Below are positions 1-64,000 of a stretch of 64,000 nucleotides of DNA, piece after piece; positions within the stretch are counted from its first letter, which is position 1; every line of letters starts with the position of its first letter. Under the pieces are notes generated by a model that had not been told where the DNA came from, made no database searches, and saw only the letters and a program-made list of their open reading frames with translations. Origin of the DNA: a virus (lineage: Duplodnaviria; Heunggongvirae; Uroviricota; Caudoviricetes); the IMG/VR virus record IMGVR_UViG_3300028800_000066, positions 8,207 through 72,206 of that record. One strand, given 5' to 3'. A program made the position numbers and the translations under genes.

Positions 1-27
1 AGATGCGATTGCCATTCTTGTCTCCTA

Positions 28-273
28 TTATTTCTTTCCTGTAAGATAAATTAAACATCCCAATGTGTATGCTTCAGATATCAAAACCAAAGCCATGTAA
101 CCAAAAGCGAAATATGCAAAGATAGAAAAGAAATGAAAGATTAAAGCCGTAGTTGCTAACACACTAAGTTTGTTAGTGATTTTCCCACTTCTTATTTTCT
201 CTATGATTTGTTTGAGATTGTATGTGAAAAATAGCGATAGTATTATAGAAAGCGTTGCAATAAGAAAAGTCAT
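28..273 (-). CDS. hypothetical small membrane protein (3 predicted TM helices)
   Basis: Hydrophobic segments visible in the track translation. Function unknown. Confidence 0.45.
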   Translation of the reverse strand: MTFLIATLSIILSLFFTYNLKQIIEKIRSGKITNKLSVLATTALIFHFFSIFAYFAFGYMALVLISEAYTLGCLIYLTGKK

Positions 274-277
274 TTAT

Positions 278-475
278 TTATCCTTTGTTGTTGTTATTTG
301 GGTCGAAAGCACTATCGAAAGAATCTTGGACTAAAGCTATCCTATTCTTTCTCAACTTTTCAACAATCTTCTTACTTTTAAACTCTAACTCTTTTGACTG
401 CCCACCTATATTACTTATAGATGAAAGCAAATCTCCCATACTGTTCGCTGTAGATTCTTTCATGATGTCTCCCAT
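278..475 (-). CDS. hypothetical protein
   Basis: ORF tightly packed between neighbours on the coding strand. Confidence 0.4.
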   Translation of the reverse strand: MGDIMKESTANSMGDLLSSISNIGGQSKELEFKSKKIVEKLRKNRIALVQDSFDSAFDPNNNNKG

Positions 476-1170
476 TATTGAAATAATTTAATTCCAATTA
501 ATTGCGTTACATCGTTCCAAGTGATTATATGCATTCCTAAAAGGATAAGTATCAATAAAATAGTAGCCACTAATAGAACTTTGTATACTCCACTTACTCC
601 GTCAATAACAGTTTTTAGAAAAGTCATAGATTTGGAAAACCAATTCTTATTCTTTTCTGTTTTTATTTGAGTCTCCGAATGAGCCTTGGCTTCCACAATT
701 TTTTCAGCCTTCTCGGCGGCTTTTATTTCTATGTCTCTTACAATTTCTTTCTGTGTTTCTCTTGTCTTCAAATATGAAACATCGCCCTGAATTGCCGTGA
801 TAGCATCCTTAAGTTTGTTCAATGTTTCACTAGCGTCCTCAATTGAACCCTTCTTCATCTCATTCACAACCGCAACAGTGCTTCCCAATGAATCATTAGA
901 AGATATGATTTGTTGTTTATGTATTTCTAATTTACTTGTCAAATCATTGACTGAACGTATTAAATCTTCCAACTTACTTTGTGTTGTCTTTTGGTCCTGA
1001 CTTTGTTTCTTATATAACTCAGTTAAAATAGCAACATTTTCAGAAATCTCGGATAGGATTTCATTGTTTTGAGTACCAACGCTGTCAGTATTATGCAAAG
1101 CCGCTTTAATTGAAGATATTAAATCGATTAGATAATCTACAGTTACAGAACTCTTTGCATCATCGCTCAT
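475..1170 (-). CDS. coiled-coil protein with C-terminal transmembrane anchor
   Basis: Heptad-like Q/E/K/L-rich sequence. C-terminal hydrophobic stretch VLLVATILLILILLGMHII. Confidence 0.55.
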   Translation of the reverse strand: MSDDAKSSVTVDYLIDLISSIKAALHNTDSVGTQNNEILSEISENVAILTELYKKQSQDQKTTQSKLEDLIRSVNDLTSKLEIHKQQIISSNDSLGSTVAVVNEMKKGSIEDASETLNKLKDAITAIQGDVSYLKTRETQKEIVRDIEIKAAEKAEKIVEAKAHSETQIKTEKNKNWFSKSMTFLKTVIDGVSGVYKVLLVATILLILILLGMHIITWNDVTQLIGIKLFQ

Positions 1171-1173
1171 GAA

Positions 1174-1530
1174 TTACTTCTTTCTGGGCTTCGCTTTCTT
1201 AGCTGGAGCCGCAACTGGGATTCTAGATATTTTCTTGGGAGCCTTCTTTGGCTCAGGTTGCTTAACAACAACCTCTTCAGCTTCGGAATCAAGCATGTCT
1301 GGAAGAATTGTTGTTCTTACATTACTCTCTATAACTTCCTCATCCGTCTTCTCGACAGGTTCTTCCACTATCTTTCTCTTTGAACCAGCCAATGCTGGCT
1401 TTCCACCTAACATTACAACAACTTGTGAACCACCAGTATTGTTGTCTATATCTGGGTCATAATGGTCATTATTATTATCAACAACCGCACCACCATTAGT
1501 TTGCTTCACCTTACTCTTATCTATACTCAT
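1174..1530 (-). CDS. Lys/Pro-rich basic protein
   Basis: C-terminal KKAPKKISRIPVAAPAKKAKPRKK. Histone-like or DNA-binding composition. Function is inference. Confidence 0.5.
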   Translation of the reverse strand: MSIDKSKVKQTNGGAVVDNNNDHYDPDIDNNTGGSQVVVMLGGKPALAGSKRKIVEEPVEKTDEEVIESNVRTTILPDMLDSEAEEVVVKQPEPKKAPKKISRIPVAAPAKKAKPRKK

Positions 1531-1541
1531 GATTTTCTCCT

Positions 1542-1859
1542 CTACTTTCCTTTTGGTTTCTTTTTGGGTCTCTCTTCCCCAAGAGCGAATGTTCTTATGC
1601 TACTTGGTGGAGTGTTGTCTTGCCTTGGTCTTGCATTTGGGATTGACTTCTTTGCTGGGACATAAACTGCTACATTATATTTATCAGATTTCATTTGTGA
1701 TTTTCTATTTTCAAAATCTTTTTCCTTATCAACAATATCATCGGCATGTTTCTTTCCGGTGGCTTCTTGAACACCGCCTACACCAGTGATACGATATCTA
1801 TCCCTAATAGCCTCGAAATTTTTTTTAACCCATTCTGGGTCACTTGAATTATTTTCCAC
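1542..1859 (-). CDS. basic hypothetical protein
   Basis: Lys/Arg-rich ORF on the coding strand. Confidence 0.45.
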   Translation of the reverse strand: MENNSSDPEWVKKNFEAIRDRYRITGVGGVQEATGKKHADDIVDKEKDFENRKSQMKSDKYNVAVYVPAKKSIPNARPRQDNTPPSSIRTFALGEERPKKKPKGK

Positions 1860-2061
1860 GGCGCATCCTTCTTGAAGCTTTTTTATAAACTATTTTTGCT
1901 ATACGTATTTTTCTAGATACGAAATGTTTTATGGAACCTCTAATGTAGAAAAAAATAAATAGGACTATTGCCATAATTCCACCGATTATCAGTAGCACAA
2001 ACATCAATGGGACTATTAATTTTTCTAGCGATTTGTATATAAATTCTCGCATGTATGGCAC
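1849..2061 (-). CDS. small membrane protein
   Basis: One strong TM segment (IVPLMFVLLIIGGIMAIVLFIFFYI). Confidence 0.4.
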   Translation of the reverse strand: MPYMREFIYKSLEKLIVPLMFVLLIIGGIMAIVLFIFFYIRGSIKHFVSRKIRIAKIVYKKASRRMRRGK

Positions 2062-2111
2062 CTTAATATAATAAAAAGTTATAAGGTTTTTACAGCTTTA
2101 GAACAAATTAG

Positions 2112-2146
2112 ACAAAAGAAAAGGCCCCTATCTTTCGATAGAGGCC
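2112..2146 (-). terminator. rho-independent terminator downstream of capsid gene
   Basis: Minus-strand RNA: GGCCUCUAUC-GAAA-GAUAGGGGCC (9/10 bp stem) followed by UUUUCUUUUG. Confidence 0.75.
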
Positions 2147-2179
2147 AATTTCTTTTTCTCTTTTTAGTATTTCTACTAA

Positions 2180-3157
2180 TTAGGCAGTGACGGTCAACTT
2201 CGATACGCCGCGTGGGTTTACAACTGCGATACCGATAATTTCGTTAACAACCCAGCCCAACTTCAACTGCTTTGGCTCATCAGCAGGCAATACTTCAATA
2301 TCCTGTCTGATTGGCATTACACCAACGAACTCTGGGTCGGCTGTAGCGTATACTGTGTTAGCAGGAACGACCTTAGAAACGATGATGTCTGCTGTCCAAA
2401 GGTGTCCATAAAGACCAGTCTGAAGAACTTCGCGCTGTGTTACTGGGTCGAAGTCAGTTGGCTGGAATGTACGGAATCCAGAGAATGTCAAGATGTTCAT
2501 GAACAATCTTGATGTTACCAAGTCCCACTTGTCAACCTGTGCTACAAGGTAGTTCAAGCCTGCCTTGGTAAGGGTGCCACCTGAAACTGATGTTGCTACG
2601 TTCTCAAGAGTTGAAGCGAAATCCAAAGCGGCGAAAATGTTGGTATCTTCCTGAGCCTGGATTTCCTGTCTTGCTCTCTGCTGAGCACGGTCAATGACGT
2701 TGAAACGGCGTCTCTTGACTTCGTAAATTCTAACTGTTGGGTTAGATACGATTTCGAATTCTGGAACTGAAATACGGTCTCCCTTGATTCTGCTTTCTGG
2801 AGCGGCACCGTTTGACGATACGACAATGGCTGATACATCAATGTCCTTATCGTAAACTGGTAATGCACCCTGAGGTAGTGGGTCAACGCGAAGAGCCTTA
2901 CGACCTACACCCTGATAGTCAAGGTTTCTACGGATTGGATTTGCCATTGCCTGAGCAAGAGCAACCTTTCCTCTTTCGCTCTGCATTGCTTTGACCAAGA
3001 GGGCTTCTCTTGCGTCATCGTTTACAGAGGCGTTTGTTGAAGGGGCGGCTGTTACACCATTCTGCATTGCCTGAGCGAATGCAACAATCTTGTTGATTGC
3101 ATCGGCTGAGGAAGCGGCGTTAAGCTCTCCCTTGGAGTTAAATAATTCGTTTGCCAT
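2180..3157 (-). CDS. putative major capsid protein (HK97-like fold, inferred)
   Basis: 325 aa. AGGAGA RBS 6 nt upstream of ATG. Last gene of the morphogenesis block. Strong terminator immediately downstream. Fold assignment not tested. Confidence 0.55.
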   Translation of the reverse strand: MANELFNSKGELNAASSADAINKIVAFAQAMQNGVTAAPSTNASVNDDAREALLVKAMQSERGKVALAQAMANPIRRNLDYQGVGRKALRVDPLPQGALPVYDKDIDVSAIVVSSNGAAPESRIKGDRISVPEFEIVSNPTVRIYEVKRRRFNVIDRAQQRARQEIQAQEDTNIFAALDFASTLENVATSVSGGTLTKAGLNYLVAQVDKWDLVTSRLFMNILTFSGFRTFQPTDFDPVTQREVLQTGLYGHLWTADIIVSKVVPANTVYATADPEFVGVMPIRQDIEVLPADEPKQLKLGWVVNEIIGIAVVNPRGVSKLTVTA

Positions 3158-3170
3158 TGTATGATTTCTC

Positions 3171-3386
3171 CTAGGAATTTTGTTTAGAGATGATTTCTCT
3201 ATCTCTTTTAGTTGTTTCTTTTATGCTATTTAACCTAATAGCAAAAGGATGAGTGCAAATTACTTTAGCTTTCTTGGTCTTAATTAATATTCTGGCTTTT
3301 GCTGATGATGTGGAGCACAAAGCCGTCATATCACCGTTATAAACCGGAATTTTTTCTAAAAAAATTGGCATTCTCAGCCACCTCAT
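3171..3386 (-). CDS. hypothetical small basic protein
   Basis: ORF between the putative decoration and capsid genes. Confidence 0.35.
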   Translation of the reverse strand: MRWLRMPIFLEKIPVYNGDMTALCSTSSAKARILIKTKKAKVICTHPFAIRLNSIKETTKRDREIISKQNS

Positions 3387-3402
3387 TATCTGGTGTTATT
3401 CA

Positions 3403-4068
3403 TTAAATTCCCGTCTTGAAGAAGTTTAAGAATGGATTTCCTGCTGTTGGAGCCTTGGTAACGTAAGCTACCTTGTCCTGACCAACGCGAGTTGTCAAAC
3501 GACCCTGCTGACCGTATGTATTATCAGCTACATAAAGGGCTGTACCTACTGTGTATGTGGAAACTAGAACGCCCGTAGACAATTCATATACGTCAGTGGA
3601 ATACTCACCTTCCTGCAACCAGATAGTGCATTTGCCAGAAGCCAATGTAGTATCATCACCAGCTTTACCTGGAATGATGTAGCTATACGAAACAGTGGTT
3701 GTTGTACCAGGAGCAAGTCCTGTAACTGCAATCGTGCCATTGACCTGGGAAGTCAAAGTGACCGTTCCTGATGGAGTAGCCAAGACGGCTGTGTTCGAAG
3801 CGGCAATAATATTAGCGTGAGCTAATGCTGTTGCGCCTGAAGCAACCACTTCGTTAACAGCCGTAGCTGAGAAAGAAGTTGTCTTGTTGTCATCAATGAT
3901 TCCGACTAAACCAGTTGTTCCAGATGTTGCCAACTGTACTTCTGGGTCGCCTGTGGTAGCGTTAGGAGTAATGAAGCCCATCATACCAGCTTCAGCAACT
4001 AATGCCGCACTTACATTGATGTCACCTTGAGGACCGGACAAATTGGTGTACAATAATTTAAATGACAT
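3403..4068 (-). CDS. putative virion structural protein (Thr/Gly/Ala-rich)
   Basis: Very strong RBS (AAAAGGGGGTGAAAAATATAAATG). Compositional bias typical of decoration or fibre proteins. Position just upstream of the capsid gene. Confidence 0.5.
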   Translation of the reverse strand: MSFKLLYTNLSGPQGDINVSAALVAEAGMMGFITPNATTGDPEVQLATSGTTGLVGIIDDNKTTSFSATAVNEVVASGATALAHANIIAASNTAVLATPSGTVTLTSQVNGTIAVTGLAPGTTTTVSYSYIIPGKAGDDTTLASGKCTIWLQEGEYSTDVYELSTGVLVSTYTVGTALYVADNTYGQQGRLTTRVGQDKVAYVTKAPTAGNPFLNFFKTGI

Positions 4069-4175
4069 TTATATTTTTCACCCCCTTTTTTGTATAAGAT
4101 AGCCTCGGCCTAGATGAGGCAAATTGTCCTCGATAACTCAATCAAGAATTACCGAGGATTTTTATAACTTATTTC

Positions 4176-6083
4176 TTAGTTCCAACCCAAGTTGCCAAGG
4201 GAGCTAAAGTCTTCTGAGCCCTCTGTAGCTACTCTTTCGTTCTGACCAACAACTGGAAGCTTCATTGAAGCGGTTACAGTCTTTCTGTCAGATGCTTCGG
4301 TTGCGAAGACTTTCTTTGCTGGCATGGACTCTACTGCTTCCTTGAATGCCATGAAAGCGTTGTCATCGAACTTAGCAATCTTGCTGAACAAATCTAACTT
4401 AGCATTGGCTTCGCAGAATCCCTTTGAAGCGGCAACTTCTGCCAATTCAAAAGCTCTCTTAACGCGGCCTTCTGTCTCAGCAACAGCGGCGGAAACCTTC
4501 TTGTCGTAGCTTGCTGTCAATTCGTCAGCAAACTTCTTTCCTTCTGGTCCCATCTGGTCGTACAACTCGTGGTAATAGCTCTTTGTTGCTTGGTCGGTGC
4601 CCTGACCGTTTTCAGAAGCCTTTGTTACCTTGCCTTTTGCTCCTGCAACTGCGATGGTTGAATTCAATTCGCCTGTTGGCATCTTGTCTGCAACCTTCAA
4701 GTCGTGGTTCTGTTGTTCAATCTGGGTTTCAAATCTGTCACCCTTGTTGTCAACTGGAAGACCAACTGTAAGATTTCCGATATCAGTTCCACCATTTGGA
4801 TGTGCGGAATCAATTTCTCCATTACCATCCTTTGGTGCTCCGTCAGGAATTACTCCATACTTCTGTTCCTCTGCCATTGCCTTCTTCTGCAAGTCGGCTC
4901 TCTTAGCTAAGAAGTTCTTGATTGAGGCAACGCTCAATTCTCCCTCTTCTGGAACAGCTACTTCTACTGCTGAAACTGGTGCTCCACCTTCTACTGGTGC
5001 GCCTTCTGCTCCTGGAACTCCACCCTCTTCTTCTACAACTTGGTCAACTTTGGCAATTGCTTCGGTGGCCTGTTCGATTAAGGATTCTGTGGACTGCAAT
5101 GTAGCATCTGCACCTGGAAGAACTTCATCAGCGGCGGCATCAAAAGCTTCCTGAGCAATTTTCATAATAGCAACCTTAGCTGAAGCGGAAATTGTCTTGT
5201 CGCGTAAACGAGCGGCAATTTCCCTGTTCTCTTCGATTGCACCTTCAATAGCCTCTTCGACTGCCTGAAGCTCACGTCCTGCTTCTGCGGCCTTCTCTGG
5301 AAGTAACTCAATCAATTTGGTCTCTGCCATTTCGATTTCGCCCTTCTTGGCTTCTAATTCTGAAACTGTTGCGTCTGCACGGCCTGCGTCTTCACCAGCG
5401 GCAACTTCTACTGCCTCACCAACTGGAAGCTCTTCCTGATGCATTGCTGGAGCCATTGCCATCTGAGCCTTCTTAACGCTTGCTGTTGCAACTGGAGCTA
5501 CTTCTACGGCTGGAGCGACTACAGGAGTTACTTCTTCAAGTGGCTTGCCTGTAAGCAATTCTGCAACCTTGTTAACTCCCATCTTACGGATACGGGCTAT
5601 AATTTCCTGACCGTATTCCTTCGATGCTGTCATGTTTGCATTCTCTTCATTCAACTCTGGGCCCCAAATCTGGTCCAAGTTTGCCTTCAACACTAATTCC
5701 TTCTTGCCGCTCTTCTTGTCAGTTGCAAAAACTGACCAATGTGAAGACTGTGGCTTTGCTGTGCGAGTAAATGCAACGGACAACTTGGCGTTTGCAACCT
5801 TCTCGTCCATTGGAATTCTCTGCATCTTCTGCTTAAGCTTGAACTCTTCGCCCTGTGGACCCATTACCTTCTTGGTCTCTGCGGCGGCTCCTTCGAACCA
5901 CTTCTGCTCCCAAGGACGCGAATCCTGTCCACCTGGAGCGGTTGTCTCCATTGGCTTGTGAGGATAGGCCATTTCTTTTGGATAGCCCAAAGTCTTTGGG
6001 TTATTGCTGGTGATTTCGCCTTCCTTGGTTGCCTCGTCAGCGCCCTGGAACCACGCTTTCTTTAACTTATCTCTTAGACTCAT
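4176..6083 (-). CDS. Ala/Glu-rich coiled-coil protein (scaffold-like) with N-terminal shared domain
   Basis: Start moved to Met13 (AAGGAGA RBS), which removes the overlap with the HNH gene. Long A/E-rich helical sequence. N-terminal 88-aa domain repeated in ORF 15412..16260. Confidence 0.55.
   Translation of the reverse strand: MSLRDKLKKAWFQGADEATKEGEITSNNPKTLGYPKEMAYPHKPMETTAPGGQDSRPWEQKWFEGAAAETKKVMGPQGEEFKLKQKMQRIPMDEKVANAKLSVAFTRTAKPQSSHWSVFATDKKSGKKELVLKANLDQIWGPELNEENANMTASKEYGQEIIARIRKMGVNKVAELLTGKPLEEVTPVVAPAVEVAPVATASVKKAQMAMAPAMHQEELPVGEAVEVAAGEDAGRADATVSELEAKKGEIEMAETKLIELLPEKAAEAGRELQAVEEAIEGAIEENREIAARLRDKTISASAKVAIMKIAQEAFDAAADEVLPGADATLQSTESLIEQATEAIAKVDQVVEEEGGVPGAEGAPVEGGAPVSAVEVAVPEEGELSVASIKNFLAKRADLQKKAMAEEQKYGVIPDGAPKDGNGEIDSAHPNGGTDIGNLTVGLPVDNKGDRFETQIEQQNHDLKVADKMPTGELNSTIAVAGAKGKVTKASENGQGTDQATKSYYHELYDQMGPEGKKFADELTASYDKKVSAAVAETEGRVKRAFELAEVAASKGFCEANAKLDLFSKIAKFDDNAFMAFKEAVESMPAKKVFATEASDRKTVTASMKLPVVGQNERVATEGSEDFSSLGNLGWN
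5799..6062. repeat. about 260-bp dispersed repeat (copy A), encoding the shared WFQG...PHKPMETTAPGGQDSRPWEQKWFEGAAAE domain
   Basis: Near-identical to 15493..15741, with a 56-bp perfect match cccattaccttcttggtctctgcggcggctccttcgaaccacttctgctcccaagg. The track gives identical spurious plus-strand translations in both places. Confidence 0.8.
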
Positions 6084-6105
6084 TGTTGTTCTCCTTGGGA
6101 TAGTG

Positions 6106-6849
6106 TTATCGAGTAACACGTTTATTTTTATTTTCAGTTATTCTTTTACATATATTTATAAAATCTTTTTCTATAAACTTGTTTTTCATAATGTTAACAG
6201 TTTTATGGACCCACTGAATGTTATCTTTTGTATATCCCTTGGAAGAATCAATTCTATCTAGTGATGCAGTAGTTGTGTTTTGCTCTTTTTGTGTTTTTGA
6301 AAAACTTATATCCATGTCGCTTAAAGCACATTTTCTATTTTGTTTTTCAAAAAGCTCCCAAGCATCTTGAATTGTGATTCTAAATTCCAATTTCCTAATT
6401 TTCGCGCCATGCTTTATAACATTCCAAAAACTTCCAGATATTCCTTCGTAACCGTTCCATTTATGCGAATGAATATTTGGTCCCGTTTTACAAAGACATC
6501 CACAACTTTTCGTTAGCCCCTGTAAAACACTGCCAACTTTTGTTTCAAAAATTTTCCCACAAAAACATTTTATTTGTACTTTTTGTCTTGTGTTTTTAAA
6601 TTCTGAAAGAAGTTTTAATTTTCTATTAGAAAACTTTTTTATAACTTCTTCTTGTTTTAATTTCTGTTTGCATCCACAACTTCTAGTCAAACCAGCGAAG
6701 ATGCTTTGAGGCAGTGTTTCAAATGTGTTACCACAAAAACACTGCACCTTAACTTTTTCTCTAGCTGATTTGTAATCTGACAAAAGTTTAAAATTTCTCT
6801 CAGAAAACCTTTGTTCAACATCGTTTAGAGTAATTGCATTACCATGCAT
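6106..6849 (-). CDS. HNH homing-endonuclease-like protein with duplicated zinc-ribbon
   Basis: Two internal repeats CFCG..F(E)T..(S)CGC. C-terminal SLDRIDSSKGYTKDNIQWV..N motif typical of phage HNH_3 endonucleases. Sits between structural genes with its own promoter. Confidence 0.55.
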   Translation of the reverse strand: MHGNAITLNDVEQRFSERNFKLLSDYKSAREKVKVQCFCGNTFETLPQSIFAGLTRSCGCKQKLKQEEVIKKFSNRKLKLLSEFKNTRQKVQIKCFCGKIFETKVGSVLQGLTKSCGCLCKTGPNIHSHKWNGYEGISGSFWNVIKHGAKIRKLEFRITIQDAWELFEKQNRKCALSDMDISFSKTQKEQNTTTASLDRIDSSKGYTKDNIQWVHKTVNIMKNKFIEKDFINICKRITENKNKRVTR

Positions 6850-7044
6850 CTTAGCTCTCCCTTTAGTAGATTGATATAAGAATTTACATATTTTTAATGT
6901 TTATTCTTACTTATACTAAAGAAAAAAATATAAGATTTTGCATGTTTTTTTCAATTTATTTCGGTGTGGTTAACAGGTTTTTAAGGTTTACAGTTTTTGA
7001 GTTGATACTCAATATTTGATTGACAAATTTGTTTTAACGGCTAT

Positions 7045-7076
7045 ATTATATCAAAAACACTATATTTTATATAGGT
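7045..7076 (-). promoter_or_regulatory. candidate extended -10 promoter (TGaTATAAT) for HNH gene
   Basis: rc reads TATATA-17-TGATATAAT in the 230-bp intergenic region upstream of ORF 6106..6849. Weak -35. Confidence 0.4.
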
Positions 7077-7078
7077 TT

Positions 7079-7504
7079 TTATTCGTAATGTGGCGTATTT
7101 TTTGTAGCAAACTCACCCTTATAATCTTCAATCATAACTTCGTGAGTTCCCTCTCCATTTACACTACTTAATTCATTAGATTCAAAAGGATATTTAATTT
7201 CAAGTTCAGCTTTTAATTTTTCAGCTTCCTCTTGATTGGCAACCGGAAAAGATAATTCCTCATCCCCACCGGATTCCTTAACGGCGATGGCATATCTGTC
7301 ATACCACCATCCACCTTCTTCTGGTCCACCATAACATCTCTCTACCCAATACACAGTTACATGCAAAGGATTCTCGCTGTGTGCATCTCGAAAATCTCGT
7401 GCGTCTTCTTGAGCTAACTGTTCCTCTTCCCAAGCGGCGGCATCATCCTGACCTTCGGTTGGGTCAAAAGCCTCATCATCGAATTGAGAAAATTTTAACT
7501 TCAT
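7079..7504 (-). CDS. acidic hypothetical protein
   Basis: 141-aa ORF on the coding strand. Confidence 0.5.
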   Translation of the reverse strand: MKLKFSQFDDEAFDPTEGQDDAAAWEEEQLAQEDARDFRDAHSENPLHVTVYWVERCYGGPEEGGWWYDRYAIAVKESGGDEELSFPVANQEEAEKLKAELEIKYPFESNELSSVNGEGTHEVMIEDYKGEFATKNTPHYE

Positions 7505-7506
7505 AA

Positions 7507-8949
7507 TTATGCCTTCTTTTGTAAATAATATTTAGTTGCGGCTCTGCTCAATTCCTCTTTAAACTTCAATTCTTTGCTGTTCAATGTTTCATCTTTTTCT
7601 TTCAATCTCTTTCCAAGTGGACCCGCTGGACCTTCCTTGGCACTCTTCTTATAAGCCTCTTCTTCTAAATCTCTTGAGGTCTTACCATCGGTGCCTTGAA
7701 TCTCCAACTTTTCATTTGGATAAATCATTTCCTTATTCTTTTTTCCTTCTTCGAATCTATCATTAATATATCCGGTCATGTTGGGGTCGAATACTTGGTT
7801 GTTCAAATAAGCTGTAGTTGTCTTTCCTTTGTCTGAAGATACAATCAATTCAGTTGTATCAACATTCTTGTTCAACAACTCAGCTACAGCATTCTCAATG
7901 CTTTTAATTCCACCAGCAGAAATCTGGTCTGCGGCGGAATCTTCAAGATTCAAATGCCAAGCCTGTTTATCTTGAGAATATGCTGTCCATTCGTAGTCTT
8001 TCTCGTTTAGAGTTACGCTACCGTTAGCCTTGTAATCTTTCCAGGTCTTACGATATGTTAACTGCTTGATGTCAATTTTAATTCTTAGCATACTTGATAC
8101 CACCTTTACGTTATCATTCTTGCGATTTGCTCTAATGTCAGTTGCACATTCTGTTCCCTTACACTGAGCATCTTCATGCATCTTCAACAAGTTTTCTGGA
8201 ATTAATGAATCGGCTAATTTTGTTTGTCTATCTCCATCAACAGCCTTCTTCAATGAAGCTATTTTCTCAAGAACATTAGCTTCTCTGAAAGCTGGTACAC
8301 CGACCCAAGATAATTCAATAAACTCAAGGTCGTGGTTGACTTCGTGAATGGGCCATGCCCCAAACTTATGTTCGGAATTATTTGTGTACATGCTCATTTT
8401 CATACCCTTGTAACCAGCGATGTGGTCACAATATTCACGGTCTGTTCTTGCGATGTTTCCGCAAACAGAACATTCCGACCAACCAACACGAGTTCCCATT
8501 GAAACGGAATTTACCATTCCAGTTTCAATATCTCGGGCCAACTGTGGATGAGACTTTTTATCTACGGCGATTAAACACTCGACACATCCATCATCTTCGT
8601 TCAAGAAGGCATCAACGACCAATCCTCTGATTGCATTTAAATCATCTGATTTGTGGTCCAGGAAATTACCCTTACCAATAAATGATTGATAGGATGCTCT
8701 TAATTCTTTCATTGGGAATCCATCACCATTCTGGTTTGGTCCCCAATTTTCCAAGCTTCCAATAGCTCTTGTTCTGATATACATAAAATCATGTGAAAGA
8801 GCTAAACTCTTTTTGAACTTAGCTACTTTTGTTTTGAACTGAGCAATAGCAATCTTCGAACCTTCTGAAGAGCCAGTTTGAGATTTTACGGTATCAAAAT
8901 CTTCAGCCTGCTCCAAGAATTGTGCTGTGGCAAATTTAGTAAAAGACAT
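7507..8949 (-). CDS. hypothetical morphogenesis-block protein (480 aa)
   Basis: Large ORF between the scaffold-like and capsid-proximal genes. Function not recognisable. Confidence 0.5.
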   Translation of the reverse strand: MSFTKFATAQFLEQAEDFDTVKSQTGSSEGSKIAIAQFKTKVAKFKKSLALSHDFMYIRTRAIGSLENWGPNQNGDGFPMKELRASYQSFIGKGNFLDHKSDDLNAIRGLVVDAFLNEDDGCVECLIAVDKKSHPQLARDIETGMVNSVSMGTRVGWSECSVCGNIARTDREYCDHIAGYKGMKMSMYTNNSEHKFGAWPIHEVNHDLEFIELSWVGVPAFREANVLEKIASLKKAVDGDRQTKLADSLIPENLLKMHEDAQCKGTECATDIRANRKNDNVKVVSSMLRIKIDIKQLTYRKTWKDYKANGSVTLNEKDYEWTAYSQDKQAWHLNLEDSAADQISAGGIKSIENAVAELLNKNVDTTELIVSSDKGKTTTAYLNNQVFDPNMTGYINDRFEEGKKNKEMIYPNEKLEIQGTDGKTSRDLEEEAYKKSAKEGPAGPLGKRLKEKDETLNSKELKFKEELSRAATKYYLQKKA

Positions 8950-8950
8950 G

Positions 8951-9835
8951 TTATTTCCCCTTTATGCTTTTTAGAGCTTGCAATCTAGATTCTCTCTTCA
9001 TCTTTGTGTTCATGATGAAGGCAGGAACTTTTCCTAAAGGTTTTGGAGTAGCTGGCTGTGGTTTGGTCTTCGAAATGGGTTGTGCGGCCCCTGCTTCCGG
9101 AGTGGCTGGAGAGCCAAGTGCTTCTTCTGCTAAAGCCGTATCATCTGTTTCATCTTTCTTATCCGCCTCATCAGCTTCTTCATGTTGGTCTTCAACCAAA
9201 TTAGGGAGTTCATCTTCTTTTCTTTTCTGATAGGCTTGAAGAGCCGGACTCAACTCATTCTTTTCTACAATAAGATAATCGCGTTCCATTGGAAAACCTT
9301 CTTTCCAAGTTTCCTGCATCTTATCTAAATCTTTTTCGGCTTCAATCTTTGATTTGTATCCACCGATTATATTTTCACCAATGCCTTGTTCTCTGTTCAC
9401 GCCAAACATTGGACCCTGAATTCCGTAAGTCTTTCCAGTCTTGGAATCTGTATATTTAATATAGCTCGACTTGTCATCGGCATCTTCAGGAGAAAGATGT
9501 TGCTCGTTCTGTAGTTTATCTGACATGTCAGTATCCAACTCAACAACGAACTGAGTCCACTCGTCACGAATATCCGCAGGCTGATTGTCTGGAGTAGCTA
9601 GAATGTTTTCAGCATTTTGTTCTTGGTCTGACATATTATCTGGATTGCCCTGACCTGGAGGTGGGGTGTTCACATTTCTGTTTGCCGTGTCTCCACCCAA
9701 ATCTTCTTCTGTTCCATCGCCAGCGGCAAAGTGCTTGATAAAATCATTATAAATTTCTACTTCAGAATTTTCTGGGAGCAAAAATCCTAGAGCATTTTTT
9801 AAGTGTGTATTTTCTCTCTCATAAAAATTAGACAT
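8951..9835 (-). CDS. acidic Pro/Gln/Asp-rich protein (scaffolding-like)
   Basis: Composition and position downstream of the putative portal. Start ATG overlaps the stop of the small Zn-ribbon ORF (ATGTCTAA). Confidence 0.5.
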   Translation of the reverse strand: MSNFYERENTHLKNALGFLLPENSEVEIYNDFIKHFAAGDGTEEDLGGDTANRNVNTPPPGQGNPDNMSDQEQNAENILATPDNQPADIRDEWTQFVVELDTDMSDKLQNEQHLSPEDADDKSSYIKYTDSKTGKTYGIQGPMFGVNREQGIGENIIGGYKSKIEAEKDLDKMQETWKEGFPMERDYLIVEKNELSPALQAYQKRKEDELPNLVEDQHEEADEADKKDETDDTALAEEALGSPATPEAGAAQPISKTKPQPATPKPLGKVPAFIMNTKMKRESRLQALKSIKGK

Positions 9836-10007
9836 TATTGTTCTCCGATATCGAATTTACGTACCCACACTTATGACATTCAATGTCACCATGTCTAGTC
9901 TTAAGCATATTTAATGTGGCCCCGCACTTTTCACATGTTTTATCAACGATGATTTCGACAATCTCGTTCATCTGTATGTTAGAAATTGCCTTTTTATAGA
10001 AAGCCAT
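9828..10007 (-). CDS. small zinc-ribbon protein (59 aa, missing from the 60-aa ORF track)
   Basis: MAFYKKAISN...CEKCG...CHKCG. GAGGA RBS 6 nt upstream. Translationally coupled to the downstream gene. Confidence 0.4.
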   Translation of the reverse strand: MAFYKKAISNIQMNEIVEIIVDKTCEKCGATLNMLKTRHGDIECHKCGYVNSISENNNV

Positions 10008-10049
10008 GTGTGTCCTCTGCTGTAGTAAATTAATATAAAAATTTGGTAT

Positions 10050-10457
10050 TTATTGATTGTAATTAACGTCTCTACCCCATTGTGTAGAGGCGGAACCGCC
10101 ACCTATACTGCCGGATTCATGGGCAGAAGGAACTGAAGTTGAACCTTCGTCAGTATTGAATAATCCAGTAGTTCTTGGAATTTCTCTGTCACCAAAGGCG
10201 TTTCCTTCGGCAAAATCGGCGGTTGAGAACCTAGCTTTACAATCTTGACAAATTGCCAAACCTTTATCCTTATTTATAAACAAATTAACGGATTTACAGC
10301 TAGGACAAAAATAATCATTCATAGGAGCGCCTGTATAAGCCGCCATCTCCTGTGAATTCCAAGGTGCGTCCGGAGTACTTGTATATGGACCACCCGATGG
10401 AACATTGGGTGCTTGACCGATATATCCCACTCTATCTCTAAAAGATAGTTTTATCAT
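10050..10457 (-). CDS. zinc-ribbon protein
   Basis: CPSCKS..CQDCKARF motif. Confidence 0.5.
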   Translation of the reverse strand: MIKLSFRDRVGYIGQAPNVPSGGPYTSTPDAPWNSQEMAAYTGAPMNDYFCPSCKSVNLFINKDKGLAICQDCKARFSTADFAEGNAFGDREIPRTTGLFNTDEGSTSVPSAHESGSIGGGSASTQWGRDVNYNQ

Positions 10458-10458
10458 A

Positions 10459-10908
10459 TTATAATCCGCGAATATCTATAGGCTGATTCTTTTCTTGCTT
10501 CTTGAAATATGGCTTGTTTTCTTTCTTATACTGTTCGAAGTGTTCTGGGAACTGTTGATAAATATCACGAATTTGAGTTCTGATTTTATCAATTTTTTCC
10601 TTATGCTTTGTTCTAATGTCTGCTGGCAAAGCATTCCAAAATCTATCAGAGATTTCTTTCTTCTGATATCTTTGTCCCAAATCCTTAAACAAATCTTCCA
10701 ATGCTAAATCATGAGCGCGTTGTAAGAACTTTAATCTAACCAAACGTTTATCCTCTACGGGTTTAGCGCCTGGACCCTTTTCTCTTAAAATTTGAGTCGG
10801 GGTCTCGTGTTCATACAATTGTTCTTGCTCTGGAGCAAAAACTGGAGCTTCAAAATTTTCAAATGCAGTTACGGTAAATCCTGATTTATCTCTAGATGAA
10901 AGTTTCAT
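10459..10908 (-). CDS. hypothetical protein
   Basis: Start moved to the internal Met preceded by AAGGAAAA. The track start overlapped the portal gene by 59 nt. Confidence 0.5.
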   Translation of the reverse strand: MKLSSRDKSGFTVTAFENFEAPVFAPEQEQLYEHETPTQILREKGPGAKPVEDKRLVRLKFLQRAHDLALEDLFKDLGQRYQKKEISDRFWNALPADIRTKHKEKIDKIRTQIRDIYQQFPEHFEQYKKENKPYFKKQEKNQPIDIRGL

Positions 10909-10924
10909 GATTTTTCCTTTTATA

Positions 10925-12574
10925 TTAAACTGCTGGTGCTTCTCCACCAGGGGCACCAGCGGCTTCGCCACCAATGTCACCAAGGGCGTCTAGACCTGTT
11001 GGTTCTGCGCCTTCAGCGCCTTCACCACCCATGTCTCCACCCATGTCTCCACCCATGTCTCCACCAAAATCTGGGCCACCGCCCTCTTCTGGAGCTTTCT
11101 TTTCTGGACCAGCCTTGCTTTGGTCCTTCTTAACGCTCTCTGAAACATTGATGTTATCAGGGCCAGTGTATGGAAGTTCCTGTTTGTAACCAATTTCCTT
11201 GAATATAGGAATTTCTCTGTTCATCTGGTCAACTTCTTCATCCAATGATAAATCAAGAGTCTTCAACAATGTTCCGACTGAAGCCTTACCTTCCTTGACC
11301 AAGTTTTCAATCGACTGCTGGTATTCACGATTATTCTTAAGATTAATCTTGTCCCAATTTACTTTAGGAATAATTAATTCAGTCTTGCCACCAACAATCT
11401 TTTCAAATCCCTGAAGTTTACAAATGGGTCTGAAAATTTTGATTTCAAGCCACTTCTCAATCAAAGTTCTGAATGATACATATCTCTGTTGTAATACTTC
11501 AAGGGCAACTGATGCATTAGCATAAGTTGGTCCCTCGGAGTGTGTGAAAGCCTTCGATGTGAACAAACCTGTCAACACACGGTCTTCAATTCTGTCCATC
11601 TCGCCGTCAAGAGGCAATATGACGCCTGTTGAGCCAACATATTGAACTTCAAGTCCTGGGTGAGTTACTAAAGTGAAATTTGGGTCATAAGTAGCTTGTT
11701 CTAACATCTCACGGAACGCCACAAGGTCATCGGATGTTGGACGATATGTACCGTCAGCAGTACCGACCTTGAAAATCTTAAGTGGTGTAATGTGGTTATC
11801 CGCGATTGAGAACTGTGCTTCACGGAGCTTGTCACGATACATCAAGTCCTTGAACACACGAGTTAATATAGAAGTACCACGAACATCATAAGGTGAGTTC
11901 TTACGAGCCAAATGCGATACGTATCTCTGACTTAGAGGAATATTCTTGCCAGCATAAACATAAGCAAGAACTTCTGGGTCAATCTGACCTCTAAGAGCTA
12001 CATCATCTGGATTTGTAGATGTGACCAAACGTTTTAATTCATCGTCTGGAATAAGTGAAATCATCGAAGTGGTAAGAACGTTTGATTTGACTTCGATATA
12101 ATCTGGATTCTGAATGATAATCTTTGACCATTCTCCTATGTTCAAATCCAATTCAGCATAAGGGAATACTTCACCGATAATGTTAAATTCTTTACCAATG
12201 TCATAGATTATAGATGAGAAATTCAACCTATCCAACATTTGATTAAAGAATTTTGTAATTGCTGGGTCGGATGACTTAACGCCGAAAGCTGAAAGTGGGT
12301 AAGTTGAGTGAAGGTCGAGAGCGTTACCAACCCAAGGGTCGGTTGCATAGTAATGTCTTGCCCAAGCATTAACTTCACGCCTGTCTCTCGGCAACATTAA
12401 ATTCGACTCTTCATAGAATGGCGAGAAGGGTCTCGGCGTAATTCTTACAACTTGTGAATTAGCCATACGAGTCATTCCACCTGTGGGAATCACTGAATTT
12501 CTATTCATAGAACCATTCTTGCTGATGGACCTTTGAATAGACCTACTGTTATCCATACTTATTCTGTTAAACAT
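10925..12574 (-). CDS. putative portal protein
   Basis: 549 aa, immediately downstream of the terminase region. C-terminal GGDMGGDMGGDMGG repeat tail. Assignment by position and size only. Confidence 0.5.
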   Translation of the reverse strand: MFNRISMDNSRSIQRSISKNGSMNRNSVIPTGGMTRMANSQVVRITPRPFSPFYEESNLMLPRDRREVNAWARHYYATDPWVGNALDLHSTYPLSAFGVKSSDPAITKFFNQMLDRLNFSSIIYDIGKEFNIIGEVFPYAELDLNIGEWSKIIIQNPDYIEVKSNVLTTSMISLIPDDELKRLVTSTNPDDVALRGQIDPEVLAYVYAGKNIPLSQRYVSHLARKNSPYDVRGTSILTRVFKDLMYRDKLREAQFSIADNHITPLKIFKVGTADGTYRPTSDDLVAFREMLEQATYDPNFTLVTHPGLEVQYVGSTGVILPLDGEMDRIEDRVLTGLFTSKAFTHSEGPTYANASVALEVLQQRYVSFRTLIEKWLEIKIFRPICKLQGFEKIVGGKTELIIPKVNWDKINLKNNREYQQSIENLVKEGKASVGTLLKTLDLSLDEEVDQMNREIPIFKEIGYKQELPYTGPDNINVSESVKKDQSKAGPEKKAPEEGGGPDFGGDMGGDMGGDMGGEGAEGAEPTGLDALGDIGGEAAGAPGGEAPAV

Positions 12575-12576
12575 CT

Positions 12577-13374
12577 TTACTCTCCAATCTTATCTATCAT
12601 ACGCAATATCGGGTCTTTACTAAACTCTACTAATAGTTCAGAACTTATAACTCTAAATTTTTCTACTGAGCTAATGCGTGTTTTCAAAGAACTTATTGCG
12701 CTTTTGTCTAGAATTTCTGAAGCTACTTGATATTCTTTAAAGTTTTTAATGTAATCGATGTAATAATTGATATTGGAAGTTGGTTTGGCGATTGATATTT
12801 TAGAGTGAGTCAAATACGTGTCGTAAACTTCCTGGTCATCAATGTTTAGCTTTGAAGCAATCTTCTTATAATCTAACTCACTAATAGAAGAATTGTGTTG
12901 AATCTTAGAGGTAATATCAAGTGCTGTAGAAAGCGTAATCGAATCTGAGTCTCCAGCAATTGAAGTCGTTATAAAATTGGAAACATATACACAATCTTTA
13001 GCAATCTCATTGGCTATGTGTTGTGTTACATTTTCAAGTGGGAGCTTAGCCAGATATGCATAACGTCCATCACAGAAATCCTCTAGTGTGGCGCAAACAT
13101 ATTTTCCACCCTTGGCACTGGAAAATTCGACTTGAAGGCCCTTATCTTTAATGGCCTTCTTCTGTTCAACAACAACTTCAAAACTCTCACCAGATTGGTC
13201 ATTTACTCCAATAGCGTTAGCCTTTCCATCTGTATCGTTTACCATGTTATTGTTGAAAGAATTTTGTTGATTTATACTTTGTTGGTCTTTCATCTGTTGA
13301 ACGAATTGATGCTGAGGAACCATTTCTCCAGCACCAGCCGTCACAAAATCATTTAACCAATTAGGGAGGGTCAT
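12577..13374 (-). CDS. hypothetical protein
   Basis: Start moved to Met22 with a perfect AAGGAG RBS. Removes the overlap with the terminase 3' end. Confidence 0.5.
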   Translation of the reverse strand: MTLPNWLNDFVTAGAGEMVPQHQFVQQMKDQQSINQQNSFNNNMVNDTDGKANAIGVNDQSGESFEVVVEQKKAIKDKGLQVEFSSAKGGKYVCATLEDFCDGRYAYLAKLPLENVTQHIANEIAKDCVYVSNFITTSIAGDSDSITLSTALDITSKIQHNSSISELDYKKIASKLNIDDQEVYDTYLTHSKISIAKPTSNINYYIDYIKNFKEYQVASEILDKSAISSLKTRISSVEKFRVISSELLVEFSKDPILRMIDKIGE

Positions 13375-13387
13375 TACGTACTCCTTA

Positions 13388-15133
13388 TTATCTTCTAAAT
13401 ATATTAGGGAACATTGGAGAATTAGTTGGACCACCAATGCGTGTTGGTTTACCTGAAAAACTTGATGTTACTATTTTTGGCAATCCCAAGTTCATTGATT
13501 GACCACCAAAATTTGGACCAAGGCCAGTTTCACCAAGCTGAACAACTGAGGCGATGTATGCATAATTCAAGCTATGCAAGGCGTCATTAGGTTCTTCATT
13601 TTTAAATTTTTCATAGCTCTTTAATATGTTGCCAGTTCTTTCTGAATACTTTAATTCCATATTACAAATCTGTTTGATGAACCAACTGACTTTTTCAGGT
13701 TCTCTAAATGGAATTATTAAATTACCTCGTTTGATAACTTCGACCAAATCTTCAATGAAAGAATTTCTATCGACGGACAACTGCCAAGTGTCGTTATCAT
13801 ATTTAAGTTTATTTTTAATATTGGTGGAGTAGAAGCAAGATTTTACCTTATTCTGCCAAGTCTTTTGTAGCTTCTGGCACTGTGGTCCACCAAATCCAAT
13901 GTCGGCAACAACTGACGAACAATTATATAATCTAATCATGTCCGATATATACTGAACTTGTTTTTCCCAATCTGGATTCATCAGTCTTTCTGTATTTTCT
14001 AATGTATATTGACCAGTAGCGCGGTCCTTGCTTAGGATGGTCATTACGGTGTAAGCGCCCTTGTCTTTAATATCATTTCTTCCACCCCAGTCAAGACCCA
14101 TGAAGGTTTGTTTTGGTGGCTGAACTGATTTGGAAAGAGACATGTTTCTATAAGGCTCAGCGCAACGATTGGCAACCTCTTCTTCGGTGAGCGGTCTTCC
14201 GGCTCCGGAATAGAATTCTCCGAGCACCTCGTTTTTGAATCTTTCTTCAGAGTATTCAATCTGTCTAAGATTGATTTGCTCTCTAGTGATTCTTGGAGAA
14301 AGAAGCTGAGATACATGGAAGCCCACACGCTCTGTACCAAACTTAGATGGAATCCACTTTCCGTCCTTCATGATAATGCGTTTGTCGCTCATCTTCTTAC
14401 ACTTGGGACATTCGACCATGAATCCAGTCTTAAAGTTATCTAATGTAATCTGAAAATAATGTGAACAAGAAGGACACTTTAAATGGAAATATCTTCTGTC
14501 AGATGACATCCACAAAGTATCAAATTTGGAACCCGCTAACTTTGGTGTACCAAATGAGAAATCAATTTTATAGTCAGAAGCATCAAGACATGAATTGGTG
14601 TTAGCAATAGCGTCTGAAGTCCAGTCCTGGAATTCATCTCTGGAAAGCATGTCGGCTGGAATACCACGCAAGGCGTCAGCCTGTCCCCATGCTGAGTAAA
14701 TATAATAATGATTTTCGTTTGCGAATTCGATGGACGATACCGTATCTGAACCAGTTTTGTTTTTCAACTTCTCAAGTTTCGGTATTCTATCAATTTTTTG
14801 ACTTGTTCTAATCGACTGTTGTAAACGGTCTTTCGAATAACGTGAAGCCTGTTCGCTTCTTGGAAAAGCGTGAAGAACTGTAAAGTCAGAATAATTCTTC
14901 AAGAAATATAATGATATGTTGAGGGCTGTTTCGGTCATTTCAACCTGACGGCCCTTACATATAACAATTGGCTTATGTTCAATCATCGAACCTATGCAAG
15001 CATATCTATACAAATCGACTAAGTATTCTCTGCCAGTACCGATGATTTTAAAATTCTTACCCTTTACTGTTCTATGTGTTTCAATAAAATAGATGGGGTC
15101 CAAATTAAGTGCTGTATCCAGTAAACTTTCCAT
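13388..15133 (-). CDS. terminase large subunit
   Basis: Walker-A-like CKGRQVEMTET. Large size. Adjacent to portal. Start moved to Met16 (GGAAGGG RBS). Confidence 0.7.
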   Translation of the reverse strand: MESLLDTALNLDPIYFIETHRTVKGKNFKIIGTGREYLVDLYRYACIGSMIEHKPIVICKGRQVEMTETALNISLYFLKNYSDFTVLHAFPRSEQASRYSKDRLQQSIRTSQKIDRIPKLEKLKNKTGSDTVSSIEFANENHYYIYSAWGQADALRGIPADMLSRDEFQDWTSDAIANTNSCLDASDYKIDFSFGTPKLAGSKFDTLWMSSDRRYFHLKCPSCSHYFQITLDNFKTGFMVECPKCKKMSDKRIIMKDGKWIPSKFGTERVGFHVSQLLSPRITREQINLRQIEYSEERFKNEVLGEFYSGAGRPLTEEEVANRCAEPYRNMSLSKSVQPPKQTFMGLDWGGRNDIKDKGAYTVMTILSKDRATGQYTLENTERLMNPDWEKQVQYISDMIRLYNCSSVVADIGFGGPQCQKLQKTWQNKVKSCFYSTNIKNKLKYDNDTWQLSVDRNSFIEDLVEVIKRGNLIIPFREPEKVSWFIKQICNMELKYSERTGNILKSYEKFKNEEPNDALHSLNYAYIASVVQLGETGLGPNFGGQSMNLGLPKIVTSSFSGKPTRIGGPTNSPMFPNIFRR

Positions 15134-15411
15134 ATACCCTTCCAAATCTATACTGCGCCACACTATAGTTAGTAGCATGACGCAGTATAATTTATTCTGT
15201 CATACTCATTATAACAAATCAAATGTCAATTTGTTATATTATTTTGACATTAATTATTGATGCTTGTGGAACTGTAAAGCTCTCATTGCGGCATGGGCAT
15301 CACCACAAGAATCGTGATGACTTAAAACCTTTCCGCTATGACTATCTAAAACCACCCATTTTCCGCCGCGATTCTTAATAAATTCAGTCTCGTGGCATGG
15401 ACCATCAGCTT

Positions 15412-16260
15412 TTATTGTTTTTTTTTACCAGCAAGAGCCTTGAGTTCATTTAATCTTCTGGCTGATGCATTAGCTGGCTTCTCGCCCTTTGGAATTCTCT
15501 GCATTTCAACCTTCAATTCAAACTCCTTGCCCTTTGGTCCCATTACCTTCTTGGTCTCTGCGGCGGCTCCTTCGAACCACTTCTGCTCCCAAGGGCGGCT
15601 ATCCTGACCACCTGGGGCGGTTGTCTCCATTGGCTTGTGAGGATAGGCCATTTCTTTTTGATAGCCCAACTTGGATGGGTCATTAGCTGTAATCTCGCCC
15701 TCTTTGGTTGGCTCTGTATTTCCCTGGAACCAAGCCTTCTTGTCGGCCTTAAGAGAAGCTTCCTCTTTCTTCTTCTCTTCGGTCTTGGCTTCGCCATCGC
15801 CTTCCTTCTTCTTGCCCTCTCTCTCTTCCTTCTTCTTATCCAAATAAGCTTTGAATCCTGGATTCATTCCACCAGCAGTCTTGGTCTCGGTAGAAGCGGC
15901 TGTGACACCTTCTGGGCTTTCCTTAACAAGTTTGTGGCCTGGAACTTCCTTATTGCCAGGAATTTCATCGGCTACTGAACAAGTTGAACAAGCTGGAGTT
16001 GCTGGCTCTGCTGTGGCTTTGACCAAAGCTAAAGCGGCGGTTTTGATAACTCCAATTTCGGAAGCGGTAAGACCAGTTCTCTGGCTCAAATCGGCAAGAG
16101 CAGAATCAAGTGATGGGAAATAATCCTCACCAACTGCCTCCAAAACGTCATGTGCATATTCATCGGTCAAGGATGCGGCTAACTTGGTATTGTTTGTTAG
16201 CTCGTTAATCCAAGATTTCTTTGACCATGCTTCCTGATTTTCTGATATAATTTTAGACAT
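15412..16260 (-). CDS. hypothetical protein with C-terminal copy of the shared WFQG/PHKPMETTAPGGQDSRPW domain (terminase-proximal)
   Basis: C-terminal 88 aa nearly identical to the N-terminus of ORF 4176..6083. Lys/Glu-rich linker. Position upstream of TerL would fit a small-terminase or DNA-binding role (inference). Confidence 0.5.
   Translation of the reverse strand: MSKIISENQEAWSKKSWINELTNNTKLAASLTDEYAHDVLEAVGEDYFPSLDSALADLSQRTGLTASEIGVIKTAALALVKATAEPATPACSTCSVADEIPGNKEVPGHKLVKESPEGVTAASTETKTAGGMNPGFKAYLDKKKEEREGKKKEGDGEAKTEEKKKEEASLKADKKAWFQGNTEPTKEGEITANDPSKLGYQKEMAYPHKPMETTAPGGQDSRPWEQKWFEGAAAETKKVMGPKGKEFELKVEMQRIPKGEKPANASARRLNELKALAGKKKQ
15493..15741. repeat. about 250-bp dispersed repeat (copy B)
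   Basis: See 5799..6062. Confidence 0.8.
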
Positions 16261-16738
16261 TGTGTTTCTCCTCTTTATGATTTTGAGCTACTGCTCTTAA
16301 ATTTGGTTCTTCTTGCGTAACTGGTGCTTGTTCGACTTGCGGTTGAGCCGTACCATCCAAGAAATTAAGTGGGTTTGGGTTGGCAACTTGCGTCTTATAC
16401 TTTTCTTCCACTAATTTTCTAGTATTATCATCGTACTGTGTTGCTCCCATGAATTGTCTTAGGTGGTGGAACAATCTAGCCGATATGATATCCTGTTTAA
16501 ATCCCAACTCTAACAGAATTCCTGCAAACATCTTTCTTCTTGGCGATTTCCATGTTTCCTTAATTAAATCAACTAGCGCCATTTCTGCTTCATTTGGGTC
16601 AGTATGTTTCGCCTTAATTTCCTCAATAGCCTTTTGAGCTTTCTTCATTTGATGTTTACTTCTTAAAGCCATTAACAAATAAGGGTCAACACCTAGTTCT
16701 GCTATGTATACTTTTCTAAATTCATAAGGATTAATCAT
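16253..16738 (-). CDS. hypothetical protein
   Basis: ORF, coding strand. Confidence 0.5.
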   Translation of the reverse strand: MINPYEFRKVYIAELGVDPYLLMALRSKHQMKKAQKAIEEIKAKHTDPNEAEMALVDLIKETWKSPRRKMFAGILLELGFKQDIISARLFHHLRQFMGATQYDDNTRKLVEEKYKTQVANPNPLNFLDGTAQPQVEQAPVTQEEPNLRAVAQNHKEEKHNV

Positions 16739-17061
16739 TTATTGTCCTCTTTTATAGCATCAGCGAGACCGTCTAAATCGATTGCATATGATAAAGCGTG
16801 ATGTTTCTTAAAGTGATTTATTATGTCAATTCTTTCAGAGAATGTATCACCCTCAAGCTTATCGATGATAAATAGAGGGTTAAGTTTTTTGTTATCTTTT
16901 CTGAAATAGAAGGTCATTAAAAAATTCTTCTTATCAGTCAAAGAACTTGCATATTCAGGTTTCAAGTATTTATAGCCATCGAAACTCGCTTTTGCTTGTT
17001 CTATATATACAACATATTTCTTCTCAAAATCAGAACTTTCGTTTAAAAAGTCCTTAGACAT
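16735..17061 (-). CDS. hypothetical protein
   Basis: ORF, coding strand. Confidence 0.45.
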   Translation of the reverse strand: MSKDFLNESSDFEKKYVVYIEQAKASFDGYKYLKPEYASSLTDKKNFLMTFYFRKDNKKLNPLFIIDKLEGDTFSERIDIINHFKKHHALSYAIDLDGLADAIKEDNK

Positions 17062-17063
17062 AA

Positions 17064-18752
17064 TTAAATTCCTTGCTGAGTAGGTTCGGCTTCTTCAATT
17101 CCTTCAGGGGATATCGCCTGTTCACTGGAATCGCCAACGCCTTCTTCCACGTTGATTTCTGGATTAGCTATTTCTTCTTCCAATTTTTCTTCTTTCTTCT
17201 CTAGCTTCTCCTTGCCTTTTGTTGCTTCCTTAATTTTGTTCAACTCTCCATCAATCATATTTCTTACCTTATCGTATTTTGCGATTCCATTAAGGTCAAT
17301 CTTGATGTTTGGATTGAAAACAACTGCTTCCAATTCCTTCTTAAGTTGATTATAATATTCCTCTGCTTTGTTGATTGAGAGCATGTTCTGGATTTCCCAC
17401 TGTGGTCCTTCCTTAGCCATTTGCATAAGTTCAGAAGGAGATGGGGTTACTTCTACATTAACCTGTCCAGCATCGCCACCCATGTCATCACCCTCTTCAA
17501 CTGTTAAATCCTCAGCTCCGGCTTCTGGAACTTCTGGTTCTTCAACTGTCAAATCTGGGGCGGGAGCGGCTTCAGCAGGAGCGGCGGCTCCAGCTTCGGC
17601 TGGAAGTGACTCAAGGCCACCAGCATCCTGGGCAGTTCTAATAGATGCCGTGACTGGTCCATGTTGTTCATGCTCAAGTGCTCTGTATTCTGGCATATAT
17701 TTTTGAATCATTGGCTCAAGCTTGTGCCAATCAATGTTTGGAAAATGGTTTCCGCTAATCTTGTGGAAAATGTTTTCCAATGGAACGGAACCGTTATTCT
17801 TTTTATAAGATTCAATTGCCTTCTGTAAAGCCTTCTGTAAGAACGATAATTCTTCCTGGGAAATTCTTGTTCCGAGAGCGGCTGTTACAATTTTGGCAAA
17901 CGAAGCTTCGTGCTTTTGTGGATAAGGAATTCCAGCCAAACCGAAACCTTCCTCCAAGTCAGCAATTTCTTCATCATGTCTCTGGTCTTCGTGTTCATCA
18001 CCAGCATCACCAGTCCAAATAGCGGTCTTCATGCTTGCGCCTACTGGATTCAATCCCTTTGGCTCAACATGGGCTAGTGGAGCGTAATCTGGAATATACT
18101 TTTGGATTAGTGGAGTAATAGCGTTCCAATTTACATTCTCAAATCCGTTTCCGGCAACTTCATGGAAAATTTCTTCAAATGGCTTTTTTGCACCAGACTG
18201 TTCTCTCTGCTTGTAAACTTCTACAGCCTTCTTAAATGCTTTCTGAAAAAAAGTTTCTGGAATATCAAATCCCTCATCAGCACCCAAAGCTGTAATTACA
18301 TTCTGAGCAGTATTCATTGAAGCAATGACTGGCTCAAGTTCTGGATTTACAGAAATAATCTCTTCGTCAGTTGCAAAGGCTCTGAGTTTTTCAACTTGGT
18401 CAAATAATTCAAAATTACTTTGGTCATCGGCAGTTACGGTTCTACCCTTTTGAGAAGCATAATAGTTGGTTCCCTGATTGGTGTCTAAGCCTTCAGTTCC
18501 AATTCCTTCTCCCCATCCATTTGACCAATAATTCTTGAAATCTCCATTCTGAACCATACCAAAATCTTGAAGAACGGACATAACCAAGAAAATATCTTTC
18601 TTATTTAACTCGGCAACTTTAATAGCTTCTCGAACAGCATTTCTCAATGAGATGCCATCCGAAACTACCCTAGTGATAATTTTTGCGGCCAATGCCTCTT
18701 GGAGGCTGGTGTTCCTAGGATAATAAGCTGTTTTGATAAGATTTTTAGACAT
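17064..18752 (-). CDS. hypothetical protein with internal tandem domain duplication
   Basis: Two about 75-aa repeats (FQKAFKKAVEVYKQ...IQKYIPDY vs LQKALQKAIESYKK...IQKYMPEY). Acidic Glu-rich C-terminus. Confidence 0.55.
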   Translation of the reverse strand: MSKNLIKTAYYPRNTSLQEALAAKIITRVVSDGISLRNAVREAIKVAELNKKDIFLVMSVLQDFGMVQNGDFKNYWSNGWGEGIGTEGLDTNQGTNYYASQKGRTVTADDQSNFELFDQVEKLRAFATDEEIISVNPELEPVIASMNTAQNVITALGADEGFDIPETFFQKAFKKAVEVYKQREQSGAKKPFEEIFHEVAGNGFENVNWNAITPLIQKYIPDYAPLAHVEPKGLNPVGASMKTAIWTGDAGDEHEDQRHDEEIADLEEGFGLAGIPYPQKHEASFAKIVTAALGTRISQEELSFLQKALQKAIESYKKNNGSVPLENIFHKISGNHFPNIDWHKLEPMIQKYMPEYRALEHEQHGPVTASIRTAQDAGGLESLPAEAGAAAPAEAAPAPDLTVEEPEVPEAGAEDLTVEEGDDMGGDAGQVNVEVTPSPSELMQMAKEGPQWEIQNMLSINKAEEYYNQLKKELEAVVFNPNIKIDLNGIAKYDKVRNMIDGELNKIKEATKGKEKLEKKEEKLEEEIANPEINVEEGVGDSSEQAISPEGIEEAEPTQQGI

Positions 18753-18763
18753 TTCAAGCTCCT

Positions 18764-19621
18764 TTAATTATTGGGAAGGTTTGGGTCAGGATTGACTTCA
18801 ACTTCCACAATATGTTCTTGCGTATTTTCATTCGTATCATCTCTTACATCAGCTTCCACATCTTCTGGAGTCGGTAGAGATGTTGTTATATTAATTGTTG
18901 TATCAGAACCGTTATTTATTTCAATCTTAAGTCCAGAACTTACGCCAGCACTTACATCAGCTTTGGCGGCTTCCTCTCTCATGATTTCCCAAAATCTTGC
19001 AACCTTGGAAGCATCAATTTCCATCAAAATTCTTTTTATTGCATTCTTAACAATATCACTTTCTTGTTGAGCCTGATTTATATTGATGGTTGTGTTTCCA
19101 ATTGCTTCTTTCTTGGCCCTATCTAGGGAATCTGTATAAGCTTTAATGAATGAATTACTAGCACTTTCGGCACGACCAAGAAGCTTTTCCAACACTTCAT
19201 AATTTCTTGGGATGAAAACTGCTCTTCCCTGGTCATCTACTGTCTGCTCCTTTATAAGCTTGACAGCATTCTCGGTCTCTGTTATAATTTGCTTGAAGGA
19301 GTTCACTACATTATCAACTTCTTCTTTTTGTTTGTTCTTAGCATCTATAAAATCCTTGGCGGCTGTGAAAGTCGTTAGGACATTAGCATCATGAGTTTTA
19401 CCAAGAGCTAGGAATTCATTTCTTTTTTGATTAATAGTAAGTCTATCTAGACCAAGAATGTTCTTTCTATAATACTGCAAAGAAACCTTAGAGGTCTGTT
19501 CTCTCTTGTCTTTTCTAGTTTGTCTTAACCAAGCGGCAACTTCTTCGGCGGTATGTCCATTATTGAACATTTCATCGATTTGCGGCTTTGCTGGATGTGA
19601 AATTACTGACTCGCCTAACAT
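18764..19621 (-). CDS. coiled-coil hypothetical protein
   Basis: ORF, coding strand. Confidence 0.5.
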   Translation of the reverse strand: MLGESVISHPAKPQIDEMFNNGHTAEEVAAWLRQTRKDKREQTSKVSLQYYRKNILGLDRLTINQKRNEFLALGKTHDANVLTTFTAAKDFIDAKNKQKEEVDNVVNSFKQIITETENAVKLIKEQTVDDQGRAVFIPRNYEVLEKLLGRAESASNSFIKAYTDSLDRAKKEAIGNTTININQAQQESDIVKNAIKRILMEIDASKVARFWEIMREEAAKADVSAGVSSGLKIEINNGSDTTINITTSLPTPEDVEADVRDDTNENTQEHIVEVEVNPDPNLPNN

Positions 19622-19636
19622 ATAATTACCTCTTCT

Positions 19637-19897
19637 TTACTTTGGGCCCTGTTCCATCTTTTCAATGACGGTTTTGATAACCTTTTTAGTTTCTGAATCC
19701 ACTGGATAGTTTCTGTCCTTAAACTGAGCGGCAATACCTGATTCATCCTTAAAACCTAATCCATACATTTCTTCTGCCAAATTTGCGGCATTGAAATTGT
19801 TCTGGAAGGTTCTAGAATATTCAGCATTAAAACTTTCTGGGTCATATTTTCCTTCCATGACCTCTTCTGTATCTCTCGATGATAGTTTGATTTTCAT
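19637..19897 (-). CDS. hypothetical protein
   Basis: ORF. Confidence 0.4.
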   Translation of the reverse strand: MKIKLSSRDTEEVMEGKYDPESFNAEYSRTFQNNFNAANLAEEMYGLGFKDESGIAAQFKDRNYPVDSETKKVIKTVIEKMEQGPK

Positions 19898-19908
19898 ATT
19901 ATCCTCTG

Positions 19909-20400
19909 TTATCTTTCTTCTATTTTAAGATGACACTTTTTACATTCTGAAATTGTTCTACCACGTCTGTCTTCATATTGGTCCCAATCGTGCTGGCAAT
20001 GCTGTTGTTCCCAAGTTCTTTCCTGAGGTTCGTCGCCTCTTTGTGGTCCACGATATTTGGGTTTGTAAGATGGTTTGTAGGCTGGCTTAACAATCGGAGC
20101 GGTTTTGTTTAAATCTGCTTCATTTACATAAACCTTTTGGTCTCCATCTAAAACAACCAAGAACAATCTTCCTTTTTCTATTGTTGAATTTCCTTGAGTA
20201 TCTATAACCGTTATATCTTTCGGAAACTTGCTCGGGCCTTCCCAAATCACCTTACCTTTGGTTCCGGCCTTGATTTCAATTCCCTTAGTGATTAGGTCTC
20301 TATTGAATTCAACGATATCGAACTTGTTGATACGGTTGTCTGCACGGATTTCAGCGGATTGTTTGTTGAGAGATGCCAAAATTTTCTTTCTGTAATCCAT
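19909..20400 (-). CDS. hypothetical protein (C-terminal CxxC)
   Basis: ORF. Confidence 0.45.
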   Translation of the reverse strand: MDYRKKILASLNKQSAEIRADNRINKFDIVEFNRDLITKGIEIKAGTKGKVIWEGPSKFPKDITVIDTQGNSTIEKGRLFLVVLDGDQKVYVNEADLNKTAPIVKPAYKPSYKPKYRGPQRGDEPQERTWEQQHCQHDWDQYEDRRGRTISECKKCHLKIEER

Positions 20401-20412
20401 GTTTAACTCCGT

Positions 20413-20679
20413 TTATTTGATTGAGATTCCTATATCATATCTGTCTTTGGAAGTTTGATTTGCTATAGAACTTTTTGCTTTATAAATTTCTCTTCCTTTA
20501 GGGCATTGATACTGATTATCTCCAGTCTTCTGTAATTTAACTCCGGTATGAACTGGACAGTTTGCCGAAATTATATCAACGCCTCCCCAATCAGGGTCAA
20601 GTTGTGGTTGATTACGTTCCAAATCACTTGTGTTGACAAAGAGATTCATAGCGATTTTCTTTCTATAATTAGCCATCAT
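20413..20679 (-). CDS. zinc-ribbon protein
   Basis: Start moved to ATGATG preceded by AAGGAG. CPVHTG...CPKG. Confidence 0.45.
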   Translation of the reverse strand: MMANYRKKIAMNLFVNTSDLERNQPQLDPDWGGVDIISANCPVHTGVKLQKTGDNQYQCPKGREIYKAKSSIANQTSKDRYDIGISIK

Positions 20680-20686
20680 AGGCTCC

Positions 20687-21472
20687 TTATCTCTTTGTTC
20701 TATTTGGGTCAGGACTGATTTCGTTAACTGGCTTGAAACCATCCTTCTCATCTACTGGTTCACCTGAACTATAAGTATCAAAAGCTGAGAATCCAGAGGT
20801 TTGTTCTGAAACAGAACCAATAGCCGATGTGACTTTACCGCACTTTGGGCATCTCCAAACTTCGCTCTCTCTTTCAATCTTCATCGCTCTCTTTTGGTCA
20901 AATCCAAGAAGTTCTTTCCAAACTCCAACACAAGTTGGTTCACCACAATAACGGCCATAAGCGGCATAGTCTTCTTCGATAGAGTAGACTTTGTTTAGTC
21001 TTTTCTCTTTCTGCTCTGCAATCTTTTTGAAGTTCATTTTTGTCTCCATCTTGCCTTGAATTATTTCGTTCATTTCCATCGCTGGATTATTTCTGTGAAC
21101 GACTTTTGTAGGAAATTTAGGTGTTGCATCTGGTGTTTGTAAGTGGTCCCAATTTTCTTGAACTGGATTATACTTTTTAGCATCAGACCTATCAATCATT
21201 TCGCCCTCACCATTCCAAGGAGCCCCACCGCCATCACTTCTATCTCTGCCTGGATAAGGTGAACCTGGAACTTGTGAATTATCCCAAAGAGCCTGTCTTA
21301 TTGGACGTTTATCTCTGGCGCTAAATGGAATCCAACCGCTTCCGGTATCATGATAACTATCCTGAATCTGGTCACTATCGCTTTCTTTTTGAACTCCAAA
21401 ATCATCAGCGAATGGATTCTTTTTGCCCGAACCTTGGTTTGGGCGCGGACTTTGATACTTGTTCTCGTCCAT
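20687..21472 (-). CDS. hypothetical protein (C-terminal zinc ribbon WRCPKCG)
   Basis: ORF with AGAGG RBS. Confidence 0.5.
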   Translation of the reverse strand: MDENKYQSPRPNQGSGKKNPFADDFGVQKESDSDQIQDSYHDTGSGWIPFSARDKRPIRQALWDNSQVPGSPYPGRDRSDGGGAPWNGEGEMIDRSDAKKYNPVQENWDHLQTPDATPKFPTKVVHRNNPAMEMNEIIQGKMETKMNFKKIAEQKEKRLNKVYSIEEDYAAYGRYCGEPTCVGVWKELLGFDQKRAMKIERESEVWRCPKCGKVTSAIGSVSEQTSGFSAFDTYSSGEPVDEKDGFKPVNEISPDPNRTKR

Positions 21473-21833
21473 GTTTGATAACCTCTTTCGCCAAATTAGC
21501 TCTGTGAATTTTTATAGCATTATCAACTACAGCTTTTTGTATTCCGAGGAATTTGGCGACTTGCTCGGCTTTGTCAGCATCTTTTGGATACTTACTTATA
21601 AGTTTTTCCATTCTCGCTTTGTTATCTTCGTCTCTTATTTCGTCTTGAGAAAGTCGCTCAATTTTATTAAAATCTGCTATTATTAAGTTCTGCATATCGG
21701 CAACTATAAGTTTGATGTTCTTAACATTCTTATCATTGCTCTTAAGAGTATGTAAATAATATTTTAAACCATCTACTTGGCTTCTAAGTTTACTTATGCT
21801 CGTGACGAGAGATTTTAGCTCTTGATAATTCAT
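21405..21833 (-). CDS. hypothetical protein
   Basis: ORF. Overlaps the downstream gene by 68 nt in another frame, so one of the two boundaries is uncertain. Confidence 0.4.
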   Translation of the reverse strand: MNYQELKSLVTSISKLRSQVDGLKYYLHTLKSNDKNVKNIKLIVADMQNLIIADFNKIERLSQDEIRDEDNKARMEKLISKYPKDADKAEQVAKFLGIQKAVVDNAIKIHRANLAKEVIKHGREQVSKSAPKPRFGQKESIR

Positions 21834-22266
21834 TTAAGTATGCTCTTCTGAGAATTTTGTTTTTATATGAAGAAGAATTTTTCTTGTTGAATAGCCAAGG
21901 CATCCATCTTCTATACCAGGGGTTTTTCTCCAGTCCAGTTTGAGGTTGTTCCTGTCCGGTCTGTGTTTGCTCTGGTTCTATCGTTTCAGTAGTAGGAGTT
22001 GTTTGAGTTGTCGGAGTCTGTTCTAGTTGCTTTGTTTTACCATAAGGGTCAAACTTACATCTGCAATTTGGATGACTTGTTCTGTATAATGGATTATCAT
22101 ATGTCAGCAATTCATCTATTGAATATATATTTCCATTGAATTGTTCACAAGCTGGGTCAGCCTCTATGTTGGCTACAAACACAACTGTTTCATATCCCAT
22201 TGACTTGAATCTATTCAGGTCATTTTTACTTAAATCGGGTCTAGTGATTCCTGCTGATTTGTTCAT
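21790..22266 (-). CDS. hypothetical Cys-containing protein
   Basis: ORF. Confidence 0.45.
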   Translation of the reverse strand: MNKSAGITRPDLSKNDLNRFKSMGYETVVFVANIEADPACEQFNGNIYSIDELLTYDNPLYRTSHPNCRCKFDPYGKTKQLEQTPTTQTTPTTETIEPEQTQTGQEQPQTGLEKNPWYRRWMPWLFNKKNSSSYKNKILRRAYLNELSRAKISRHEHK

Positions 22267-22285
22267 TATATCATATTCTCCCGAT

Positions 22286-23371
22286 TTATTTATTAAATGG
22301 TTCGTATAACTTTTTTTCCTTTGGTTGTGACTGAGCTTCTTTTTCTTCTCTCTTTTTGAAGAAGTGAGCTATGGCCGTTACAATAGCAGATAATCCCATA
22401 GACTTAACAACCAACATCATTGCATGAGCCTCTCTTAACTTGTCGGCATTGGTTAGATGAGTATAATATCTAGCATTAAAATCCGAAGTTCCTGCGGCAC
22501 CCAGAGCTATCATGAACGAGACAACCCATAAGAAAGCGGCAACGCCACCAATTTTATTGCTCATTTGAGCTGTAGCCGGAGCCATTGGAGGAGTTGGAAA
22601 GTTTGAATCAAAATTAGAAATGAAATCAAAGATGCTTTTTACGGCATCTGAAATGCTATCAAATCCTGAAAGGAAATGATATAAATTGTTAACTTTTTGT
22701 GATGGAGATAAATTGTCTACTTCTTCAACAACCTCTGAAACGTCAGCCGTCTTTGTTAAATCGGCTTTAATGATTCTAGCAATACGCTTTCTCCTATTTA
22801 AAGAAGCTTGCATACCAGGAAGTGGTGGAAGTTGAGCATTCTGTCCCATATTCGGAATCTTAGTTGGGTCAATTCCCAACTTTTTTCCGACTTCTTCAAC
22901 AAGTTGCTGTCTGCGCTTGTTGGATTCTTCTCTATAAATTTTTACAGCAAAAGAAGTTGTGGCCTGTTGTGCAACATTAGGGTCAGCCTTTAAGGTGTTT
23001 ACCATGTAATCTCTAATGGCTGGAATTTGTGTTGTATTCAATTGTTTCATGAGTTGTGGAATCATTGTTATGGCGGCATTGAAGTCAATATTAGCATATG
23101 CCGCAGGAGCAACTGGTGCGCCTGGAGCTACTGGAGCCTGAGGTGCCGCAGGAGCGCCAGCAACAGGCTGTGTTGCACCAACAGGAGCTTGAGCTACTGG
23201 AGCGGGTTGTTGCTGTGCCAATATTAATTTAATCTGTTCAATGGCAGATTTACGTTTCTTTACTCTCTTAGGCAATTTTTTTCCTTTTGGGGTGTGAGCT
23301 TCCCACTCAGCCGCCATTTCTGGCTTATTCGCCCACATCCATGCACGTTGTTTTTGGGATACAAATGGCAT
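22286..23371 (-). CDS. hypothetical protein with Ala/Pro-rich linker and C-terminal TM helices
   Basis: QPAPVAQAPVGATQPVAGAPAAPQAPVAPGAPVAPAAYA linker. Two hydrophobic C-terminal segments. Confidence 0.5.
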   Translation of the reverse strand: MPFVSQKQRAWMWANKPEMAAEWEAHTPKGKKLPKRVKKRKSAIEQIKLILAQQQPAPVAQAPVGATQPVAGAPAAPQAPVAPGAPVAPAAYANIDFNAAITMIPQLMKQLNTTQIPAIRDYMVNTLKADPNVAQQATTSFAVKIYREESNKRRQQLVEEVGKKLGIDPTKIPNMGQNAQLPPLPGMQASLNRRKRIARIIKADLTKTADVSEVVEEVDNLSPSQKVNNLYHFLSGFDSISDAVKSIFDFISNFDSNFPTPPMAPATAQMSNKIGGVAAFLWVVSFMIALGAAGTSDFNARYYTHLTNADKLREAHAMMLVVKSMGLSAIVTAIAHFFKKREEKEAQSQPKEKKLYEPFNK

Positions 23372-23373
23372 AA

Positions 23374-24825
23374 TTAATCCTGAAAACCTACATTGGCATT
23401 AGTGAAGAATCCGTAAACGGACTCCTTCTTTTTTTCAATTGAAGCTTCTCTTACAAATTGAATATAATTATCAGAAGCGGCCTTTAGTGCTCTATCGCCA
23501 AATCTTTCGGAGATGATATCCAAATATGAAGCGGCTTTTGTGAATTTTTCTTCATTGATGCTGGCTCTAATCTCGTCAACAATCTCACCATATGTTGCAT
23601 CGTGCTTTAAGTAAGCCAAGAACGCATCGCTGAATGCCTGTGTTGGGTCCGATGATGTTTCTGGTCTTGTTTCAACATTCTGGCTTGCGAAATAGCTCGA
23701 AACGTTGGTGGGAGTCAAATCTTGCTTAGTGTTATCAGAAGTGAAGAACGCTGGAGCTTCCAATGAATTGTTAGCTATAACAACCGGAATTGTGATGGTC
23801 TTCAATCCATTACGTGTATTCTGAGATGCGTTAAAAGCAAAAACTCCCTCAACCTTTTCGTCAGATGGTTCAATCTCATTACCATCTAACCCCAAAGCTC
23901 CGGAGTAAGAAATCTGAAGATTCACATTCATGGAACCTTGTCCATTAGCATGTTTTACTTTCTTTTCAATTAAGTTTCTAGCTTGTACGATAGCGTTGTT
24001 TATAGCGGTTTCAACATGACCTACATTGGATGTCAAAGAATCATCAAGGGGAACTGAATATGCAAGAGAGATATTGCTATTCTCTGTAACATCCGATGAA
24101 CCTTCTTTAATATCTTGACGTTCAGATATAATTGTACTCTCACCTAAAGCTCCAAATCCAGTGTGTTCAGTTTCGGATGCCTTCAAGACAGGAGAAAAAC
24201 TTGAGGCAAACGTTCTTAACTGTTCGGCTGTAAATGGAAGTCCCTTAGTGTGACCAGTTGCATAGAAAATCTCTGGGCTATTGATGTGTCCGTTAACTAT
24301 ATTAACAGGAACAGAAACGGTAGCTTGACCCTTGCCAGTGTTGAACGCCAAAGTCCACAAAGCTACGCCAGAATTGGCACCAGCTTGTGGTACGTTAACA
24401 TACTGCCCAAAATGATATTGTGGGTTAGTTACATTTCCGGAAGCCACTCTCTTGATGAGATTGAAGGAAGCGTCTTTGATTAATTCTTCCTGTGACTTTG
24501 GTTCGACATCAACGGGAGAGGGTCTAAAATCCTCATCATATCCAGCAACTCTAAATGGAGAACCCTCAGAGAAGCTTGTCTGTTCGTTCTTATCGAACAC
24601 TTCTTCAAGCTTGTCTTTAAAGTCAGACTGTGGATTCAAATTATAAACACTACTCCAAGTCTTCTTGATATCATCAGAGCTTACGATGAGTTCAGGATTC
24701 TTCTCCATCTTCTTCTCGTAAACTTCATGCATGATTCTAGAAACTTGGTCGTATCTGTTCTCTGAAGCTATCACACCTAGTCTTGAGACTAAATCAGAGA
24801 TAGCGAATCTTTTATTGATACTCAT
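23374..24825 (-). CDS. hypothetical protein (483 aa)
   Basis: ORF. Confidence 0.5.
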   Translation of the reverse strand: MSINKRFAISDLVSRLGVIASENRYDQVSRIMHEVYEKKMEKNPELIVSSDDIKKTWSSVYNLNPQSDFKDKLEEVFDKNEQTSFSEGSPFRVAGYDEDFRPSPVDVEPKSQEELIKDASFNLIKRVASGNVTNPQYHFGQYVNVPQAGANSGVALWTLAFNTGKGQATVSVPVNIVNGHINSPEIFYATGHTKGLPFTAEQLRTFASSFSPVLKASETEHTGFGALGESTIISERQDIKEGSSDVTENSNISLAYSVPLDDSLTSNVGHVETAINNAIVQARNLIEKKVKHANGQGSMNVNLQISYSGALGLDGNEIEPSDEKVEGVFAFNASQNTRNGLKTITIPVVIANNSLEAPAFFTSDNTKQDLTPTNVSSYFASQNVETRPETSSDPTQAFSDAFLAYLKHDATYGEIVDEIRASINEEKFTKAASYLDIISERFGDRALKAASDNYIQFVREASIEKKKESVYGFFTNANVGFQD

Positions 24826-24845
24826 TTGTGTTCTCCAATTTTATA

Positions 24846-25181
24846 TTATTCGCTGTCTGCTCTGACGATGTACTCAGAACCATCAGCATCTTTCTGTAAA
24901 AGCCAAACTCCACTCTTGTTAGTGTCAACTGGCTTCCAAACATCGAAGTATGCGTGTCTTAATCCAAAAGAATTAGCCTTAGTGGAAGCAACCTTATTAG
25001 GTATGATTCCCTTTTCAGTAAAATCTTTAGTCTGAACTTCAGCGGGAGACATTTCATCTCTTGCATCTAATTCCAAAGCGGCTTCGATATCTGATAGATT
25101 CATGTTTCCAGAACCATCATCGTGTCTAGATATTCTCATATTCATGTTGGTATTCTCCTGATTTCGGTATTTGTTTTGCAA
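24846..25181 (-). CDS. hypothetical protein
   Basis: ORF. Confidence 0.45.
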   Translation of the reverse strand: MQNKYRNQENTNMNMRISRHDDGSGNMNLSDIEAALELDARDEMSPAEVQTKDFTEKGIIPNKVASTKANSFGLRHAYFDVWKPVDTNKSGVWLLQKDADGSEYIVRADSE

Positions 25182-25213
25182 AAACCATATATTAAGCCTT
25201 TACAAAGATATTA

Positions 25214-25248
25214 GATTTATATTAAATTTTTGCTATTTTTAACAATTT
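25214..25248 (-). promoter_or_regulatory. candidate sigma70-type promoter TTGTTA-17/18-(A)TATAA
   Basis: rc of 25240-45 = TTGTTA, with ATATAA 17 nt downstream, upstream of ORF 24846..25181. Confidence 0.4.
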
Positions 25249-25265
25249 GTGACTGAGCAGTTTTG

Positions 25266-25304
25266 GACAACAAAAAGCCCCAGTCACCGCTAGGCAACTG
25301 AGGC
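25266..25304 (-). terminator. rho-independent terminator
   Basis: Minus-strand RNA CCUCAGUUGCC-UAGC-GGUGACUGGGG (11-bp stem including G-U pairs) followed by CUUUUUGUUG, downstream of ORF 25326..25721. Confidence 0.7.
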
Positions 25305-25325
25305 TGAATTTGTTTAAGTATTTGT

Positions 25326-25721
25326 TTAACTTAGCTTTATTTCTTTCAAAACTTCTTGAATCTTAGGGTCTTTAGCGCAGGCTTTTCGTAATCTTGCGAA
25401 TGCTATGTTCAATCTGGAATGCACAGCTTCTTGAGTTATAGACAAAATCGAACCCATATGTTCTTGTTTTTTGGATATTAAATACAAATCTATAACTTCT
25501 TGTTGTCGTTTTGTAAGGCAAGTATTGAATTTTTCCCTTATCAATCCTAGCAATTTCGCCTGCAACTCATCCAATTTCTTTCTTCTGTCTTCTTCTTCCA
25601 TCGGGTCTTTGGCTGTTTTATTCTTAAAACTATCCTGCATATCTTGAGGTGGCATCAGCTTCACCCTGTAGGTCCATTGCTGATTGTCATGTTCCTCTTT
25701 AGACATTTCTCTTCTTGGCAT
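25326..25721 (-). CDS. sigma-70 region-4-like HTH protein (small sigma or anti-sigma-like regulator)
   Basis: C-terminal LSITQEAVHSRLNIAFARLRKA resembles the sigma70 region 4.2 HTH. Confidence 0.5.
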   Translation of the reverse strand: MPRREMSKEEHDNQQWTYRVKLMPPQDMQDSFKNKTAKDPMEEEDRRKKLDELQAKLLGLIREKFNTCLTKRQQEVIDLYLISKKQEHMGSILSITQEAVHSRLNIAFARLRKACAKDPKIQEVLKEIKLS

Positions 25722-26547
25722 GTTGGTTTACCGCCTTTGGCAAAATTTGTCTTCGTTGTGCTTGTAGTTTTGAATCTTCACTTTGTTCTTTAACAGTCTT
25801 TAGAAATTCTTCCTTTCCATATTTTCTTATAAATTCATCAGGGTCTTTCGCACCCTTGAGTACAATCAAAAAAACCTCAACTTCTTTATTGAGCCTTATA
25901 TTTAGAACATTGTTCTTTTCACCAACAAAGAAGTTGGCGCTTCTTTTATTAAAACTAGCCATCGCTTTCCTACCACCCTCATCGTTATCAAATATTAGAT
26001 ATATTCTTGAGGTATATCTTGAAAGCAAATTGTAGTGTTCTTTTGTAAAAGCTGTTCCCTGGCAACCAACAGTATTTTCTAATCCCACTGTATGGGCAGT
26101 GATTACATCAGCATTTCCCTCATACACATAAGCTTTGTTTAACTCACGAATCATTCTTATGGCAAAATTCAATCCGTAAAGATATCTACCTTTATCATAG
26201 GCAGTATTAAAATACTTCGGTTTGTCATCTGCAAGAGTTCTTCCGGTAACAGCAATTAATTTACCATGAGTGTTCCAGACAGGAAAAATCACTCTGTTAT
26301 AAAGAAAGGTATTTCCCTTCTCATTCATAACACGAGCGTCTAGCAAGTCATCTTTGTCATATCCGCGCTTTAACAAAGCGGCAAACAATTGTGAATTTTT
26401 ACCTTGGGGAAAGAATCCCAGCCGCCATTTAGCAATAATTGTTGAATCCCAACCGCGACTGAGATAATAGTCTTTCGCTGTCTGTGTTAAATTTTTATCA
26501 GTAAATTCTACGACAGCATCAAATACGCTTTTCGTAATTAATGGCAT
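25699..26547 (-). CDS. DNA primase (TOPRIM domain, DnaG-like)
   Basis: EGNADVITAHTVG...IYLIFDNDEGGRKA (TOPRIM E...DxD motifs). Confidence 0.6.
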   Translation of the reverse strand: MPLITKSVFDAVVEFTDKNLTQTAKDYYLSRGWDSTIIAKWRLGFFPQGKNSQLFAALLKRGYDKDDLLDARVMNEKGNTFLYNRVIFPVWNTHGKLIAVTGRTLADDKPKYFNTAYDKGRYLYGLNFAIRMIRELNKAYVYEGNADVITAHTVGLENTVGCQGTAFTKEHYNLLSRYTSRIYLIFDNDEGGRKAMASFNKRSANFFVGEKNNVLNIRLNKEVEVFLIVLKGAKDPDEFIRKYGKEEFLKTVKEQSEDSKLQAQRRQILPKAVNQHAKKRNV

Positions 26548-27128
26548 TACCCTATTTCGATGTGAATGAATGTTGATGGGATAAACTTACAAAAATATTT
26601 GTCGGAATCTTTGTTATAATGGAAGAAGATATTGTTTTTAGAAGCCTTCTCTGCATTCACATAAACAACAACATTTCTGCCACTAGGCAATTTGGAACGA
26701 TTGTCTACCAAGCCAAATTGAACTGCACTAAATTGAAGTCCGCCTTTAGACACATTGAAAAAATCATTTTTATCAATGCATCCAAACAAATCTTTGGGTG
26801 TCTTCTCGATTCTTTCAAAAGATTCTGGAACATTCAGGTTTAAAATGACAGTGTGACCAAACTTCGCCTTGACCTTCATTCCATCGAAATAGAATAAATT
26901 CGCCGCATACTTTTTGGTCACACTAATCAATTCATCTTGAGTAAGCTTAAGCTTAAAGCGTTTATCGATGGACGATAAAACCTTAGTAGTTTCGGCGTAT
27001 CCATCTTGGTCCAGGGTAAGACCAGCAACTTTAGGCTTATGCCTTAATACGAACACCATAAAGCGACAAATGTTTTTGTATTTATCGACTAAGCTCTCTG
27101 TGGTGCCAATCTGTTTATTTTTATCCAC
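26547..27128 (-). CDS. hypothetical protein
   Basis: ORF. Confidence 0.5.
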   Translation of the reverse strand: MDKNKQIGTTESLVDKYKNICRFMVFVLRHKPKVAGLTLDQDGYAETTKVLSSIDKRFKLKLTQDELISVTKKYAANLFYFDGMKVKAKFGHTVILNLNVPESFERIEKTPKDLFGCIDKNDFFNVSKGGLQFSAVQFGLVDNRSKLPSGRNVVVYVNAEKASKNNIFFHYNKDSDKYFCKFIPSTFIHIEIG

Positions 27129-27142
27129 TTGTTATCCTCTTA

Positions 27143-27757
27143 TTATACTGCAACAGAGCTTGCATTCAAATACTTTTCCCAAGACGGATGAACTTTCTTC
27201 TTGGTCATTTTCCTCTTCTGCAAAGAACTGTTTGTCGGAACAACAGGCTTTCTCAAAAGTTTGAAACCAACTTCGGCCAAAGTCTTGTCACCCTTCTTCG
27301 AGTTACACTCGGAACAGGCGGCAACGCAGTTTTCAAAGTTAGTCTTACCACCCAAAGACTGCGGGTGAACGTGGTCGATGGTTATCTTTTTCTTCTTGTT
27401 AACCACAACACCATGCTCGGCCTTGAAGCCGCAATATTGACATGTGTAGTCATCCCTATAAAAGACGTTAATCTTTGAATACTTAACGGCTCTGTGTTTG
27501 GGCATGACGTTAGAATCCAACAAACGGATGATGGCCGGAATCTTCCAGACATACTTTCTGTTTGAGTTAGCGACCTCTCTATCATAAGCGATAGGAGTAA
27601 ATTCTTCCGTATCAGTATGCCATTCGTGCAACATTTCAGCGTCTCCCTCATAAAGATGAGAGATAGCATCCTGCCACTTAAGGATACCAACAACGTGGTA
27701 TGAAGAGTTTAAGACTAGAGTTCTTTCACCGCTCATGATACAATTCCTTTTTGTCAA
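27143..27757 (-). CDS. HNH endonuclease
   Basis: CQYCGF...IDHVHPQSLGGKTNFENCVAACSECNSKKG. Confidence 0.7.
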   Translation of the reverse strand: MTKRNCIMSGERTLVLNSSYHVVGILKWQDAISHLYEGDAEMLHEWHTDTEEFTPIAYDREVANSNRKYVWKIPAIIRLLDSNVMPKHRAVKYSKINVFYRDDYTCQYCGFKAEHGVVVNKKKKITIDHVHPQSLGGKTNFENCVAACSECNSKKGDKTLAEVGFKLLRKPVVPTNSSLQKRKMTKKKVHPSWEKYLNASSVAV

Positions 27758-27782
27758 TCCGTAATGGATTGAATATATCTAC

Positions 27783-27811
27783 ATTATAGCAAATTTCTGG
27801 CAATTTGTCAA
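27783..27811 (-). promoter_or_regulatory. consensus sigma70 promoter P5 (TTGACA-17-TATAAT)
   Basis: rc: GGTTGACAaattgccagaaatttgcTATAATgt, 25 nt upstream of the HNH gene start. Confidence 0.7.
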
Positions 27812-27833
27812 CCTTTTTTCGAAATATTTGCTA

Positions 27834-28613
27834 CTATTTCACCTTACGCAACTTTCTTGTTTTCTTCTTAATAAATTTAAGCTTTGGTTTAACTTGTACA
27901 ACCACCTCACCATCTTCATAGGTAATTGTAGTTTTGTTTCCCTCTATAATCACAGTTCTAATATCTTCACCAAAAATTTGCTTGGCGGCGATGTCTCTAA
28001 ACACAATTCTGCGAGTCAGACCGGATTTCTTAATTTGTTCTTCTTTATCTTTCTGCTCAAGGAATTGTTCCCATTGGTCCTGTAGGTCTTCCTCGGAAAT
28101 ATTTTTAATGAAATTGATGTCTTTTGGGGAGACCTTTACATTAAAACATTCAGAAAGATATATAGCCGCCGCTCTTTTGAGCACGGATTGGGTCAAATCT
28201 TTGTCGGAAACCACGACTTCGACCATATATGGTTTGTAACCAAATTCATTTTTGCTAGCTAACAAATAATGGTCTTGATGAATTTCCGGATTTTCGGGGT
28301 CATCGTAAAGAAATCGGAGAATTGGATTTTTATTTCTCTTGAATGCGGTGAGATTTTTAAATCCACCGAAACTCCAAGATACTTCATCCTTCTTCTCTTG
28401 TTCGTCCCATTCCTGTCTATCGAATAATTCTAGAAGCTCTTTGTAATCTTCTATTACTCTGTCTTTGGTTATGATTGTAGGGCAACGCTTAATAAGCTTG
28501 CCGTGATATCTAAAATAGATTGTGAGGTCAGTCCATTTTACTACTTGATTGTATTTTTTATCCCTGGGGAAAAGAACTGCTATATTATCTGCAAAAATAT
28601 TAACTGGGTGCAT
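27834..28613 (-). CDS. hypothetical protein
   Basis: ORF. Confidence 0.5.
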   Translation of the reverse strand: MHPVNIFADNIAVLFPRDKKYNQVVKWTDLTIYFRYHGKLIKRCPTIITKDRVIEDYKELLELFDRQEWDEQEKKDEVSWSFGGFKNLTAFKRNKNPILRFLYDDPENPEIHQDHYLLASKNEFGYKPYMVEVVVSDKDLTQSVLKRAAAIYLSECFNVKVSPKDINFIKNISEEDLQDQWEQFLEQKDKEEQIKKSGLTRRIVFRDIAAKQIFGEDIRTVIIEGNKTTITYEDGEVVVQVKPKLKFIKKKTRKLRKVK

Positions 28614-28628
28614 GTAGGAAAACCATCC

Positions 28629-29174
28629 TTATTTAGAATTGTATTCGTATTTTGCAACTCCTTCCGGTTTAGTGAGGGAATAATTTCCCTCTCTGGCAAT
28701 CTTTTCCATTATTTCTTTTACTAGGGCCAAAATTGGTGTGTTATCTGCGTTAGATAATCTCGCATTTTCATTTGAAACTAACAGGGTATTCAATTCATTG
28801 TTATAATTTTCTGGAACTACATACGCTAAATCCAAATATTCTTTAATAGTATTGTGGATTGTAAAGCTTCGAGTCACCAATTTTAATGAATGAGCAATGG
28901 AAGCAACCTTTAGTTGCGAAAGAAAGTCGTAACTATTGGCACCCTGGATAGAGTTACTTTCAACTCTAATTGGCATAAATTCAACAGATGATGTGATGGA
29001 AGATGAAATTTCAGTATCTACGCCAGTCATCACTTGGATAGGTAAAATTATCCATTTGCCAACAAATTCGTTATAATGCTTTGGATTTCCAGAGTTTTCA
29101 CATTTGAGTGCTATTTCTGGAGTGACGTATGAACCACCACAGACTTCACATACATATGTTTTTACTTCTTTCAT
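28629..29174 (-). CDS. hypothetical protein (N-terminal CxxC...C)
   Basis: ORF. Confidence 0.5.
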   Translation of the reverse strand: MKEVKTYVCEVCGGSYVTPEIALKCENSGNPKHYNEFVGKWIILPIQVMTGVDTEISSSITSSVEFMPIRVESNSIQGANSYDFLSQLKVASIAHSLKLVTRSFTIHNTIKEYLDLAYVVPENYNNELNTLLVSNENARLSNADNTPILALVKEIMEKIAREGNYSLTKPEGVAKYEYNSK

Positions 29175-29177
29175 AAT

Positions 29178-29369
29178 TTAAGCCTCTGCAACTTTCTTGA
29201 AATTCTTCAAAAAATATTCATACGCGCTCTCATTGACTCTATTTTCACCTTCATAACTCCAGTATACGGTGAAGCTATAGACATCAACTCTTTGAACAAT
29301 AACGTCAGGACGATTAATAATGTTAATTAATCTCCACTTTTGTCCATTCTTAATCTGCGTCTCGTCCAT
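29178..29369 (-). CDS. hypothetical small protein
   Basis: ORF. Confidence 0.35.
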   Translation of the reverse strand: MDETQIKNGQKWRLINIINRPDVIVQRVDVYSFTVYWSYEGENRVNESAYEYFLKNFKKVAEA

Positions 29370-30234
29370 TTACTTTAGCGTCTCGGAAATCATAGCCACC
29401 TTCGCGTCTTAGCTTCAAAAAGGCTCTACGCAACTTCTCAAGCGCCCTCTCTTCAATTTGCCTTACACGTTCAGAAGTAGTCCCAACAACCTCTACAATA
29501 TCCTTCAAGGTCATTAGATTATCTGAATCACTGAAATATCTAAGGACAATAATTTCACGTTCCCTATCATTAAGCTTTTCGTAAATGATTCCCAAAAGTT
29601 GTTCCCGATTTATCTTGTTGATAACAACCTGTTCCGGAGTCGGCTGAGTGTCACGAATGACATTCAACAATAAAGGCTTTCCATCCGACTTGTCACCATT
29701 AGCTTCCTGATGAATGCTGATGACCTTAATTTCAGTCATCACATTGTCGTTATCAATATACTTTCTCTTAAAAGTCTCGCTCTGGAAAAGTTTGTTCTTC
29801 AAGAATTCTGAATTGCTTGATTCGTCATCAAGGTCCAGAATCTCTCTGTATTTCTTATAGGAATAGTTCATGAATTGAACGTTCCTGGGTACAGTCACAA
29901 CAGACCTCTGGCAACCTTCAAAAATGTATTTGTAAACCCAATAGAAAAGATAGGTAGAAAAGGCAGTATCCTTTTCCAAATCAAACCTGTCTAATGCATC
30001 GAAGAATCCAAGAACACCATTCTGAAAGCAATCATCGGGGTCAGTATACATCTTAGAAAATTTCATAGAAATCTTCTTGATATAGCGAATATTGTTAAGG
30101 AAGATTTTCTCCCTTAAAACAAGCTTCTTCTCTTCATCAACTTCAGCCTTGTAAGCTCTGATTAATTCTCTGACTTCATCCTTGGAAATGAAATCTTGAG
30201 AAAGCTGGTCGTGAAGTATTTTGTTTTCTGACAT
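29350..30234 (-). CDS. sigma-70 family RNA polymerase sigma factor
   Basis: Region 2 (DDCFQNGVLGFFDALDRFD...YLFYWV) and region 4 (REREIIVLRYF...LKDIVEVVGTTSERVRQIEERALEKLRR). Start moved to MSENK (GAGGA RBS). Confidence 0.65.
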   Translation of the reverse strand: MSENKILHDQLSQDFISKDEVRELIRAYKAEVDEEKKLVLREKIFLNNIRYIKKISMKFSKMYTDPDDCFQNGVLGFFDALDRFDLEKDTAFSTYLFYWVYKYIFEGCQRSVVTVPRNVQFMNYSYKKYREILDLDDESSNSEFLKNKLFQSETFKRKYIDNDNVMTEIKVISIHQEANGDKSDGKPLLLNVIRDTQPTPEQVVINKINREQLLGIIYEKLNDREREIIVLRYFSDSDNLMTLKDIVEVVGTTSERVRQIEERALEKLRRAFLKLRREGGYDFRDAKVNGRDAD

Positions 30235-30241
30235 TCTATCC

Positions 30242-30661
30242 TCAGAAGGTAGAGTCGTGTCTGTTTGAGAATTTCTTTCCATCTTTATAACCCAGCGCAT
30301 ACATTTGGAGTGTATTCTCGGCTAGTGATTCGAAAATATAATAGTCGTAATCACCATTGCTTGCCAATTCATACGCCTTGTCATAGAATGCCAAAACGGT
30401 AGCATCTACAGCAAGGTCGTTAGTTCCTCTGTATGTATCAATCTTTTCTTTAATCTGTGTGGCGTGATTTTTGATGTCTCTTTGATTTTCTAGCTCAACA
30501 TCTTTTGCGATGGAGTAGATTATCTTATCTTCTCTATACTTAGCATGATTCAATTGGATTTGCATGTATCCCACATATCCAACCAAAAAAGTGAGTAAGA
30601 GTATTGTGGGTGTTATAGTTTTCTTCCATTTCCTGAGCACTAGCTTGAGTCTGTAAAGCAT
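30242..30661 (-). CDS. hypothetical membrane-anchored protein
   Basis: N-terminal TM helix. Confidence 0.4.
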   Translation of the reverse strand: MLYRLKLVLRKWKKTITPTILLLTFLVGYVGYMQIQLNHAKYREDKIIYSIAKDVELENQRDIKNHATQIKEKIDTYRGTNDLAVDATVLAFYDKAYELASNGDYDYYIFESLAENTLQMYALGYKDGKKFSNRHDSTF

Positions 30662-30725
30662 GACAACGTACCGCCTATACTTTATTTTCTTCTATCTTCC
30701 TTAGTCATGCCCCTAGAAGAATTGA

Positions 30726-30995
30726 CTACGCCTTTTTAGAAACCCAATTAATAAATCCAACAACCTTCTCGTGGGTTAACAGTTTTTCTAAGGTGTTATA
30801 ATTTTGAGCTAATTCTTTTTCAGTCATGAAGTCATGAATAGCATCATGGCAATCTCTGCAAATCTCAATTGTTTTAGACTTCATTTCCTTATTAGAATAT
30901 CTTTTCTTGAAGTAACTCTTGCTCCACATTGATTTGCAAATCAAGTGGTGCGTAGTGAGTGCTCTTTCTCTTTTACATAATTGACAAGCTAACAT
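30726..30995 (-). CDS. small HNH/zinc-binding protein
   Basis: C..C...HHLI...CRDCHDAIH pattern. Confidence 0.45.
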   Translation of the reverse strand: MLACQLCKRERALTTHHLICKSMWSKSYFKKRYSNKEMKSKTIEICRDCHDAIHDFMTEKELAQNYNTLEKLLTHEKVVGFINWVSKKA

Positions 30996-31010
30996 TATTT
31001 ACCTTAATTG

Positions 31011-31359
31011 TGGAGGCGGTGGGAATCGAACCCACGTCCAAACAACTTTCCAAATTCAATCTACGTGTGTGTTCGGTTTTGCAGTCCGACAACTGTATTC
31101 GTTTTGTCCGTTTCGTTTTCATCTTAGCAGGGCAGAGTTATAACTGTCAGACTAATAAACTCTTACACTGAGCATCCTAAAGCGGCTCTGAAATTCACAC
31201 CTATAGGAGTCGGTGGTCAGAGTAGTCGCTATTAAGCGGCTAGTAGTTCCATTTCTTCGGCATTTCAATTTGTCTGCAAAGGTTTTTAGAGGGCCTTCAC
31301 GACAACTCCCTCACACGCATGAATGTTGTACTGTTATCTGTCGAAACCAAGTCGCCCCC
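31011..31359 (-). ncRNA. ssrA: tmRNA (SsrA)
   Basis: 5' GGGGGCGACUUGGUUUCGACAG. 3' tRNA-like end GGACGUGGGUUCGAUUCCCACCGCCUCCA. Internal tag reading frame ...GCC GAA GAA AUG GAA CUA CUA GCC GCU UAA UAG (AEEMELLAA). Confidence 0.8.
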
Positions 31360-31387
31360 AAGAGGGTATTACCTTTCTTTCACTTCG

Positions 31388-31461
31388 AGCAAGCGGTGGG
31401 ATTCGAACCCACGAATAACGGTTTTGCAGACCGTCCCCTTAGACCACTTGGGTACGCTTGC
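31388..31461 (-). tRNA. tRNA-Cys (GCA)
   Basis: Cloverleaf with GGTTCGAATCC T-arm (read from rc). Anticodon loop CTGCAAA. Confidence 0.8.
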
Positions 31462-31496
31462 ATTTGGGGGAGTTTCCTCCCCCAAGTATTTCTTTA

Positions 31497-32426
31497 CTAC
31501 TCGTCCTTATCCTCGGCCTTAGCGGCGGCGGGAGCCGCCTTGTGACCGTGGCTGATGAGTGAATCGGTATTAATCAAGATGTTACCAGCCTGACCGCCAG
31601 AAACCATCAGAGGATAAACACCATCCCACTTCTCAACCTTTTTGCTCTCAATCAACTCGCGGGTCAAGGAAGCCGACAACTCGCGGTTAGCCATAGCCTG
31701 AGCCTTAGCGCGAATCAGGACAGCCTGAGCTTCACCGTTAGCAACAGCCACAGCCTTTTCGGCCTCGGCCTTTGACTGAGCAACCTCGTTTTCAATCTGC
31801 TGAGCCTTTTGGACGGCGGCATTCTTAGCATTCAAGGCCGCAGTCACACTCTCGGGCAGACGGAAAGCACCAATCAGAGAAAGGTCATCCACGACAATAC
31901 CTTCGGGGGCAACCTGGGCACGAACATCCTTGGTGACGGCGGTAATAAACTCCACCTTCTTGGGCCCGTAAATCTCGCTGACCTGATACTTAGTAGCTTC
32001 CATGTTCATGGCATTACGGACGAAATTGTGCAACTGCTTATCACGAATCTCATCGTTGCCTTCACGGAATTTCTGGAACAGGTCAGAAATCTTCGCCACA
32101 TCGTAATGATAAGTAATGGCGATATCGCAATTCACGACCTGACCCTCAGCCGTCTGAATATTAAAACTCTCATTCGTAGGGCTACCTTCGCTGGGATTGG
32201 CGGTCCAGCTATAATTCTGCTGGAAAGTGGGGAACGGATAAAGTTCCTCATTCACACCGATGTAATAACGCCCAGGCGTAAGAACCTCATTCGAAACACC
32301 CTTCGAACCGCCAGTCAGATAAACCTTCACACCAACATAACCAGCGGCGACCTTCGTGCAACCAGTGGAAAACGCCATCGACATGACGACGAAAGCCACC
32401 AGCATCAAGCTAGTATATTTACGCAT
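31497..32426 (-). CDS. SPFH/band-7 (HflC/prohibitin-like) lipoprotein
   Basis: Lipobox LAFSTGC. SPFH-like core, Ala-rich coiled coil. GC about 50 percent, far above the rest of the window. Confidence 0.75.
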   Translation of the reverse strand: MRKYTSLMLVAFVVMSMAFSTGCTKVAAGYVGVKVYLTGGSKGVSNEVLTPGRYYIGVNEELYPFPTFQQNYSWTANPSEGSPTNESFNIQTAEGQVVNCDIAITYHYDVAKISDLFQKFREGNDEIRDKQLHNFVRNAMNMEATKYQVSEIYGPKKVEFITAVTKDVRAQVAPEGIVVDDLSLIGAFRLPESVTAALNAKNAAVQKAQQIENEVAQSKAEAEKAVAVANGEAQAVLIRAKAQAMANRELSASLTRELIESKKVEKWDGVYPLMVSGGQAGNILINTDSLISHGHKAAPAAAKAEDKDE

Positions 32427-32452
32427 TTCTTGTACCTGTGAGTGAGAGAGAA

Positions 32453-32686
32453 TTAAACTTTCTTTTCCTGACCGTTCTGATTCTGCGTTTCTTGTTCTTT
32501 CTTATGAGCAACATACAGGCCATTCAACCACAACACGGCCCACAGCAACAGACCAAGGATAATAGCAATACCAACACACACCAAAAGAGTGTCTGCCGCG
32601 CTAATCAACCAAGGAAGCACCACGCCGAAAAGGATGCCCAATCCGACCAAGAGTGCGAACACTTTCACAATCGTAGAATTCTTCAT
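32453..32686 (-). CDS. small integral membrane protein paired with SPFH gene
   Basis: Two TM helices. Also GC-rich. Co-oriented directly downstream of the SPFH gene. Confidence 0.5.
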   Translation of the reverse strand: MKNSTIVKVFALLVGLGILFGVVLPWLISAADTLLVCVGIAIILGLLLWAVLWLNGLYVAHKKEQETQNQNGQEKKV

Positions 32687-32740
32687 CGTACCCTCATGAG
32701 TTATCTAACTGTTGAATTATACCACACTTCGGCTTGTTTG

Positions 32741-33259
32741 TCAAGACCACCAGCTTTGAACCTTTTGTCTCACATCGTGGAACACTTTATCGTAATCCGC
32801 TTTTTCTCGTTCTTCCATCAATTTCAGGATTCTGTCTCTTTCTTTTTCGGCTTTCTTGTTAATGGGTTTCCATTTATTCCCATACTTTTTATCGTATGCA
32901 TCCCATTCCTGTCTACAATAATCGTTGTCATGTTTTAATCTATGTATGGCATCCCTAACTTCTTGAATCTCTTTGGCGTAAATAGGACCAGACAAAGTTT
33001 CATCCGTTTCGCTCACCTGATGATTCGGGTCATTCTGTAAGACGTTCTGTGTTCTAGAAAGTTGATAATCCATAACTTCCAGAACATCAGTGCCCTCCCA
33101 ATCTCTAAGACTCCACAGAGTAGGAATCCAACGAATGATGCTCCATACCTTCTGACATGGAATTTCAACCATATCTTCGAATGGTTCATAAATGAAAGCA
33201 TCTAACCATCCATAGGTTTCTATTCTATATTTCTTATGAGCAATCCATCTTTGGAACAT
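32741..33259 (-). CDS. hypothetical protein
   Basis: ORF. Confidence 0.5.
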   Translation of the reverse strand: MFQRWIAHKKYRIETYGWLDAFIYEPFEDMVEIPCQKVWSIIRWIPTLWSLRDWEGTDVLEVMDYQLSRTQNVLQNDPNHQVSETDETLSGPIYAKEIQEVRDAIHRLKHDNDYCRQEWDAYDKKYGNKWKPINKKAEKERDRILKLMEEREKADYDKVFHDVRQKVQSWWS

Positions 33260-33267
33260 TTATTCCT

Positions 33268-33507
<240 letters not shown>

Positions 33508-33508
33508 T

Positions 33509-33582
33509 TGGAGCTTCCTCTGAGAATCGAACTCAGGCTTCCCATTTACGAGACGGGCGTTCTACCACTGAACTAAGAAAGC
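33509..33582 (-). tRNA. tRNA-Thr (CGT), CCA encoded
   Basis: Anticodon loop CTCGTAA. Full cloverleaf. 3' CCA present. Confidence 0.8.
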
Positions 33583-33767
33583 GATTCATGAACTTTATTT
33601 AATGGAGCACTTTCACTTGTAAATTTACAACCTTCCTCAAAGCAAGAGTGTCTCGTCCAAAAACCAGAACCGTCAAATCTAGCCTGAAAGTATAAATTAC
33701 CATTACCACATATCGGACATTTTTGGTCGCTCATTCCCTCTGTGCTGAATCCTGTATAGGCAACCAT
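33573..33767 (-). CDS. small zinc-ribbon protein
   Basis: CPICGNG...HSCFEEGC. Confidence 0.4.
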   Translation of the reverse strand: MVAYTGFSTEGMSDQKCPICGNGNLYFQARFDGSGFWTRHSCFEEGCKFTSESAPLNKVHESLS

Positions 33768-33970
33768 CAGACTTCCTTTTTCAAAAACTTTCCATTTATA
33801 TCTCTTCCAGGCATAGCTGGCTTTGTAATGGTTCTAATCGTACCACCACGGGCAAGAAACGCTTCAATGGTTTCACCAACATGGACGGTTTGTTTTTCCT
33901 GAGCAATAGCCAGATAACGTCCATCACGTCTTGCATTCAATTCTTTTCTAGCGATAACAGAAGCTTTCAT
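33767..33970 (-). CDS. hypothetical small protein
   Basis: ORF. Confidence 0.4.
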   Translation of the reverse strand: MKASVIARKELNARRDGRYLAIAQEKQTVHVGETIEAFLARGGTIRTITKPAMPGRDINGKFLKKEV

Positions 33971-34230
33971 TCTTTTTCTCTAAAAGCGAGTTCATCAAAA
34001 TCAAATTCTAAATCATCAACCACTATCCTGCAACCTTCACTTACATGGTTTTTTACCCTGATAAGGAAATCTTCAAATTTTATTTCTGTACTATTAGCTG
34101 AATCCACAACTCGTTTATTCTTCCAAGCGATAAAATCAAATCCCTTGTATTGATGGGAATCGGAGAGGATATCTACGAAAACATCGCCTTCTTTTGCAAT
34201 AGATGAAAGCTTCACAATCTCCACAGACAC
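33967..34230 (-). CDS. hypothetical small protein
   Basis: ORF. Confidence 0.4.
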   Translation of the reverse strand: MSVEIVKLSSIAKEGDVFVDILSDSHQYKGFDFIAWKNKRVVDSANSTEIKFEDFLIRVKNHVSEGCRIVVDDLEFDFDELAFREKE

Positions 34231-34238
34231 CTCTCACA

Positions 34239-34517
34239 TTATTCTATTGTATCAAGTTTCGCCTTATTTGTCAAGACAATTTTTTCAGGCTTATCAGCAT
34301 TACCCATTAAATTATCCCAACAATGCCTATGCATGGCACCTTTTGGATTTTTGGAGTTCTTGAAAATAAGTCTGAATGATTCTGCCAGTTTTCTTCCTCT
34401 ATGATAGTTTCCATACGCTTCGTCCGTTAGTTTTACGTTTACGCAATAAACCGCTTCACCAACTGTAAGATTTCTCTTGCAATATATGCATTTTTCTACA
34501 ACCGTTTTATCCGACAT
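34239..34517 (-). CDS. hypothetical Cys/His-containing small protein
   Basis: ORF. Confidence 0.45.
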   Translation of the reverse strand: MSDKTVVEKCIYCKRNLTVGEAVYCVNVKLTDEAYGNYHRGRKLAESFRLIFKNSKNPKGAMHRHCWDNLMGNADKPEKIVLTNKAKLDTIE

Positions 34518-34611
34518 GCAATCCTCTAATACAATACAAATAAATAAAATTTAAGCGTGATTCTAAACAAATTACATTATTATTTAGACGTATTATACAG
34601 AAAATCGTCAC

Positions 34612-35007
34612 TTACAAATCAAAACTCCAGAAATCTGAATTACCATAATCTGGAGAAAATTTGTATTCCTTAATCATCTTTAAAATTGAAGCATTCACGG
34701 GTTCACAAACAAGTTCACCCGATATCTTCCCACTAAATTTATCAGCAAGCAACTCCTTCAATAATCTGTGAGCATATCCTTTGTTTCTATGTTCGGGATG
34801 GGTGATTATACTAAACTCACATTCATCCTCTTCCTTATCTAACCAAAGACAAGCTACAAGTTGTTTTCTATCGAGAATACCAAAATAAGGCTTTTGACCA
34901 TCCCTTATTCTTATATCGTCCTGACTGTCATCAAGTTTAAACAACTGTTCTGTATATTTTAAATTGTTATAAACTCCAGACAATCGAATAACTTTAATCT
35001 TCGGCAT
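34612..35007 (-). CDS. GNAT family N-acetyltransferase
   Basis: HPEHRNKGYAHRLL (motif A-like R/Q-x-x-G-x-A). Confidence 0.6.
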   Translation of the reverse strand: MPKIKVIRLSGVYNNLKYTEQLFKLDDSQDDIRIRDGQKPYFGILDRKQLVACLWLDKEEDECEFSIITHPEHRNKGYAHRLLKELLADKFSGKISGELVCEPVNASILKMIKEYKFSPDYGNSDFWSFDL

Positions 35008-36307
35008 CTTTTTTCTTTCTGCTTTCTAAAATTTTAATCGAATCTCTAACCTTGATGCAGGCTTCAAAGTCTCGCTTCTCAATCAAACCATTAAGCTTTC
35101 TGGTCAATTTATCTATTGCACGGTCCTTTGATTTTCTCCTAGGCAAGCTCGGGTCAAAATCAAAAAGTTCGAAGCTCCCTAGATTTCTATAAGTGGTCTT
35201 TCCAGACACGACCCACCACATGTTGTTGATGTTATGATAGGCGTATCCGCAACTTAATCTATAGTCAGGTCCAGCATAGTAATATTTCAAGTCACCATTC
35301 TTTAATTCTTTCTTATTCTTATCTTTGTTATTATATTCTGCCACCTTATCATTTGTAGTTTTAATGGCATTAACTTTTTCTTCCTTGGTCTTATATGCAT
35401 CCAACTCTGGCTGACCGTGGCAATCAATCTTATTAACAATCTTTTCTTTGATATCTAAGGAATTAAGATAGTCAGTGATTATTTTAAGTGCAAGCTGGCA
35501 TCTTATCCGAAGAAGATATGGCATGTTCTTTAATTTATTAAAACCATATTTCCCTTCACCAATTTTTCTTCCATCGAAAGCCACAACGTTCTGAAAGAAT
35601 TCGAATTCAATTCTAGCAGGATGATATTCTGCATTAAATTCCAGCGTCTTCCAAATTCCATAACGGTGAGAACGACTTAATGACTTATAGTTTTTCTCAA
35701 CATCTTGGTCATGAGTGACATTAAACCCATGTTTCTTAAGAATAGTTATGATGTTTAAGAATAACCTACGGTTGCCCCACGGTTCCTTTGTCCAGATGTA
35801 AATAGAAGAATCATTGATACCCCAATAACCTTCTTTTTTAGCTTTCGTAGGTGATGGGTATTCGTCTTTATTGTTGTCTCTTTTTTCTAATTTTTCTTGC
35901 TTTTTAGTTTCAAAAGCGATTTCTTTTTCAGTGTATTCTGTGCCATCAACCTTAAGTGGTACGGTCTTGGTTTCTGAACAGTTTGGACAAATATAATAAT
36001 TTTTCTTCAAGCCTTTTAACCATCCACGCTCATGGTCCCATGCGTCCCAGGTATATTTCTTTTCGAATGCATGTTTGCCCAACGAACAAGGCATCATACT
36101 GGATGAAAATATAAATGGTTCTTCATCTCCATCGGCGTGAGCTTCCACCATAAAATCTTTTTCACAGTGAGGACACTTATATTTTTCCTCAACATCATTG
36201 TTGCCAAAGTCACCACCAGCGTCCTCAATCTCTTCATCGCAGTACGGGCACATTAGAGTTTCAGTGTCGCTATACCCATTGTTAATTTTATGAGGTTTGG
36301 TTTTCAT
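34994..36307 (-). CDS. hypothetical protein with N-terminal zinc ribbons
   Basis: CPYCDEE...CPHCEKDF...CPNCSE. Confidence 0.5.
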   Translation of the reverse strand: MKTKPHKINNGYSDTETLMCPYCDEEIEDAGGDFGNNDVEEKYKCPHCEKDFMVEAHADGDEEPFIFSSSMMPCSLGKHAFEKKYTWDAWDHERGWLKGLKKNYYICPNCSETKTVPLKVDGTEYTEKEIAFETKKQEKLEKRDNNKDEYPSPTKAKKEGYWGINDSSIYIWTKEPWGNRRLFLNIITILKKHGFNVTHDQDVEKNYKSLSRSHRYGIWKTLEFNAEYHPARIEFEFFQNVVAFDGRKIGEGKYGFNKLKNMPYLLRIRCQLALKIITDYLNSLDIKEKIVNKIDCHGQPELDAYKTKEEKVNAIKTTNDKVAEYNNKDKNKKELKNGDLKYYYAGPDYRLSCGYAYHNINNMWWVVSGKTTYRNLGSFELFDFDPSLPRRKSKDRAIDKLTRKLNGLIEKRDFEACIKVRDSIKILESRKKKDAED

Positions 36308-36768
36308 CCCAGCTCCGACTTGATAGTTTTAATCATGTCTTCGAATGTGTGAACAAGAGTGATTCCGTACTTATCACAAACAAATTCAACATTGCCTTTA
36401 CGCCAGAATCCTTCGGGGCAACAAACAATCAAACCTTCATGGTCATGAAACAATCCCAACTCCATCAAAGTGATTGGAGCCTTTGTGTTAGGGTCGAAAT
36501 ACATAAGGATATAATCAGCATCCTCTTGACCCTTTAATTCCCAGTCAACCTGTTCAACGAACTTGGGACTATCCATAGTTTGTTTCCAACTTGCATCCCA
36601 AGCATCACGGCGAGGATTTAGAAGAACAATATTATATTCTTCTAGTTCTTTGGCGACTCTAGTTTGCCATTTCTCGGCTGTGTCCATTTCAATTGAACCA
36701 GCCAGGAAAACCCTAGGCATGTCTTCTGGAAACCACTTATAATCTTTCGGCGGTTTAATTTCATTCAT
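36304..36768 (-). CDS. nucleoside 2-deoxyribosyltransferase-like (Rcl/DNPH1-like) protein
   Basis: N-terminal VFLAGSI and ITLMELG motifs, characteristic of the NDT-like fold. Confidence 0.5.
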   Translation of the reverse strand: MNEIKPPKDYKWFPEDMPRVFLAGSIEMDTAEKWQTRVAKELEEYNIVLLNPRRDAWDASWKQTMDSPKFVEQVDWELKGQEDADYILMYFDPNTKAPITLMELGLFHDHEGLIVCCPEGFWRKGNVEFVCDKYGITLVHTFEDMIKTIKSELG

Positions 36769-37397
36769 TATTTTTCCATAAGTGCATGGTGTTTCCAGAA
36801 CTCTACAGCATTTAAATACTCTTTAACATTCAAAGGCTGACCATTGCCGCCAAACCTGATACCCATCTGGTTATTAATCATTGTGGTAGGAGAAATAGGG
36901 GAACGCTTCTCCAACTCAACGTTGATACAGACAATGCCCCAATCAGACTCAATCGGAGTTCCCTCTTTCTTAAGCTGTTCTTTGTTATAAAGGATGACAT
37001 CGACGTGGTGTGATTTCACGCCTTTAACGGGAGCGCCCTTGGGAAACCAACGCTTCAAATAAGGGATTTCATCTTTGGTTCTGGCAACGTAATCAGTCTT
37101 AAGATACTTTTCATTCTTAGAAGTAATCTTAACAATACGACATTCAAGCTGATTGTAAGGTTTGTTGTGCAATGGAACAATTCGACTGAAAGGGTACATG
37201 CCCTTGGGACAATCCTTGGGATATAAATTAAGGATTGCCGTAGCACCCTCCACAATTTCAGGGAGCAAATCAACAATCCTTCCGCCAATCTGAGTCTTTA
37301 CAAACTCAGTAGCTTCGATAGTTTGAATAGGTTTGTGTCTTTTAGTTTTGCGGGCTTTATCGAAAAAAGCCTCCAAGTCTTTACGCCAGTCTTTCAT
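36768..37397 (-). CDS. hypothetical protein
   Basis: ORF. Confidence 0.5.
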   Translation of the reverse strand: MKDWRKDLEAFFDKARKTKRHKPIQTIEATEFVKTQIGGRIVDLLPEIVEGATAILNLYPKDCPKGMYPFSRIVPLHNKPYNQLECRIVKITSKNEKYLKTDYVARTKDEIPYLKRWFPKGAPVKGVKSHHVDVILYNKEQLKKEGTPIESDWGIVCINVELEKRSPISPTTMINNQMGIRFGGNGQPLNVKEYLNAVEFWKHHALMEK

Positions 37398-37420
37398 TTA
37401 TCACCAGAAGAATGTTGTGT

Positions 37421-37493
37421 GCCGTGGGCGGGACTTGAACCCGCAAATTATGCATTCTGAGTGCATTGCCTATGCCATTCGGCTACCACGGCA
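37421..37493 (-). tRNA. tRNA with anticodon CAG (Leu codon CUG) but type-I short variable arm
   Basis: Clean cloverleaf gccgtgg|ta|gcc-gaatggcata-ggc|a|atgca-CTCAGAA-tgcat|aattt|gcggg-ttcaagt-cccgc|ccacggc|a. A73 discriminator. Confidence 0.6.
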
Positions 37494-37757
37494 TTACTTC
37501 AATTCAAAAATCAAAGGTGAACCACCAACAACTTCGTCCACCTTCTGCTTAACACTTTGCGTGTTTTTTACCTTGATACCATAAATCCTGTCGATATGTA
37601 TAAACAAGAAGTATGCATGAACATGAATCACAATATCTTGCAACGATTCGTCATAATGCACATCTTCAACCCAAACTTCACTAGGTTTCTCTTTATAAAC
37701 AGTGGCACCATAGCTAACGGAAGCCAGAACCAAAAGTCCAATAAGTAATTTAATCAT
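37494..37757 (-). CDS. small secreted/periplasmic protein
   Basis: N-terminal signal-like hydrophobic segment. Confidence 0.4.
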   Translation of the reverse strand: MIKLLIGLLVLASVSYGATVYKEKPSEVWVEDVHYDESLQDIVIHVHAYFLFIHIDRIYGIKVKNTQSVKQKVDEVVGGSPLIFELK

Positions 37758-37957
37758 TGCTTCTTTTTAAGTATAAAGTGTCCATCACCAATCGTGTCTT
37801 GTTGCACCTCAAACCCCATATCTTGACTTCTGGAAACAAAATCATCATATGAGAATTTCCAATTGTACATAACCCAATAGTAGCGAGAAATTACAGGCAT
37901 CTTTCGGTTGCCAATGTATTGGACAACTTCATCCAGTTCGTGCGGCATATCACTCAT
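37754..37957 (-). CDS. hypothetical small protein
   Basis: ORF. Confidence 0.4.
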   Translation of the reverse strand: MSDMPHELDEVVQYIGNRKMPVISRYYWVMYNWKFSYDDFVSRSQDMGFEVQQDTIGDGHFILKKKQ

Positions 37958-37968
37958 GTTTCCTCCAA

Positions 37969-38055
37969 TGGTGGGGACGGAGAGACTCGAACTCTCAAGC
38001 CCTTTCGGGCACTGGCTTCTAAGACCAGCGTGTATACCAATTTCACCACGTCCCC
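37969..38055 (-). tRNA. tRNA-Leu (TAG), type II, CCA encoded
   Basis: Loop CTTAGAA. Long variable arm tgcccgaaagggct. Confidence 0.8.
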
Positions 38056-38059
38056 AATA

Positions 38060-38347
38060 TTATAAATACTTAGTAAAATCTAATCTTCCTTGATACAATT
38101 CTGCTACAGTTTGCTTCCAAGGTTGGTCGATATCGCCAAGGTATTGTTCTAAAAGTCCAGACACTTCCGCCCACAATCCATTGTTCATTGTTAAATTCTC
38201 AACATTACATTGAGATTCAATCTTACGCAACTCGATTAAGAATTTATCCTTATTAGGAAATTCTTGTGTTCGGGATACGTTACGAATCGCTTCGATTGTC
38301 AGATTCAACGGGCGCATGTTTCTTTTCCATTTCTTCAAAGATTGCAT
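38060..38347 (-). CDS. hypothetical protein (overlaps next ORF)
   Basis: ORF. Conflicts with 38280..38579 over 68 nt. Confidence 0.35.
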   Translation of the reverse strand: MQSLKKWKRNMRPLNLTIEAIRNVSRTQEFPNKDKFLIELRKIESQCNVENLTMNNGLWAEVSGLLEQYLGDIDQPWKQTVAELYQGRLDFTKYL

Positions 38348-38579
38348 AGTCTAATACTGGCTTGCTTACAGCTTCTAACATTTTTTCAATATCATACTTT
38401 AAATCAGAAACCTCTTCTCCCGTCATTTCTACAGAGTTTTCAGAGATTCCGTTGGGATTTCCATCCTTATCATACCATACTGTGTGAATGGCAAAATAAG
38501 TATAACCATCAGGATAAATCTTGTTTAATGATTCAGCGACGGGTTTGTTACGCTTGATTAGTCTGTAATTCCATCCCAT
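38280..38579 (-). CDS. hypothetical protein
   Basis: ORF. Confidence 0.35.
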   Translation of the reverse strand: MGWNYRLIKRNKPVAESLNKIYPDGYTYFAIHTVWYDKDGNPNGISENSVEMTGEEVSDLKYDIEKMLEAVSKPVLDYAIFEEMEKKHAPVESDNRSDS

Positions 38580-39687
38580 TTTTTCCTCGTTTGAAATTAC
38601 CGACCTTATAGGCCAATTGTAATTTCCGAACTTCTTCCTGTTCCTCTTTGCTGAAACTCAATCCAGCTTTCACAGCGTAACGTAATTGATTGTTGAAAAG
38701 ATTTCCGCACGTACTTTCTGAAATGCTTAAAGTTTTTGCGATTTCAGGATAACTGAATCCCTTTAGAATCATTTCTCTAGCTGAGCGAATAATCTCAATC
38801 GAGAATTTTTGTTGAGCCTTAGAAAGATTATCCAAATTCGTGTCACTAATCCTTCTCTTAGCAAGAGAAATGTTGGCTCTTGCTTCTTCCGAGAAAACGC
38901 GGCCATTATTGTTTCTTCCATTACAAGACAAGTTCTCATCCAGATTTTCTGTGTGCATGAGAATACGCAATCTACGGAAAGCTATAAAAGTGATTTGACG
39001 AGCACGTTCAGTTGTCAATCCCATCACAACAGCCATTTGCTTATAGGTTTTGTGATTAAAATAGTATTCTCGGATTGCCATGCGTTCCTTGATGGTTAAC
39101 TTATTGTTGATTACCTTGATAAGCTTCGTCCGTAAATCTTTATCATCTAACTCTTCTGCCAAGTTATCTTCAATCTCAACAGTCTCATTATCCGGAATCA
39201 CATCGTTATAAGAACGATTAGTCCCATCATCAGAAAGCAAGGGAGCGTTTAGATAAATCAACCTATCATTCATGTGAGCCCTGGCTTCTTCCTTATGATT
39301 CTCATAATCACCAGTAGGAATTTTCAGGATGTGATTAGCTCTCATGCAATGTTGCATCTTCTGATTAATCCAGTATGCGGAATAAGTCAAGAATTTAAAC
39401 TTACGATTAACTTTAAACTTTTCAAGACTATGCATAAATCCGATAACGCCAGCATTAAAGAAATCATCAACTTCGATACTGGGATTAATCCGGTGAAAAC
39501 GATGTGCTTGTTTACGAATAAAACGAATATGATTCTGGAAAATTAATTCTCTGAATCTATATTTGTCATCTTCGTTCTTAGCACTTTTATATTGTTTAAT
39601 CAATTTAAGAATCTCTGGATACTTTAAAACCTTCTGCTTAAGCAGAAAAATCATTTCAGGAGATTCTTTACTGGTATCAAACGACAT
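38548..39687 (-). CDS. sigma-70 family sigma factor with extra C-terminal HTH
   Basis: Region 2-like FNAGVIGFMHSLEKF...YSAYWINQ. Region 4-like ERMAIREYYF...MAVVMGLTTERARQI. Additional SYPEIAKTLSISESTC HTH. Confidence 0.6.
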   Translation of the reverse strand: MSFDTSKESPEMIFLLKQKVLKYPEILKLIKQYKSAKNEDDKYRFRELIFQNHIRFIRKQAHRFHRINPSIEVDDFFNAGVIGFMHSLEKFKVNRKFKFLTYSAYWINQKMQHCMRANHILKIPTGDYENHKEEARAHMNDRLIYLNAPLLSDDGTNRSYNDVIPDNETVEIEDNLAEELDDKDLRTKLIKVINNKLTIKERMAIREYYFNHKTYKQMAVVMGLTTERARQITFIAFRRLRILMHTENLDENLSCNGRNNNGRVFSEEARANISLAKRRISDTNLDNLSKAQQKFSIEIIRSAREMILKGFSYPEIAKTLSISESTCGNLFNNQLRYAVKAGLSFSKEEQEEVRKLQLAYKVGNFKRGKNGMELQTNQA

Positions 39688-39802
39688 TTTTCACCAAAGA
39701 AAACTTTATCATCTACACATAAGTCATTATACCACATAAAGGTAAAAAAGTCAAGCCCTCTAACGGATTGTTAGAAGGCTTAACAGTTTTCCAACACTCT
39801 TG

Positions 39803-39875
39803 AGCTGGCGGAGGGAATCGAACCCACGACATCCTCATTACAAGTGAGGTGCTCTACCAACTGAGCTACGCCAGC
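39803..39875 (-). tRNA. tRNA-Thr (TGT)
   Basis: Loop CTTGTAA. Standard cloverleaf. Confidence 0.8.
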
Positions 39876-39889
39876 ATTGAAAATTTCTG

Positions 39890-39969
39890 AGCTATCTGAG
39901 AGAATCGAACTCTCGCTGGTTTCCCGCCCGATTACAAATCGGGTGCCATTCCACTCGGCTCAAGATAGC
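39890..39969 (-). tRNA. type-II (long variable arm) tRNA with anticodon loop TTTGTAA (TGT by canonical numbering), identity uncertain
   Basis: gctatct|tg|agcc..ggca|cccga-TTTGTAA-tcggg|cgggaaaccagc|gagag-ttcgatt-ctctc|agatagc|t. Confidence 0.5.
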
Positions 39970-39986
39970 ATTTCTTACTATGAAAC

Positions 39987-40060
39987 TGGAGCGGGGTGCG
40001 GGAATTGAACCCGCGCATCATCCTTGGCAAGGACGTAGGCTACCATTACATCAACCCCGC
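39987..40060 (-). tRNA. tRNA-Gly (GCC), CCA encoded
   Basis: Loop TTGCCAA. Confidence 0.75.
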
Positions 40061-40061
40061 A

Positions 40062-40259
40062 TTATTGTTTCTTAAACTTTTTATTGAACTCTTTGATAAC
40101 ATCTTTCATTACTATTTCAGAACTTTTTTGAAATAAAACAGATATCAAACTAATTCTTCCAACGTTATAATCGTGTATCTTTAAAAATCTTCTAGTTTTG
40201 GTTTCATAGATGGATGTATAAGCAACCGCCTTAACCATTTGTTCATATGAGATTTCCAT
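40062..40259 (-). CDS. hypothetical small protein
   Basis: ORF. Confidence 0.35.
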   Translation of the reverse strand: MEISYEQMVKAVAYTSIYETKTRRFLKIHDYNVGRISLISVLFQKSSEIVMKDVIKEFNKKFKKQ

Positions 40260-40354
40260 AAATACCTCTGAGCACCTTTGGGAAATCTAACGTCTTCTGT
40301 ATTTTCTTCCATGACCTTTGTTTAAACTTCCGAAGGAATGCAATTTGTTATCGG

Positions 40355-40425
40355 AGCTTGGTAGGAGAATTGAACTCCTGAATGTTCAATACCAATGAAC
40401 TATGATACCACTTCATCAACCAAGC
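40355..40425 (-). tRNA. tRNA-Thr (GGT)
   Basis: Loop TTGGTAT. Confidence 0.75.
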
Positions 40426-40459
40426 AAGACCGTGTAATGCCACTATACTAAGGGTGCAT

Positions 40460-40666
40460 TTAAATTCTGTTCGCGTTAAACTTTCCTTGAACATAACTTG
40501 CTAAAAATTTACCTTTTGACGCACTTCTTTCGAAAGCTGTGACTAAATGTTCTGGTACACCATTATAAATATAAGTTGCACCGTTATTGTATTGAACGAA
40601 CAAATCTCCAGATTCGTATTTATATTTCAACACGCTAGAAGAACCGTGAACTGCTTTCCATTCCAT
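40460..40666 (-). CDS. hypothetical small protein
   Basis: ORF. Confidence 0.4.
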   Translation of the reverse strand: MEWKAVHGSSSVLKYKYESGDLFVQYNNGATYIYNGVPEHLVTAFERSASKGKFLASYVQGKFNANRI

Positions 40667-40854
40667 TATCTCGTCTTCCCAGGTTCGTGATAGTAGTAGC
40701 TAAAACCGCCATCTTCATCCTTTGGTGCAACTGCGTGAATCACTCGCATACCATTGGAGTCATAGGTCGCAACGCAACCAGTTTGACTAACCGCAAGAAG
40801 GAACAAACCTAGGAGAAGGAACAGCTTTATCTTTTTCATATATTTTGCTCTCAT
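40666..40854 (-). CDS. small lipoprotein
   Basis: LLAVSQTGC lipobox. Confidence 0.4.
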   Translation of the reverse strand: MRAKYMKKIKLFLLLGLFLLAVSQTGCVATYDSNGMRVIHAVAPKDEDGGFSYYYHEPGKTR

Positions 40855-41110
40855 AATAATCTGGATGCCAGCATTTCTTGTTAACTCGCCTTCCTTTTTT
40901 ATCTATATAAGATATAATGTCGGGACAAGTTCCGTGTCCAGCCTGTTTTACTTTACCTTGAAGATTTAACTTCGCAAGTGCTTTCAAAACCAAAGGTTCT
41001 TTGGTCTTAAACTTTTTTGTGAGAAATTCTTTCCTCACACTTGAATTATTGCGAAGTTCTTTTTCAATTTTTTCACAAAGAACTTCAACTGGGTCAAGTT
41101 TCTTTTTCAT
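40787..41110 (-). CDS. hypothetical basic protein
   Basis: ORF. Overlaps the downstream ORF. Confidence 0.4.
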   Translation of the reverse strand: MKKKLDPVEVLCEKIEKELRNNSSVRKEFLTKKFKTKEPLVLKALAKLNLQGKVKQAGHGTCPDIISYIDKKGRRVNKKCWHPDYYESKIYEKDKAVPSPRFVPSCG

Positions 41111-41112
41111 AG

Positions 41113-41183
41113 AGCGAGATGAGGGAATCGAACCCTCGCATTCTGCTTGGAAGGCAGACAGGCTACCATTACATCAATCTCGC
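41113..41183 (-). tRNA. tRNA-Gly (TCC)
   Basis: Loop CTTCCAA. Confidence 0.75.
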
Positions 41184-41296
41184 ATTGCGGCCAAACGCTT
41201 CCTTTTCGGAAGTAAGGGTTCCCCTCTGGATTATTCGCGGAAACCCTCGTGGTATTCCAGCACCACATTTCATTCGGCATAAAGTATTTCGCTGGA

Positions 41297-41370
41297 TGGA
41301 GCGGGATGCGAGAATCGAACTCGCGTATCAAGTTTGGAAAACTCGTGTTCTGCCACTGAACTAATCCCGC
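41297..41370 (-). tRNA. tRNA-Gly (TCC), second copy, CCA encoded
   Basis: Loop TTTCCAA. Body sequence differs from the first copy. Confidence 0.75.
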
Positions 41371-41470
41371 ATTACCCATTTTCTTCCAACAGTATGGGTG
41401 ACTGGTTATAGAACCAAACTGGGCTTAAGGAGTTAACAGCTTCTCAATTATTCCAAGTCTGGTGGGAAGA

Positions 41471-42325
41471 TTATTCAAGATGTTCAACTACACTTCTCAA
41501 GATTTTAGCGGTGGTCTGTCTCAAAGTTCTGTGATGTTTAACCACGCCATAACCATGATACTCTTTATTCATTTCAATCAAAAGCTTGTGAGCGGCTTCC
41601 CTATCTGGACCATGAGGAAGTTGAGTCTTTGTATAAAGTTCATCACAAAGAGCTTCGAGCCTTTTTGCTTCTTCTAGAAAACGTTCCTTGCTCCATTCAC
41701 CCTTTTTGACGGTTAGAACAAGCTGGTTTTCTTTTAGAGGAAGCGTGATTTTGCCAGTTGACAAAAGCTCATTAGCCTCAAGATACAATCTAAGAGCGTG
41801 AGAAGCCATCTTAGTATCATATCCAAACTTCTGAATCAATTCTTGTCTTCCACTTCCATTATCTTCGCCACGCTGTAGTCTCTGGACCTGAGTGTGGCTA
41901 TAACCTTTAAAGCTGTGATAGCTTTTCTTGGACAAGAAGATTTCTTTGTTATCAAAAAGCTTCTGCCCTAGAGGATGTACGTATAACCTGCAATTCTCCG
42001 GAACAAATAATGTTTCTAAAGTATTCGGATTGTTATTTAGAAGCAATTCCATAAACTTTGGAAGTGCATACAATGTGCAATCCATATCAGCGGAAGTATT
42101 CTTCTTTCCAGAACCCGTATCGTTGGTTCTGAATTCTACCTGTTCGATGTTCTTCAATCCCAAAAGATACTCTTCGTCAGGCATGAATACACCAACAAAG
42201 TCCTGGTCGCTCTTGCCTGGGATATTGGTTCCATACATGACCGACCCAACACGTAGGAATAGCAAGCAGTTTTCGACTGCCATCTTCCTCTCGACTGTGT
42301 TTTGTAGAAGTTCTGTATGTTTCAT
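41471..42325 (-). CDS. Pol-beta superfamily nucleotidyltransferase
   Basis: GSVMYGTNIPGKSDQDFVGVF (GS...[DE]xD nucleotidyltransferase signature). Driven by consensus promoter P1. Confidence 0.55.
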   Translation of the reverse strand: MKHTELLQNTVERKMAVENCLLFLRVGSVMYGTNIPGKSDQDFVGVFMPDEEYLLGLKNIEQVEFRTNDTGSGKKNTSADMDCTLYALPKFMELLLNNNPNTLETLFVPENCRLYVHPLGQKLFDNKEIFLSKKSYHSFKGYSHTQVQRLQRGEDNGSGRQELIQKFGYDTKMASHALRLYLEANELLSTGKITLPLKENQLVLTVKKGEWSKERFLEEAKRLEALCDELYTKTQLPHGPDREAAHKLLIEMNKEYHGYGVVKHHRTLRQTTAKILRSVVEHLE

Positions 42326-42354
42326 TGTTACACCAAAAACATGATTGTAAAGCT

Positions 42355-42383
42355 ATTATATCACAAATCTAAAAATTTGTCAA
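42355..42383 (-). promoter_or_regulatory. consensus sigma70 promoter P1 (TTGACA-17-TGaTATAAT)
   Basis: rc: gcTTGACAaatttttagatttgTGaTATAATagc. Confidence 0.75.
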
Positions 42384-42398
42384 GCTTATTCTTAGCAT

Positions 42399-42800
42399 CT
42401 AAGCCTCAACAGTTTCAAGTCTGCCACGAACCATTAGAGCTACTTTGTTAAGTTTTTCTAGTTGTTTAATTTCTTTTTCATTAATCAAACCCAAAGAAAG
42501 GTTCGCGCCACCCTTACGGAATGTGAATGTTCCAGTAAAGACGCCTTTCTCTATAAGCAATTCCTTTATAATGTTAAGCATTTCGGAAGCGCGAACTTCA
42601 TATTGTGTTCCATTGGTCTGTGAAACAACATGAAAACCAGCCGCACTTCTTCCTCTGTAAACTCCCTCAACCTTTAAAGTATCTTCGAAAAAGAAATTGT
42701 CTCTTTCAGTTCTGTTATTATAACTATCCCATCGTTGCATGTTTCCGTCATCACCAAACGGGATTTTGTATGTGGTCTTGTTGGGAGCGATGATTTTCAT
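42399..42800 (-). CDS. hypothetical protein
   Basis: ORF. Confidence 0.5.
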   Translation of the reverse strand: MKIIAPNKTTYKIPFGDDGNMQRWDSYNNRTERDNFFFEDTLKVEGVYRGRSAAGFHVVSQTNGTQYEVRASEMLNIIKELLIEKGVFTGTFTFRKGGANLSLGLINEKEIKQLEKLNKVALMVRGRLETVEA

Positions 42801-42907
42801 ATTGTGTTTTGCTTCCGTAAGTCAATGTTTGTGTGTGACAGTTGGGACACAGAATTCTTAAATTTTCTTTTCTGTGGTCATCATGTTTTCCATTTATTCA
42901 ATTTCGG

Positions 42908-42979
42908 CAGGAGCGGTAGGAATCGAACCCACGTATTTCCTTTTGGAGAGGAATATAATAGCCGCTATATGACGCTCCT
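42908..42979 (-). tRNA. tRNA-Trp (CCA)
   Basis: Loop CTCCAAA. AT-rich D-arm. Confidence 0.7.
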
Positions 42980-43081
42980 ATTTATATAATAACATAACTC
43001 CTAAAACTGGTAATAATTTTGGATTAATTTTATTAATTCCTTTAGTTGCTAACCCTTACAATATACCCCTATACTAACGGT

Positions 43082-43267
43082 TTATCTATATTCCATTTCT
43101 TCTGGAGGAACAGTTAAAAGAACATCACCATAAACCAAAACATATTGCTGTGTTGCTCCTATATATCCATCTACTAGCCAGGAGTGGTCATATACGGCAT
43201 ACTTATCTTTAATCCAGACATAATCGCCAGTTTTAAATTCTGGTCTGCCGTATATGACTATTCCCAT
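43082..43267 (-). CDS. hypothetical small protein
   Basis: ORF. Confidence 0.35.
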   Translation of the reverse strand: MGIVIYGRPEFKTGDYVWIKDKYAVYDHSWLVDGYIGATQQYVLVYGDVLLTVPPEEMEYR

Positions 43268-43270
43268 ATT

Positions 43271-43567
43271 TTATCTCTTCGGACAATCACACCATTCTGT
43301 GTTGATGCTGTCATAATCCCATCTTGAAATTACCTTTCCATCGCCACGCATGTCGCAAACGGTATAATATTTTACACCACTATGGTCTTCTACACTCATA
43401 ATCCACCAGGGCTTAATGTGACCATGTTTCACAGCCCACATATATAAACACTGTGTCTTACCTTTGCTCGTTCTTGTCAACGCTCCACTTGCACAACCAA
43501 AACCATCGTCGGCATGTAGAAACGTTGTGGCTAACATCAGCCCAATTACCATCATTATTTTTTTCAT
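43271..43567 (-). CDS. small secreted Cys-rich protein
   Basis: Signal peptide MKKIMMVIGLMLATTFLHA. Confidence 0.45.
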   Translation of the reverse strand: MKKIMMVIGLMLATTFLHADDGFGCASGALTRTSKGKTQCLYMWAVKHGHIKPWWIMSVEDHSGVKYYTVCDMRGDGKVISRWDYDSINTEWCDCPKR

Positions 43568-43717
43568 CTTGAACCTCTTTAGTAGGATTTCCAGACAATA
43601 CTGGATGACTACGTAAGAGCAAGATTTGTGCCAATCTTAACTATGTGACTAATGGACTTTCACAATCGATACATTGCAAAATCCATTGCGATTACAAAAG
43701 TGTATGTTAATTTGCAG

Positions 43718-43802
43718 TGGGGAGAGAGGGACTTGAACCCTCACGAAGCTTGCGCCTCAACAGATTTTAAGTCTGGTGTGTCTGCCATTCCACCATCCCC
43801 CC
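43718..43802 (-). tRNA. tRNA-Leu (TAA), type II
   Basis: Loop CTTAAAA. Variable arm tgaggcgcaagcttcgt. Confidence 0.7.
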
Positions 43803-43807
43803 CAAAA

Positions 43808-44107
43808 CTATCCGTTTATTGTCTGCATCCTTACTCTATCATCGACTTCTTTTATTCTGTCGATTTCATATTCACTGGGCTGATTAAAATATGCCGTACC
43901 ATCTTCCAAAAATCTCAATTGAATATAACCTGTTCCATTTGAATATCCAATTGAATATTCGCTAACTTTTGGGGTATTAAAAATAATCCTCTCCTGCCAT
44001 CCAGCCTTTAACATAAGGCGGCGAACAATATCCATGTTTGGCATCAGTTCATCAATTCCATCCCACATCTTTGGGAGTGCATTGATTTTATCGAGTAATT
44101 CTTTCAC
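43808..44107 (-). CDS. hypothetical protein
   Basis: ORF. Confidence 0.45.
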   Translation of the reverse strand: MKELLDKINALPKMWDGIDELMPNMDIVRRLMLKAGWQERIIFNTPKVSEYSIGYSNGTGYIQLRFLEDGTAYFNQPSEYEIDRIKEVDDRVRMQTING

Positions 44108-44276
44108 GATTTCCCCAACTTAAGAGCGGACTCAATCCTCTTTCTTGTCATCCTTGATTCCCATTCGCCCTTGCTAAACATTTCAATTGTTTCTAATCTT
44201 TGATGAGCATATTTTAAAGCTGTATCTTTTTCTCGAACAGCGTTTTCCAACAAAGCGATTCTTTCTTTGTCATCCA

Positions 44277-44687
44277 TTAGCTGACATCCTGCAATCTACT
44301 AGTCTTGGATTCAAGAGTCTTTTCCAATTTCTTCTTTCCTACTTCTGAATTAATTCCCTTAAGCTTGTCAATTTCGGCTTGAAGTCTAGCCACATCACCA
44401 AGCTTACGCTTTAATTCTTTTTCCTTAGCCTTCTCTTCTTTAATTCGAAGAGCATCTAAATACTCTTGATACTTTCTGAGTCTTTCATTAAACTCTGCGT
44501 CTGTCTCTGGTCTATCAACAACTACTTCAACTCTTCCATATCCATCGTGTGAAAAAGTCAAGTCATCTAGACCACGCACGTTGGCGGCAGTTATTGCTTC
44601 CATTACATCAATAACCCTTCTTCCATTGATGCCTGGAAAAGCAACTATAACTTGTCTTACTCTATTCTTCTTCTTTGGTTCCTTCAT
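44277..44687 (-). CDS. hypothetical coiled-coil protein
   Basis: ORF. Confidence 0.5.
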   Translation of the reverse strand: MKEPKKKNRVRQVIVAFPGINGRRVIDVMEAITAANVRGLDDLTFSHDGYGRVEVVVDRPETDAEFNERLRKYQEYLDALRIKEEKAKEKELKRKLGDVARLQAEIDKLKGINSEVGKKKLEKTLESKTSRLQDVS

Positions 44688-44700
44688 GATTACCTCTCGG

Positions 44701-44788
44701 TAGTCGTGTAGGGAATCGAACCCTAGTTAGGCTGTCATCTACAGCTAGGAGTTTATAAGGCTCCCTCGGTGCCACACCTCGCACGACC
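44701..44788 (-). tRNA. 88-nt type-II tRNA with anticodon loop CTTATAA (TAT, Ile AUA, by canonical fold), identity uncertain
   Basis: Good acceptor and T arms. 22-nt variable arm with gctgt/acagc stem. AC stem has a C-A mismatch. A73. Confidence 0.5.
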
Positions 44789-44792
44789 ATGA

Positions 44793-45869
44793 TTACTGTT
44801 CTCGTTCTCTTTGTCTTTCAATGAAATTAAAAATATCTGTATTCTCTCTAAACGCTGGATTACTTCCTATCATCTCACGAAATTCCTGTTCACTTCCCAT
44901 GAACGTATATTCACATTCCATATCTTCCGACATTTCAAAGTTATGCATATTGTATAGCATTTTACTGTATTCTAATCCACCATCATCCCAACGACCCTCT
45001 CTATCCCAACCTCCCCTAGGTATGATTGAGACACAAATAAATTCATCAAAGTCTTCTCTATATTGTTCCTCATTGTCTCTGGCTCTTGCCCAATAATATC
45101 TGTGTTCTGGAGTATAACCTTCTGAAGCTATACTTGTTCCATATAATTCGGCAAGATATCTTGTAAAGCCACCACTTGAATCAAATAAAGGATGAGCGTT
45201 GAGAAGTCTTTCAGCTTCTTCTCTTGAAGCTGTTGTATAAAATTCGTGGTCCCCATCTTGTGCAAAACCAAGTTCTTGCAAAGCATTTCTTAGTGTTTGC
45301 CCAATTTCTGCATATGTTCTATAATTCATGTCATTAGTATAGCGCGTATCTATATAACCAGTTGTTTCAAATACGTTCTTCTCAGCAAATGCAAAATAAG
45401 ATACATTTGTACCATCATTCAAACGTTCTTGCGAAGCGTTTTCATCATACGTAAACAAATATCTAGCCGTAGCCTTTGAAGACCTTAGAGCGGCATTGGC
45501 TGTAGCTACTTTGCTATGAACTATAACCGCTTTTTCCCAATCAGGATATTTTGCTTTCAAGTCTTCCACTTCTTTACAAACACCAGTGGAATGTAATTCT
45601 TTAATCTTTTCAGCTAACTCTTTACCGATTCCCTTTATGGAAGTCAGTTTATCGTTCTTCAAAAACTCTTCCAAAGAAACCGTAAGAACAATTTCAGCGG
45701 CAGTTTTAACAGCCTTGATTCTGAAATGGTTAGACTTATCTAGTTTCAATAGCTTAGCAAAATCTAAAAAGGTTGCATGAGCTAGGGTGCTTAGACCAGT
45801 GCTAACTTCGTCTAAGGCGATATCATTTAATCTGCCACGTTGAACTGGAACTTTTTCTACTTTAGCCAT
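44793..45869 (-). CDS. hypothetical protein with N-terminal helix-hairpin-helix
   Basis: LTSIKGIGKELAEKI HhH motif. Rest unknown. Confidence 0.5.
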   Translation of the reverse strand: MAKVEKVPVQRGRLNDIALDEVSTGLSTLAHATFLDFAKLLKLDKSNHFRIKAVKTAAEIVLTVSLEEFLKNDKLTSIKGIGKELAEKIKELHSTGVCKEVEDLKAKYPDWEKAVIVHSKVATANAALRSSKATARYLFTYDENASQERLNDGTNVSYFAFAEKNVFETTGYIDTRYTNDMNYRTYAEIGQTLRNALQELGFAQDGDHEFYTTASREEAERLLNAHPLFDSSGGFTRYLAELYGTSIASEGYTPEHRYYWARARDNEEQYREDFDEFICVSIIPRGGWDREGRWDDGGLEYSKMLYNMHNFEMSEDMECEYTFMGSEQEFREMIGSNPAFRENTDIFNFIERQREREQ

Positions 45870-45870
45870 G

Positions 45871-45942
45871 TGCCCCTGCCAGGAGTTGAACCCGAAACTT
45901 CTCTTTAGGAAAAAGACGTGATATCCGTTTCACCACAAGGAC
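45871..45942 (-). tRNA. tRNA-Arg (CCT)
   Basis: Loop TTCCTAA. Paralog of the 46181 gene. Confidence 0.65.
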
Positions 45943-45972
45943 ATTCGGGCTTCTCGTCCCGAAGGAATTAAT

Positions 45973-46130
45973 TATCTGGAAACCGTAACTTCTGCCTTAG
46001 CATCTTCTTCCATTTGTCTCAAAGTTGCGTGAGCATTCTTAATCAACTCAGCATCCTTTGCTTCATGCTTGTGGCTGTGGGCCTTGCCACTCACTAACTC
46101 TGCCTGTAACTGTCTTGCATCTAGACACAT
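45973..46130 (-). CDS. small ORF (52 aa) between the two Arg tRNAs
   Basis: GGAG RBS 8 nt upstream of ATG. MCLDARQLQAELVSGKAHSHKHEAKDAELIKNAHATLRQMEEDAKAEVTVSR. Below the track cutoff. Confidence 0.35.
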
Positions 46131-46180
46131 ACTTTACTCCCCGATTACGCAAATTACACCAAACGAAATGTTCAGTGTTG

Positions 46181-46252
46181 TGCCTCTACTAGGAATCGAA
46201 CCTAGAACTTCTTTTTAGAAGAAAGATGTGATTTTCCGTTTCACCATAGAGA
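46181..46252 (-). tRNA. tRNA-Arg (TCT)
   Basis: Loop CTTCTAA. Confidence 0.7.
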
Positions 46253-46361
46253 CTTTTCGAAATTGCATTTTCATAGCAAAATTCTATTTTAATACCTAGA
46301 GTTCGAAATCTAATTATTAGGAGATTACAGCATGAAATGCATAAAAAGAGCAGTAACTAAG

Positions 46362-46444
46362 TGGGTTAGGAGAGACTCGAACTCTCAAGCCCTTTCGGGC
46401 ACTAGCTTCTTAGACTAGCGTGTATGCCATTCCACCACTAACCC
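46362..46444 (-). tRNA. tRNA-Leu-like type II with anticodon loop CTAAGAA (AAG)
   Basis: Paralog of tRNA-Leu(TAG) at 37969 (same D, variable and T arms). Position 34 is A instead of T. Confidence 0.55.
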
Positions 46445-46457
46445 ATATTTAAATCTG

Positions 46458-46541
46458 TGGCCCAAGTGGGACTCGAACCCACACTCCCCGAAAGGAACCA
46501 GATTTTAAGTCTAGCGCGTCTACCAATTACGCCATCGGGCC
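46458..46541 (-). tRNA. tRNA-Leu (TAA), second copy
   Basis: Loop CTTAAAA. Variable arm ttcctttcggggagt. Confidence 0.7.
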
Positions 46542-46554
46542 ATTTATAAACTTG

Positions 46555-46642
46555 TGACCAAGGAGAGATTCGAACTCTCACGCCCATTACAGGCAACGGT
46601 ATCTAAAGCCGTCATGTCTACCTATTTTTTCATCACTCGGCC
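46555..46642 (-). tRNA. type-II tRNA, probable Leu (TAG) with oversized D-loop
   Basis: Acceptor ggccgag/cttggtc (2 G-U). AC stem acggc/accgt with loop TTTAGAT. Variable arm tgcctgtaatgggcgt. Fold less certain than the others. Confidence 0.45.
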
Positions 46643-46664
46643 ATGCTTGTTGCTTTTTATATTG

Positions 46665-46748
46665 TGGGCCAGGAGGGACTTGAACCCCCACTCCCCGAAG
46701 GGAACCACATTTTGAGTGTGGCGTGTCTGCCAGTTCCACCACTAGCCC
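46665..46748 (-). tRNA. tRNA-Leu (CAA), type II
   Basis: Loop CTCAAAA. Variable arm ttcccttcggggagt. Confidence 0.75.
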
Positions 46749-46761
46749 GTTATTACTTTCG

Positions 46762-46837
46762 TGACCTCCCTCGGATTCGAACCGAGACGTAAACTAGGTT
46801 TGAGCTAGTTCCCTCTACCAAATTGGGGTAGGAGGCC
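46762..46837 (-). tRNA. tRNA with anticodon CAA (Leu UUG) but type-I short variable arm
   Basis: ggcctcc|ta|ccc..ggg|a|actag-CTCAAAC-ctagt|ttacgt|ctcgg-ttcgaat-ccgag|ggaggtc|a. A73. Confidence 0.55.
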
Positions 46838-47359
46838 GTTAACGGTTTAATCCGGTTACATCACCGTAAGTTTTATAAATCACCGGAACTTATCCCAGTC
46901 ATTAATTCGTCCACTCGTCAGACTGGGAATTGAGAGTGAGACTATTCGGCTTAGTATTTTCGTCTAATTAAATACAAATTAATTGACGAACTAGCCAAAC
47001 TTTTTATCTTTTTTATACTGCCACCCACGGTCTGCGCCTTACGGAACTATCCTTTCGGACGTTTCGCAAACTACGTGGGTTAATTAATCGGCGGGATTTG
47101 GTTATCTCTGGTAGTGGAATACGGTCCACTAAGCACAGTTATCGGTCCTGCCCCTTGCGGGTTCTCGCCAAACTTAAATCCAAGTGTGGTGCGAACCTGT
47201 CTGCCATATCCGCTCACCTATTTTCGGGTTCTATCCCTTACCGCAGACTCGACTTGGATTTAATGCGCTTTCAGCCTTGCAGTTTTGTCTCTCGACAATA
47301 CCTCGGTCCATTCCATTTCGTAGATGAAATGAGGTTTCGACTTAGTGCTGAAACTTTAA
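46838..47359 (-). ncRNA. about 520-nt non-coding, highly structured element embedded in a tRNA operon (candidate large ncRNA)
   Basis: No ORF of 60 aa or more on either strand. Flanked directly by tRNAs. Long-range complements, e.g. UUAAAUCCAAGU...ACUUGGAUUUAA, GUCUGC...GCAGAC, GGUAAGGG, and two AGAACCCG motifs. Confidence 0.45.
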
Positions 47360-47436
47360 TGGTGGTTCCGGAGGGATTCGAACCCCCTACCCTTCGGGTA
47401 GAAACCGAATGCTCTATCCAGATGAGCTACGGAACC
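47360..47436 (-). tRNA. tRNA-Arg (TCT), second copy, CCA encoded
   Basis: Loop TTTCTAC. Confidence 0.7.
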
Positions 47437-47533
47437 ATATTTTTATCTAGGTCACATTGACTTGTGTTAACCTTGGAAAAGATGGAAGCCCAACCCTATC
47501 GACAATCGGTAACTTCTCCAAGACCTAGATTCG

Positions 47534-47562
47534 ATTACTTAGGTATTATATCACATTCCCAT
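47534..47562 (-). promoter_or_regulatory. consensus sigma70 promoter P2 (TTGACA-17-TGaTATAAT) for tRNA/ncRNA array
   Basis: rc: ggcTTGACAaatttatgggaatgTGaTATAATacc. First genes downstream are tRNA-Arg 47436 and the 520-nt element. Confidence 0.75.
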
Positions 47563-47595
47563 AAATTTGTCAAGCCCTTTTATCGTTTCATAATG

Positions 47596-47669
47596 TGAAC
47601 CAGATGGGACTCGAACCCATATAACTCCCTTACGTTATCCCGCTTCGGAGGCGAGAACGGTACTGGTCC
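47596..47669 (-). pseudogene. tRNA-like element (74 nt) without a D-arm; possible tRNA pseudogene or tRNA mimic
   Basis: Good acceptor ggaccag/ctggttc and T-arm atggg-ttcgagt-cccat. The internal region folds as ctcgc-CTCCGAA-gcggg (anticodon-like CCG) enclosed by cgtt/aacg, so there is no room for a D-arm. Confidence 0.35.
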
Positions 47670-47670
47670 A

Positions 47671-47826
47671 TCACTTTTTCTTTCTAGCTTCTTTCAATCT
47701 CTTTTTTCTATCTTCGATTGCTTCTTGTAATTTCTTAGCGAATTCATCATTTCTTGGTCTGTTTCTGGATTCTGGTCTTACATTGATTTCACTTGGAATT
47801 GGTTTAATTGGCTCAATTTTATCCAT
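47671..47826 (-). CDS. small Lys/Arg-rich ORF (51 aa)
   Basis: MDKIEPIKPIPSEINVRPESRNRPRNDEFAKKLQEAIEDRKKRLKEARKKK. Immediately downstream of the kinase gene. Confidence 0.35.
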   Translation of the reverse strand: MDKIEPIKPIPSEINVRPESRNRPRNDEFAKKLQEAIEDRKKRLKEARKKK

Positions 47827-48420
47827 TTAATTAGTACCAGTCCTTAAATTATTTAGCCACTCTTGTAGCTTTTTATCAATCACTTCTTCATCGCCATCAT
47901 TAACTAGGACAAGATTGCAACGACTAATCTCTTCATGAGTTATAAAAACGGAATCAACCTGGGCTTCTGCAACTTCTCTTGATATATTTCTTCCATGAAT
48001 CAGTCTTTCTAACCTAACTTCTCTAGGTGCAGTCACTAGAAGGATGTTATCAAACAACTTCTCAGCACCAGATTCGAACAATACAGGTATATCAAAGAAT
48101 AACATTTTATTTTCGACTGCCTTATGTCGTTCAATTACTTTTCTGATTTCATCCAAAATTCCAGGGAACATCAGGTCGTTAAGTTTCTTCAATTCCGTTC
48201 TGTTATTAAAAACTAAGATAGCTAACTTTTTCGTATCAAGACCGCCATCTTCTTTAAGATATTCTTTCCCAAACAAGTCAATAATTCTGGAAACAAACTT
48301 ATGTCGAATATTTCTAGCCAAATCATCTACATCATAAACACAATAACCATTTTGTCTTAAGCTTTGTGATATTTTAGATTTTCCAGAACCACTAGGTCCA
48401 GTAATCCCGATGACTTTCAT
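47827..48420 (-). CDS. coaE: P-loop kinase, dephospho-CoA kinase (CoaE)-like
   Basis: MKVIGITGPSGSGKS Walker A. DVD and LN..HP motifs align with CoaE. Could equally be a polynucleotide or nucleotide kinase of the same fold. Confidence 0.6.
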   Translation of the reverse strand: MKVIGITGPSGSGKSKISQSLRQNGYCVYDVDDLARNIRHKFVSRIIDLFGKEYLKEDGGLDTKKLAILVFNNRTELKKLNDLMFPGILDEIRKVIERHKAVENKMLFFDIPVLFESGAEKLFDNILLVTAPREVRLERLIHGRNISREVAEAQVDSVFITHEEISRCNLVLVNDGDEEVIDKKLQEWLNNLRTGTN

Positions 48421-48460
48421 TTTGTTCTCTTAGAAAATTTTTATTAACAATATTTTATTG

Positions 48461-48534
48461 TGTCACCAGAGGGAGTCGAACCCACAACCTTCGGTTTCGT
48501 AGACCGACACTCTATCCAGTTGAGCTATGATGAC
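48461..48534 (-). tRNA. tRNA-Arg (ACG)
   Basis: Loop CTACGAA. Confidence 0.8.
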
Positions 48535-48539
48535 ATGTA

Positions 48540-48923
48540 TTAATAATTGCTTTTATTTGTTTTTATTTTTGCACTCTCCGGAATCTCATAATTTCCAGAT
48601 TTTAATTCTTCATCTGACAACCAAGTATCAAAAGAAGTTGTTGTGTTTTCTTTCTTTTCTCTATCAAATTTCAGCAACATAACAGCATATTTTTTCTTTC
48701 CCACGTTAGCTTTCTTTTCTTTCTCATCATTAATCGTGTCTTCTATAAATTTTTCAACATCTTCTGCATATTTTTTACCAGCTATTAGCATTTGAAGAAA
48801 TTCGTTCATTTCTTTCATTAACCAATCTTTATATTCTTTTTCCAAAGTCTTGTCAAACTTATAAGACCTCATTAATTCTTTAAATTCGTTTACGTGTTTT
48901 TGGAGTTCTTCTGACGTTTTCAT
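48540..48923 (-). CDS. hypothetical protein
   Basis: Start moved to MKTSEEL. The track ORF ran through the tRNA-Arg gene. Confidence 0.5.
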   Translation of the reverse strand: MKTSEELQKHVNEFKELMRSYKFDKTLEKEYKDWLMKEMNEFLQMLIAGKKYAEDVEKFIEDTINDEKEKKANVGKKKYAVMLLKFDREKKENTTTSFDTWLSDEELKSGNYEIPESAKIKTNKSNY

Positions 48924-48939
48924 TATATTCCATAGTTTG

Positions 48940-49015
48940 TGGGACTGAGAGGACTCGAACCTCCAACTGCTCGACTTCGTAGGTCGGCTCTCTATTCCAA
49001 TTGAGTTACAGTCCC
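48940..49015 (-). tRNA. tRNA-Arg (ACG), second copy
   Basis: Loop CTACGAA. Different body. Confidence 0.7.
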
Positions 49016-49209
49016 ATTTTGTGAAACAATGCAAAAAGTACTGGTACGATTACAAATGTTGCTAAAGCTTTAAGTCCAGGCAGGAATACGAAGAAGAATC
49101 CACCAATCAGCAAAGTAGGAAAAGTATAGATAAACATTTCCAAGAGATGTTTCTTAAATGTTTTCTTTTCCTGTGCCGGAATTACGACTTCTGGTTTCTT
49201 CTTAGGCAT
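49006..49209 (-). CDS. small membrane protein
   Basis: Two TM helices. Confidence 0.35.
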   Translation of the reverse strand: MPKKKPEVVIPAQEKKTFKKHLLEMFIYTFPTLLIGGFFFVFLPGLKALATFVIVPVLFALFHKMGL

Positions 49210-49444
49210 TCATTACCTCAAGTCTGTGAAACCCTTCGTTCTTTAAGGCGTCAATAAACAAATCTGACGGTTTATCAGTTGATTTCCAAGTAATCCAGGG
49301 TGCTTCATCGGAATCAATATCTTTATATCTCATCGTCCAATCTTCTTTTTCTTTTACACTTGGAAACGGCATATAAGTACCCTTCGGAGCATATTCAGGG
49401 AAACAAATCCAACAAGGATTTCCAACACATCCATGCGCGGCCAT
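49202..49444 (-). CDS. hypothetical Cys-containing small protein
   Basis: ORF. Confidence 0.4.
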   Translation of the reverse strand: MAAHGCVGNPCWICFPEYAPKGTYMPFPSVKEKEDWTMRYKDIDSDEAPWITWKSTDKPSDLFIDALKNEGFHRLEVMNA

Positions 49445-49783
49445 TTATTCTCCCTGTGATTCCTTTAAATCTTGAGCCATATCTTGCAAAGCTTTAATGT
49501 TTCTCTGCAATCTATTCAACATTTCTTTTTCTGCCCAAGCTTTGGCTTCCACCAACTTTATCTTACAATATTCTTCTGTCTTAAACTTAAAGACTCTTGA
49601 AATTTTTTTTCCACGTTGCTTATCTTCAATCCAAGCTTCAATTCGATTATCATCATAACGAGGAATTCCAACGTGTGCGACAAGCATATCATCAAACAAT
49701 CTGTAGATGAAATACCCTTCCTTGGGTCGCCATGCCCCGTAATTTCCAGAACAATCTCGCCATCTAAGATGGTAACTCGCCAT
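49445..49783 (-). CDS. hypothetical protein
   Basis: ORF. Confidence 0.45.
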   Translation of the reverse strand: MASYHLRWRDCSGNYGAWRPKEGYFIYRLFDDMLVAHVGIPRYDDNRIEAWIEDKQRGKKISRVFKFKTEEYCKIKLVEAKAWAEKEMLNRLQRNIKALQDMAQDLKESQGE

Positions 49784-50136
49784 TATACTCCCTCGGGGAT
49801 TACAAATCCAGTCGTAGCATGAACAGTCTTGGGTTGATTGGCTTCAAGCATATCATTGACCAATTTCTCTTCTGCCGCTCTGGCCTTGACTTCTTTTCCA
49901 GTCTCACGCCAAATCTCCGTGATTGACTGACCTTCTTTGTTGTAATTCCAGCCCTTCTCGCTGACTTCCATACCAGCCTTTTTCATACCCTCTTCGGCCA
50001 GAATCACGGGAACGAACAACGCCGCTCCAAGAGCGAATTTCATAGTCTCCTTGATATTCATCGTATCCTCTGAGTTATTTGTGTCTCTTAACAAGTTTTT
50101 GGAGCTTTGCATTTGCCAGGAGTTTCCTGGCTTCAT
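49783..50136 (-). CDS. hypothetical protein
   Basis: ORF. Confidence 0.45.
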   Translation of the reverse strand: MKPGNSWQMQSSKNLLRDTNNSEDTMNIKETMKFALGAALFVPVILAEEGMKKAGMEVSEKGWNYNKEGQSITEIWRETGKEVKARAAEEKLVNDMLEANQPKTVHATTGFVIPEGV

Positions 50137-50169
50137 TTAACTTGGATTTTTTTTCTTTTACTTTTTTCA

Positions 50170-50556
50170 TTACCAATCCAATGTTCCAGCATTAACACAG
50201 GCTACACCAAAAACAGCGCCAACAGCTACATCCAATAACTCTGCCTTGAAATGAGTTTTGTCGTTTTTATGTAAAGCTTCCATCATTTCACGATGTTCTT
50301 CATCTACTACACCAGCGATTTCGTGAGTTGAAGCAAATGTTCCATAACCTTTTTGTTTAAGTCTACGATTAAGTTCTAATCTGAATTCCATAACAGCTTG
50401 TTCAATTTGTTCTTGCGTAATTTCCAGTCTAGCATTAGCCATTTGTTCTCCACGCGCAGGAACTTCCATGTCCGAATCCAGTCCCGCCATAAGGGCATCA
50501 ATTTCGCTCTGACTTAATATATCGTCCACTCTATGCTCTGAGAAGATTTCGCTCAA
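50170..50556 (-). CDS. MazG-like all-alpha NTP pyrophosphohydrolase (putative)
   Basis: ASTHEIAGVVDEEHREMMEAL...ELLDVAVGAVF acidic helix pattern. Confidence 0.45.
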   Translation of the reverse strand: MSEIFSEHRVDDILSQSEIDALMAGLDSDMEVPARGEQMANARLEITQEQIEQAVMEFRLELNRRLKQKGYGTFASTHEIAGVVDEEHREMMEALHKNDKTHFKAELLDVAVGAVFGVACVNAGTLDW

Positions 50557-51550
50557 CGGCTTGACCGTGCATCCAATGTTTCACGGTCTGGATGTGATTC
50601 TTTCTCACATATTTAGCCGCAGACTTTCTAAAATCACCGTATGAAAACTTGTCAGCAATTCTGATTACATATCCTTCTTTGCTCTGCCAATTTTCTTTGT
50701 TGTACAAAGCTTTAATTTTTGTCTCATCATAGATTCCATCATACAAAACTGGAACGCTTTGGATGTTCAAAAGATTAAACCAAGAAGCCGTATCATCCCA
50801 ATCCAGGCATTCGTTCTTTTCATTCCAAACCGAGAATCCCATGAAATAGGTGGGGAGATTATCGTAGCCAATTGAGTGTTTGGCCCAAAGATTCTCACCG
50901 CAGACTCTCCAACCTTCGGGGATATCGTTAGCGATTGCCGCCCAAAAGTTCTTTACCCAATTTCTAGAAACATGAGTGTCACTGTTTATACTTCTTGCAT
51001 GGATGTGGTCACGATACATTGTCGTGTTTTCTCCATCCATTTTTTCTGTAACAATAACTCTTTTACCTTCAAAACTTTTCATGTTCTCAATCATGCGGTC
51101 ATCATCGTTCATGTTTTCCGACCAAGGAACATGGTATGTTCTAGGATATTTTACATAACTGGTAAACTGTCCGAGAACATCAGCTAAAATCTTTTGGACG
51201 CTCAAATCGTAAAACAACTCACCTTTAAGTCTTTGACCATTGGGAAGAATAATGTTTCCCCATTTATCGTAAGTCTGGTCGTGATAGAAATGTTCTGGAA
51301 GAACTGGTTTAGTAATTCCGCACTTCTCACGAACTTGTTCCACAGAAATATTGGTCTTTTCACATTCAATGTGATGTTCTTCGCAAACCGAAGCGCCATT
51401 GTTTAGAAAATAACCGCCATTTCCCCAAATCCTACGTTCAATTATATGGTGTGCATCTGCCGCTGGTTCTCCACAAAATACGCACTTATGACCATCTCTT
51501 TTGAAGACGCCCTCACGGAATTCATCACGAGTGAGCAATTTGGATTCCAT
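50531..51550 (-). CDS. HNH nuclease fused to ATP-dependent RNA ligase-like nucleotidyltransferase
   Basis: N-terminal CVFCGEPAADAHHII...CEEHH. Ligase motif I TEKMDGEN (KxDGxN), motif IV EGYVIR, motif V AAKYVRK. Confidence 0.55.
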   Translation of the reverse strand: MESKLLTRDEFREGVFKRDGHKCVFCGEPAADAHHIIERRIWGNGGYFLNNGASVCEEHHIECEKTNISVEQVREKCGITKPVLPEHFYHDQTYDKWGNIILPNGQRLKGELFYDLSVQKILADVLGQFTSYVKYPRTYHVPWSENMNDDDRMIENMKSFEGKRVIVTEKMDGENTTMYRDHIHARSINSDTHVSRNWVKNFWAAIANDIPEGWRVCGENLWAKHSIGYDNLPTYFMGFSVWNEKNECLDWDDTASWFNLLNIQSVPVLYDGIYDETKIKALYNKENWQSKEGYVIRIADKFSYGDFRKSAAKYVRKNHIQTVKHWMHGQAVERNLLRA

Positions 51551-51553
51551 GAT

Positions 51554-52024
51554 TTAATCCACACTATCAAGATTTGACTTAGGAGCTAATGCTATCTGTT
51601 GGGCGACAGGCTCGACCATTGTTTGTTTTCCGGCCACATTGTCTCTAACCACTCTGCTAGCACTACGCTTCTGTTGAAAATATTGAACATCTGGTACACT
51701 TTTTTCCAATATGTTCTTGAGATAAATAATCCAATAACCTTTTCTGTAAACATTATAATGAGTTTTAGAGTTAAGTTCATTATCTCTATATCTGTTATAG
51801 ACTCGAATATTTTCCGTCCCAGTCTTTACGAAGATTTCGTAATTATAATCATCGTTGTCTTTATGTTCAAAATCAACAATTATATAAGCATCTTCGTAAG
51901 TTAAATTTGTTCCTCTTGGAGATGAATTGACGTTCAAAAGATTTAAGATATCATCCTTAATGCTTTCCGGTCCTACGAGAAAGACCCTGAATTTTGTCAA
52001 CAAATTCCTAAACCAATTCAACAT
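51554..52024 (-). CDS. hypothetical protein adjacent to RNA ligase
   Basis: ORF. Confidence 0.45.
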   Translation of the reverse strand: MLNWFRNLLTKFRVFLVGPESIKDDILNLLNVNSSPRGTNLTYEDAYIIVDFEHKDNDDYNYEIFVKTGTENIRVYNRYRDNELNSKTHYNVYRKGYWIIYLKNILEKSVPDVQYFQQKRSASRVVRDNVAGKQTMVEPVAQQIALAPKSNLDSVD

Positions 52025-52026
52025 CT

Positions 52027-52308
52027 TTAATCCAGAGAATCAAGTGACTTTCTCTTGCCCCAGTTGCTACTGACAAATGTTCGATATTCTGGTGTTTCTT
52101 CTATAATTTGAAATTCTGTATGATTGATGGAGACTATTCTGGCCGAGCCGCCAATTACAGCATTTATTTCTTTTAGACTTAGCGCGTGTCCGAAACCAGC
52201 TTGGACTAATCTTGCGGCCTGAGCGTGATTGCCCGCTTCATACAATTCTCTGGCTGTATTTGTTATAAATTCGCCAGAGATTGAAAAACCCATTGTGAGT
52301 TTTTGCAC
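52027..52308 (-). CDS. hypothetical protein
   Basis: ORF. Confidence 0.4.
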   Translation of the reverse strand: MQKLTMGFSISGEFITNTARELYEAGNHAQAARLVQAGFGHALSLKEINAVIGGSARIVSINHTEFQIIEETPEYRTFVSSNWGKRKSLDSLD

Positions 52309-52321
52309 ACTTACCTCGGAT

Positions 52322-52396
52322 TGGCTCCGAAACTAGGACTCGAACCTAGAACCTCGGTGTTAACAGCACCTTGCTCCACCATTGAGCTATTTCGGA
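52322..52396 (-). tRNA. tRNA-Asn (GTT), CCA encoded
   Basis: Loop CTGTTAA. Confidence 0.8.
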
Positions 52397-52403
52397 ATGC
52401 AAC

Positions 52404-52763
52404 TTACCTAATGCGCTTACCCGTATTCTTTTCAACTCTTACTGCTCTATCATCCCACAATTCAATTAAACCGTGGTCTTTTATATTAGTCACTTCCAAT
52501 TTCTGACCAATATGTTTCTCGCACCAATCTTCAATTCTCTTTCTAATTTCAGAAATACTTTCTTCGTTTCTAGCTGGTTCGGCAACTCTAGCCGTAAAAA
52601 TCTTTACGGTTTTTCCAGAAGCCAGCCAAAGTTTAACTCGTCTCACCATAGCTGGAATTGGCTCACCAATTTCTTTTTTATAACCTTCATAGTAAGCGAG
52701 TGTCCCGTCTAAATCAACACCATACCAACCTTGTTTACGCTCTACCATTATCAAATCCCTCAT
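52404..52763 (-). CDS. HAD-family phosphatase (polynucleotide 3'-phosphatase-like)
   Basis: GVDLDGTLA (DxDGT motif I). KIFTAR (motif II region). 119 aa. Confidence 0.55.
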   Translation of the reverse strand: MRDLIMVERKQGWYGVDLDGTLAYYEGYKKEIGEPIPAMVRRVKLWLASGKTVKIFTARVAEPARNEESISEIRKRIEDWCEKHIGQKLEVTNIKDHGLIELWDDRAVRVEKNTGKRIR

Positions 52764-52935
52764 ATATACAGTCGTAATTATTTTCTATATAACTTTTAGT
52801 TACTTTAATATTGTCTAACATTGTGTCGCCGTGATAAATCATAACTTGAGCTTCATCGCCACAATCTTCAATCACAGTCAATATGCATTTTTCAAATGTT
52901 CTGCTTTTCCATTTAGCATTGAATCCGAAACGCAT
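52735..52935 (-). CDS. hypothetical small protein
   Basis: ORF overlapping the phosphatase 5' end. Confidence 0.3.
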   Translation of the reverse strand: MRFGFNAKWKSRTFEKCILTVIEDCGDEAQVMIYHGDTMLDNIKVTKSYIENNYDCIYEGFDNGRA

Positions 52936-52957
52936 TTCTATCCTTGAGTTAAATTTG

Positions 52958-53029
52958 CTGGCTCTCTAAGAATCGAACTTAGACTCATTCGGGTAACAAC
53001 CGAAGGTTTTACCATTAAACTAAGAGCCA
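52958..53029 (-). tRNA. tRNA-Asn (GTT), second copy
   Basis: Loop TTGTTAC. Confidence 0.7.
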
Positions 53030-53143
53030 ATGATGCCGACTTTCATATCTTAGACGGCAAGCCAGCATTATAACTCAGTAAGCCTACGCTCACATTGTAT
53101 CTGGTCTTTAATTTTTAAAGATTGTACTGTATTATGAAACTGT

Positions 53144-53217
53144 TGGCTCCCGACCAAGGAATCGAACCTCAATTCTGGCATTAACAGTGCCGCGTCCTAC
53201 CATTGAACGAGTCGGAA
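53144..53217 (-). tRNA. tRNA-Asn (GTT), third copy, CCA encoded
   Basis: Loop CTGTTAA. Body differs from copies 1 and 2. Confidence 0.65.
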
Positions 53218-53244
53218 ATGCTTACTACTTCTACATTACAACTG

Positions 53245-53273
53245 ATTATATCACATTTCGCTCTATTTGTCAA
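53245..53273 (-). promoter_or_regulatory. consensus sigma70 promoter P3 (TTGACA-17-TGaTATAAT) for Asn tRNA array
   Basis: rc: ggcTTGACAaatagagcgaaatgTGaTATAATcag. Confidence 0.75.
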
Positions 53274-53281
53274 GCCAAAAG

Positions 53282-53318
53282 AAAACCCCTCCGAACTTTT
53301 TTTAAGGTCCGGAGGGGT
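53282..53318 (-). terminator. rho-independent terminator abutting promoter P3
   Basis: CCCCUCCG-GACCUUAAAAAAAGUU-CGGAGGGG followed by UUUUCUUUUGG. The U-tail overlaps the -35 of P3. Confidence 0.7.
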
Positions 53319-53492
53319 TAATTTAGTGGTTGATGATTGCAGTTTAAACCATTAAACTAGACCCTCTTAGACAATAGATTTCTATTACCCAACCAGAGGT
53401 TAGATATTGTTCGTCCATTGGTTAAAGAGGTTAAAGTCTTCATGATTAAACCTTCCGTCTATTTGTGTAGACAAAGTAGTGCATCTACTTCA
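53319..53492 (-). ncRNA. candidate about 200-nt small transcript between ext -10 promoter and terminator (sRNA or 32-aa micro-ORF)
   Basis: Bounded by the TGaTATAAT element (53498-53506) and the terminator 53282-53318. Contains hairpins GUAG-AUGCA-CUAC and AGGUUUAA...UUUAACCU. Also a possible 32-aa ORF with GGAAGG RBS. Confidence 0.35.
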
Positions 53493-53497
53493 TTACT

Positions 53498-53526
53498 ATT
53501 ATATCAAAAATTATAAAATTTTACCA
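53498..53526 (-). promoter_or_regulatory. candidate extended -10 promoter (TGaTATAAT)
   Basis: rc: TGGTAA-17-TGaTATAAT downstream of ORF 53544..53927. Weak -35. Confidence 0.4.
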
Positions 53527-53543
53527 CTTTTTAATACAAATTT

Positions 53544-53927
53544 TTATTCAAAATCTGACAATGGCATATTGAATTTTGACGAGCAAAAGCTGTTTGCGGC
53601 CTGGACTGAATTATTATATTCCAACAGTAAATCAGGTGGTTGAATGTCTTTTAATTCAGAAACAACGCGCTTATAAATATCTGAAGCTAGTCTATCTCTT
53701 TCCGCAAGTATTCCGCGTAACATTGTAGCTTCGCCACGAAGATTATCGAACTCTGGATAATATTTTTCTTTAACAATTCTCAAATTATCAGAGTGTTCAT
53801 CTTCCAATTTTTTCCTAGCATCTACATAAACTTCGATAATTTTCTCTTTTTCCTGTTCATAAAGCTTGTCAGCTTCCTTTTGTTTCTTATCTAATTCCTG
53901 AAGCTTTTTAGAAGTCGGAAACATCAT
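53544..53927 (-). CDS. hypothetical coiled-coil protein
   Basis: ORF. Confidence 0.45.
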   Translation of the reverse strand: MMFPTSKKLQELDKKQKEADKLYEQEKEKIIEVYVDARKKLEDEHSDNLRIVKEKYYPEFDNLRGEATMLRGILAERDRLASDIYKRVVSELKDIQPPDLLLEYNNSVQAANSFCSSKFNMPLSDFE

Positions 53928-54017
53928 TTTTTATCCTAAGAAAAGAAAACAACCTATTCAAGTTTTCAGTTGTTTGAGTGGCACTGCGAAGCTTACGTCT
54001 TGAACCACTGACTTATA

Positions 54018-55721
54018 TTAACCCTTGATGAAGTCACTCATCACGGCTGGGGCAGATGAATCGAATCCTACCACGTCTAACATTCCAGCATCGTTAGGGT
54101 CTGCAATCGTGAAATCATTCGTAACCATACCAACCACAACTGACTTGGCATTGTTACTAGACTGCTTGCGATATTCTGCAAGAGCCTGATGTGGGTGAAT
54201 TCTTCCAGCATAAGTCTCGTTATCGGTGTAGACAAAGAAAGCATCTACATCTAACTTATTCTGCTTTGCATAAACCATCGGCAAAGAGCAATCAGTTCCA
54301 CGGAAAGGAAGATTATTGATGACTGAGATTACATCATCCAATCTCTTCTTTCCAGAAATGTTCAAGTCAATGAACTCTGTCGAGAATCCCTTGATATAGA
54401 CGTTCTTCTCAACCTTTGCAGTAACCATTGCCATAGCCGCGCTTACCACTCTTGGCGTAAGACCTGGAATACCAGAAATTGAACCGCCGTCCATTGAACC
54501 AGACACGTCCAAGGCCAACATGATGTTCTTTCCAGTTGGCTCAACATTATCAAATGCTGTGTAGAAAGCAGAATCCAATGCGTCCACAACTGTCTGGACC
54601 GGAGTCCAGGAATTTCCACCACGCTCACCGTGACCCTGCTGATAAACCTTCAAGGCCGACAATAACTGAATCGGATGCACTCTCGCCTTCTTCAAAGCCT
54701 CTACATTAGCAAGCTTTTCAGCGACAAGCTTTGAACCCTGTGAAAGCGGTGCAATCAATCCAACTCTTGTCATTGTTGCAATATTACGAATCATTGCAGT
54801 CAATGGCATGTGCGGAAGTAATGCATCCCACACTTCAATGGTGTTAAGTAACTCTGTAGGAACAGCTTCACGAGGAAGTTCGTGTTCTCTAATCAATCCA
54901 ACAATTTCAGAAGCAGTCGTTGCCCTCTGAGCCTGTTCGAAAGCATTAATCATCGGGTGGATATTGACGATAAGCTTTCCTTCATTGTCATAGTGCGACT
55001 TTACCCATGACTGAATCTGCTCGTGCTTCTCGGAATACTTCACCTTTGCCGAATCGTTCTTGGCAGAGACAGGGGCATCCTTACCAGCCTTATACTTATT
55101 CCACGCAACCCACTGATAGATATCATTACGTGCGGCATCAGCGGTCTTCAAGTGAGCAAGACGCAACGCATCACGATGTTCAAAACCTTCACGATTACGA
55201 TACTTAATAACCTGTAATGCAAGGCCATCCAAGTTCTTCTCGTTATACCAACGCTGAACTGCCTTACGCAATCCAGTACCAGTTCCCTTGCCAATGGTGT
55301 CCGCAATCGACAAGAACTGGAACAAATGTGTGGCGATTCTGCATACCTTTGAAAGGTTCTGATATGCATACGCACGAGTAGCCGCATCACCATGCTTTAC
55401 GACAAGCGCAAGAGCAAACACAGCGGGGTCATTCTTTGGAGCGCGACCATTGTGAGAAATTTCCACAATAGTATCAACAGTCTTGCGACCATTTTCCTTC
55501 ACGCACTCCAAGATGCACTTCGCACTGTCCTGTGTCATCTTGTGCTCGGATGCATAATACGAGCCACCCTCGTTTCCAAGAATCAAGAAACGGTTTAAAC
55601 GGGTCCAGTTGTCTACCTTGAATGTAAAGCCACCCGCGCTGTTTGGAACCTGATTGCTTCCGAATACCTTCTCGGACTGGGGTGTAACCTTAGTTGAAAC
55701 GTGCGAAGCATAGTTTGACAT
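54018..55721 (-). CDS. vWA-domain protein with Ro60/TROVE-like architecture (Rsr-like, inferred)
   Basis: C-terminal vWA MIDAS LALDVSGSMDG...T...D. About 400-aa helical N-terminal module. 567 aa matches the Ro60 size and domain order. GGAAGAGGAG RBS. Own consensus promoter. Confidence 0.5.
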   Translation of the reverse strand: MSNYASHVSTKVTPQSEKVFGSNQVPNSAGGFTFKVDNWTRLNRFLILGNEGGSYYASEHKMTQDSAKCILECVKENGRKTVDTIVEISHNGRAPKNDPAVFALALVVKHGDAATRAYAYQNLSKVCRIATHLFQFLSIADTIGKGTGTGLRKAVQRWYNEKNLDGLALQVIKYRNREGFEHRDALRLAHLKTADAARNDIYQWVAWNKYKAGKDAPVSAKNDSAKVKYSEKHEQIQSWVKSHYDNEGKLIVNIHPMINAFEQAQRATTASEIVGLIREHELPREAVPTELLNTIEVWDALLPHMPLTAMIRNIATMTRVGLIAPLSQGSKLVAEKLANVEALKKARVHPIQLLSALKVYQQGHGERGGNSWTPVQTVVDALDSAFYTAFDNVEPTGKNIMLALDVSGSMDGGSISGIPGLTPRVVSAAMAMVTAKVEKNVYIKGFSTEFIDLNISGKKRLDDVISVINNLPFRGTDCSLPMVYAKQNKLDVDAFFVYTDNETYAGRIHPHQALAEYRKQSSNNAKSVVVGMVTNDFTIADPNDAGMLDVVGFDSSAPAVMSDFIKG

Positions 55722-55788
55722 GGTGTTCTCCTCTTCCCTTTACGGGGGTTATAAGATTAATGCAAGTCGTCCCACAACGACTAAGAGC

Positions 55789-55817
55789 ATTATATCCTTT
55801 TTAATCTAATTTATCAA
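55789..55817 (-). promoter_or_regulatory. sigma70 promoter P6 (TTGATA-17-TATAAT) for the Ro60-like gene
   Basis: rc: TTGATAaattagattaaaaaggaTATAAT. A 5'-UTR hairpin GUCGU-UGUGGG-ACGAC follows. Confidence 0.65.
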
Positions 55818-56502
55818 GAACTTTTTGCGATTTGTTTTCAATTACTGGTTCTGTTAATTCATTTGATTTTACATCATTTTTAATTTCTGTAACGGGGTCT
55901 CCAATTGGTTCTGGAACAGTTGGAGTTTGCGTCACGATACTTATTCCAGATACGCTTGTACTAGCACTATCTCTTCTGATTCTTGCTAAAAACTCTTGAT
56001 ATGTTTCTGACAGTGATTCTGATGGTCTTACAGCAGAAACTACTGGACCAGGAGGCGGCGGTGGAGGTGTAGGTTCTGGAACTCTTAGCAACCTATTTAA
56101 TCTTTCTCGCGCTCTCTCTTCGTCCCTAGTTAAAACATTTCTAGCTTCTCTAACTTTTTGCTGATATTCTCTAATAACTTCTTGATATCTAGTTTCTAAT
56201 TGATTCAACAATTCGGTATCAGTAAGTCTTCTATATCTGATTTTGAATGTGTCATTAGAAATCTCATCGCTATTGCGGCTAGAATCTGTATAATCAAGAA
56301 TATCACCACCATACGTTCTTCCAGGTATATGGTCTGAAATATTCTGAATTTGTTCTACCGTTCTAACTCTAGGTCCGTCATAATTAACAGGATTTTTTAC
56401 TACTCTACAATATTCGAAACGATTATTTACATTATAAAACCAACGACCAATCTTTGGCTTATTACTATTTCTAGTTAAGAAGTTCCACAATCCCATATTC
56501 AA
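55801..56502 (-). CDS. hypothetical protein with poly-Pro segment
   Basis: EPTPPPPPPGPV. Confidence 0.5.
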   Translation of the reverse strand: MNMGLWNFLTRNSNKPKIGRWFYNVNNRFEYCRVVKNPVNYDGPRVRTVEQIQNISDHIPGRTYGGDILDYTDSSRNSDEISNDTFKIRYRRLTDTELLNQLETRYQEVIREYQQKVREARNVLTRDEERARERLNRLLRVPEPTPPPPPPGPVVSAVRPSESLSETYQEFLARIRRDSASTSVSGISIVTQTPTVPEPIGDPVTEIKNDVKSNELTEPVIENKSQKVLDKLD

Positions 56503-56519
56503 ACCTGAGAATTATTTTG

Positions 56520-56591
56520 TCGGGATAGCTGGATTTGAACCAGCGGCCCCCTGCTCCCAAAGCAGGTGCGCTACCCCTGCGCCATATCCCG
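56520..56591 (-). tRNA. tRNA-Pro (TGG)
   Basis: Loop TTTGGGA. Confidence 0.8.
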
Positions 56592-56610
56592 ATAGGTAAT
56601 TTAATTTTTG

Positions 56611-56683
56611 TGGAGCAGAGGGGAGTCGAACCCCTGACCCCTTACATGCCATGCAAGTGCTCTGCCAACTGAGCTACTGCCCC
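56611..56683 (-). tRNA. tRNA-Ala (GGC)
   Basis: Loop ATGGCAT. G3:U70 wobble in the acceptor stem (Ala identity element). Confidence 0.8.
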
Positions 56684-56845
56684 ATTATATCTACTGATAT
56701 TTCGTAAACCTTCCAAACATCTTTGCCATGTTGCTTATTTAAATCTTCACATTTATTTTTAGCTTCATCTATATCAAAAAACATTTTATCATCGTATGAC
56801 TTTGTTAACTTTGGTTTGTTGGCAACTATCCAAGCCTGAAACACA

Positions 56846-57043
56846 TTAGCCTCTATTGTTTATATAATCTTTAAATGCTTGTATGCCTAAAATGACAATA
56901 ACCAACATTACAGAACCACTAATCGTGAGTAGAAACCAATTCCCAAGACTTAAAAATAACAAAACTTTAGGTAATGATACAATATATAAAATCATTCCAA
57001 GAGCTACAAAAAATCCAATCAATCGAACAATATCATTTTTCAT
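56846..57043 (-). CDS. small membrane protein
   Basis: Two TM helices. Confidence 0.4.
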   Translation of the reverse strand: MKNDIVRLIGFFVALGMILYIVSLPKVLLFLSLGNWFLLTISGSVMLVIVILGIQAFKDYINNRG

Positions 57044-57182
57044 AAATCATCCGAGATGAATTCCGTTTTTTTATCCATAAAATCATGGAAGGGGCAAAAT
57101 TACGTCTAAACCCACTTTTAAGGAATAAGCTGACCAGTCATTTAAAGTTTAAAGCGGAACTGAACGACTAAAATAAACGCTG

Positions 57183-57255
57183 TGGAGCTTCGGGGATTCG
57201 AACCCCGCACATCTACCTTGCAAAGGTAGCACTCTACCAAATGAGTTAAAGCCCC
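57183..57255 (-). tRNA. tRNA-Ala (TGC)
   Basis: Loop TTTGCAA. G3:U70 present. Confidence 0.8.
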
Positions 57256-57256
57256 A

Positions 57257-57760
57257 TTATTTCTTTGAATCGTTTTCTCTTATCTGTTCAATCGTAAAAC
57301 CATTGTTTATATAAACAACAAAATCAATCTTATATGTATCTGAAACTCTATTCAAAATACCTTCAACAACATTCCAATTTCCTCCAGCTAATCCGCATCC
57401 AATCAATGGAAGAGCAAGAGTCTTTAGGCTCTTTGAAAGCATATCAAGACAAACACCTGACAGGCTTTTTTCTAAAGCTCCGTAATCTAAATCCATTCTT
57501 CCAACATTTCTTCCCCTATAATCAAACTGGGAATAAATATTGTATCCAAATTTTCCATCAGGCAATTGCAAGTAAGTATAAGCGCCCAATTTCTGCTGTG
57601 GAGTAAATGGACTTTTACAATCCGCAATTTCATACATCGCAGGCCATTTAGCTCTTACCGCTTTCGCAACACCACTACCCATTGTAGATTGGCAATTACA
57701 CCCGTGACCGAATGCATCTTCTGTGAAAGCAAGTAAATCACCAGTCTTATAAGTAATCAT
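57257..57760 (-). CDS. macro-domain protein (ADP-ribose binding/hydrolase-like)
   Basis: GDLLAFTEDAFGHGCNCQSTMGSGVAKAV and later IGCGLAGG resemble MacroD-type motifs (GD..x..DA..N..x..G.GV.. / G.G..G). Confidence 0.55.
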   Translation of the reverse strand: MITYKTGDLLAFTEDAFGHGCNCQSTMGSGVAKAVRAKWPAMYEIADCKSPFTPQQKLGAYTYLQLPDGKFGYNIYSQFDYRGRNVGRMDLDYGALEKSLSGVCLDMLSKSLKTLALPLIGCGLAGGNWNVVEGILNRVSDTYKIDFVVYINNGFTIEQIRENDSKK

Positions 57761-57966
57761 CTTAATCCGGAAGGGTGTTGTCCGTTTTTATTCTTTGCAT
57801 TCACAAAAGCAGACATCTTACGAAGCATTTGAGCGTGTTCATCCAGTTCTTTGTTGGCTCTAGCAATAAAAGCTTTCTTAACCTTTGGGTCTTGGATTTC
57901 TTTTGCTTGAGCGTCAACCTTTTTCTTTTCTGCTTTTAGGTCAAATGGCGATGCGTATTCTGTCAT
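57757..57966 (-). CDS. hypothetical small protein
   Basis: ORF. Confidence 0.4.
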   Translation of the reverse strand: MTEYASPFDLKAEKKKVDAQAKEIQDPKVKKAFIARANKELDEHAQMLRKMSAFVNAKNKNGQHPSGLR

Positions 57967-58295
57967 GACTTACTCGCAATTACGGCATCCATTAAATCTT
58001 TAAATCTTGCTTCACCCTGGGCTCCAACAATCATTTCAAACTGCTTTCCATCTTTGAAAGCAATCAAAGTAGGAATCGACATAACTTCGTATTTTTCTGC
58101 AAGACCATTGTTGTTATCAATGTTGACTTTAACAATCTTAATCTTGCCTTCGTATTCTTTTTGAAGTTTGTCTAAGATAGGGGCGACCATTCTGCAAGGT
58201 CCGCACCACTCTGCCCAAAAATCAACTAAAACAGGTAATGATGAATCTAAAACCGTTGTCTTAAAATTTTCTTCATTAACATTTACCAAATCCAT
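57963..58295 (-). CDS. trxA: thioredoxin
   Basis: WAEWCGPCR active site. 110 aa. Confidence 0.85.
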   Translation of the reverse strand: MDLVNVNEENFKTTVLDSSLPVLVDFWAEWCGPCRMVAPILDKLQKEYEGKIKIVKVNIDNNNGLAEKYEVMSIPTLIAFKDGKQFEMIVGAQGEARFKDLMDAVIASKS

Positions 58296-58337
58296 TTTAT
58301 ACCATCCTTTGATTGTTCTGGCCCCGCACCCATCGTT

Positions 58338-58604
58338 CTAATCTACACTCTCAAGTGTTTTTGATTTATTCTCTGGCACTTGTGGAGTTTTAGTTTTTCT
58401 ATATTTTTCCTCTATTTCTAAACTTATTCCCTCGTCTCTTAGTGAACAATTTTCTGGAGGACGAGTATATGCCTCATTCGGTAATCTTATTTCGTCCGAT
58501 TTACCAAGATATTTCTGTAATGAACAGAAGAAATAATCTTGGGGTATTTGTCTTTTCTTGAACGGACACTCGTTACAATACCTGATTGTCTCAAGTGCTA
58601 TCAT
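58338..58604 (-). CDS. hypothetical Cys-containing small protein
   Basis: ORF. Confidence 0.4.
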   Translation of the reverse strand: MIALETIRYCNECPFKKRQIPQDYFFCSLQKYLGKSDEIRLPNEAYTRPPENCSLRDEGISLEIEEKYRKTKTPQVPENKSKTLESVD

Positions 58605-58629
58605 GCTTTATCCATTATATCAAATTGAA

Positions 58630-58884
58630 TTAATTTTCTGAAATCTTTTTATATCGCATACGGACTGGAACATCAATTCCTAGTCCATATATCTTGATGG
58701 AACGGTGAGCAACTTCGATAAATTTGTTAACATCGTCAGGTTTGATGAATTCCAAATGGACATTGTAATGACCATCAACCTTTTTACGACTGTAGATAAT
58801 CTTGGAGTAGGGGAATTCTTGGCTTAAGATTTCCCCAATTTTTTTCATACTCTCCTTGACATTATTATCGATATTGCTCACCAT
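58630..58884 (-). CDS. hypothetical protein
   Basis: Start moved to MVSNID. The track ORF ran through the tRNA-Asp gene. Confidence 0.4.
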   Translation of the reverse strand: MVSNIDNNVKESMKKIGEILSQEFPYSKIIYSRKKVDGHYNVHLEFIKPDDVNKFIEVAHRSIKIYGLGIDVPVRMRYKKISEN

Positions 58885-58905
58885 GACTAGTTCCACTTTC
58901 TTCCT

Positions 58906-58979
58906 CGTATTTTTATTTGCTACTGCGGAATTGATGGGATTTGAACCCACGGTCTCCTCAGTGACAGTGAGGCGCATTA
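58906..58979 (-). tRNA. tRNA-Asp (GTC)
   Basis: Loop CTGTCAC. G73. Confidence 0.8.
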
Positions 58980-58996
58980 GGCCGCTATGCTACAAC

Positions 58997-59068
58997 TCCA
59001 TGCCTTCTTTCTTTCGCCCCTCCAGCGAGACTCGAACTCGCTCTTACGCATAGACAGTGCGGTTTGCT
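58997..59068 (-). tRNA. tRNA-Asp-like (GTC), second, less canonical copy
   Basis: Loop CTGTCTA (pyrimidine at position 37). G-U pairs in the acceptor. G73. Confidence 0.5.
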
Positions 59069-59105
59069 AACCCTTACAACATGGAGAGATATTTTAATTA
59101 TTTCG

Positions 59106-59176
59106 TGGCCCCAAGGGGAATCGGACCCCTGCCCTTACATTGAGAATGTATTGTCCTGCCACTAGACTATGGGGCC
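59106..59176 (-). tRNA. tRNA-Glu (CTC), alternative anticodon reading possible
   Basis: With a 4-bp AC stem plus A-A, the 7-nt loop is TTCTCAA (CTC). A 6-bp stem/5-nt loop alternative exists. T-loop is TCCGATT. Confidence 0.55.
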
Positions 59177-59739
59177 ATTCTTGCTAAACGTTTTTTTAGT
59201 AACTCTCGACTTCTAGTAATTCGACTTCTGGCAGTAGTTTCTGAAACTCCCAAAATTTCCGCCGCATCCCGATAAGACCTGAAACCATCTTCTTCCATGA
59301 AAGCGTAAAAACATTTTCTATGTTTAGATGGAAGATTTTCAATTTCAGTCTTAACAAGCACCAACATATCTTGACTACTCAAACGTTTATCTATATCAAA
59401 TTTTCTGTCGTGAAGAAATTCTTGTGCGGTAAATCCGCTTTCTGCTCTGTCTTCATAAACCGCACCGCCATCAAGAGAAATTGTAAATCCTTTTCTCTTG
59501 AAAGATTGTTCTGCTCTAAAAAAGTTTGAGCAAGCGTTCTTGGTGATTGAATAAAGCCAAGTTTCCAGCTTGCTATCGTTTCTAAAAGTGTCTAGGCTTT
59601 TGTAGAAATTTAAAAATATATCATGAGCTAATTCTTCGGATTGCTCACGACTTGTATATCTTCTACAGTAACCCTTCACAAACTTTAATTTTCTCTTATA
59701 CATGTCGTTAAAGAGTTCTTCTTTTTCCATTTGTTCCAT
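59167..59739 (-). CDS. ECF-type (sigma-70 family) sigma factor
   Basis: Region 2 AHDIFLNFYKSLDTF...ETWLYSITKN. Region 4 YRDAAEILGVSETTARSRITRSRELLKKRL. Confidence 0.65.
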   Translation of the reverse strand: MEQMEKEELFNDMYKRKLKFVKGYCRRYTSREQSEELAHDIFLNFYKSLDTFRNDSKLETWLYSITKNACSNFFRAEQSFKRKGFTISLDGGAVYEDRAESGFTAQEFLHDRKFDIDKRLSSQDMLVLVKTEIENLPSKHRKCFYAFMEEDGFRSYRDAAEILGVSETTARSRITRSRELLKKRLARMAP

Positions 59740-59740
59740 G

Positions 59741-60253
59741 TCAACTCTTTTTACGATTTATGTTATTCCTAATATATTTAAGTGCTCTGGAAGATTTCTG
59801 TCTCACATTATCGTTAGAACACTTTAAGATTTTAGAAATCTCAACCAAAGTCTTATCTTCTACAAATCTCAAGGTCATTATCTTGATGCTTTCTTTGTCA
59901 AGATTTTTAATTATCGCAAAAATCTTATCTGTCTGTTTTTTTATTTCCAATTCTTCTTCCGAAGCCACTCTGTTTTTGAAATAGAATTCTGGCTCTTCAA
60001 TGAGAACCGTTGTCTGATTATATTTAGAACGAAGAAAGTCCAGACAGTGATTCCTTGCTATCGAGCAAATCCAGGTCTTAATCGAACTTTCTTCCGCTCT
60101 AAACCTAGAGATATTGATAAAAGCCTTTATAAAAACTTCCTGCGTTAAATCTTCCAAATCTCTTGAACGTGGTCCAACAAATCTGGCGCAGAAAGATTTT
60201 ACTAACCGATAATTCTGAGTGTATACTATTTCAAATTTCTCTTGCGTATACAA
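59741..60253 (-). CDS. ECF-type sigma factor (second, adjacent)
   Basis: LTQEVFIKAFINISRF...KTWICSIARN. KTLVEISKILKCSNDNVRQKSSRALKYIR. Confidence 0.65.
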   Translation of the reverse strand: MYTQEKFEIVYTQNYRLVKSFCARFVGPRSRDLEDLTQEVFIKAFINISRFRAEESSIKTWICSIARNHCLDFLRSKYNQTTVLIEEPEFYFKNRVASEEELEIKKQTDKIFAIIKNLDKESIKIMTLRFVEDKTLVEISKILKCSNDNVRQKSSRALKYIRNNINRKKS

Positions 60254-60272
60254 ATAAAACCTATGGTTAAGT

Positions 60273-60347
60273 TGGAGGCCCTGGAGGGAATCGAACCCTC
60301 TTTCCCTGATTGAAAGCCAGATGAACTAGCCAATGTTCGACAGGGCC
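60273..60347 (-). tRNA. tRNA-Glu (TTC), CCA encoded
   Basis: Loop CTTTCAA. Confidence 0.75.
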
Positions 60348-60729
60348 AAAGTATTCAGCCAGTTCCTCGGATGCGCTAACATCGTCACCGTCCCTGGCCG
60401 TGCTGATTTAGTTAATTAGCGTCAGTTGATGCGATAACCAGCAATAAAACGCATCTTCCCTAGCCGCTTCTGCCTACTTCCACACAAAAACCAACGTAGA
60501 GGCGGCACCGTCAGTCTTTTAGCATTGTGTGAAAAAGCTCTCCATAATCAATTACATGGTGATTCTTGGTGGTGCAAGAATCTTTTTAGAATGCTGGACT
60601 TATTACTAGAGGTCCACAATCTAGTTCCGGTCAAGCCTCGCACTTGACTTCTCTCTGGCTCTGCCAGCCGCTTTGATTTAATAAGCTACGGATTCACTCT
60701 ATTATCTTACCACAGACCACGTAATCTTG
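60348..60729 (-). other. GC-rich about 380-nt non-coding structured region (candidate large ncRNA, 3' part)
   Basis: No ORF. GC visibly higher than flanking genes. Many local hairpins (GAUUCUUG-CACCACC-AAGAAUC, CUAG-AUUGUGGACCU-CUAG, UGCGCUAA...UUAGCGUCA). Confidence 0.4.
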
Positions 60730-60802
60730 TAGTGCCTAGGGGAATCGAACCCCTGTATGCGCCTTGAAAGGGCGCTGTCCTGGACCGCTAGACGAAGGCA
60801 CC
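60730..60802 (-). tRNA. tRNA-Glu (TTC), enterobacterial-like sequence
   Basis: Loop CTTTCAA. About 85 percent identical by eye to the E. coli tRNA-Glu body as recalled from memory (cttcgtctag.ggcccaggaca.cgccctttca.ggcg.taacaggggttcgaatcccctagg); recall-based, not checked against a database. Confidence 0.7.
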
Positions 60803-61072
60803 ATGCATCCTTATCTTAGTCTTAGGATGTTTATTTCATTGGCGCACCAGACGTTTTATTAGTCGCTTATTAAATAGACTTTCGTCTATACGGTTCACGA
60901 GGCCGCTTTTCGTCAACTAATAAAATCTTAAGACCAAATATATATTCAATGCATCACTTCATGGGGGCGTTTCATGTCCCCTACCTACACACTGGACTTT
61001 GCCAGTTTTCAGTCCTTTCGGGTACGTTCCATCCGTACTGCTCTTCTATGATGATTGAATAGCTCTTACAAT
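60803..61072 (-). other. about 270-nt non-coding structured region between cspA and tRNA-Glu (candidate ncRNA 5' part or cspA 3' UTR)
   Basis: No ORF. Hairpins GUACG-GAUGGAA-CGUAC and GGACU-(13 nt)-AGUCC. No canonical terminator. Confidence 0.35.
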
Positions 61073-61354
61073 TTACTTAACGTTTGCGGCTTGGTCGCCC
61101 TTCTGACCCGCGACAATCTCAAACGTAACTTCCTGACCCTCTTTCAAGGTCTTAAAACCACTCGCCTGGATGGCAGAGAAGTGAACGAATACATCAGCCC
61201 TACCCTCACACTCGATAAAGCCGAAACCCTTCTTATCGTTGAACCACTTCACCTTGCCATTGTGTACATTAGCCATTACACTTACTCCTTCTTTTCTAGT
61301 AAAAATCTTTTTAGCGAAATGCCAAAAAGAAGTTGTTGCAGATTTTTCCTTCAC
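61073..61354 (-). CDS. cspA: cold-shock protein CspA family
   Basis: [30 protein letters not shown] (RNP1/RNP2 motifs). Confidence 0.9.
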
Positions 61355-61376
61355 TTAATACCGCCTTTATTCCTTG

Positions 61377-61451
61377 TGTCCTCGGTGGGAGTCGAACCCA
61401 CAACCCTCCGATTAAGAGTCGGATGCTCTAAACCAGTTGAGCTACGAAGAC
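61377..61451 (-). tRNA. tRNA-Lys (CTT)
   Basis: Loop CTCTTAA. Confidence 0.75.
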
Positions 61452-61554
61452 ATAAAACTTTAATGGTAATGGTCGATTCTGGTAGGCCCATTACATCTAC
61501 CTTCCCCGACCTCCAAATGGTCGGCGTCCTAAGGGATTTTAGACGAAAAATCGG

Positions 61555-61630
61555 TGGGAATGGTGGGATTCGAACCCGACACCGAACTGGTTAAGAGCCA
61601 GCCATGCTATACCGTTAACACTACATTCCC
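61555..61630 (-). tRNA. tRNA-Lys-like (CTT), irregular D and T stems (possible pseudogene)
   Basis: Acceptor gggaatg/cattccc perfect. AC arm gctgg-CTCTTAA-ccagt. T-stem has only 3 clean pairs. Confidence 0.4.
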
Positions 61631-61635
61631 ATATC

Positions 61636-61941
61636 TTAAATGTAACTCCATCCTGCTGGAAGTTTAGTTGCTCTAATCATATCTAGATTACTAAACTCAA
61701 GAACACCAATTGGATTCGGTAACAACTCTTGAATTCTGTGATTCTCAAAACTGTAATGGTCCCAACTTATTGTCACCGAACTTTCTTGGACCGACAAAAT
61801 AATTCCAAGACATCCATTCGGAACATTTACAGTTCTTGTTTCTATATTTCTTCCAGACAAAGTTGCCGTTATTCCTTCTCTATCAGCCCACACAGCCGCA
61901 TGTGTTCTTTGTGATAAAATGTCAAACTCTTGTCTGGTCAT
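61636..61941 (-). CDS. hypothetical protein
   Basis: ORF. Confidence 0.45.
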   Translation of the reverse strand: MTRQEFDILSQRTHAAVWADREGITATLSGRNIETRTVNVPNGCLGIILSVQESSVTISWDHYSFENHRIQELLPNPIGVLEFSNLDMIRATKLPAGWSYI

Positions 61942-61961
61942 TTAATTTCAACACTTTCTTG

Positions 61962-62033
61962 TGCCCTCGGAGGGATTCGAACCCCCAACTCTGTGATTAA
62001 AAGTCACTTACGCTACCATTGCGTCACGAAGGC
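61962..62033 (-). tRNA. tRNA-Lys (TTT)
   Basis: Loop CTTTTAA. Confidence 0.75.
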
Positions 62034-62047
62034 GTTTTGTTTCTTCG

Positions 62048-62119
62048 TGGTCCCGTAGGGTATCGAACCCTCTTCTACGGCTTAAAAGGCCGTGGCTCAT
62101 CCACTAAAGCTTCGGGACC
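62048..62119 (-). tRNA. tRNA-Lys (TTT), second copy
   Basis: Loop CTTTTAA. Different body. A8 instead of U8. Confidence 0.65.
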
Positions 62120-62219
62120 ATGTGAGTCCGTCAGCTTAAAATGAATTAAGCCGCAGACTCCAATCGTTTAAGAGGTTTTCGAAACATGTTCATGTCAATC
62201 TCCAATTGATTACTTAGGT

Positions 62220-62248
62220 ATTATACCACATCCCAAGATGTTTGTCAA
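62220..62248 (-). promoter_or_regulatory. consensus sigma70 promoter P4 (TTGACA-17-TATAAT) for Lys tRNA array
   Basis: rc: gcTTGACAaacatcttgggatgtggTATAATacc. Confidence 0.7.
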
Positions 62249-62258
62249 GCACTTTTTG

Positions 62259-62344
62259 CGGAAGATAGAGGAATCGAACCCCTGCGCCAAGTTAATGTGC
62301 GACTGTTTTCGAAACAGCTCAGCCTGCCAACAGCAAAATCTTCC
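62259..62344 (-). tRNA. type-II tRNA, probable Ser (CGA), irregular D region
   Basis: Acceptor ggaagat/atcttcc. AC gctgt-TTCGAAA-acagt. Long variable arm. T-arm agggg-ttcgatt-cctct. Confidence 0.5.
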
Positions 62345-62354
62345 ATTTGTCCAA

Positions 62355-62990
62355 TTACGCTTTTTCCTCGAACTTTGTGTAAATATCCTGTAATTCCCTA
62401 GACATTTGTGTATAATGTTTACCGATTAAACCTTTCTTTCTTAACCATTTCAAATCGTTTGAAAGATAGGCATTCATTTCATCAATCAATTGTTTCTTGG
62501 AATAACCCTTCTTTATCAAGAAGGCGCTTAATTCTTTAACGTCTTTATCTTTAAAATAATTCTTAATTACTTTTCTATATTCAGGAACCATTGAAAAAGA
62601 AGCGTGTGTTACTTCATGATTGATTGTTTCTTTTTCAGTTCTATCTCTCATGAATGTTCCGATAATGTAAAATTCTCCCTTTACATTACGAAACAAATCC
62701 AAGAACTGTTGTTCTTTATTGCTAAGAGGATTGAACTTTCCTTCATAGAATGGTTTTAAATCTTTTGAAGGAACATTATATCCAGTCCAATCTTCATAGT
62801 ACGTGAATCTCTTTTTGTTTTGAGTCTTCATATACCATTTCTTAAATTGCGCTAACGTAAAAACTTTACCTGAAAATTCTGGTGATTCAAAATATTCTTC
62901 GAACCTCAACAAAGTGGAAGTCAAATCGTATCTTGTCTCAAATCTGACATGATACACGTAAGAGTTGATTTTGGTGAGTTCAATTTTCAT
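62355..62990 (-). CDS. hypothetical protein (partner of small RNA-ligase-like gene)
   Basis: ORF translationally coupled to the upstream ligase-like gene. Confidence 0.5.
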   Translation of the reverse strand: MKIELTKINSYVYHVRFETRYDLTSTLLRFEEYFESPEFSGKVFTLAQFKKWYMKTQNKKRFTYYEDWTGYNVPSKDLKPFYEGKFNPLSNKEQQFLDLFRNVKGEFYIIGTFMRDRTEKETINHEVTHASFSMVPEYRKVIKNYFKDKDVKELSAFLIKKGYSKKQLIDEMNAYLSNDLKWLRKKGLIGKHYTQMSRELQDIYTKFEEKA

Positions 62991-63610
62991 GCTAATTGTT
63001 CGAAGAGTTTCTCGTCACCTTTGCATAGCGTTTTTAATTTCTGCATCCAAGCTTCACTCTTTATCTTGAACATTATGGTTTGGCGGTGTTTATCTAACTC
63101 GTTGGACTTGCAAACTACACCTTCAAAAGTTACGCCGATAGCAGTTCCATCCTTTACAGATGAAATAAATTCATGATTCAAGTTTCCTTGATAAATAAAA
63201 TTAGAGATATCAAGATGTCCAGCAATCCTTAAAAACTCTCTCGGACCAATCACGCCCTTTTTGAAAACATCAATATCAAAAAGTTTTACATCGTGTGTCT
63301 CGTTCTTTTCGTGTCTACCAGCGAAAGAACTAGGTCCATAATATTCAAAGAACGCAGTTGCTCTTTCAAATCTTTCTCTTCTAAATATGTCACTAAGTTG
63401 TTGCTCATACTTGGCTTTAATCAATTGGATTGATTCACCAAGTAATTCATCCGTATGGTCTATAAGATGATGTCTGCTTCCGAACTTAGAAAGACCATTC
63501 TTCCTATCCCACTCCGCTCTTATATTGGAACCATCTAATTTATCAAAAGCGTAGATATAAATATTTTGTGTCTGCTTTGATATTGTAGGATATTGTTTCA
63601 TGACCTTCAC
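62987..63610 (-). CDS. small nucleotidyltransferase, RNA/DNA ligase-like (KxDG family)
   Basis: Motif I FDKLDGSN. Motif IV FEGVVCK. Motif V MFKIKSE. Second ligase-like gene in the window. Confidence 0.5.
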   Translation of the reverse strand: MKVMKQYPTISKQTQNIYIYAFDKLDGSNIRAEWDRKNGLSKFGSRHHLIDHTDELLGESIQLIKAKYEQQLSDIFRRERFERATAFFEYYGPSSFAGRHEKNETHDVKLFDIDVFKKGVIGPREFLRIAGHLDISNFIYQGNLNHEFISSVKDGTAIGVTFEGVVCKSNELDKHRQTIMFKIKSEAWMQKLKTLCKGDEKLFEQLA

Positions 63611-63876
63611 TAAGTTTTTGACTGAATCTTTTTTATCAATCCATCAATTGCATCATCCAAATCTTCTGACTCACAACTTATTCCAGAAATTTTATCTGTT
63701 ACTCTATAACCATCTGACCAAGTTTCATAATTATGGTATGGTCTTGTGTTAAATAATTCAAATCCATTCAACAATTCAATTGTGACTCTTACACTTGGCG
63801 TGTCCATCCCGACAGGAAAAGCACGTCTTAATTTCTGGTCTAAAACATTTAAAGAATCAAATGACTTATTAGACAT
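63610..63876 (-). CDS. hypothetical small protein
   Basis: ORF. Confidence 0.4.
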   Translation of the reverse strand: MSNKSFDSLNVLDQKLRRAFPVGMDTPSVRVTIELLNGFELFNTRPYHNYETWSDGYRVTDKISGISCESEDLDDAIDGLIKKIQSKT

Positions 63877-63897
63877 TTTATTCCTAGAGTTATGATG

Positions 63898-63985
63898 CGG
63901 AGGGTGAGAGACTCGAACTCTCGAAGCCCTTTAACAGGCTTTCCGACTTTCCAGGTCGGTGCAGTAGCCACTGTGCCAACCCTCC
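63898..63985 (-). tRNA. tRNA-Ser (GGA), type II
   Basis: Loop CTGGAAA. Variable arm aaagcctgttaaagggcttc. Confidence 0.75.
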
Positions 63986-64000
63986 ATGACCAGATTACTC

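What the first reader, a model, noticed from the sequence alone, without database searches (positions are those of the whole stretch)
46838..47359. About 520-nt ORF-free, highly structured element sandwiched between tRNAs inside a promoter-driven tRNA operon
Promoter P2 (47534-47562) drives tRNA-Arg, then this element, then six more tRNAs. RNase P and RNase Z processing of the flanking tRNAs would release it as a discrete RNA. It has long-range helices (UUAAAUCCAAGU/ACUUGGAUUUAA, GUCUGC/GCAGAC), a GGUAAGGG box and two AGAACCCG motifs. Large structured RNAs of unknown function (GOLLD, ROOL) are characteristically found next to tRNA clusters in phages. I found no convincing RNase P core (no GGAAAGUCCGG).
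Basis: partly seen in the sequence, partly recalled or inferred. Interest (0 to 1): 0.8.

Follow-up and report, generated by a model that had tools for sequence, protein, structure and literature searches.

The report
Unclassified structured RNA in tRNA operon
A 522-base stretch without any gene, lying between two tRNA genes of an uncultured large phage, folds like a real structured RNA, matches no described RNA family, and ends in two consecutive pseudoknots (interlocked helices) that a distant phage has kept through compensating mutations, so it is probably a new non-coding RNA of unknown function.

Summary
Window 46838-47359 (RNA on the - strand, 522 nt) is the largest stretch of the window with neither a tRNA nor a - strand ORF of 50 aa or more. 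It sits directly between tRNA-Arg(UCU) and a tRNA-like gene, downstream of a perfect sigma-70 promoter, and folds far better than shuffled sequence (z = -4.2; -5.1 for nt 1-417).

It is not GOLLD, ROOL, RNase P RNA, a group I/II intron, tmRNA or a Y RNA: no Rfam family reaches even E = 2 inside it. It is not a decayed gene either.

One distant phage contig (L016) shares only one protein with this window, at 49% identity. Yet it keeps the last ~100 nt at 86% identity, again directly upstream of a tRNA-Leu. Ten of the 16 differences there form five compensatory pairs. These support four helices that make two consecutive H-type pseudoknots. The 5' ~400 nt are not alignable.

Two other relatives carry a different conserved structured RNA at the same position.

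Best reading: a new, rare family of large phage tRNA-island RNA, cut out of the tRNA precursor, with a variable ornate 5' part and a conserved pseudoknotted 3' domain. Function is unknown and expression was not tested.

The parts
47545..47573 (-). Sigma-70-type promoter of the tRNA/RNA operon (TTGACA, 17 nt, TATAAT, with TG before the -10 hexamer)
   Evidence: 12 of 12 consensus matches. The same promoter architecture stands upstream of the homologous unit in L016.
47437..47538 (-). Structured leader of about 100 nt between the promoter and tRNA-Arg(UCU). The 5' end is inferred from the -10 hexamer.
   Evidence: 66 nt are 95% identical to L016 5694-5759. By eye, the closing stems differ by compensating changes (CUAGGUC/GACCUAG against CAAAGGUC/GACCUUUG; CUUGGAGAAG/CUUUUCCAAG against CUUGGGAGAG/CUUUCCCAAG). 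No Rfam match.
47360..47436 (-). tRNA-Arg(UCU) with encoded CCA; its 3' end defines the 5' boundary of the element
   Evidence: ARAGORN; Rfam tRNA 65 bits; the gene ends ...GGAACCACCA.
46838..47359 (-). The element: 522-nt ORF-free structured RNA
   Evidence: It is 100% identical in eight metagenome contigs of the same phage.
47285..47359 (-). RNA 1-75: the UUAAAGUUU motif directly after the tRNA CCA, then small hairpins including UUGUC-GAGA-GACAA
   Evidence: Constrained fold. UUAAAGUUU also follows the tRNA in L016, and AAAGUUU follows the tRNA-Arg(ccg) in L028. GAGA loop hairpin. The first two hairpins are weakly predicted (pair probability 0.2-0.4).
47017..47283 (-). RNA 77-343: central multibranch domain closed by ACUGC/GCAGU. 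It holds three arms: 97-186 (12-bp helix plus GUCUGC/GCAGAC), 189-272 (GCAA-capped hairpin, UAGUGGA/UCCACUA) and 280-337 (ACCCACG/CGUGGGU stacked on GUUUGCG/CGCAGAC, tipped by GAAA- and GUAA-capped hairpins).
   Evidence: Single-sequence prediction only. Mean pair probabilities are 0.8-0.98 for these helices and z = -4.8 for nt 183-417. No comparative support: L016 is not alignable here apart from CGAUUAAUUA (RNA 270-279, window 47090-47081).
46944..47000 (-). RNA 360-416: long A/U-rich hairpin, preceded by an A-rich linker (RNA 344-359)
   Evidence: pair probabilities 0.92-1.0. Single sequence only.
46842..46942 (-). RNA 418-518: conserved 3' domain of two consecutive H-type pseudoknots. Helices: X 418-424/446-451, Y 433-439/460-466, S1 473-478/504-509, S2 493-497/514-518. 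It ends 4 nt before the downstream tRNA.
   Evidence: nhmmer against L016, E = 2e-18; 86% identity over 99 nt. Of 24 pairs, 97.9% are paired, 5 carry compensatory double changes, and none do when the partners are slid. Ten of the 16 differences lie in those pairs; a simulation with the helix set fixed gives P < 5e-6. The thermodynamic ensemble alone does not predict Y and S1 (pair probability 0.01-0.04).
46761..46837 (-). tRNA-like gene, anticodon CAA, 77 nt with a short variable arm. Its 5' end (the presumed RNase P site) defines the 3' end of the element.
   Evidence: ARAGORN only; not reported by the Rfam tRNA model at the gathering score or at E up to 10.

Best explanation
The element is a real non-coding RNA of a family not yet described, encoded inside a tRNA operon of an uncultured large phage (contig of 110 kb; the window alone holds 41 ARAGORN tRNA calls and a tmRNA).

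Proposed steps, with their status:
1. It is transcribed from the consensus promoter at 47573-47545 together with a conserved leader, tRNA-Arg(UCU) and the downstream tRNAs. (Inferred from strand, promoter and the absence of a terminator.)
2. It is cut out of the precursor by the host tRNA-processing machinery. RNase P cleavage at the 5' end of the downstream tRNA creates its 3' end. An endonucleolytic cut just after the encoded CCA of tRNA-Arg creates its 5' end; the UUAAAG|UUU motif there resembles an RNase E site. (Inferred from general knowledge of bacterial tRNA operon processing.)
3. The RNA has a lineage-variable, ornate 5' body of about 400 nt: a multibranch domain with GNRA-capped arms. 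(Predicted from one sequence.)
4. It has a conserved 3' domain of about 100 nt made of two consecutive pseudoknots. (Shown by covariation.)
5. Because the second pseudoknot ends only 4 nt before the RNase P site, the most likely immediate role of the 3' domain is to give the released RNA a compact end that resists 3'-to-5' exonucleases, so that it accumulates as a stable species. It may also carry the functional core. (Inferred.)
6. What the stable RNA then does is unknown. By context, the working guess is a trans-acting, GOLLD/ROOL-like accessory RNA connected with the phage's tRNA supply and repair region (RNA ligase, RlaP, Ro60 and the tRNA array).
For: - ORF-free, and the largest non-coding gap in the window.
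- Folding z = -4.2 for the whole element and -5.1 for nt 1-417. GNRA-capped hairpins are enriched on the tRNA strand only. The 12-bp helix is rare in shuffles.
- A perfect promoter upstream and no - strand terminator across the unit.
- No protein remnant: 6-13 stops in every frame and no Pfam hit; the only PHROGs match is noise (E = 0.18).
- No Rfam family.
- L016 shares only CoaE (49% identity) with the window at protein level. At nucleotide level it keeps the same unit in the same order: promoter, leader (95% identity), tRNA-Arg(UCU), RNA, tRNA-Leu. The 3' domain is 86% identical.
- Five compensatory pairs spread over four helices, 97.9% of cells paired, and none when the partners are slid. 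A simulation with the helix set fixed gives P < 5e-6.
- The same slot after tRNA-Arg(UCU) holds another conserved structured RNA in L009 and L015 (9 compensatory pairs of 109). Large structured RNAs at this position therefore recur in the clade.
Against: - Only two distinct sequences exist, so covariation rests on one pairwise comparison. The helices were chosen after seeing the sequences.
- The 5' ~400 nt have no comparative support at all. L016's RNA is 313 nt and is not alignable there.
- The L016 RNA as a whole folds only modestly better than shuffles (z = -2.0).
- The covarying helices Y and S1 are not favoured by the thermodynamic ensemble. A competing GUGA-capped hairpin (RNA 491-504) is also compatible with both sequences.
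- No expression data of any kind.
- Several relatives (L010, L014, L020, L023, L024) show no large gap downstream of CoaE within the contigs held, so the RNA appears to be accessory.
- Pattern scans of IMG/VR, JGI metagenomes and GTDB genomes found no further copy.
Confidence: 0.55

Rival explanations
1. It is a composite spacer, not one RNA. On this reading only the last ~100 nt (the tandem pseudoknots) are a functional cis-acting module. That module might modulate RNase P cleavage or the stability of the adjacent pre-tRNA, or block exonucleases. The 5' ~400 nt would be lineage-specific filler or a pile-up of small inserted structured modules, degraded after processing.
For: - Conservation with L016 is confined to the 3' domain and two short anchors.
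- In both phages the module directly precedes a tRNA with a Leu-type anticodon.
- Small structured modules do move about in these tRNA regions. A module of about 100 nt lies between two tRNA-Gly genes in the window and is found as an insertion inside the L015 RNA. A 51-nt insertion sits in the anticodon loop of L016's tRNA-Arg. In L028 an inserted segment that contains a tRNA splits the counterpart of the window's tRNA-like 47595-47680.
- UUAAAGUUU-like motifs recur at RNA 1, 183 and 356, which would fit junctions between units.
Against: - The strongest folding signal lies in the non-conserved part (z = -5.1 for nt 1-417).
- The predicted closing helix 77-81/339-343 ties the three arms into one domain.
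- GNRA-capped arms are typical of RNAs with tertiary structure.
- A 400-nt filler would be unusual in a genome this tightly packed.
Confidence: 0.25
2. It is a very divergent member of a known large RNA family (GOLLD, ROOL, RNase P RNA, a group I intron or tmRNA) that the Rfam models miss.
For: - Context matches GOLLD and ROOL: a phage tRNA island, size near ROOL, multiple pseudoknots, and a conserved 3' / variable 5' layout as in GOLLD (PMC12286853).
- GGUAAGGG and AGAACCCG recall stretches of E. coli RNase P RNA (from memory).
Against: - No such family appears at the gathering scores or at E up to 10, even when the 522 nt are searched alone with the laxest filters. The same holds for L016.
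- Searches for the RNase P CR-I and P4-3' strand consensus with up to 3 mismatches find nothing in the element.
- A real tmRNA lies elsewhere (31008-31359), with no similarity to the element.
- The element does not interrupt a gene, and its ends are not intron-like (it ends in C, not G).
Confidence: 0.05
3. It is the RNA partner or substrate (a Y RNA) of the phage Ro60 protein encoded 6.7 kb upstream.
For: - Ro60 (TROVE plus vWA) is at 54018-55721.
- The Ro60...CoaE...tRNA-Arg order is kept in L001, L009, L010 and L015.
Against: - Described Y RNAs are 80-130 nt, lie within about 4 kb of Ro60, and carry GNCGAAN0-1G and a tRNA-like domain (PMC4201824). The element is 522 nt, 6.7 kb away, has no YrlA or Y_RNA hit, and I see no such motif by eye.
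- A better candidate exists just downstream of Ro60, with its own promoter and terminator, conserved in four phages.
Confidence: 0.05
4. It is a decayed protein gene, degenerate tRNA genes, or a DNA-level element such as an origin or a packaging site.
For: Its length would fit a small gene or six tRNAs. The + strand also folds better than chance (z = -3.7). The compensatory changes are A-U/G-C exchanges and G-C/C-G flips, which a DNA hairpin would tolerate equally.
Against: - 6-13 stops per frame, no Pfam hit, and only a noise-level PHROGs match (E = 0.18).
- No tRNA-model hit inside the element even at E up to 10.
- Interleaved (pseudoknot) helices and GNRA loops on the transcribed strand only are RNA features.
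- The 3' domain alignment contains a 1-nt indel.
Confidence: 0.04

Closest known systems
GOLLD RNA (Rfam RF01998)
   Same: [quoted passage not shown] The element has the same context and the same 5'-variable / 3'-conserved layout.
   Different: No match to the Rfam model at any threshold tried. It is 522 nt, whereas many GOLLD members exceed 800 nt. Oligomer or cage formation is untested.
ROOL RNA (Rfam RF03087)
   Same: Phage or prophage RNA near tRNA islands, with multiple pseudoknots and no known protein partner (PMC12286853). Its size class is similar to the element's (from memory).
   Different: No match to the Rfam model. Only two representatives are known here, and no consensus structure exists for the 5' body.
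Phage T4 RNAC and RNAD (stable RNAs of the T4 tRNA region)
   Same: Non-tRNA RNAs transcribed from a phage tRNA gene cluster, with unknown roles (PMC3014915). This is the closest precedent for how the element is probably made: co-transcription with tRNAs and release by tRNA-processing nucleases (the processing part is from memory).
   Different: The T4 RNAs are small (about 120-140 nt, from memory). No sequence similarity to any INPHARED phage was found by blastn.
Runs of consecutive pseudoknots next to a tRNA-shaped domain (tmRNA PK2-PK4; the upstream pseudoknot domain plus tRNA-like structure of tobamovirus 3' UTRs)
   Same: Two H-type pseudoknots in a row, immediately 5' of a tRNA or tRNA-like unit.
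   Different: The resemblance is one of topology only. There is no sequence similarity to the window's own tmRNA. The TMV_UPD-PK3 hit is noise, lies on the other strand and is elsewhere in the element (10.7 bits, E = 8).
Bacterial and phage Y RNAs (YrlA, RF02553)
   Same: Encoded in phages that carry Ro60, on the same strand.
   Different: Size, distance from Ro60, motif and model match all fail. A separate Y-RNA-like candidate lies next to Ro60.

Membership tests
GOLLD (RF01998) | Match to the family covariance model (conserved 3' domain) | tested here: not met
   No hit at the gathering score or at E up to 10 on 901 nt or on the 522 nt alone. None in L016.
GOLLD (RF01998) | Encoded in a phage or prophage near a tRNA island | tested here: met
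   Flanked by tRNAs inside an array of 41 ARAGORN-called tRNAs in a phage-like window that also encodes a terminase.
GOLLD (RF01998) | Conserved 3' region and less conserved 5' region | tested here: inconclusive
   The same layout is seen, but from a single pairwise comparison.
GOLLD / ROOL | Self-assembly into homo-oligomeric cages | not testable with these tools
   Needs native gels, size-exclusion chromatography or cryo-EM. By eye there are conserved palindromic single-stranded stretches (GAUUAAUUA, AUUAAU), which is only a lead.
ROOL (RF03087) | Match to the family covariance model | tested here: not met
Bacterial RNase P RNA (RF00010/RF00011) | Match to the model; conserved CR-I (GAGGAAAGUCCGGGC) and P4 3' strand (ACAGAANCCGGCUUA) | tested here: not met
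   No Rfam hit. Motif searches with up to 3 mismatches find nothing within 46838-47359.
Group I / group II introns | Model match; interruption of a host gene; intron-type ends | tested here: not met
   No Rfam hit. Both flanking tRNA genes are complete. The element starts UUAAAG and ends UUAAC.
tmRNA (RF00023 and permuted forms) | Model match with a tRNA-like domain and a tag reading frame | tested here: not met
   The only hit is an 11.4-bit match (E = 7.4) to the permuted model that overlaps the tRNA-Arg. The true tmRNA is at 31008-31359 and is unrelated in sequence.
Y RNA / YrlA (RF00019, RF02553) | 80-130 nt, within about 4 kb of Ro60, GNCGAAN0-1G motif, tRNA-like domain, model match | tested here: not met
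   The criteria come from PMC4201824. The element is 522 nt and 6.7 kb from Ro60, with no model hit. The motif was not seen by eye.
tRNA / degenerate tRNA array | Cloverleaf detected by ARAGORN or the Rfam tRNA model | tested here: not met
   No call inside the element.
T4-type stable RNAs of tRNA operons (RNAC/RNAD) | Accumulates as a discrete stable RNA processed out of a tRNA precursor | not testable with these tools
   There are no expression data. Genomic position and promoter are compatible. No sequence model of RNAC or RNAD was available.

The most novel reading that the evidence does not exclude
The element founds a new class of ornate phage RNA. On this reading its conserved tandem-pseudoknot 3' domain, physically coupled to a tRNA in the precursor, is a functional core rather than a mere stabiliser. 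Possible roles are a ribozyme, a ligand- or protein-binding domain, or an assembly domain that builds RNA-only multimers as GOLLD and ROOL do. It would act in the phage's tRNA supply and repair programme, for example as a decoy or scaffold against host nucleases that target tRNAs. The different RNA in the same slot of L009 and L015 would then be an analogous, interchangeable cargo.
Probability: 0.15. Interest if true: 0.85.

Novelty: new variant of a known kind. Interest (0 to 1): 0.62.

Why it matters
Large structured RNAs without a known function are rare, and each one found so far (GOLLD, ROOL, OLE, raiA) has opened new biology. GOLLD and ROOL turned out to build RNA-only cages (PMC12286853).

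This element would add a family from an unsampled phage lineage. That lineage has no relative in IMG/VR or INPHARED by the searches run here, and it packs 41 tRNAs, a tmRNA, Ro60, an RNA ligase and other RNA-repair genes into about 33 kb.

The element offers a compact, testable piece: a domain of about 100 nt with two pseudoknots, placed 4 nt from an RNase P site.

Related phages carry a different conserved RNA at the same position, and small structured modules recur between and inside tRNA genes. This suggests that phage tRNA islands are a general reservoir of undescribed RNAs.

The weakness is the evidence base: two sequences and no expression data.

Tried and rejected
- **Rfam 15.** Searched at the gathering scores on the whole window, and at E up to 10 on 46700-47600, on the element alone and on L016. 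Only tRNAs and noise came back.
- **blastn against INPHARED phages.** The element, the L016 unit and the L009 RNA gave no match beyond a tRNA arm. Megablast of 12 kb around the element hit only a tRNA-Leu of Synechococcus phage S-PM2.
- **Neighbour proteins as hooks.**
  - The 358-aa HHH_8 protein has only itself in the 5.8-billion-protein set.
  - CoaE and the 358-aa protein have no relatives in IMG/VR, whether searched as single proteins or (for CoaE) as an alignment of 19.
  - The CoaE clade gave 12 contig look-ups. L016 carries a homologue, L009 and L015 carry a different RNA in the same slot, and the others carry nothing.
- **Exact and degenerate pattern scans for the element.**
  - IMG/VR, four patterns: none.
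  - JGI metagenomes: two chance hits.
  - GTDB genomes: three chance hits.
- **Covariance model of the 3' domain.** Over 165 kb of related loci it finds only the two sequences it was built from.
- **RNase P hypothesis.** Rejected (plus Rfam).
- **Hammerhead idea.** The CUGACGAG...GAA stretch suggested a hammerhead, but the required GAAA is not kept in L016.
- **HDV-like fold.** Rejected by eye: the P3 and P4 hairpins are missing.
- **tmRNA-derived pseudoknots.** No similarity.
- **Decayed gene.** Six-frame translations against Pfam and PHROGs gave nothing.
- **Two tandem units (1-182 and 183-522).** I considered this because UUUAAGUUUG-stem...stem-GAUUAAUUA at RNA 183-279 mirrors L016 5892-6005. 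It stays unresolved, because the predicted closing helix 77-81/339-343 joins both parts.
- **UUAAAGUUU as a general tRNA trailer.** Not so: only a few tRNAs have it.
- **Sample accessions in the literature.** Searched to learn whether any source is a metatranscriptome; nothing found.
Full report
**Context**

All genes in the window lie on the - strand. ARAGORN finds 41 tRNA genes between 31.4 and 64 kb, and Rfam adds a tmRNA at 31008-31359. Pfam identifies:
- a terminase large subunit (13388-15178)
- a sigma factor (38548-39687)
- an RlaP-family nucleotidyltransferase (41471-42325)
- a dephospho-CoA kinase, CoaE (47827-48420)
- an RNA ligase (50531-51550)
- a Ro60/TROVE protein (54018-55721)

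The same sequence occurs on a 110-kb metagenome contig and on seven shorter contigs from ENA, JGI and Logan assemblies. The nearest cultured phages share only 32% terminase identity. This is therefore an uncultured large phage with no close relative in the collections I could search.

**The observation**

The element (window 46838-47359; RNA on the - strand, numbered 1-522 from 47359 downwards) fills the whole space between tRNA-Arg(UCU) 47360-47436 and a tRNA call at 46761-46837.
- No - strand ORF exceeds 45 aa.
- It is the longest stretch of the window without a tRNA or a - strand ORF of 50 aa or more.
- Folding energy is -153.2 kcal/mol, against -128.5 +/- 6.0 for shuffles: z = -4.15, with none of 100 shuffles as stable.
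- The signal is stronger on the tRNA strand than on the opposite strand (-4.2 against -3.7). It comes mainly from nt 1-417 (z = -5.07) and nt 183-417 (z = -4.81).
- A perfect 12-bp helix arises in 3 of 200 shuffles.
- Four hairpins with at least 3 bp and a GNRA loop lie on the RNA strand, against 1.2 expected (P = 0.03). The other strand has one.
- A promoter matching the sigma-70 consensus in 12 of 12 positions, with an extended -10 TG, lies at 47573-47545. No terminator-like site exists on the - strand between 47900 and 45700.

**What it is not**

- *Known RNA families.* Rfam 15 gives only tRNAs and the tmRNA at the gathering scores. With permissive filters and E up to 10, the element yields only noise, the best being 14.8 bits at E = 2.3. 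GOLLD, ROOL, RNase P, introns, tmRNA, Y RNA and the self-cleaving ribozymes do not appear.
- *RNase P.* The CR-I and P4-3' strand consensus sequences are absent even with 3 mismatches allowed.
- *A decayed gene.* The six reading frames carry 6-13 stops each. They match no Pfam family, and the single PHROGs match is noise (E = 0.18).
- *Repeats or tmRNA derivatives.* There is no similarity to the window's tmRNA and no second copy in the window.

**Relatives**

The element is 100% identical in all eight contigs of the same phage, which gives no comparative information. It has no blastn match in INPHARED, and no pattern match in IMG/VR, JGI metagenomes or GTDB genomes apart from chance hits.

The adjacent CoaE has a small clade of metagenomic relatives at 45-83% identity, and I fetched their contigs. 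They fall into three groups.

1. *L016 (Logan SRR23086399).* It shares only CoaE (49% identity) with the window at protein level. It nevertheless contains the same unit in the same order: a TTGACA-17-TATAAT promoter, a leader 95% identical over 66 nt, a tRNA-Arg(UCU), an ORF-free RNA of 313 nt, and a tRNA-Leu. The last ~100 nt of that RNA match RNA 409-518 of the element (nhmmer E = 2e-18; 86% identity over 99 nt). Outside this block only two short collinear anchors are shared: UUAAAGUUU directly after the tRNA, and CGAUUAAUUA at RNA 270-279. The remainder cannot be aligned.

2. *L009 and L015.* These keep the order Ro60...CoaE, small ORF, a promoter-led segment, tRNA-Arg(UCU) (L009 also keeps tRNA-Arg(CCG) after the small ORF; ARAGORN calls none there in L015). 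A large ORF-free gap follows the tRNA-Arg (477 nt in L009; 693 nt in L015, of which nt 6745-7298 align to L009). The two gaps are homologous to each other, with 9 compensatory pairs among 109 predicted pairs and a 90-nt insertion in L015. nhmmer finds no similarity to the window element.

3. *L010, L014, L020, L023, L024.* These show no large gap downstream of CoaE within the contigs held.

**The conserved 3' domain**

In the alignment of RNA 405-522 with L016 6088-6204, four helices can be drawn:

| Helix | 5' strand | 3' strand |
|---|---|---|
| X | 418-424 | 446-451 |
| Y | 433-439 | 460-466 |
| S1 | 473-478 | 504-509 |
| S2 | 493-497 | 514-518 |

X interleaves with Y, and S1 interleaves with S2. 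The result is two H-type pseudoknots in a row.

Of the 24 pairs, 97.9% of cells are standard pairs. Five pairs changed on both sides while staying paired:
- G418:C451 to C:G
- A423:U447 to G:C
- C434:G465 to U:A
- C474:G508 to U:A
- A493:U518 to G:C

When the 3' partners are slid by 1-3 columns, no compensatory pair remains and pairing drops to 27-44%. Between positions 418 and 518 there are 16 differences, and 10 of them are these five double changes. With the helix set fixed, random placement of 16 substitutions never gave five compensatory pairs in 200,000 trials, and gave three or more in 0.1%.

Caveats:
- There are only two sequences.
- The helices were drawn after inspection.
- One pair of X is broken in L016.
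- The thermodynamic ensemble does not favour Y and S1 (pair probabilities 0.01-0.04).
- An alternative GUGA-capped hairpin (RNA 491-504) is compatible with both sequences, so a conformational alternative cannot be excluded.

A covariance model of the domain finds no further copy in 165 kb of related loci.

**The 5' body**

This part rests on prediction from one sequence. With Y and S1 imposed, the fold has:
- small hairpins at RNA 1-75, including UUGUC-GAGA-GACAA
- a multibranch domain closed by 77-81/339-343 that carries three arms:
  - RNA 97-186, with the 12-bp helix and GUCUGC/GCAGAC
  - RNA 189-272, with a GCAA-capped hairpin and a 7-bp hairpin
  - RNA 280-337, two stacked 7-bp helices tipped by GAAA- and GUAA-capped hairpins
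- an A-rich linker
- a long hairpin at RNA 360-416

Pair probabilities of these helices are 0.8-1.0.

By eye, two stretches kept in both phages are complementary to conserved loops of the 3' domain:
- AAGUUU (after the tRNA in L016; at RNA 4-9, 186-191 and 358-363 here) against AAACUU (RNA 487-492)
- AUUAAUU (RNA 271-277) against AAUUAAU (RNA 453-459)

Both stretches are invariant, so this is only a lead. They could form long-range contacts or, being palindromic, intermolecular contacts.

**How it most likely works**

*Shown:* an ORF-free, strongly structured segment on the tRNA strand, and a 3' tandem-pseudoknot domain maintained by compensatory evolution in a phage that is otherwise very different.

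*Inferred from position and from general knowledge of bacterial tRNA operon processing:*
- The segment is transcribed from the promoter at 47573-47545 with the leader and the tRNAs.
- RNase P cleavage at the 5' end of the downstream tRNA leaves the RNA ending ...ACCGUUAAC, 4 nt after helix S2.
- An endonucleolytic cut shortly after the encoded CCA of tRNA-Arg makes the 5' end. That tRNA ends ...ACCA, while most tRNAs of the window do not encode CCA. UUAAAG|UUU resembles an RNase E site (from memory).
- A compact pseudoknot at the very 3' end would protect the released fragment from 3'-to-5' exonucleases, so that it can accumulate. The T4 RNAs RNAC and RNAD also come from the T4 tRNA region, and their roles are still unknown (PMC3014915).

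*Not known:* the downstream function.

The nearest analogues in kind are GOLLD and ROOL. Both are phage or prophage RNAs near tRNA islands with multiple pseudoknots, and GOLLD has a conserved 3' and a variable 5' region. Both form RNA-only cages (PMC12286853).

**Rivals**

- *Composite spacer (0.25).* The main rival is that only the 3' module is functional, as a cis element for the adjacent pre-tRNA, and that the 5' 400 nt are lineage-specific filler or accreted modules. In its favour, nothing 5' of RNA 409 is conserved in L016. In addition, small structured modules demonstrably move in these tRNA regions. Against it stand the very strong folding signal of the 5' body and its integrated multibranch architecture.
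- *Divergent member of a known family (0.05).*
- *Ro60 ligand (0.05).* This is weakened by a better Y-RNA candidate next to Ro60 and by the published Y-RNA criteria (PMC4201824).
- *Decayed gene, decayed tRNAs or a DNA-level element (0.04).*

**Novelty and score**

The element matches no described family but belongs to a known kind of thing: large structured RNAs of phage tRNA islands. I rate it a new variant of a known kind, with interest 0.62.

The case for a real RNA is good. The case for a single 0.5-kb functional RNA is moderate. The evidence rests on two sequences and no expression data.

Noticed in passing
window ~53276-53491 (- strand), just downstream of Ro60 (54018-55721) and a ~126-aa ORF: A separate small transcription unit: a -10-like GATATAAT, then about 215 nt of RNA with a conserved core (…AGACGAACA…CUGGUUGGGUAAU…AAUCUAUUGUCU…AUCAUCA…), then an intrinsic terminator (CCCCUCC…GGAGGGGUUUUCUUUU), then a second TTGACA/TATAAT promoter leading to tRNA-Asn. 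It is conserved in L009, L015 and L010 at the same place (A7). Folding z = -5.25 for the gap. No Rfam hit. This is a likely phage Y RNA, the partner of Ro60: same strand, under 1 kb away, and a GACGAA motif close to the published GNCGAAN0-1G.
   Followed up: partly
window 47437-47538 (- strand); L016 5655-5762: The leader of about 100 nt between the consensus promoter and tRNA-Arg(UCU) is 95% identical over 66 nt between two phages that share almost no protein. By eye its stems carry compensating changes, and it looks like a three-way junction. No Rfam match and no known function. It could be a cis-acting element of the operon, for example for processing or antitermination.
   Followed up: partly
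window 41184-41296 (- strand), between the two tRNA-Gly(UCC) genes; L015 ~6965-7055: A structured module of about 100 nt: closing stem GCCGAA/UUUGGC and three hairpins, one of them an invariant UUCCGAAAAGGAA. It is found between two tRNAs in the window and as a 90-nt insertion inside the large RNA of L015 (nhmmer E = 1.4e-5), with compensating changes in the stems by eye. It behaves like a mobile or reusable RNA module. No Rfam family at the gathering scores.
   Followed up: partly
L009 11164-11640 and L015 6745-7298 (after tRNA-Arg(UCU), before a 107-aa ORF): A different conserved structured RNA of 480-550 nt occupies the same slot as the element in two related phages. It has 9 compensatory pairs of 109 from two sequences, no similarity to the window element, no Rfam hit and no INPHARED match. 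It abuts the ribosome-binding site of the next gene.
   Followed up: partly
L016 5765-5888: The tRNA-Arg(UCU) upstream of the L016 homologue carries a 51-nt structured insertion in its anticodon loop. ARAGORN calls it only in intron mode, and removing the 51 nt restores a normal tRNA-Arg(tct). That is far too short for a group I intron, so it is either an unusual bacterial-virus tRNA intron or a disrupted tRNA.
   Followed up: partly
window 47595-47680 (- strand); L028 997-1197: The 86-nt 'tRNA-Arg(ccg)' of the window scores only 32 bits with the Rfam tRNA model. In the closest relative (L028, CoaE 83% identical) its two halves are separated by an inserted segment that contains a normal tRNA-Arg(CCG). 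This looks like a tRNA-like shell with variable cargo.
   Followed up: no
window 46761-46837 (- strand): The tRNA directly downstream of the element has anticodon CAA (Leu) but is 77 nt long with a short variable arm (class-I shape) and a mismatched D stem. ARAGORN calls it and the Rfam tRNA model does not. A normal tRNA-Leu(CAA) follows at 46664-46748. It is possibly a tRNA-like element rather than a working tRNA-Leu.
   Followed up: no
window 60348-60728 and 60803-61072 (- strand); 61452-61552: Further ORF-free gaps between tRNA-Glu and tRNA-Lys genes: 381 nt (GC 0.45, z = -1.7) and 270 nt (z = -2.7). The 12-mer CCAUUAAAGUUU, which spans the tRNA-Arg/element junction, recurs just upstream of tRNA-Lys 61376-61451.
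   Followed up: no
window 31008-64000: A dense RNA-centred region: 41 ARAGORN tRNA calls covering most amino acids, a tmRNA (116.7 bits), Ro60, an RNA ligase, an RlaP-family nucleotidyltransferase, CoaE and an extra sigma factor, all on one strand. Most tRNAs do not encode CCA; tRNA-Arg(UCU) does.
   Followed up: partly

What the first reader, a model, noticed from the sequence alone, without database searches (positions are those of the whole stretch)
50170..55721. Gene cluster that reads like a heal-and-seal tRNA/RNA repair system, embedded in the tRNA island
Within 5.5 kb on one strand sit an HNH-nuclease/RNA-ligase fusion (KxDGxN, EGYVIR, KYVRK motifs), a 119-aa HAD phosphatase with a DxDGT motif (same chemistry as the 3'-phosphatase of T4 Pnkp), a MazG-like NTP pyrophosphatase, three tRNA-Asn genes, and a Ro60-architecture vWA protein. 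Elsewhere in the island are a CoaE-like P-loop kinase (47827), a Pol-beta nucleotidyltransferase (41471), a second small KxDG ligase-like gene (62987) and a macro domain (57257). Phage heal-and-seal systems (T4 Pnkp plus Rnl1) counter host anticodon nucleases. This set is larger than that and would plausibly defend the phage's own about 40 tRNAs. An HNH domain fused to an RNA ligase is not an arrangement I know of.
Basis: partly seen in the sequence, partly recalled or inferred. Interest (0 to 1): 0.85.

Follow-up and report, generated by a model that had tools for sequence, protein, structure and literature searches.

The report
Jumbo-phage RNA-repair genes in tRNA island
An uncultivated large phage carries, among its 41 tRNA genes, a set of predicted RNA-repair genes of a kind already described for jumbo phages; the one new item is a conserved structured RNA motif right after its Ro60 gene.

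Summary
50531-51550 encodes an HNH nuclease fused to an Rnl2/Rnl5-like RNA ligase. 52404-52748 is a minimal HAD phosphatase whose closest solved fold is the T4 Pnkp 3'-phosphatase, by a small margin. 50170-50490 is MazG-like, 54018-55721 is Ro60, and three tRNA-Asn genes lie between them. RlaP, a second Rnl2-like ligase, a macro domain and a CoaE kinase are elsewhere in the island.

- This toolkit, including the HNH-Rnl2 fusion, was already described by comparative genomics of jumbo phages (PMC7824862). The fusion is PHROG 24030 and has over 6,600 homologues, so it is not a new arrangement.
- It is not a T4-type heal-and-seal set. There is no recognisable polynucleotide 5'-kinase, because the only P-loop kinase is a bona fide CoaE relative. 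Neither ligase is Rnl1-type.
- MazG and CoaE have no demonstrated link to RNA repair.
- The gene order is conserved only in a narrow phage clade.

New here: a roughly 75-nt two-hairpin RNA motif ("Element A", 53941-54013) follows the Ro60 stop codon in 7 of 8 clade loci, with compensatory changes in 10 of 13 pairs. It is not a canonical Y RNA. All functions are inferred from homology.

Verdict: a new member of a known kind, of moderate to low interest.

The parts
50531..51550 (-). HNH nuclease (about residues 8-65) fused to an Rnl2/Rnl5-like ATP-dependent RNA ligase nucleotidyltransferase domain (about residues 130-339). There is no C-terminal domain after the ligase core.
50170..50490 (-). 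MazG-like all-alpha NTP pyrophosphohydrolase, 106 aa from the ATG. An upstream TTG at 50556 would overlap the ligase gene.
   Evidence: Pfam MazG E 0.012 for this protein. 40 of 47 homologues match PF03819 (best 1e-6). The profile hits PDB MazG-related 2p06 at 3e-5. E64, E65, E68 and E84 are invariant and D87 nearly so.
51554..52308 (-). Two conserved ORFs of unknown function (156 aa at 51554-52024; 93 aa at 52027-52308), packed directly upstream of the ligase.
   Evidence: No Pfam or PHROG hit. Homologues lie in the same position in L010, and the 156-aa ORF also has homologues in L099-L101.
52404..52748 (-). Minimal cap-less HAD phosphatase (114 aa) and candidate RNA 3'-phosphatase.
52322..53217 (-). 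Three tRNA-Asn(GTT) genes (52322-52396, 52957-53029, 53144-53217), interleaved with a 66-aa ORF (52735-52935) and the HAD gene. A consensus promoter lies at 53245-53273.
   Evidence: ARAGORN and Rfam. TTGACA-17-TATAAT, 12 of 12, with an extended -10 TG. The simple scan finds no - strand terminator between 53245 and the end of the MazG-like gene.
53941..54013 (-). Element A: a conserved two-hairpin RNA motif starting 5 nt after the Ro60 stop codon. It is a candidate Ro60-associated RNA or 3'-UTR element.
   Evidence: Covariance model R1 finds it immediately downstream of Ro60 in 7 of 8 clade loci, including three not used to build the model. 10 of 13 pairs show compensatory changes and 98% of cells pair. 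RNAalifold predicts the same two helices. It is the only hit in the 64-kb window.
54018..55721 (-). Ro60/Rsr orthologue (TROVE ring plus vWA domain). A promoter-like site lies at 55789-55817.
   Evidence: Pfam TROVE 2.5e-43 and vWA_Ro60 1.6e-60. NCBIfam Rsr 1e-155. Promoter-like site matching 11 of 12.
55801..56502 (-). 233-aa proline-rich ORF of unknown function, conserved directly upstream of Ro60.
   Evidence: Homologues upstream of Ro60 in L010 (35% identity, E 8e-17), L012 and L099. No family hit.
57257..57760 (-). Macro domain protein.
   Evidence: Pfam Macro 3.9e-5, 24 bits against a cut-off of 22. NCBIfam DarG antitoxin macro region, 1.6e-10. A macro gene lies upstream of Ro60 in L010, L101 and L102.
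41471..42325 (-). RlaP-family Pol-beta nucleotidyltransferase.
   Evidence: PF10127, 1.3e-19, 71 bits against a cut-off of 23. The family adds 1-2 NMPs to damaged RNA 3'-OH ends in vitro (PMC12776372).
62987..63610 (-). Second, minimal Rnl2-like RNA ligase (207 aa). Its end overlaps the start of a 211-aa HExxH-containing ORF (62355-62990).
   Evidence: phrog_548 RNA ligase 2e-14. Pfam RNA_ligase 3e-5, over the full length but below the cut-off. Motifs KLDGSN, EGVVCK and FKIKS.
47827..48420 (-). CoaE-family P-loop kinase. It is the only Walker-A kinase in the window, and there is no evidence that it acts on RNA.
   Evidence: Pfam CoaE 9e-38. PDB dephospho-CoA kinases, 2e-22. Walker-A scan. Conserved at the same relative position in L010, L099 and L101.

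Best explanation
The window is part of an uncultivated jumbo-type phage. It carries a terminase, several sigma factors, 41 tRNAs and a tmRNA. Its tRNA island holds a dispersed RNA end-repair and RNA quality-control toolkit of the kind already catalogued for jumbo phages.

Proposed working, all inferred from homology:
1. Host or competitor RNases cut tRNAs or other structured RNAs.
2. The small Pnkp-like HAD removes 3'-phosphate or 2',3'-cyclic phosphate.
3. RlaP adds back one or two lost 3' nucleotides.
4. The two Rnl2-like ligases seal 3'-OH/5'-phosphate nicks held in a duplex such as the anticodon stem-loop.
5. Ro60, perhaps loaded on Element A at the 3' end of its own transcript, binds misfolded or broken RNA ends. 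It would act as a scaffold or recruit a host exonuclease.
6. The macro domain removes ADP-ribose adducts or ADP-ribose-1''-phosphate.

The HNH domain keeps its catalytic residues. It most likely cuts nucleic acid to leave 5'-phosphate and 3'-OH ends.

The 5'-kinase step has no identified enzyme in this window. It must lie elsewhere in the genome, be supplied by the host, or be bypassed.

HAD, tRNA-Asn, two small ORFs, the HNH-ligase and the MazG-like gene are packed on one strand behind a consensus promoter, so they are probably co-transcribed.
For: - Domain identities.
- Ligase fold closest to Rnl2, Rnl5, Rnl3 and REL1, not to DNA ligases or capping enzymes. All nucleotidyltransferase motifs and all HNH catalytic and zinc ligands are invariant in 43 homologues.
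- RlaP activity on damaged RNA and tRNA is published.
- Published comparative genomics describes the same components in jumbo phages: Rnl2 with N-terminal HNH, RlaP, TROVE, standalone HAD and macro.
- Within the clade, HAD and HNH-ligase stay linked. In the window they are 0.85 kb apart. In L100 the order is HAD-R2K-ligase with 3- and 7-nt gaps. L010 has the same order.
- There is a consensus promoter at 53245-53273, and the scan finds no - strand terminator before the end of the MazG-like gene.
- Element A is tied to Ro60 in 7 of 8 clade loci and shows strong covariation.
Against: - No activity has been tested for any component.
- No polynucleotide kinase is recognisable; the only P-loop kinase is CoaE-like.
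- Rnl2-type ligases have no established tRNA-repair role, even in T4 (established knowledge).
- HAD homologues in other phages have unrelated neighbours. HNH-ligase homologues in other jumbo phages also lack conserved neighbours.
- In L099, L101 and L102 no ligase lies near Ro60.
- MazG and CoaE fit nucleotide or cofactor metabolism better.
- Element A lacks the canonical Ro60-binding helix and a tRNA-like module.
Confidence: 0.55

Rival explanations
1. This is a mosaic of unrelated accessory genes that share only the tRNA-island location.
- MazG-like, HAD and CoaE serve nucleotide or cofactor metabolism.
- The macro domain reverses ADP-ribosylation by DarT-like defences.
- Ro60 with its RNA hijacks host PNPase for RNA decay, as proposed for Thermus phage phiLo.
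- The HNH domain attacks foreign or host DNA, or is a homing-type module.
- The ligases have other roles.
For: - The neighbourhoods of the HAD and of the HNH-ligase differ outside the clade.
- The cluster composition varies between clade members.
- The macro domain's best named hit is DarG.
- MazG-like proteins are interpreted as nucleotide-pool enzymes in jumbo phages.
- phiLo Ro60 forms a complex with Y-like RNA and host PNPase.
- CoaE is a typical dephospho-CoA kinase relative.
- PMC7824862 itself suggests the HNH targets DNA.
Against: - RlaP, two RNA ligases, a Pnkp-like HAD and Ro60 together in one 34-kb island match the published RNA-repair pattern.
- HAD and ligase are tightly packed in L100 and linked in the window and L010.
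- The HNH and ligase cores are both under strong conservation as a single protein.
Confidence: 0.3
2. Kinase-independent 'trim, refill, seal' repair.
1. The HNH domain clips the damaged termini (2',3'-cyclic phosphate and 5'-OH). This leaves 3'-OH and 5'-phosphate ends directly.
2. RlaP refills the lost nucleotides.
3. The fused ligase seals the break.
No polynucleotide kinase would then be needed.
For: - HNH (beta-beta-alpha-metal) nucleases leave 5'-phosphate and 3'-OH ends, which is what ATP-dependent ligases require (established enzymology).
- The catalytic HNH residues are invariant in the fusion.
- The model shows one compact protein, pTM 0.82.
- No PNK is found in the window.
- RlaP adds 1-2 nucleotides to damaged RNA and is needed after 'excessive damage'.
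Against: - This is purely inferential; no HNH of this family is known to cut RNA.
- Ligase-only homologues exist in related jumbo phages, including XacN1, Atu_ph07 and Phosso.
- The window covers only part of the genome, so a PNK may lie elsewhere.
- A separate Pnkp-like HAD would be redundant under this scheme.
Confidence: 0.1
3. The two PF09414 proteins are DNA nick-sealing or DNA-end enzymes that work with the HNH DNA nuclease, for example in recombination, homing or repair of modified DNA. They would not be RNA ligases.
For: - The HNH domain resembles DNA-cutting HNH modules such as IscB, McrA and the GVE2 HNH.
Against: - Pfam RNA_ligase is at 113 bits, and the PHROG matches are RNA-ligase families.
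- No OB domain of the DNA-ligase or capping type follows the core, since the protein ends 24 residues after the Pfam domain.
Confidence: 0.05

Closest known systems
Jumbo-phage RNA-repair complement described by Iyer, Anantharaman, Krishnan, Burroughs and Aravind 2021 (PMC7824862), building on Burroughs and Aravind 2016
   Same: The component list is the same: many tRNAs, Rnl2-family ligases (some with an N-terminal HNH), RlaP, a ROT/TROVE protein, a standalone HAD phosphatase and macro domains. The HNH-ligase is 60-64% identical to proteins of RsoM2USA, SCTP-2 and CcrBL9.
   Different: This phage is not in the isolate collection at DNA level. No PNK, 2H, cRec, RtcB or Rnl1 was seen in the window. 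The Ro60 gene carries a clade-specific 3' RNA motif that I did not find in the papers I read.
T4 heal-and-seal (Pnkp plus Rnl1 against PrrC)
   Same: A DxDxT HAD whose fold is closest to the Pnkp phosphatase domain. An ATP-dependent ligase with KxDGxN. A phage setting with its own tRNAs.
   Different: The HAD is a standalone domain with no fused kinase. No polynucleotide kinase was found. The ligases are Rnl2/Rnl5-like, not Rnl1. RlaP, Ro60, HNH and macro components are present in addition.
Bacterial rsr-yrlBA-rtcBA type Ro60/Y RNA systems, and the Thermus phage phiLo Ro60-Yrl-PNPase complex
   Same: A Ro60 orthologue with TROVE and vWA domains. A structured RNA is encoded next to it on the same strand.
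   Different: There is no RtcB or RtcA. Rfam YrlA does not match, although it does detect the mycobacteriophage ET08 control. Element A lacks the GGUNCGA/UUGACC bulged helix and the tRNA-like module. It lies in the 3' UTR rather than being a separate upstream gene.
Bacterial Pnkp/Hen1 and Pnkp1-Rnl-Hen1 RNA repair complexes
   Different: No Hen1 methyltransferase and no kinase domain. The proteins are separate and much smaller.

Membership tests
T4-type heal-and-seal (Pnkp + Rnl1) | P-loop polynucleotide 5'-kinase | tested here: not met
   The only Walker-A kinase in the 64 kb is 47827-48420. It is a clear CoaE-family member (Pfam 9e-38; PDB CoaE 2e-22). The rest of the genome was not available.
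T4-type heal-and-seal (Pnkp + Rnl1) | DxDxT HAD 3'-phosphatase / 2',3'-cyclic phosphodiesterase | tested here: inconclusive
T4-type heal-and-seal (Pnkp + Rnl1) | Rnl1-type ligase specific for broken tRNA anticodon loops | tested here: not met
Rnl2-like ATP-dependent RNA ligases (Pfam PF09414) | Profile match above the curated cut-off | tested here: met
   50531-51550 scores 113 bits against a cut-off of 27. 62987-63610 scores only 24.6 bits against 27, but phrog_548 gives 2e-14.
Rnl2-like ATP-dependent RNA ligases (Pfam PF09414) | Nucleotidyltransferase motifs I, III, IV and V, including the lysine nucleophile | tested here: met
   K170-x-D-G-x-N, E219, E292-G-Y and K313 are invariant in 43 homologues. 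Ligase 2 has KLDGSN, FFEYYG, EGVVCK and FKIKS.
Rnl2-like ATP-dependent RNA ligases (Pfam PF09414) | C-terminal nick-sensing domain as in T4 Rnl2 | tested here: not met
HNH-Rnl2 fusion family (phrog_24030) | Full-length match to the fusion profile, with HNH catalytic and zinc ligands retained | tested here: met
   phrog_24030 at 2.4e-141 over residues 4-335. C23, C26, H34, H35, N51, C56 and H60 are invariant.
Ro60/Rsr | TROVE HEAT-repeat ring plus vWA domain | tested here: met
   Both Pfam domains are far above their cut-offs. NCBIfam Rsr is at 1e-155, below its equivalog cut-off.
Y RNA / YrlA (for Element A) | Encoded next to Ro60 on the same strand | tested here: met
   It starts 2-10 nt after the Ro60 stop in six loci and about 100 nt after it in L100. 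That makes 7 of 8 clade loci.
Y RNA / YrlA (for Element A) | Match to the Rfam YrlA or Y_RNA models, and a tRNA-like module | tested here: not met
   No hit at E up to 10 in 49000-57300. The same search does detect YrlA beside the mycobacteriophage ET08 Ro60.
Y RNA / YrlA (for Element A) | Bulged helix GGUNCGA / UUGACC (CGAA motif) that binds Ro60 | tested here: not met
   Only the GGU/ACC top of the stem and a YC(A/G)A segment are present. The 3' side reads CAC, not UUG. A regex search finds no canonical site outside tRNA T-arms. A canonical pair of such stems does exist beside a more distant phage Ro60, in L017.
Y RNA / YrlA (for Element A) | Physical binding to Ro60 | not testable with these tools
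   This needs EMSA or RIP-seq.
RlaP (PF10127) | Profile match above the cut-off | tested here: met
   71.4 bits against a cut-off of 23.
MazG all-alpha NTP pyrophosphohydrolases | Profile match and the EExxE...ExxD metal-binding motif | tested here: met
   The window protein alone is below the cut-off (16 bits against 22). 40 of 47 homologues match, the profile hits PDB MazG-related proteins, and the motif residues are invariant or nearly so.

The most novel reading that the evidence does not exclude
Element A would be a new, minimal class of Ro60 partner RNA. It is a roughly 75-nt two-hairpin module carried in the 3' UTR of the Ro60 mRNA itself. It has a non-canonical internal loop (GGU-YCRA / CAC-RCC) and an invariant 15-nt loop (YNRAAG..GGAUAG). 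It would either load Ro60 co-transcriptionally or tether it to a second factor. In the same reading, the HNH-ligase fusion would perform kinase-independent trim-and-seal RNA repair together with RlaP.
Probability: 0.15. Interest if true: 0.65.

Novelty: new member of a known kind. Interest (0 to 1): 0.38.

Why it matters
If the toolkit works as predicted, it is one more example of large phages protecting their own translation apparatus against host tRNA-cleaving defences. It also offers compact, separately encoded enzymes for biochemical testing: a 114-aa 3'-phosphatase, a 207-aa ligase and an HNH-ligase. None of these families has been characterised experimentally, as far as the searched literature shows. 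The HNH-ligase family and the small HAD family each have more than 5,000 members without functional data, so one assay would annotate many proteins. Element A gives a concrete, testable candidate for the RNA partner of jumbo-phage Ro60 proteins, for which the standard YrlA model finds nothing.

Tried and rejected
- Megablast of the 5.5 kb against the phage isolate collection: no match.
- Rfam at gathering and at E up to 10 around Ro60: only tRNAs and chance hits, and no Y RNA. Distant Ro60 loci L006, L007 and L009 gave nothing either.
- Regex for the canonical Ro60-binding helix: only tRNA T-arms.
- The structured 220-nt transcript at 53278-53500 (z -5.6) was first considered as a Y-like RNA. 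This was rejected, because it contains a conserved 28-32 aa ORF. All indels are multiples of three in five loci, and third-position changes are synonymous.
- Element A pattern scans of IMG/VR and of GTDB genomes returned only chance-level partial hits. The motif therefore appears restricted to this clade.
- Sequence and profile searches of the ligase against PDB found only the HNH part. The fold search was needed to place the ligase core.
- hhalign of the ligase 1 profile against ligase 2 was uninformative because the profile was too shallow.
- Intron-containing tRNAs as possible substrates of a cut-and-rejoin enzyme: the over-long tRNAs in the window have long variable arms, not anticodon-loop insertions.
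- Burroughs and Aravind 2016 could not be read, as it is not held. It is cited only through PMC7824862.

Full report
**Context**

The window comes from an uncultivated large phage.
- It encodes a terminase large subunit (13388-15178), several sigma-70-like factors, a Band-7/SPFH protein, a tmRNA and 41 tRNA genes, all on the - strand.
- The same sequence is on a 110-kb ENA metagenome contig and on four shorter contigs.
- Megablast against the phage isolate collection finds nothing. At protein level, however, the genes match jumbo phages.

**Observation**

*HNH-ligase (50531-51550, 339 aa).*
- Pfam RNA_ligase matches at 2e-32 over residues 164-315.
- The N-terminal CxxC..HH..N..CxxxH module aligns to the HNH domain of IscB and to HNH PHROGs.
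- In 43 homologues of 62-90% identity, all HNH zinc and catalytic ligands are invariant (C23, C26, H34, H35, N51, C56, H60). So are the ligase motifs (K170-x-DG-x-N, E219, E292-G-Y, K313).
- The AlphaFold model is confident: pLDDT 89, pTM 0.82.

*HAD phosphatase.*
- It most likely starts at 52748, giving 114 aa, as in database member P0121.
- It belongs to a family of 5,548 small proteins with no Pfam domain.
- The four HAD motifs are conserved: DLDGT, FTAR, K90, WDDR.
- The model has pLDDT 92.
- A class C acid phosphatase (8.7), a heptose bisphosphate phosphatase (7.8) and a deoxyribonucleotidase (7.5) are close behind.
- Eleven of 47 family members weakly hit Pfam HAD_PNKP. A phage polynucleotide-kinase PHROG matches at 1e-6.
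- This supports a Pnkp-like phosphatase but does not establish it.

*MazG-like ORF.*
- It is weak alone (E 0.013).
- Forty of 47 homologues hit PF03819. A family profile hits MazG-related PDB entries. The EExxE...ExxD motif is conserved.

*Other components.*
- Ro60 is unambiguous.
- RlaP (41471-42325) is well above the Pfam cut-off.
- The second ligase (62987-63610) is a minimal Rnl2-like core with motifs KLDGSN, EGVVCK and FKIKS.
- The macro domain passes the Pfam cut-off, and its best named match is the DarG antitoxin.

*The fusion is known.*
- It matches phrog_24030 ("RNA ligase") end to end at 2.4e-141.
- It has 6,625 database homologues.
- It is present in RsoM2USA, SCTP-2, CcrBL9/CcrSC, ME3 and HGTV-1.
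[quoted passage not shown] That paper also lists RlaP, TROVE, standalone HAD and macro components of jumbo-phage RNA repair.
- I found no biochemical study of the fusion in the searched library.

*The set is not a T4-type heal-and-seal system.*
- The only Walker-A kinase in 64 kb is 47827-48420. It is a typical dephospho-CoA kinase relative: Pfam 9e-38 and PDB CoaE 2e-22.
- No polynucleotide kinase is therefore recognisable in the window.
- Neither ligase is Rnl1-like.

*Linkage is local.*
- Close HNH-ligase homologues in other jumbo-phage-like contigs have unrelated neighbours. So do HAD homologues.
- Within the clade defined by Ro60 identity of 63-100%, HAD and HNH-ligase stay together in the window, in L010 and in L100. 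In L100, HAD, an R2K ATP-grasp gene and the ligase are separated by 3 and 7 nt.
- L099, L101 and L102 show no ligase near Ro60.

**Transcription**

- A perfect TTGACA-17-TATAAT promoter lies at 53245-53273.
- It precedes tRNA-Asn, tRNA-Asn, a 66-aa ORF, the HAD, tRNA-Asn, two small ORFs, the HNH-ligase and the MazG-like gene.
- The gaps between the small ORFs and the ligase are about 3 nt. The simple scan finds no - strand terminator in this stretch.
- Co-transcription is an inference from this layout.

**Ro60 and its RNA**

*Canonical Y RNAs were not found.*
- Rfam's YrlA model finds nothing in 49000-57300, even at E 10.
- The same model does detect the known YrlA beside the mycobacteriophage ET08 Ro60, which served as a control.

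*Element A.*
- Directly after the Ro60 stop codon lies a roughly 75-nt motif (53941-54013).
- Hairpin 1 has a 6-bp basal stem topped by GGU/ACC. It closes an internal loop with 5' YC(A/G)A and 3' CAC.
- Hairpin 2 has a 7-8-bp stem and a conserved 15-nt loop (YNRAAG..GGAUAG).
- I built a covariance model from five copies. It found the motif immediately downstream of Ro60 in three further loci that were not used to build it: L100 (65 bits), L099 (42 bits) and L101 (34 bits).
- There were no other hits in the 64-kb window or in about 880 kb of other loci searched.
- Across eight copies, 98% of cells pair and 10 of 13 pairs show compensatory changes. Partner-slid controls give 25-50% pairing and at most 5 such pairs.
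- RNAalifold predicts the same helices independently.
- L010 and L012 carry two tandem copies. L102, where a chaperonin gene follows Ro60 after 36 nt, has none.

*Is it a Y RNA?*
- It is Y-RNA-like in position and in having a stem that closes an internal loop with a CGAA-like segment. One L010 copy reads GGUCCGAAAG.
- It lacks the UUG strand that completes the canonical bulged helix, and it lacks a tRNA-like module.
- By contrast, a more distant phage Ro60 locus (L017) has two canonical GGU-A-CGAA/UUGACC stems flanking a tRNA-like sequence.
- I therefore do not file Element A as a Y RNA.
- My preferred reading is a Ro60-binding or autoregulatory 3'-UTR element. I give direct Ro60 binding a probability of roughly one in three.
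- A plain intrinsic terminator is unlikely, given the conserved 15-nt loop and the AU-rich stem.

**Mechanism**

Shown:
- Domain identities, conserved catalytic residues, fold neighbours, gene order and the RNA covariation.
- From the literature, RlaP adds 1-2 NMPs to damaged RNA 3' ends and helps restore aminoacylation. A phage Ro60 binds Y-like RNAs and host PNPase.

Inferred:
- The HAD heals 3' ends.
- RlaP refills lost nucleotides.
- The Rnl2-like ligases seal nicks in structured RNA.
- Ro60, with or without Element A, handles damaged or misfolded RNA.
- The macro domain removes ADP-ribose adducts.

The missing 5'-kinase is the main gap. One possibility is that the HNH domain produces ligatable 5'-P/3'-OH ends directly, in a trim-refill-seal route. 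This is attractive but untested.

**Verdict**

- This is a new member of a toolkit already predicted for jumbo phages, not a new kind of system.
- The fusion singled out as unprecedented is widespread and already noted in the literature.
- The parts worth following up are the uncharacterised biochemistry of the HNH-ligase and small HAD families, and the Ro60-linked Element A.

Noticed in passing
window 53357-53443 (- strand), within the transcript 53278-53500: A conserved small ORF of 28 aa (MKTLTSLTNGRTISNLWLGNRNLLSKRV). It has its own promoter-like site (TTGTAT..GATATAAT), a GGAAGG ribosome-binding site and a strong terminator (53277-53318). It lies between Ro60 and the tRNA-Asn genes. In five related loci all indels are multiples of three, and the WLGN(G)NLLS codons differ only at synonymous positions. 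An untranslated segment after the stop (CTGAAWTCATCAACCACT) is also conserved. The peptide is Asn-rich and sits directly upstream of the tRNA-Asn genes; whether that means anything is unknown.
   Followed up: partly
window 31497-32426 (Band_7), 31387-31461 (tRNA-Cys), 31008-31359 (tmRNA), all - strand: An SPFH/Band-7 protein (Pfam 3.7e-21) lies immediately upstream of a tRNA-Cys gene and a phage-encoded tmRNA (Rfam 116.7 bits). From memory of its abstract, Burroughs and Aravind 2016 proposed SPFH/Band-7 modules with a tRNA-like RNA as RNA-repair scaffolds. This may therefore be a further part of the same toolkit.
   Followed up: no
L012:8701-8812: In a related phage, a tRNA-Asn-like gene carries a roughly 35-nt hairpin-forming insertion inside the anticodon loop (CUG|...|UUAA). 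ARAGORN does not call it. It would need excision and ligation to become functional. No such insertion was seen in the window's own tRNAs.
   Followed up: partly
window 39889-39969, 44699-44788, 47595-47680, 46555-46642; also L010:7725-7809, L100:2988-3081, L101:7288-7378, L102:7868-7955: Several phage tRNAs that are normally class I carry long, class-II-like variable arms: Thr(UGU) 81 nt, Ile(UAU) 90 nt and Arg(CCG) 86 nt in the window, and Asn(GUU) 85-94 nt in relatives. One 88-nt tRNA-like gene (46555-46642) is found only by Rfam.
   Followed up: partly
L017:1822-2080: Downstream of a more distant phage Ro60 (46% identity) lie two canonical Y-RNA-like stems (CUCGGU-A-CGAA...UUGACCGAG and GCGGU-A-CGAA...UUGACCGC). 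They flank a tRNA-like sequence and have no annotation here.
   Followed up: no
window 62355-62990 (- strand): A 211-aa ORF with an HEVTH (HExxH, zincin-like) motif has a start codon that overlaps the stop of the second RNA ligase. It has no Pfam or PHROG match and may be a partner of that ligase.
   Followed up: no
window 44793-45869, 36304-36768, 36768-37397, 34612-35007 (- strand): Other island genes are a protein with the Pol-X 8-kDa HHH_8 domain (5e-8), a nucleoside 2-deoxyribosyltransferase-like protein (2.6e-34), a DUF3228 protein (1.6e-33) and a GNAT acetyltransferase.
   Followed up: no
L010:8452-9264 and L100:4287-5081: In two related phages an R2K-clade ATP-grasp gene (Pfam R2K_3/R2K_2) sits between the HAD and the HNH-ligase. 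In L100 it is separated from the HAD gene by 3 nt and from the ligase gene by 7 nt. It is absent from the window.
   Followed up: no
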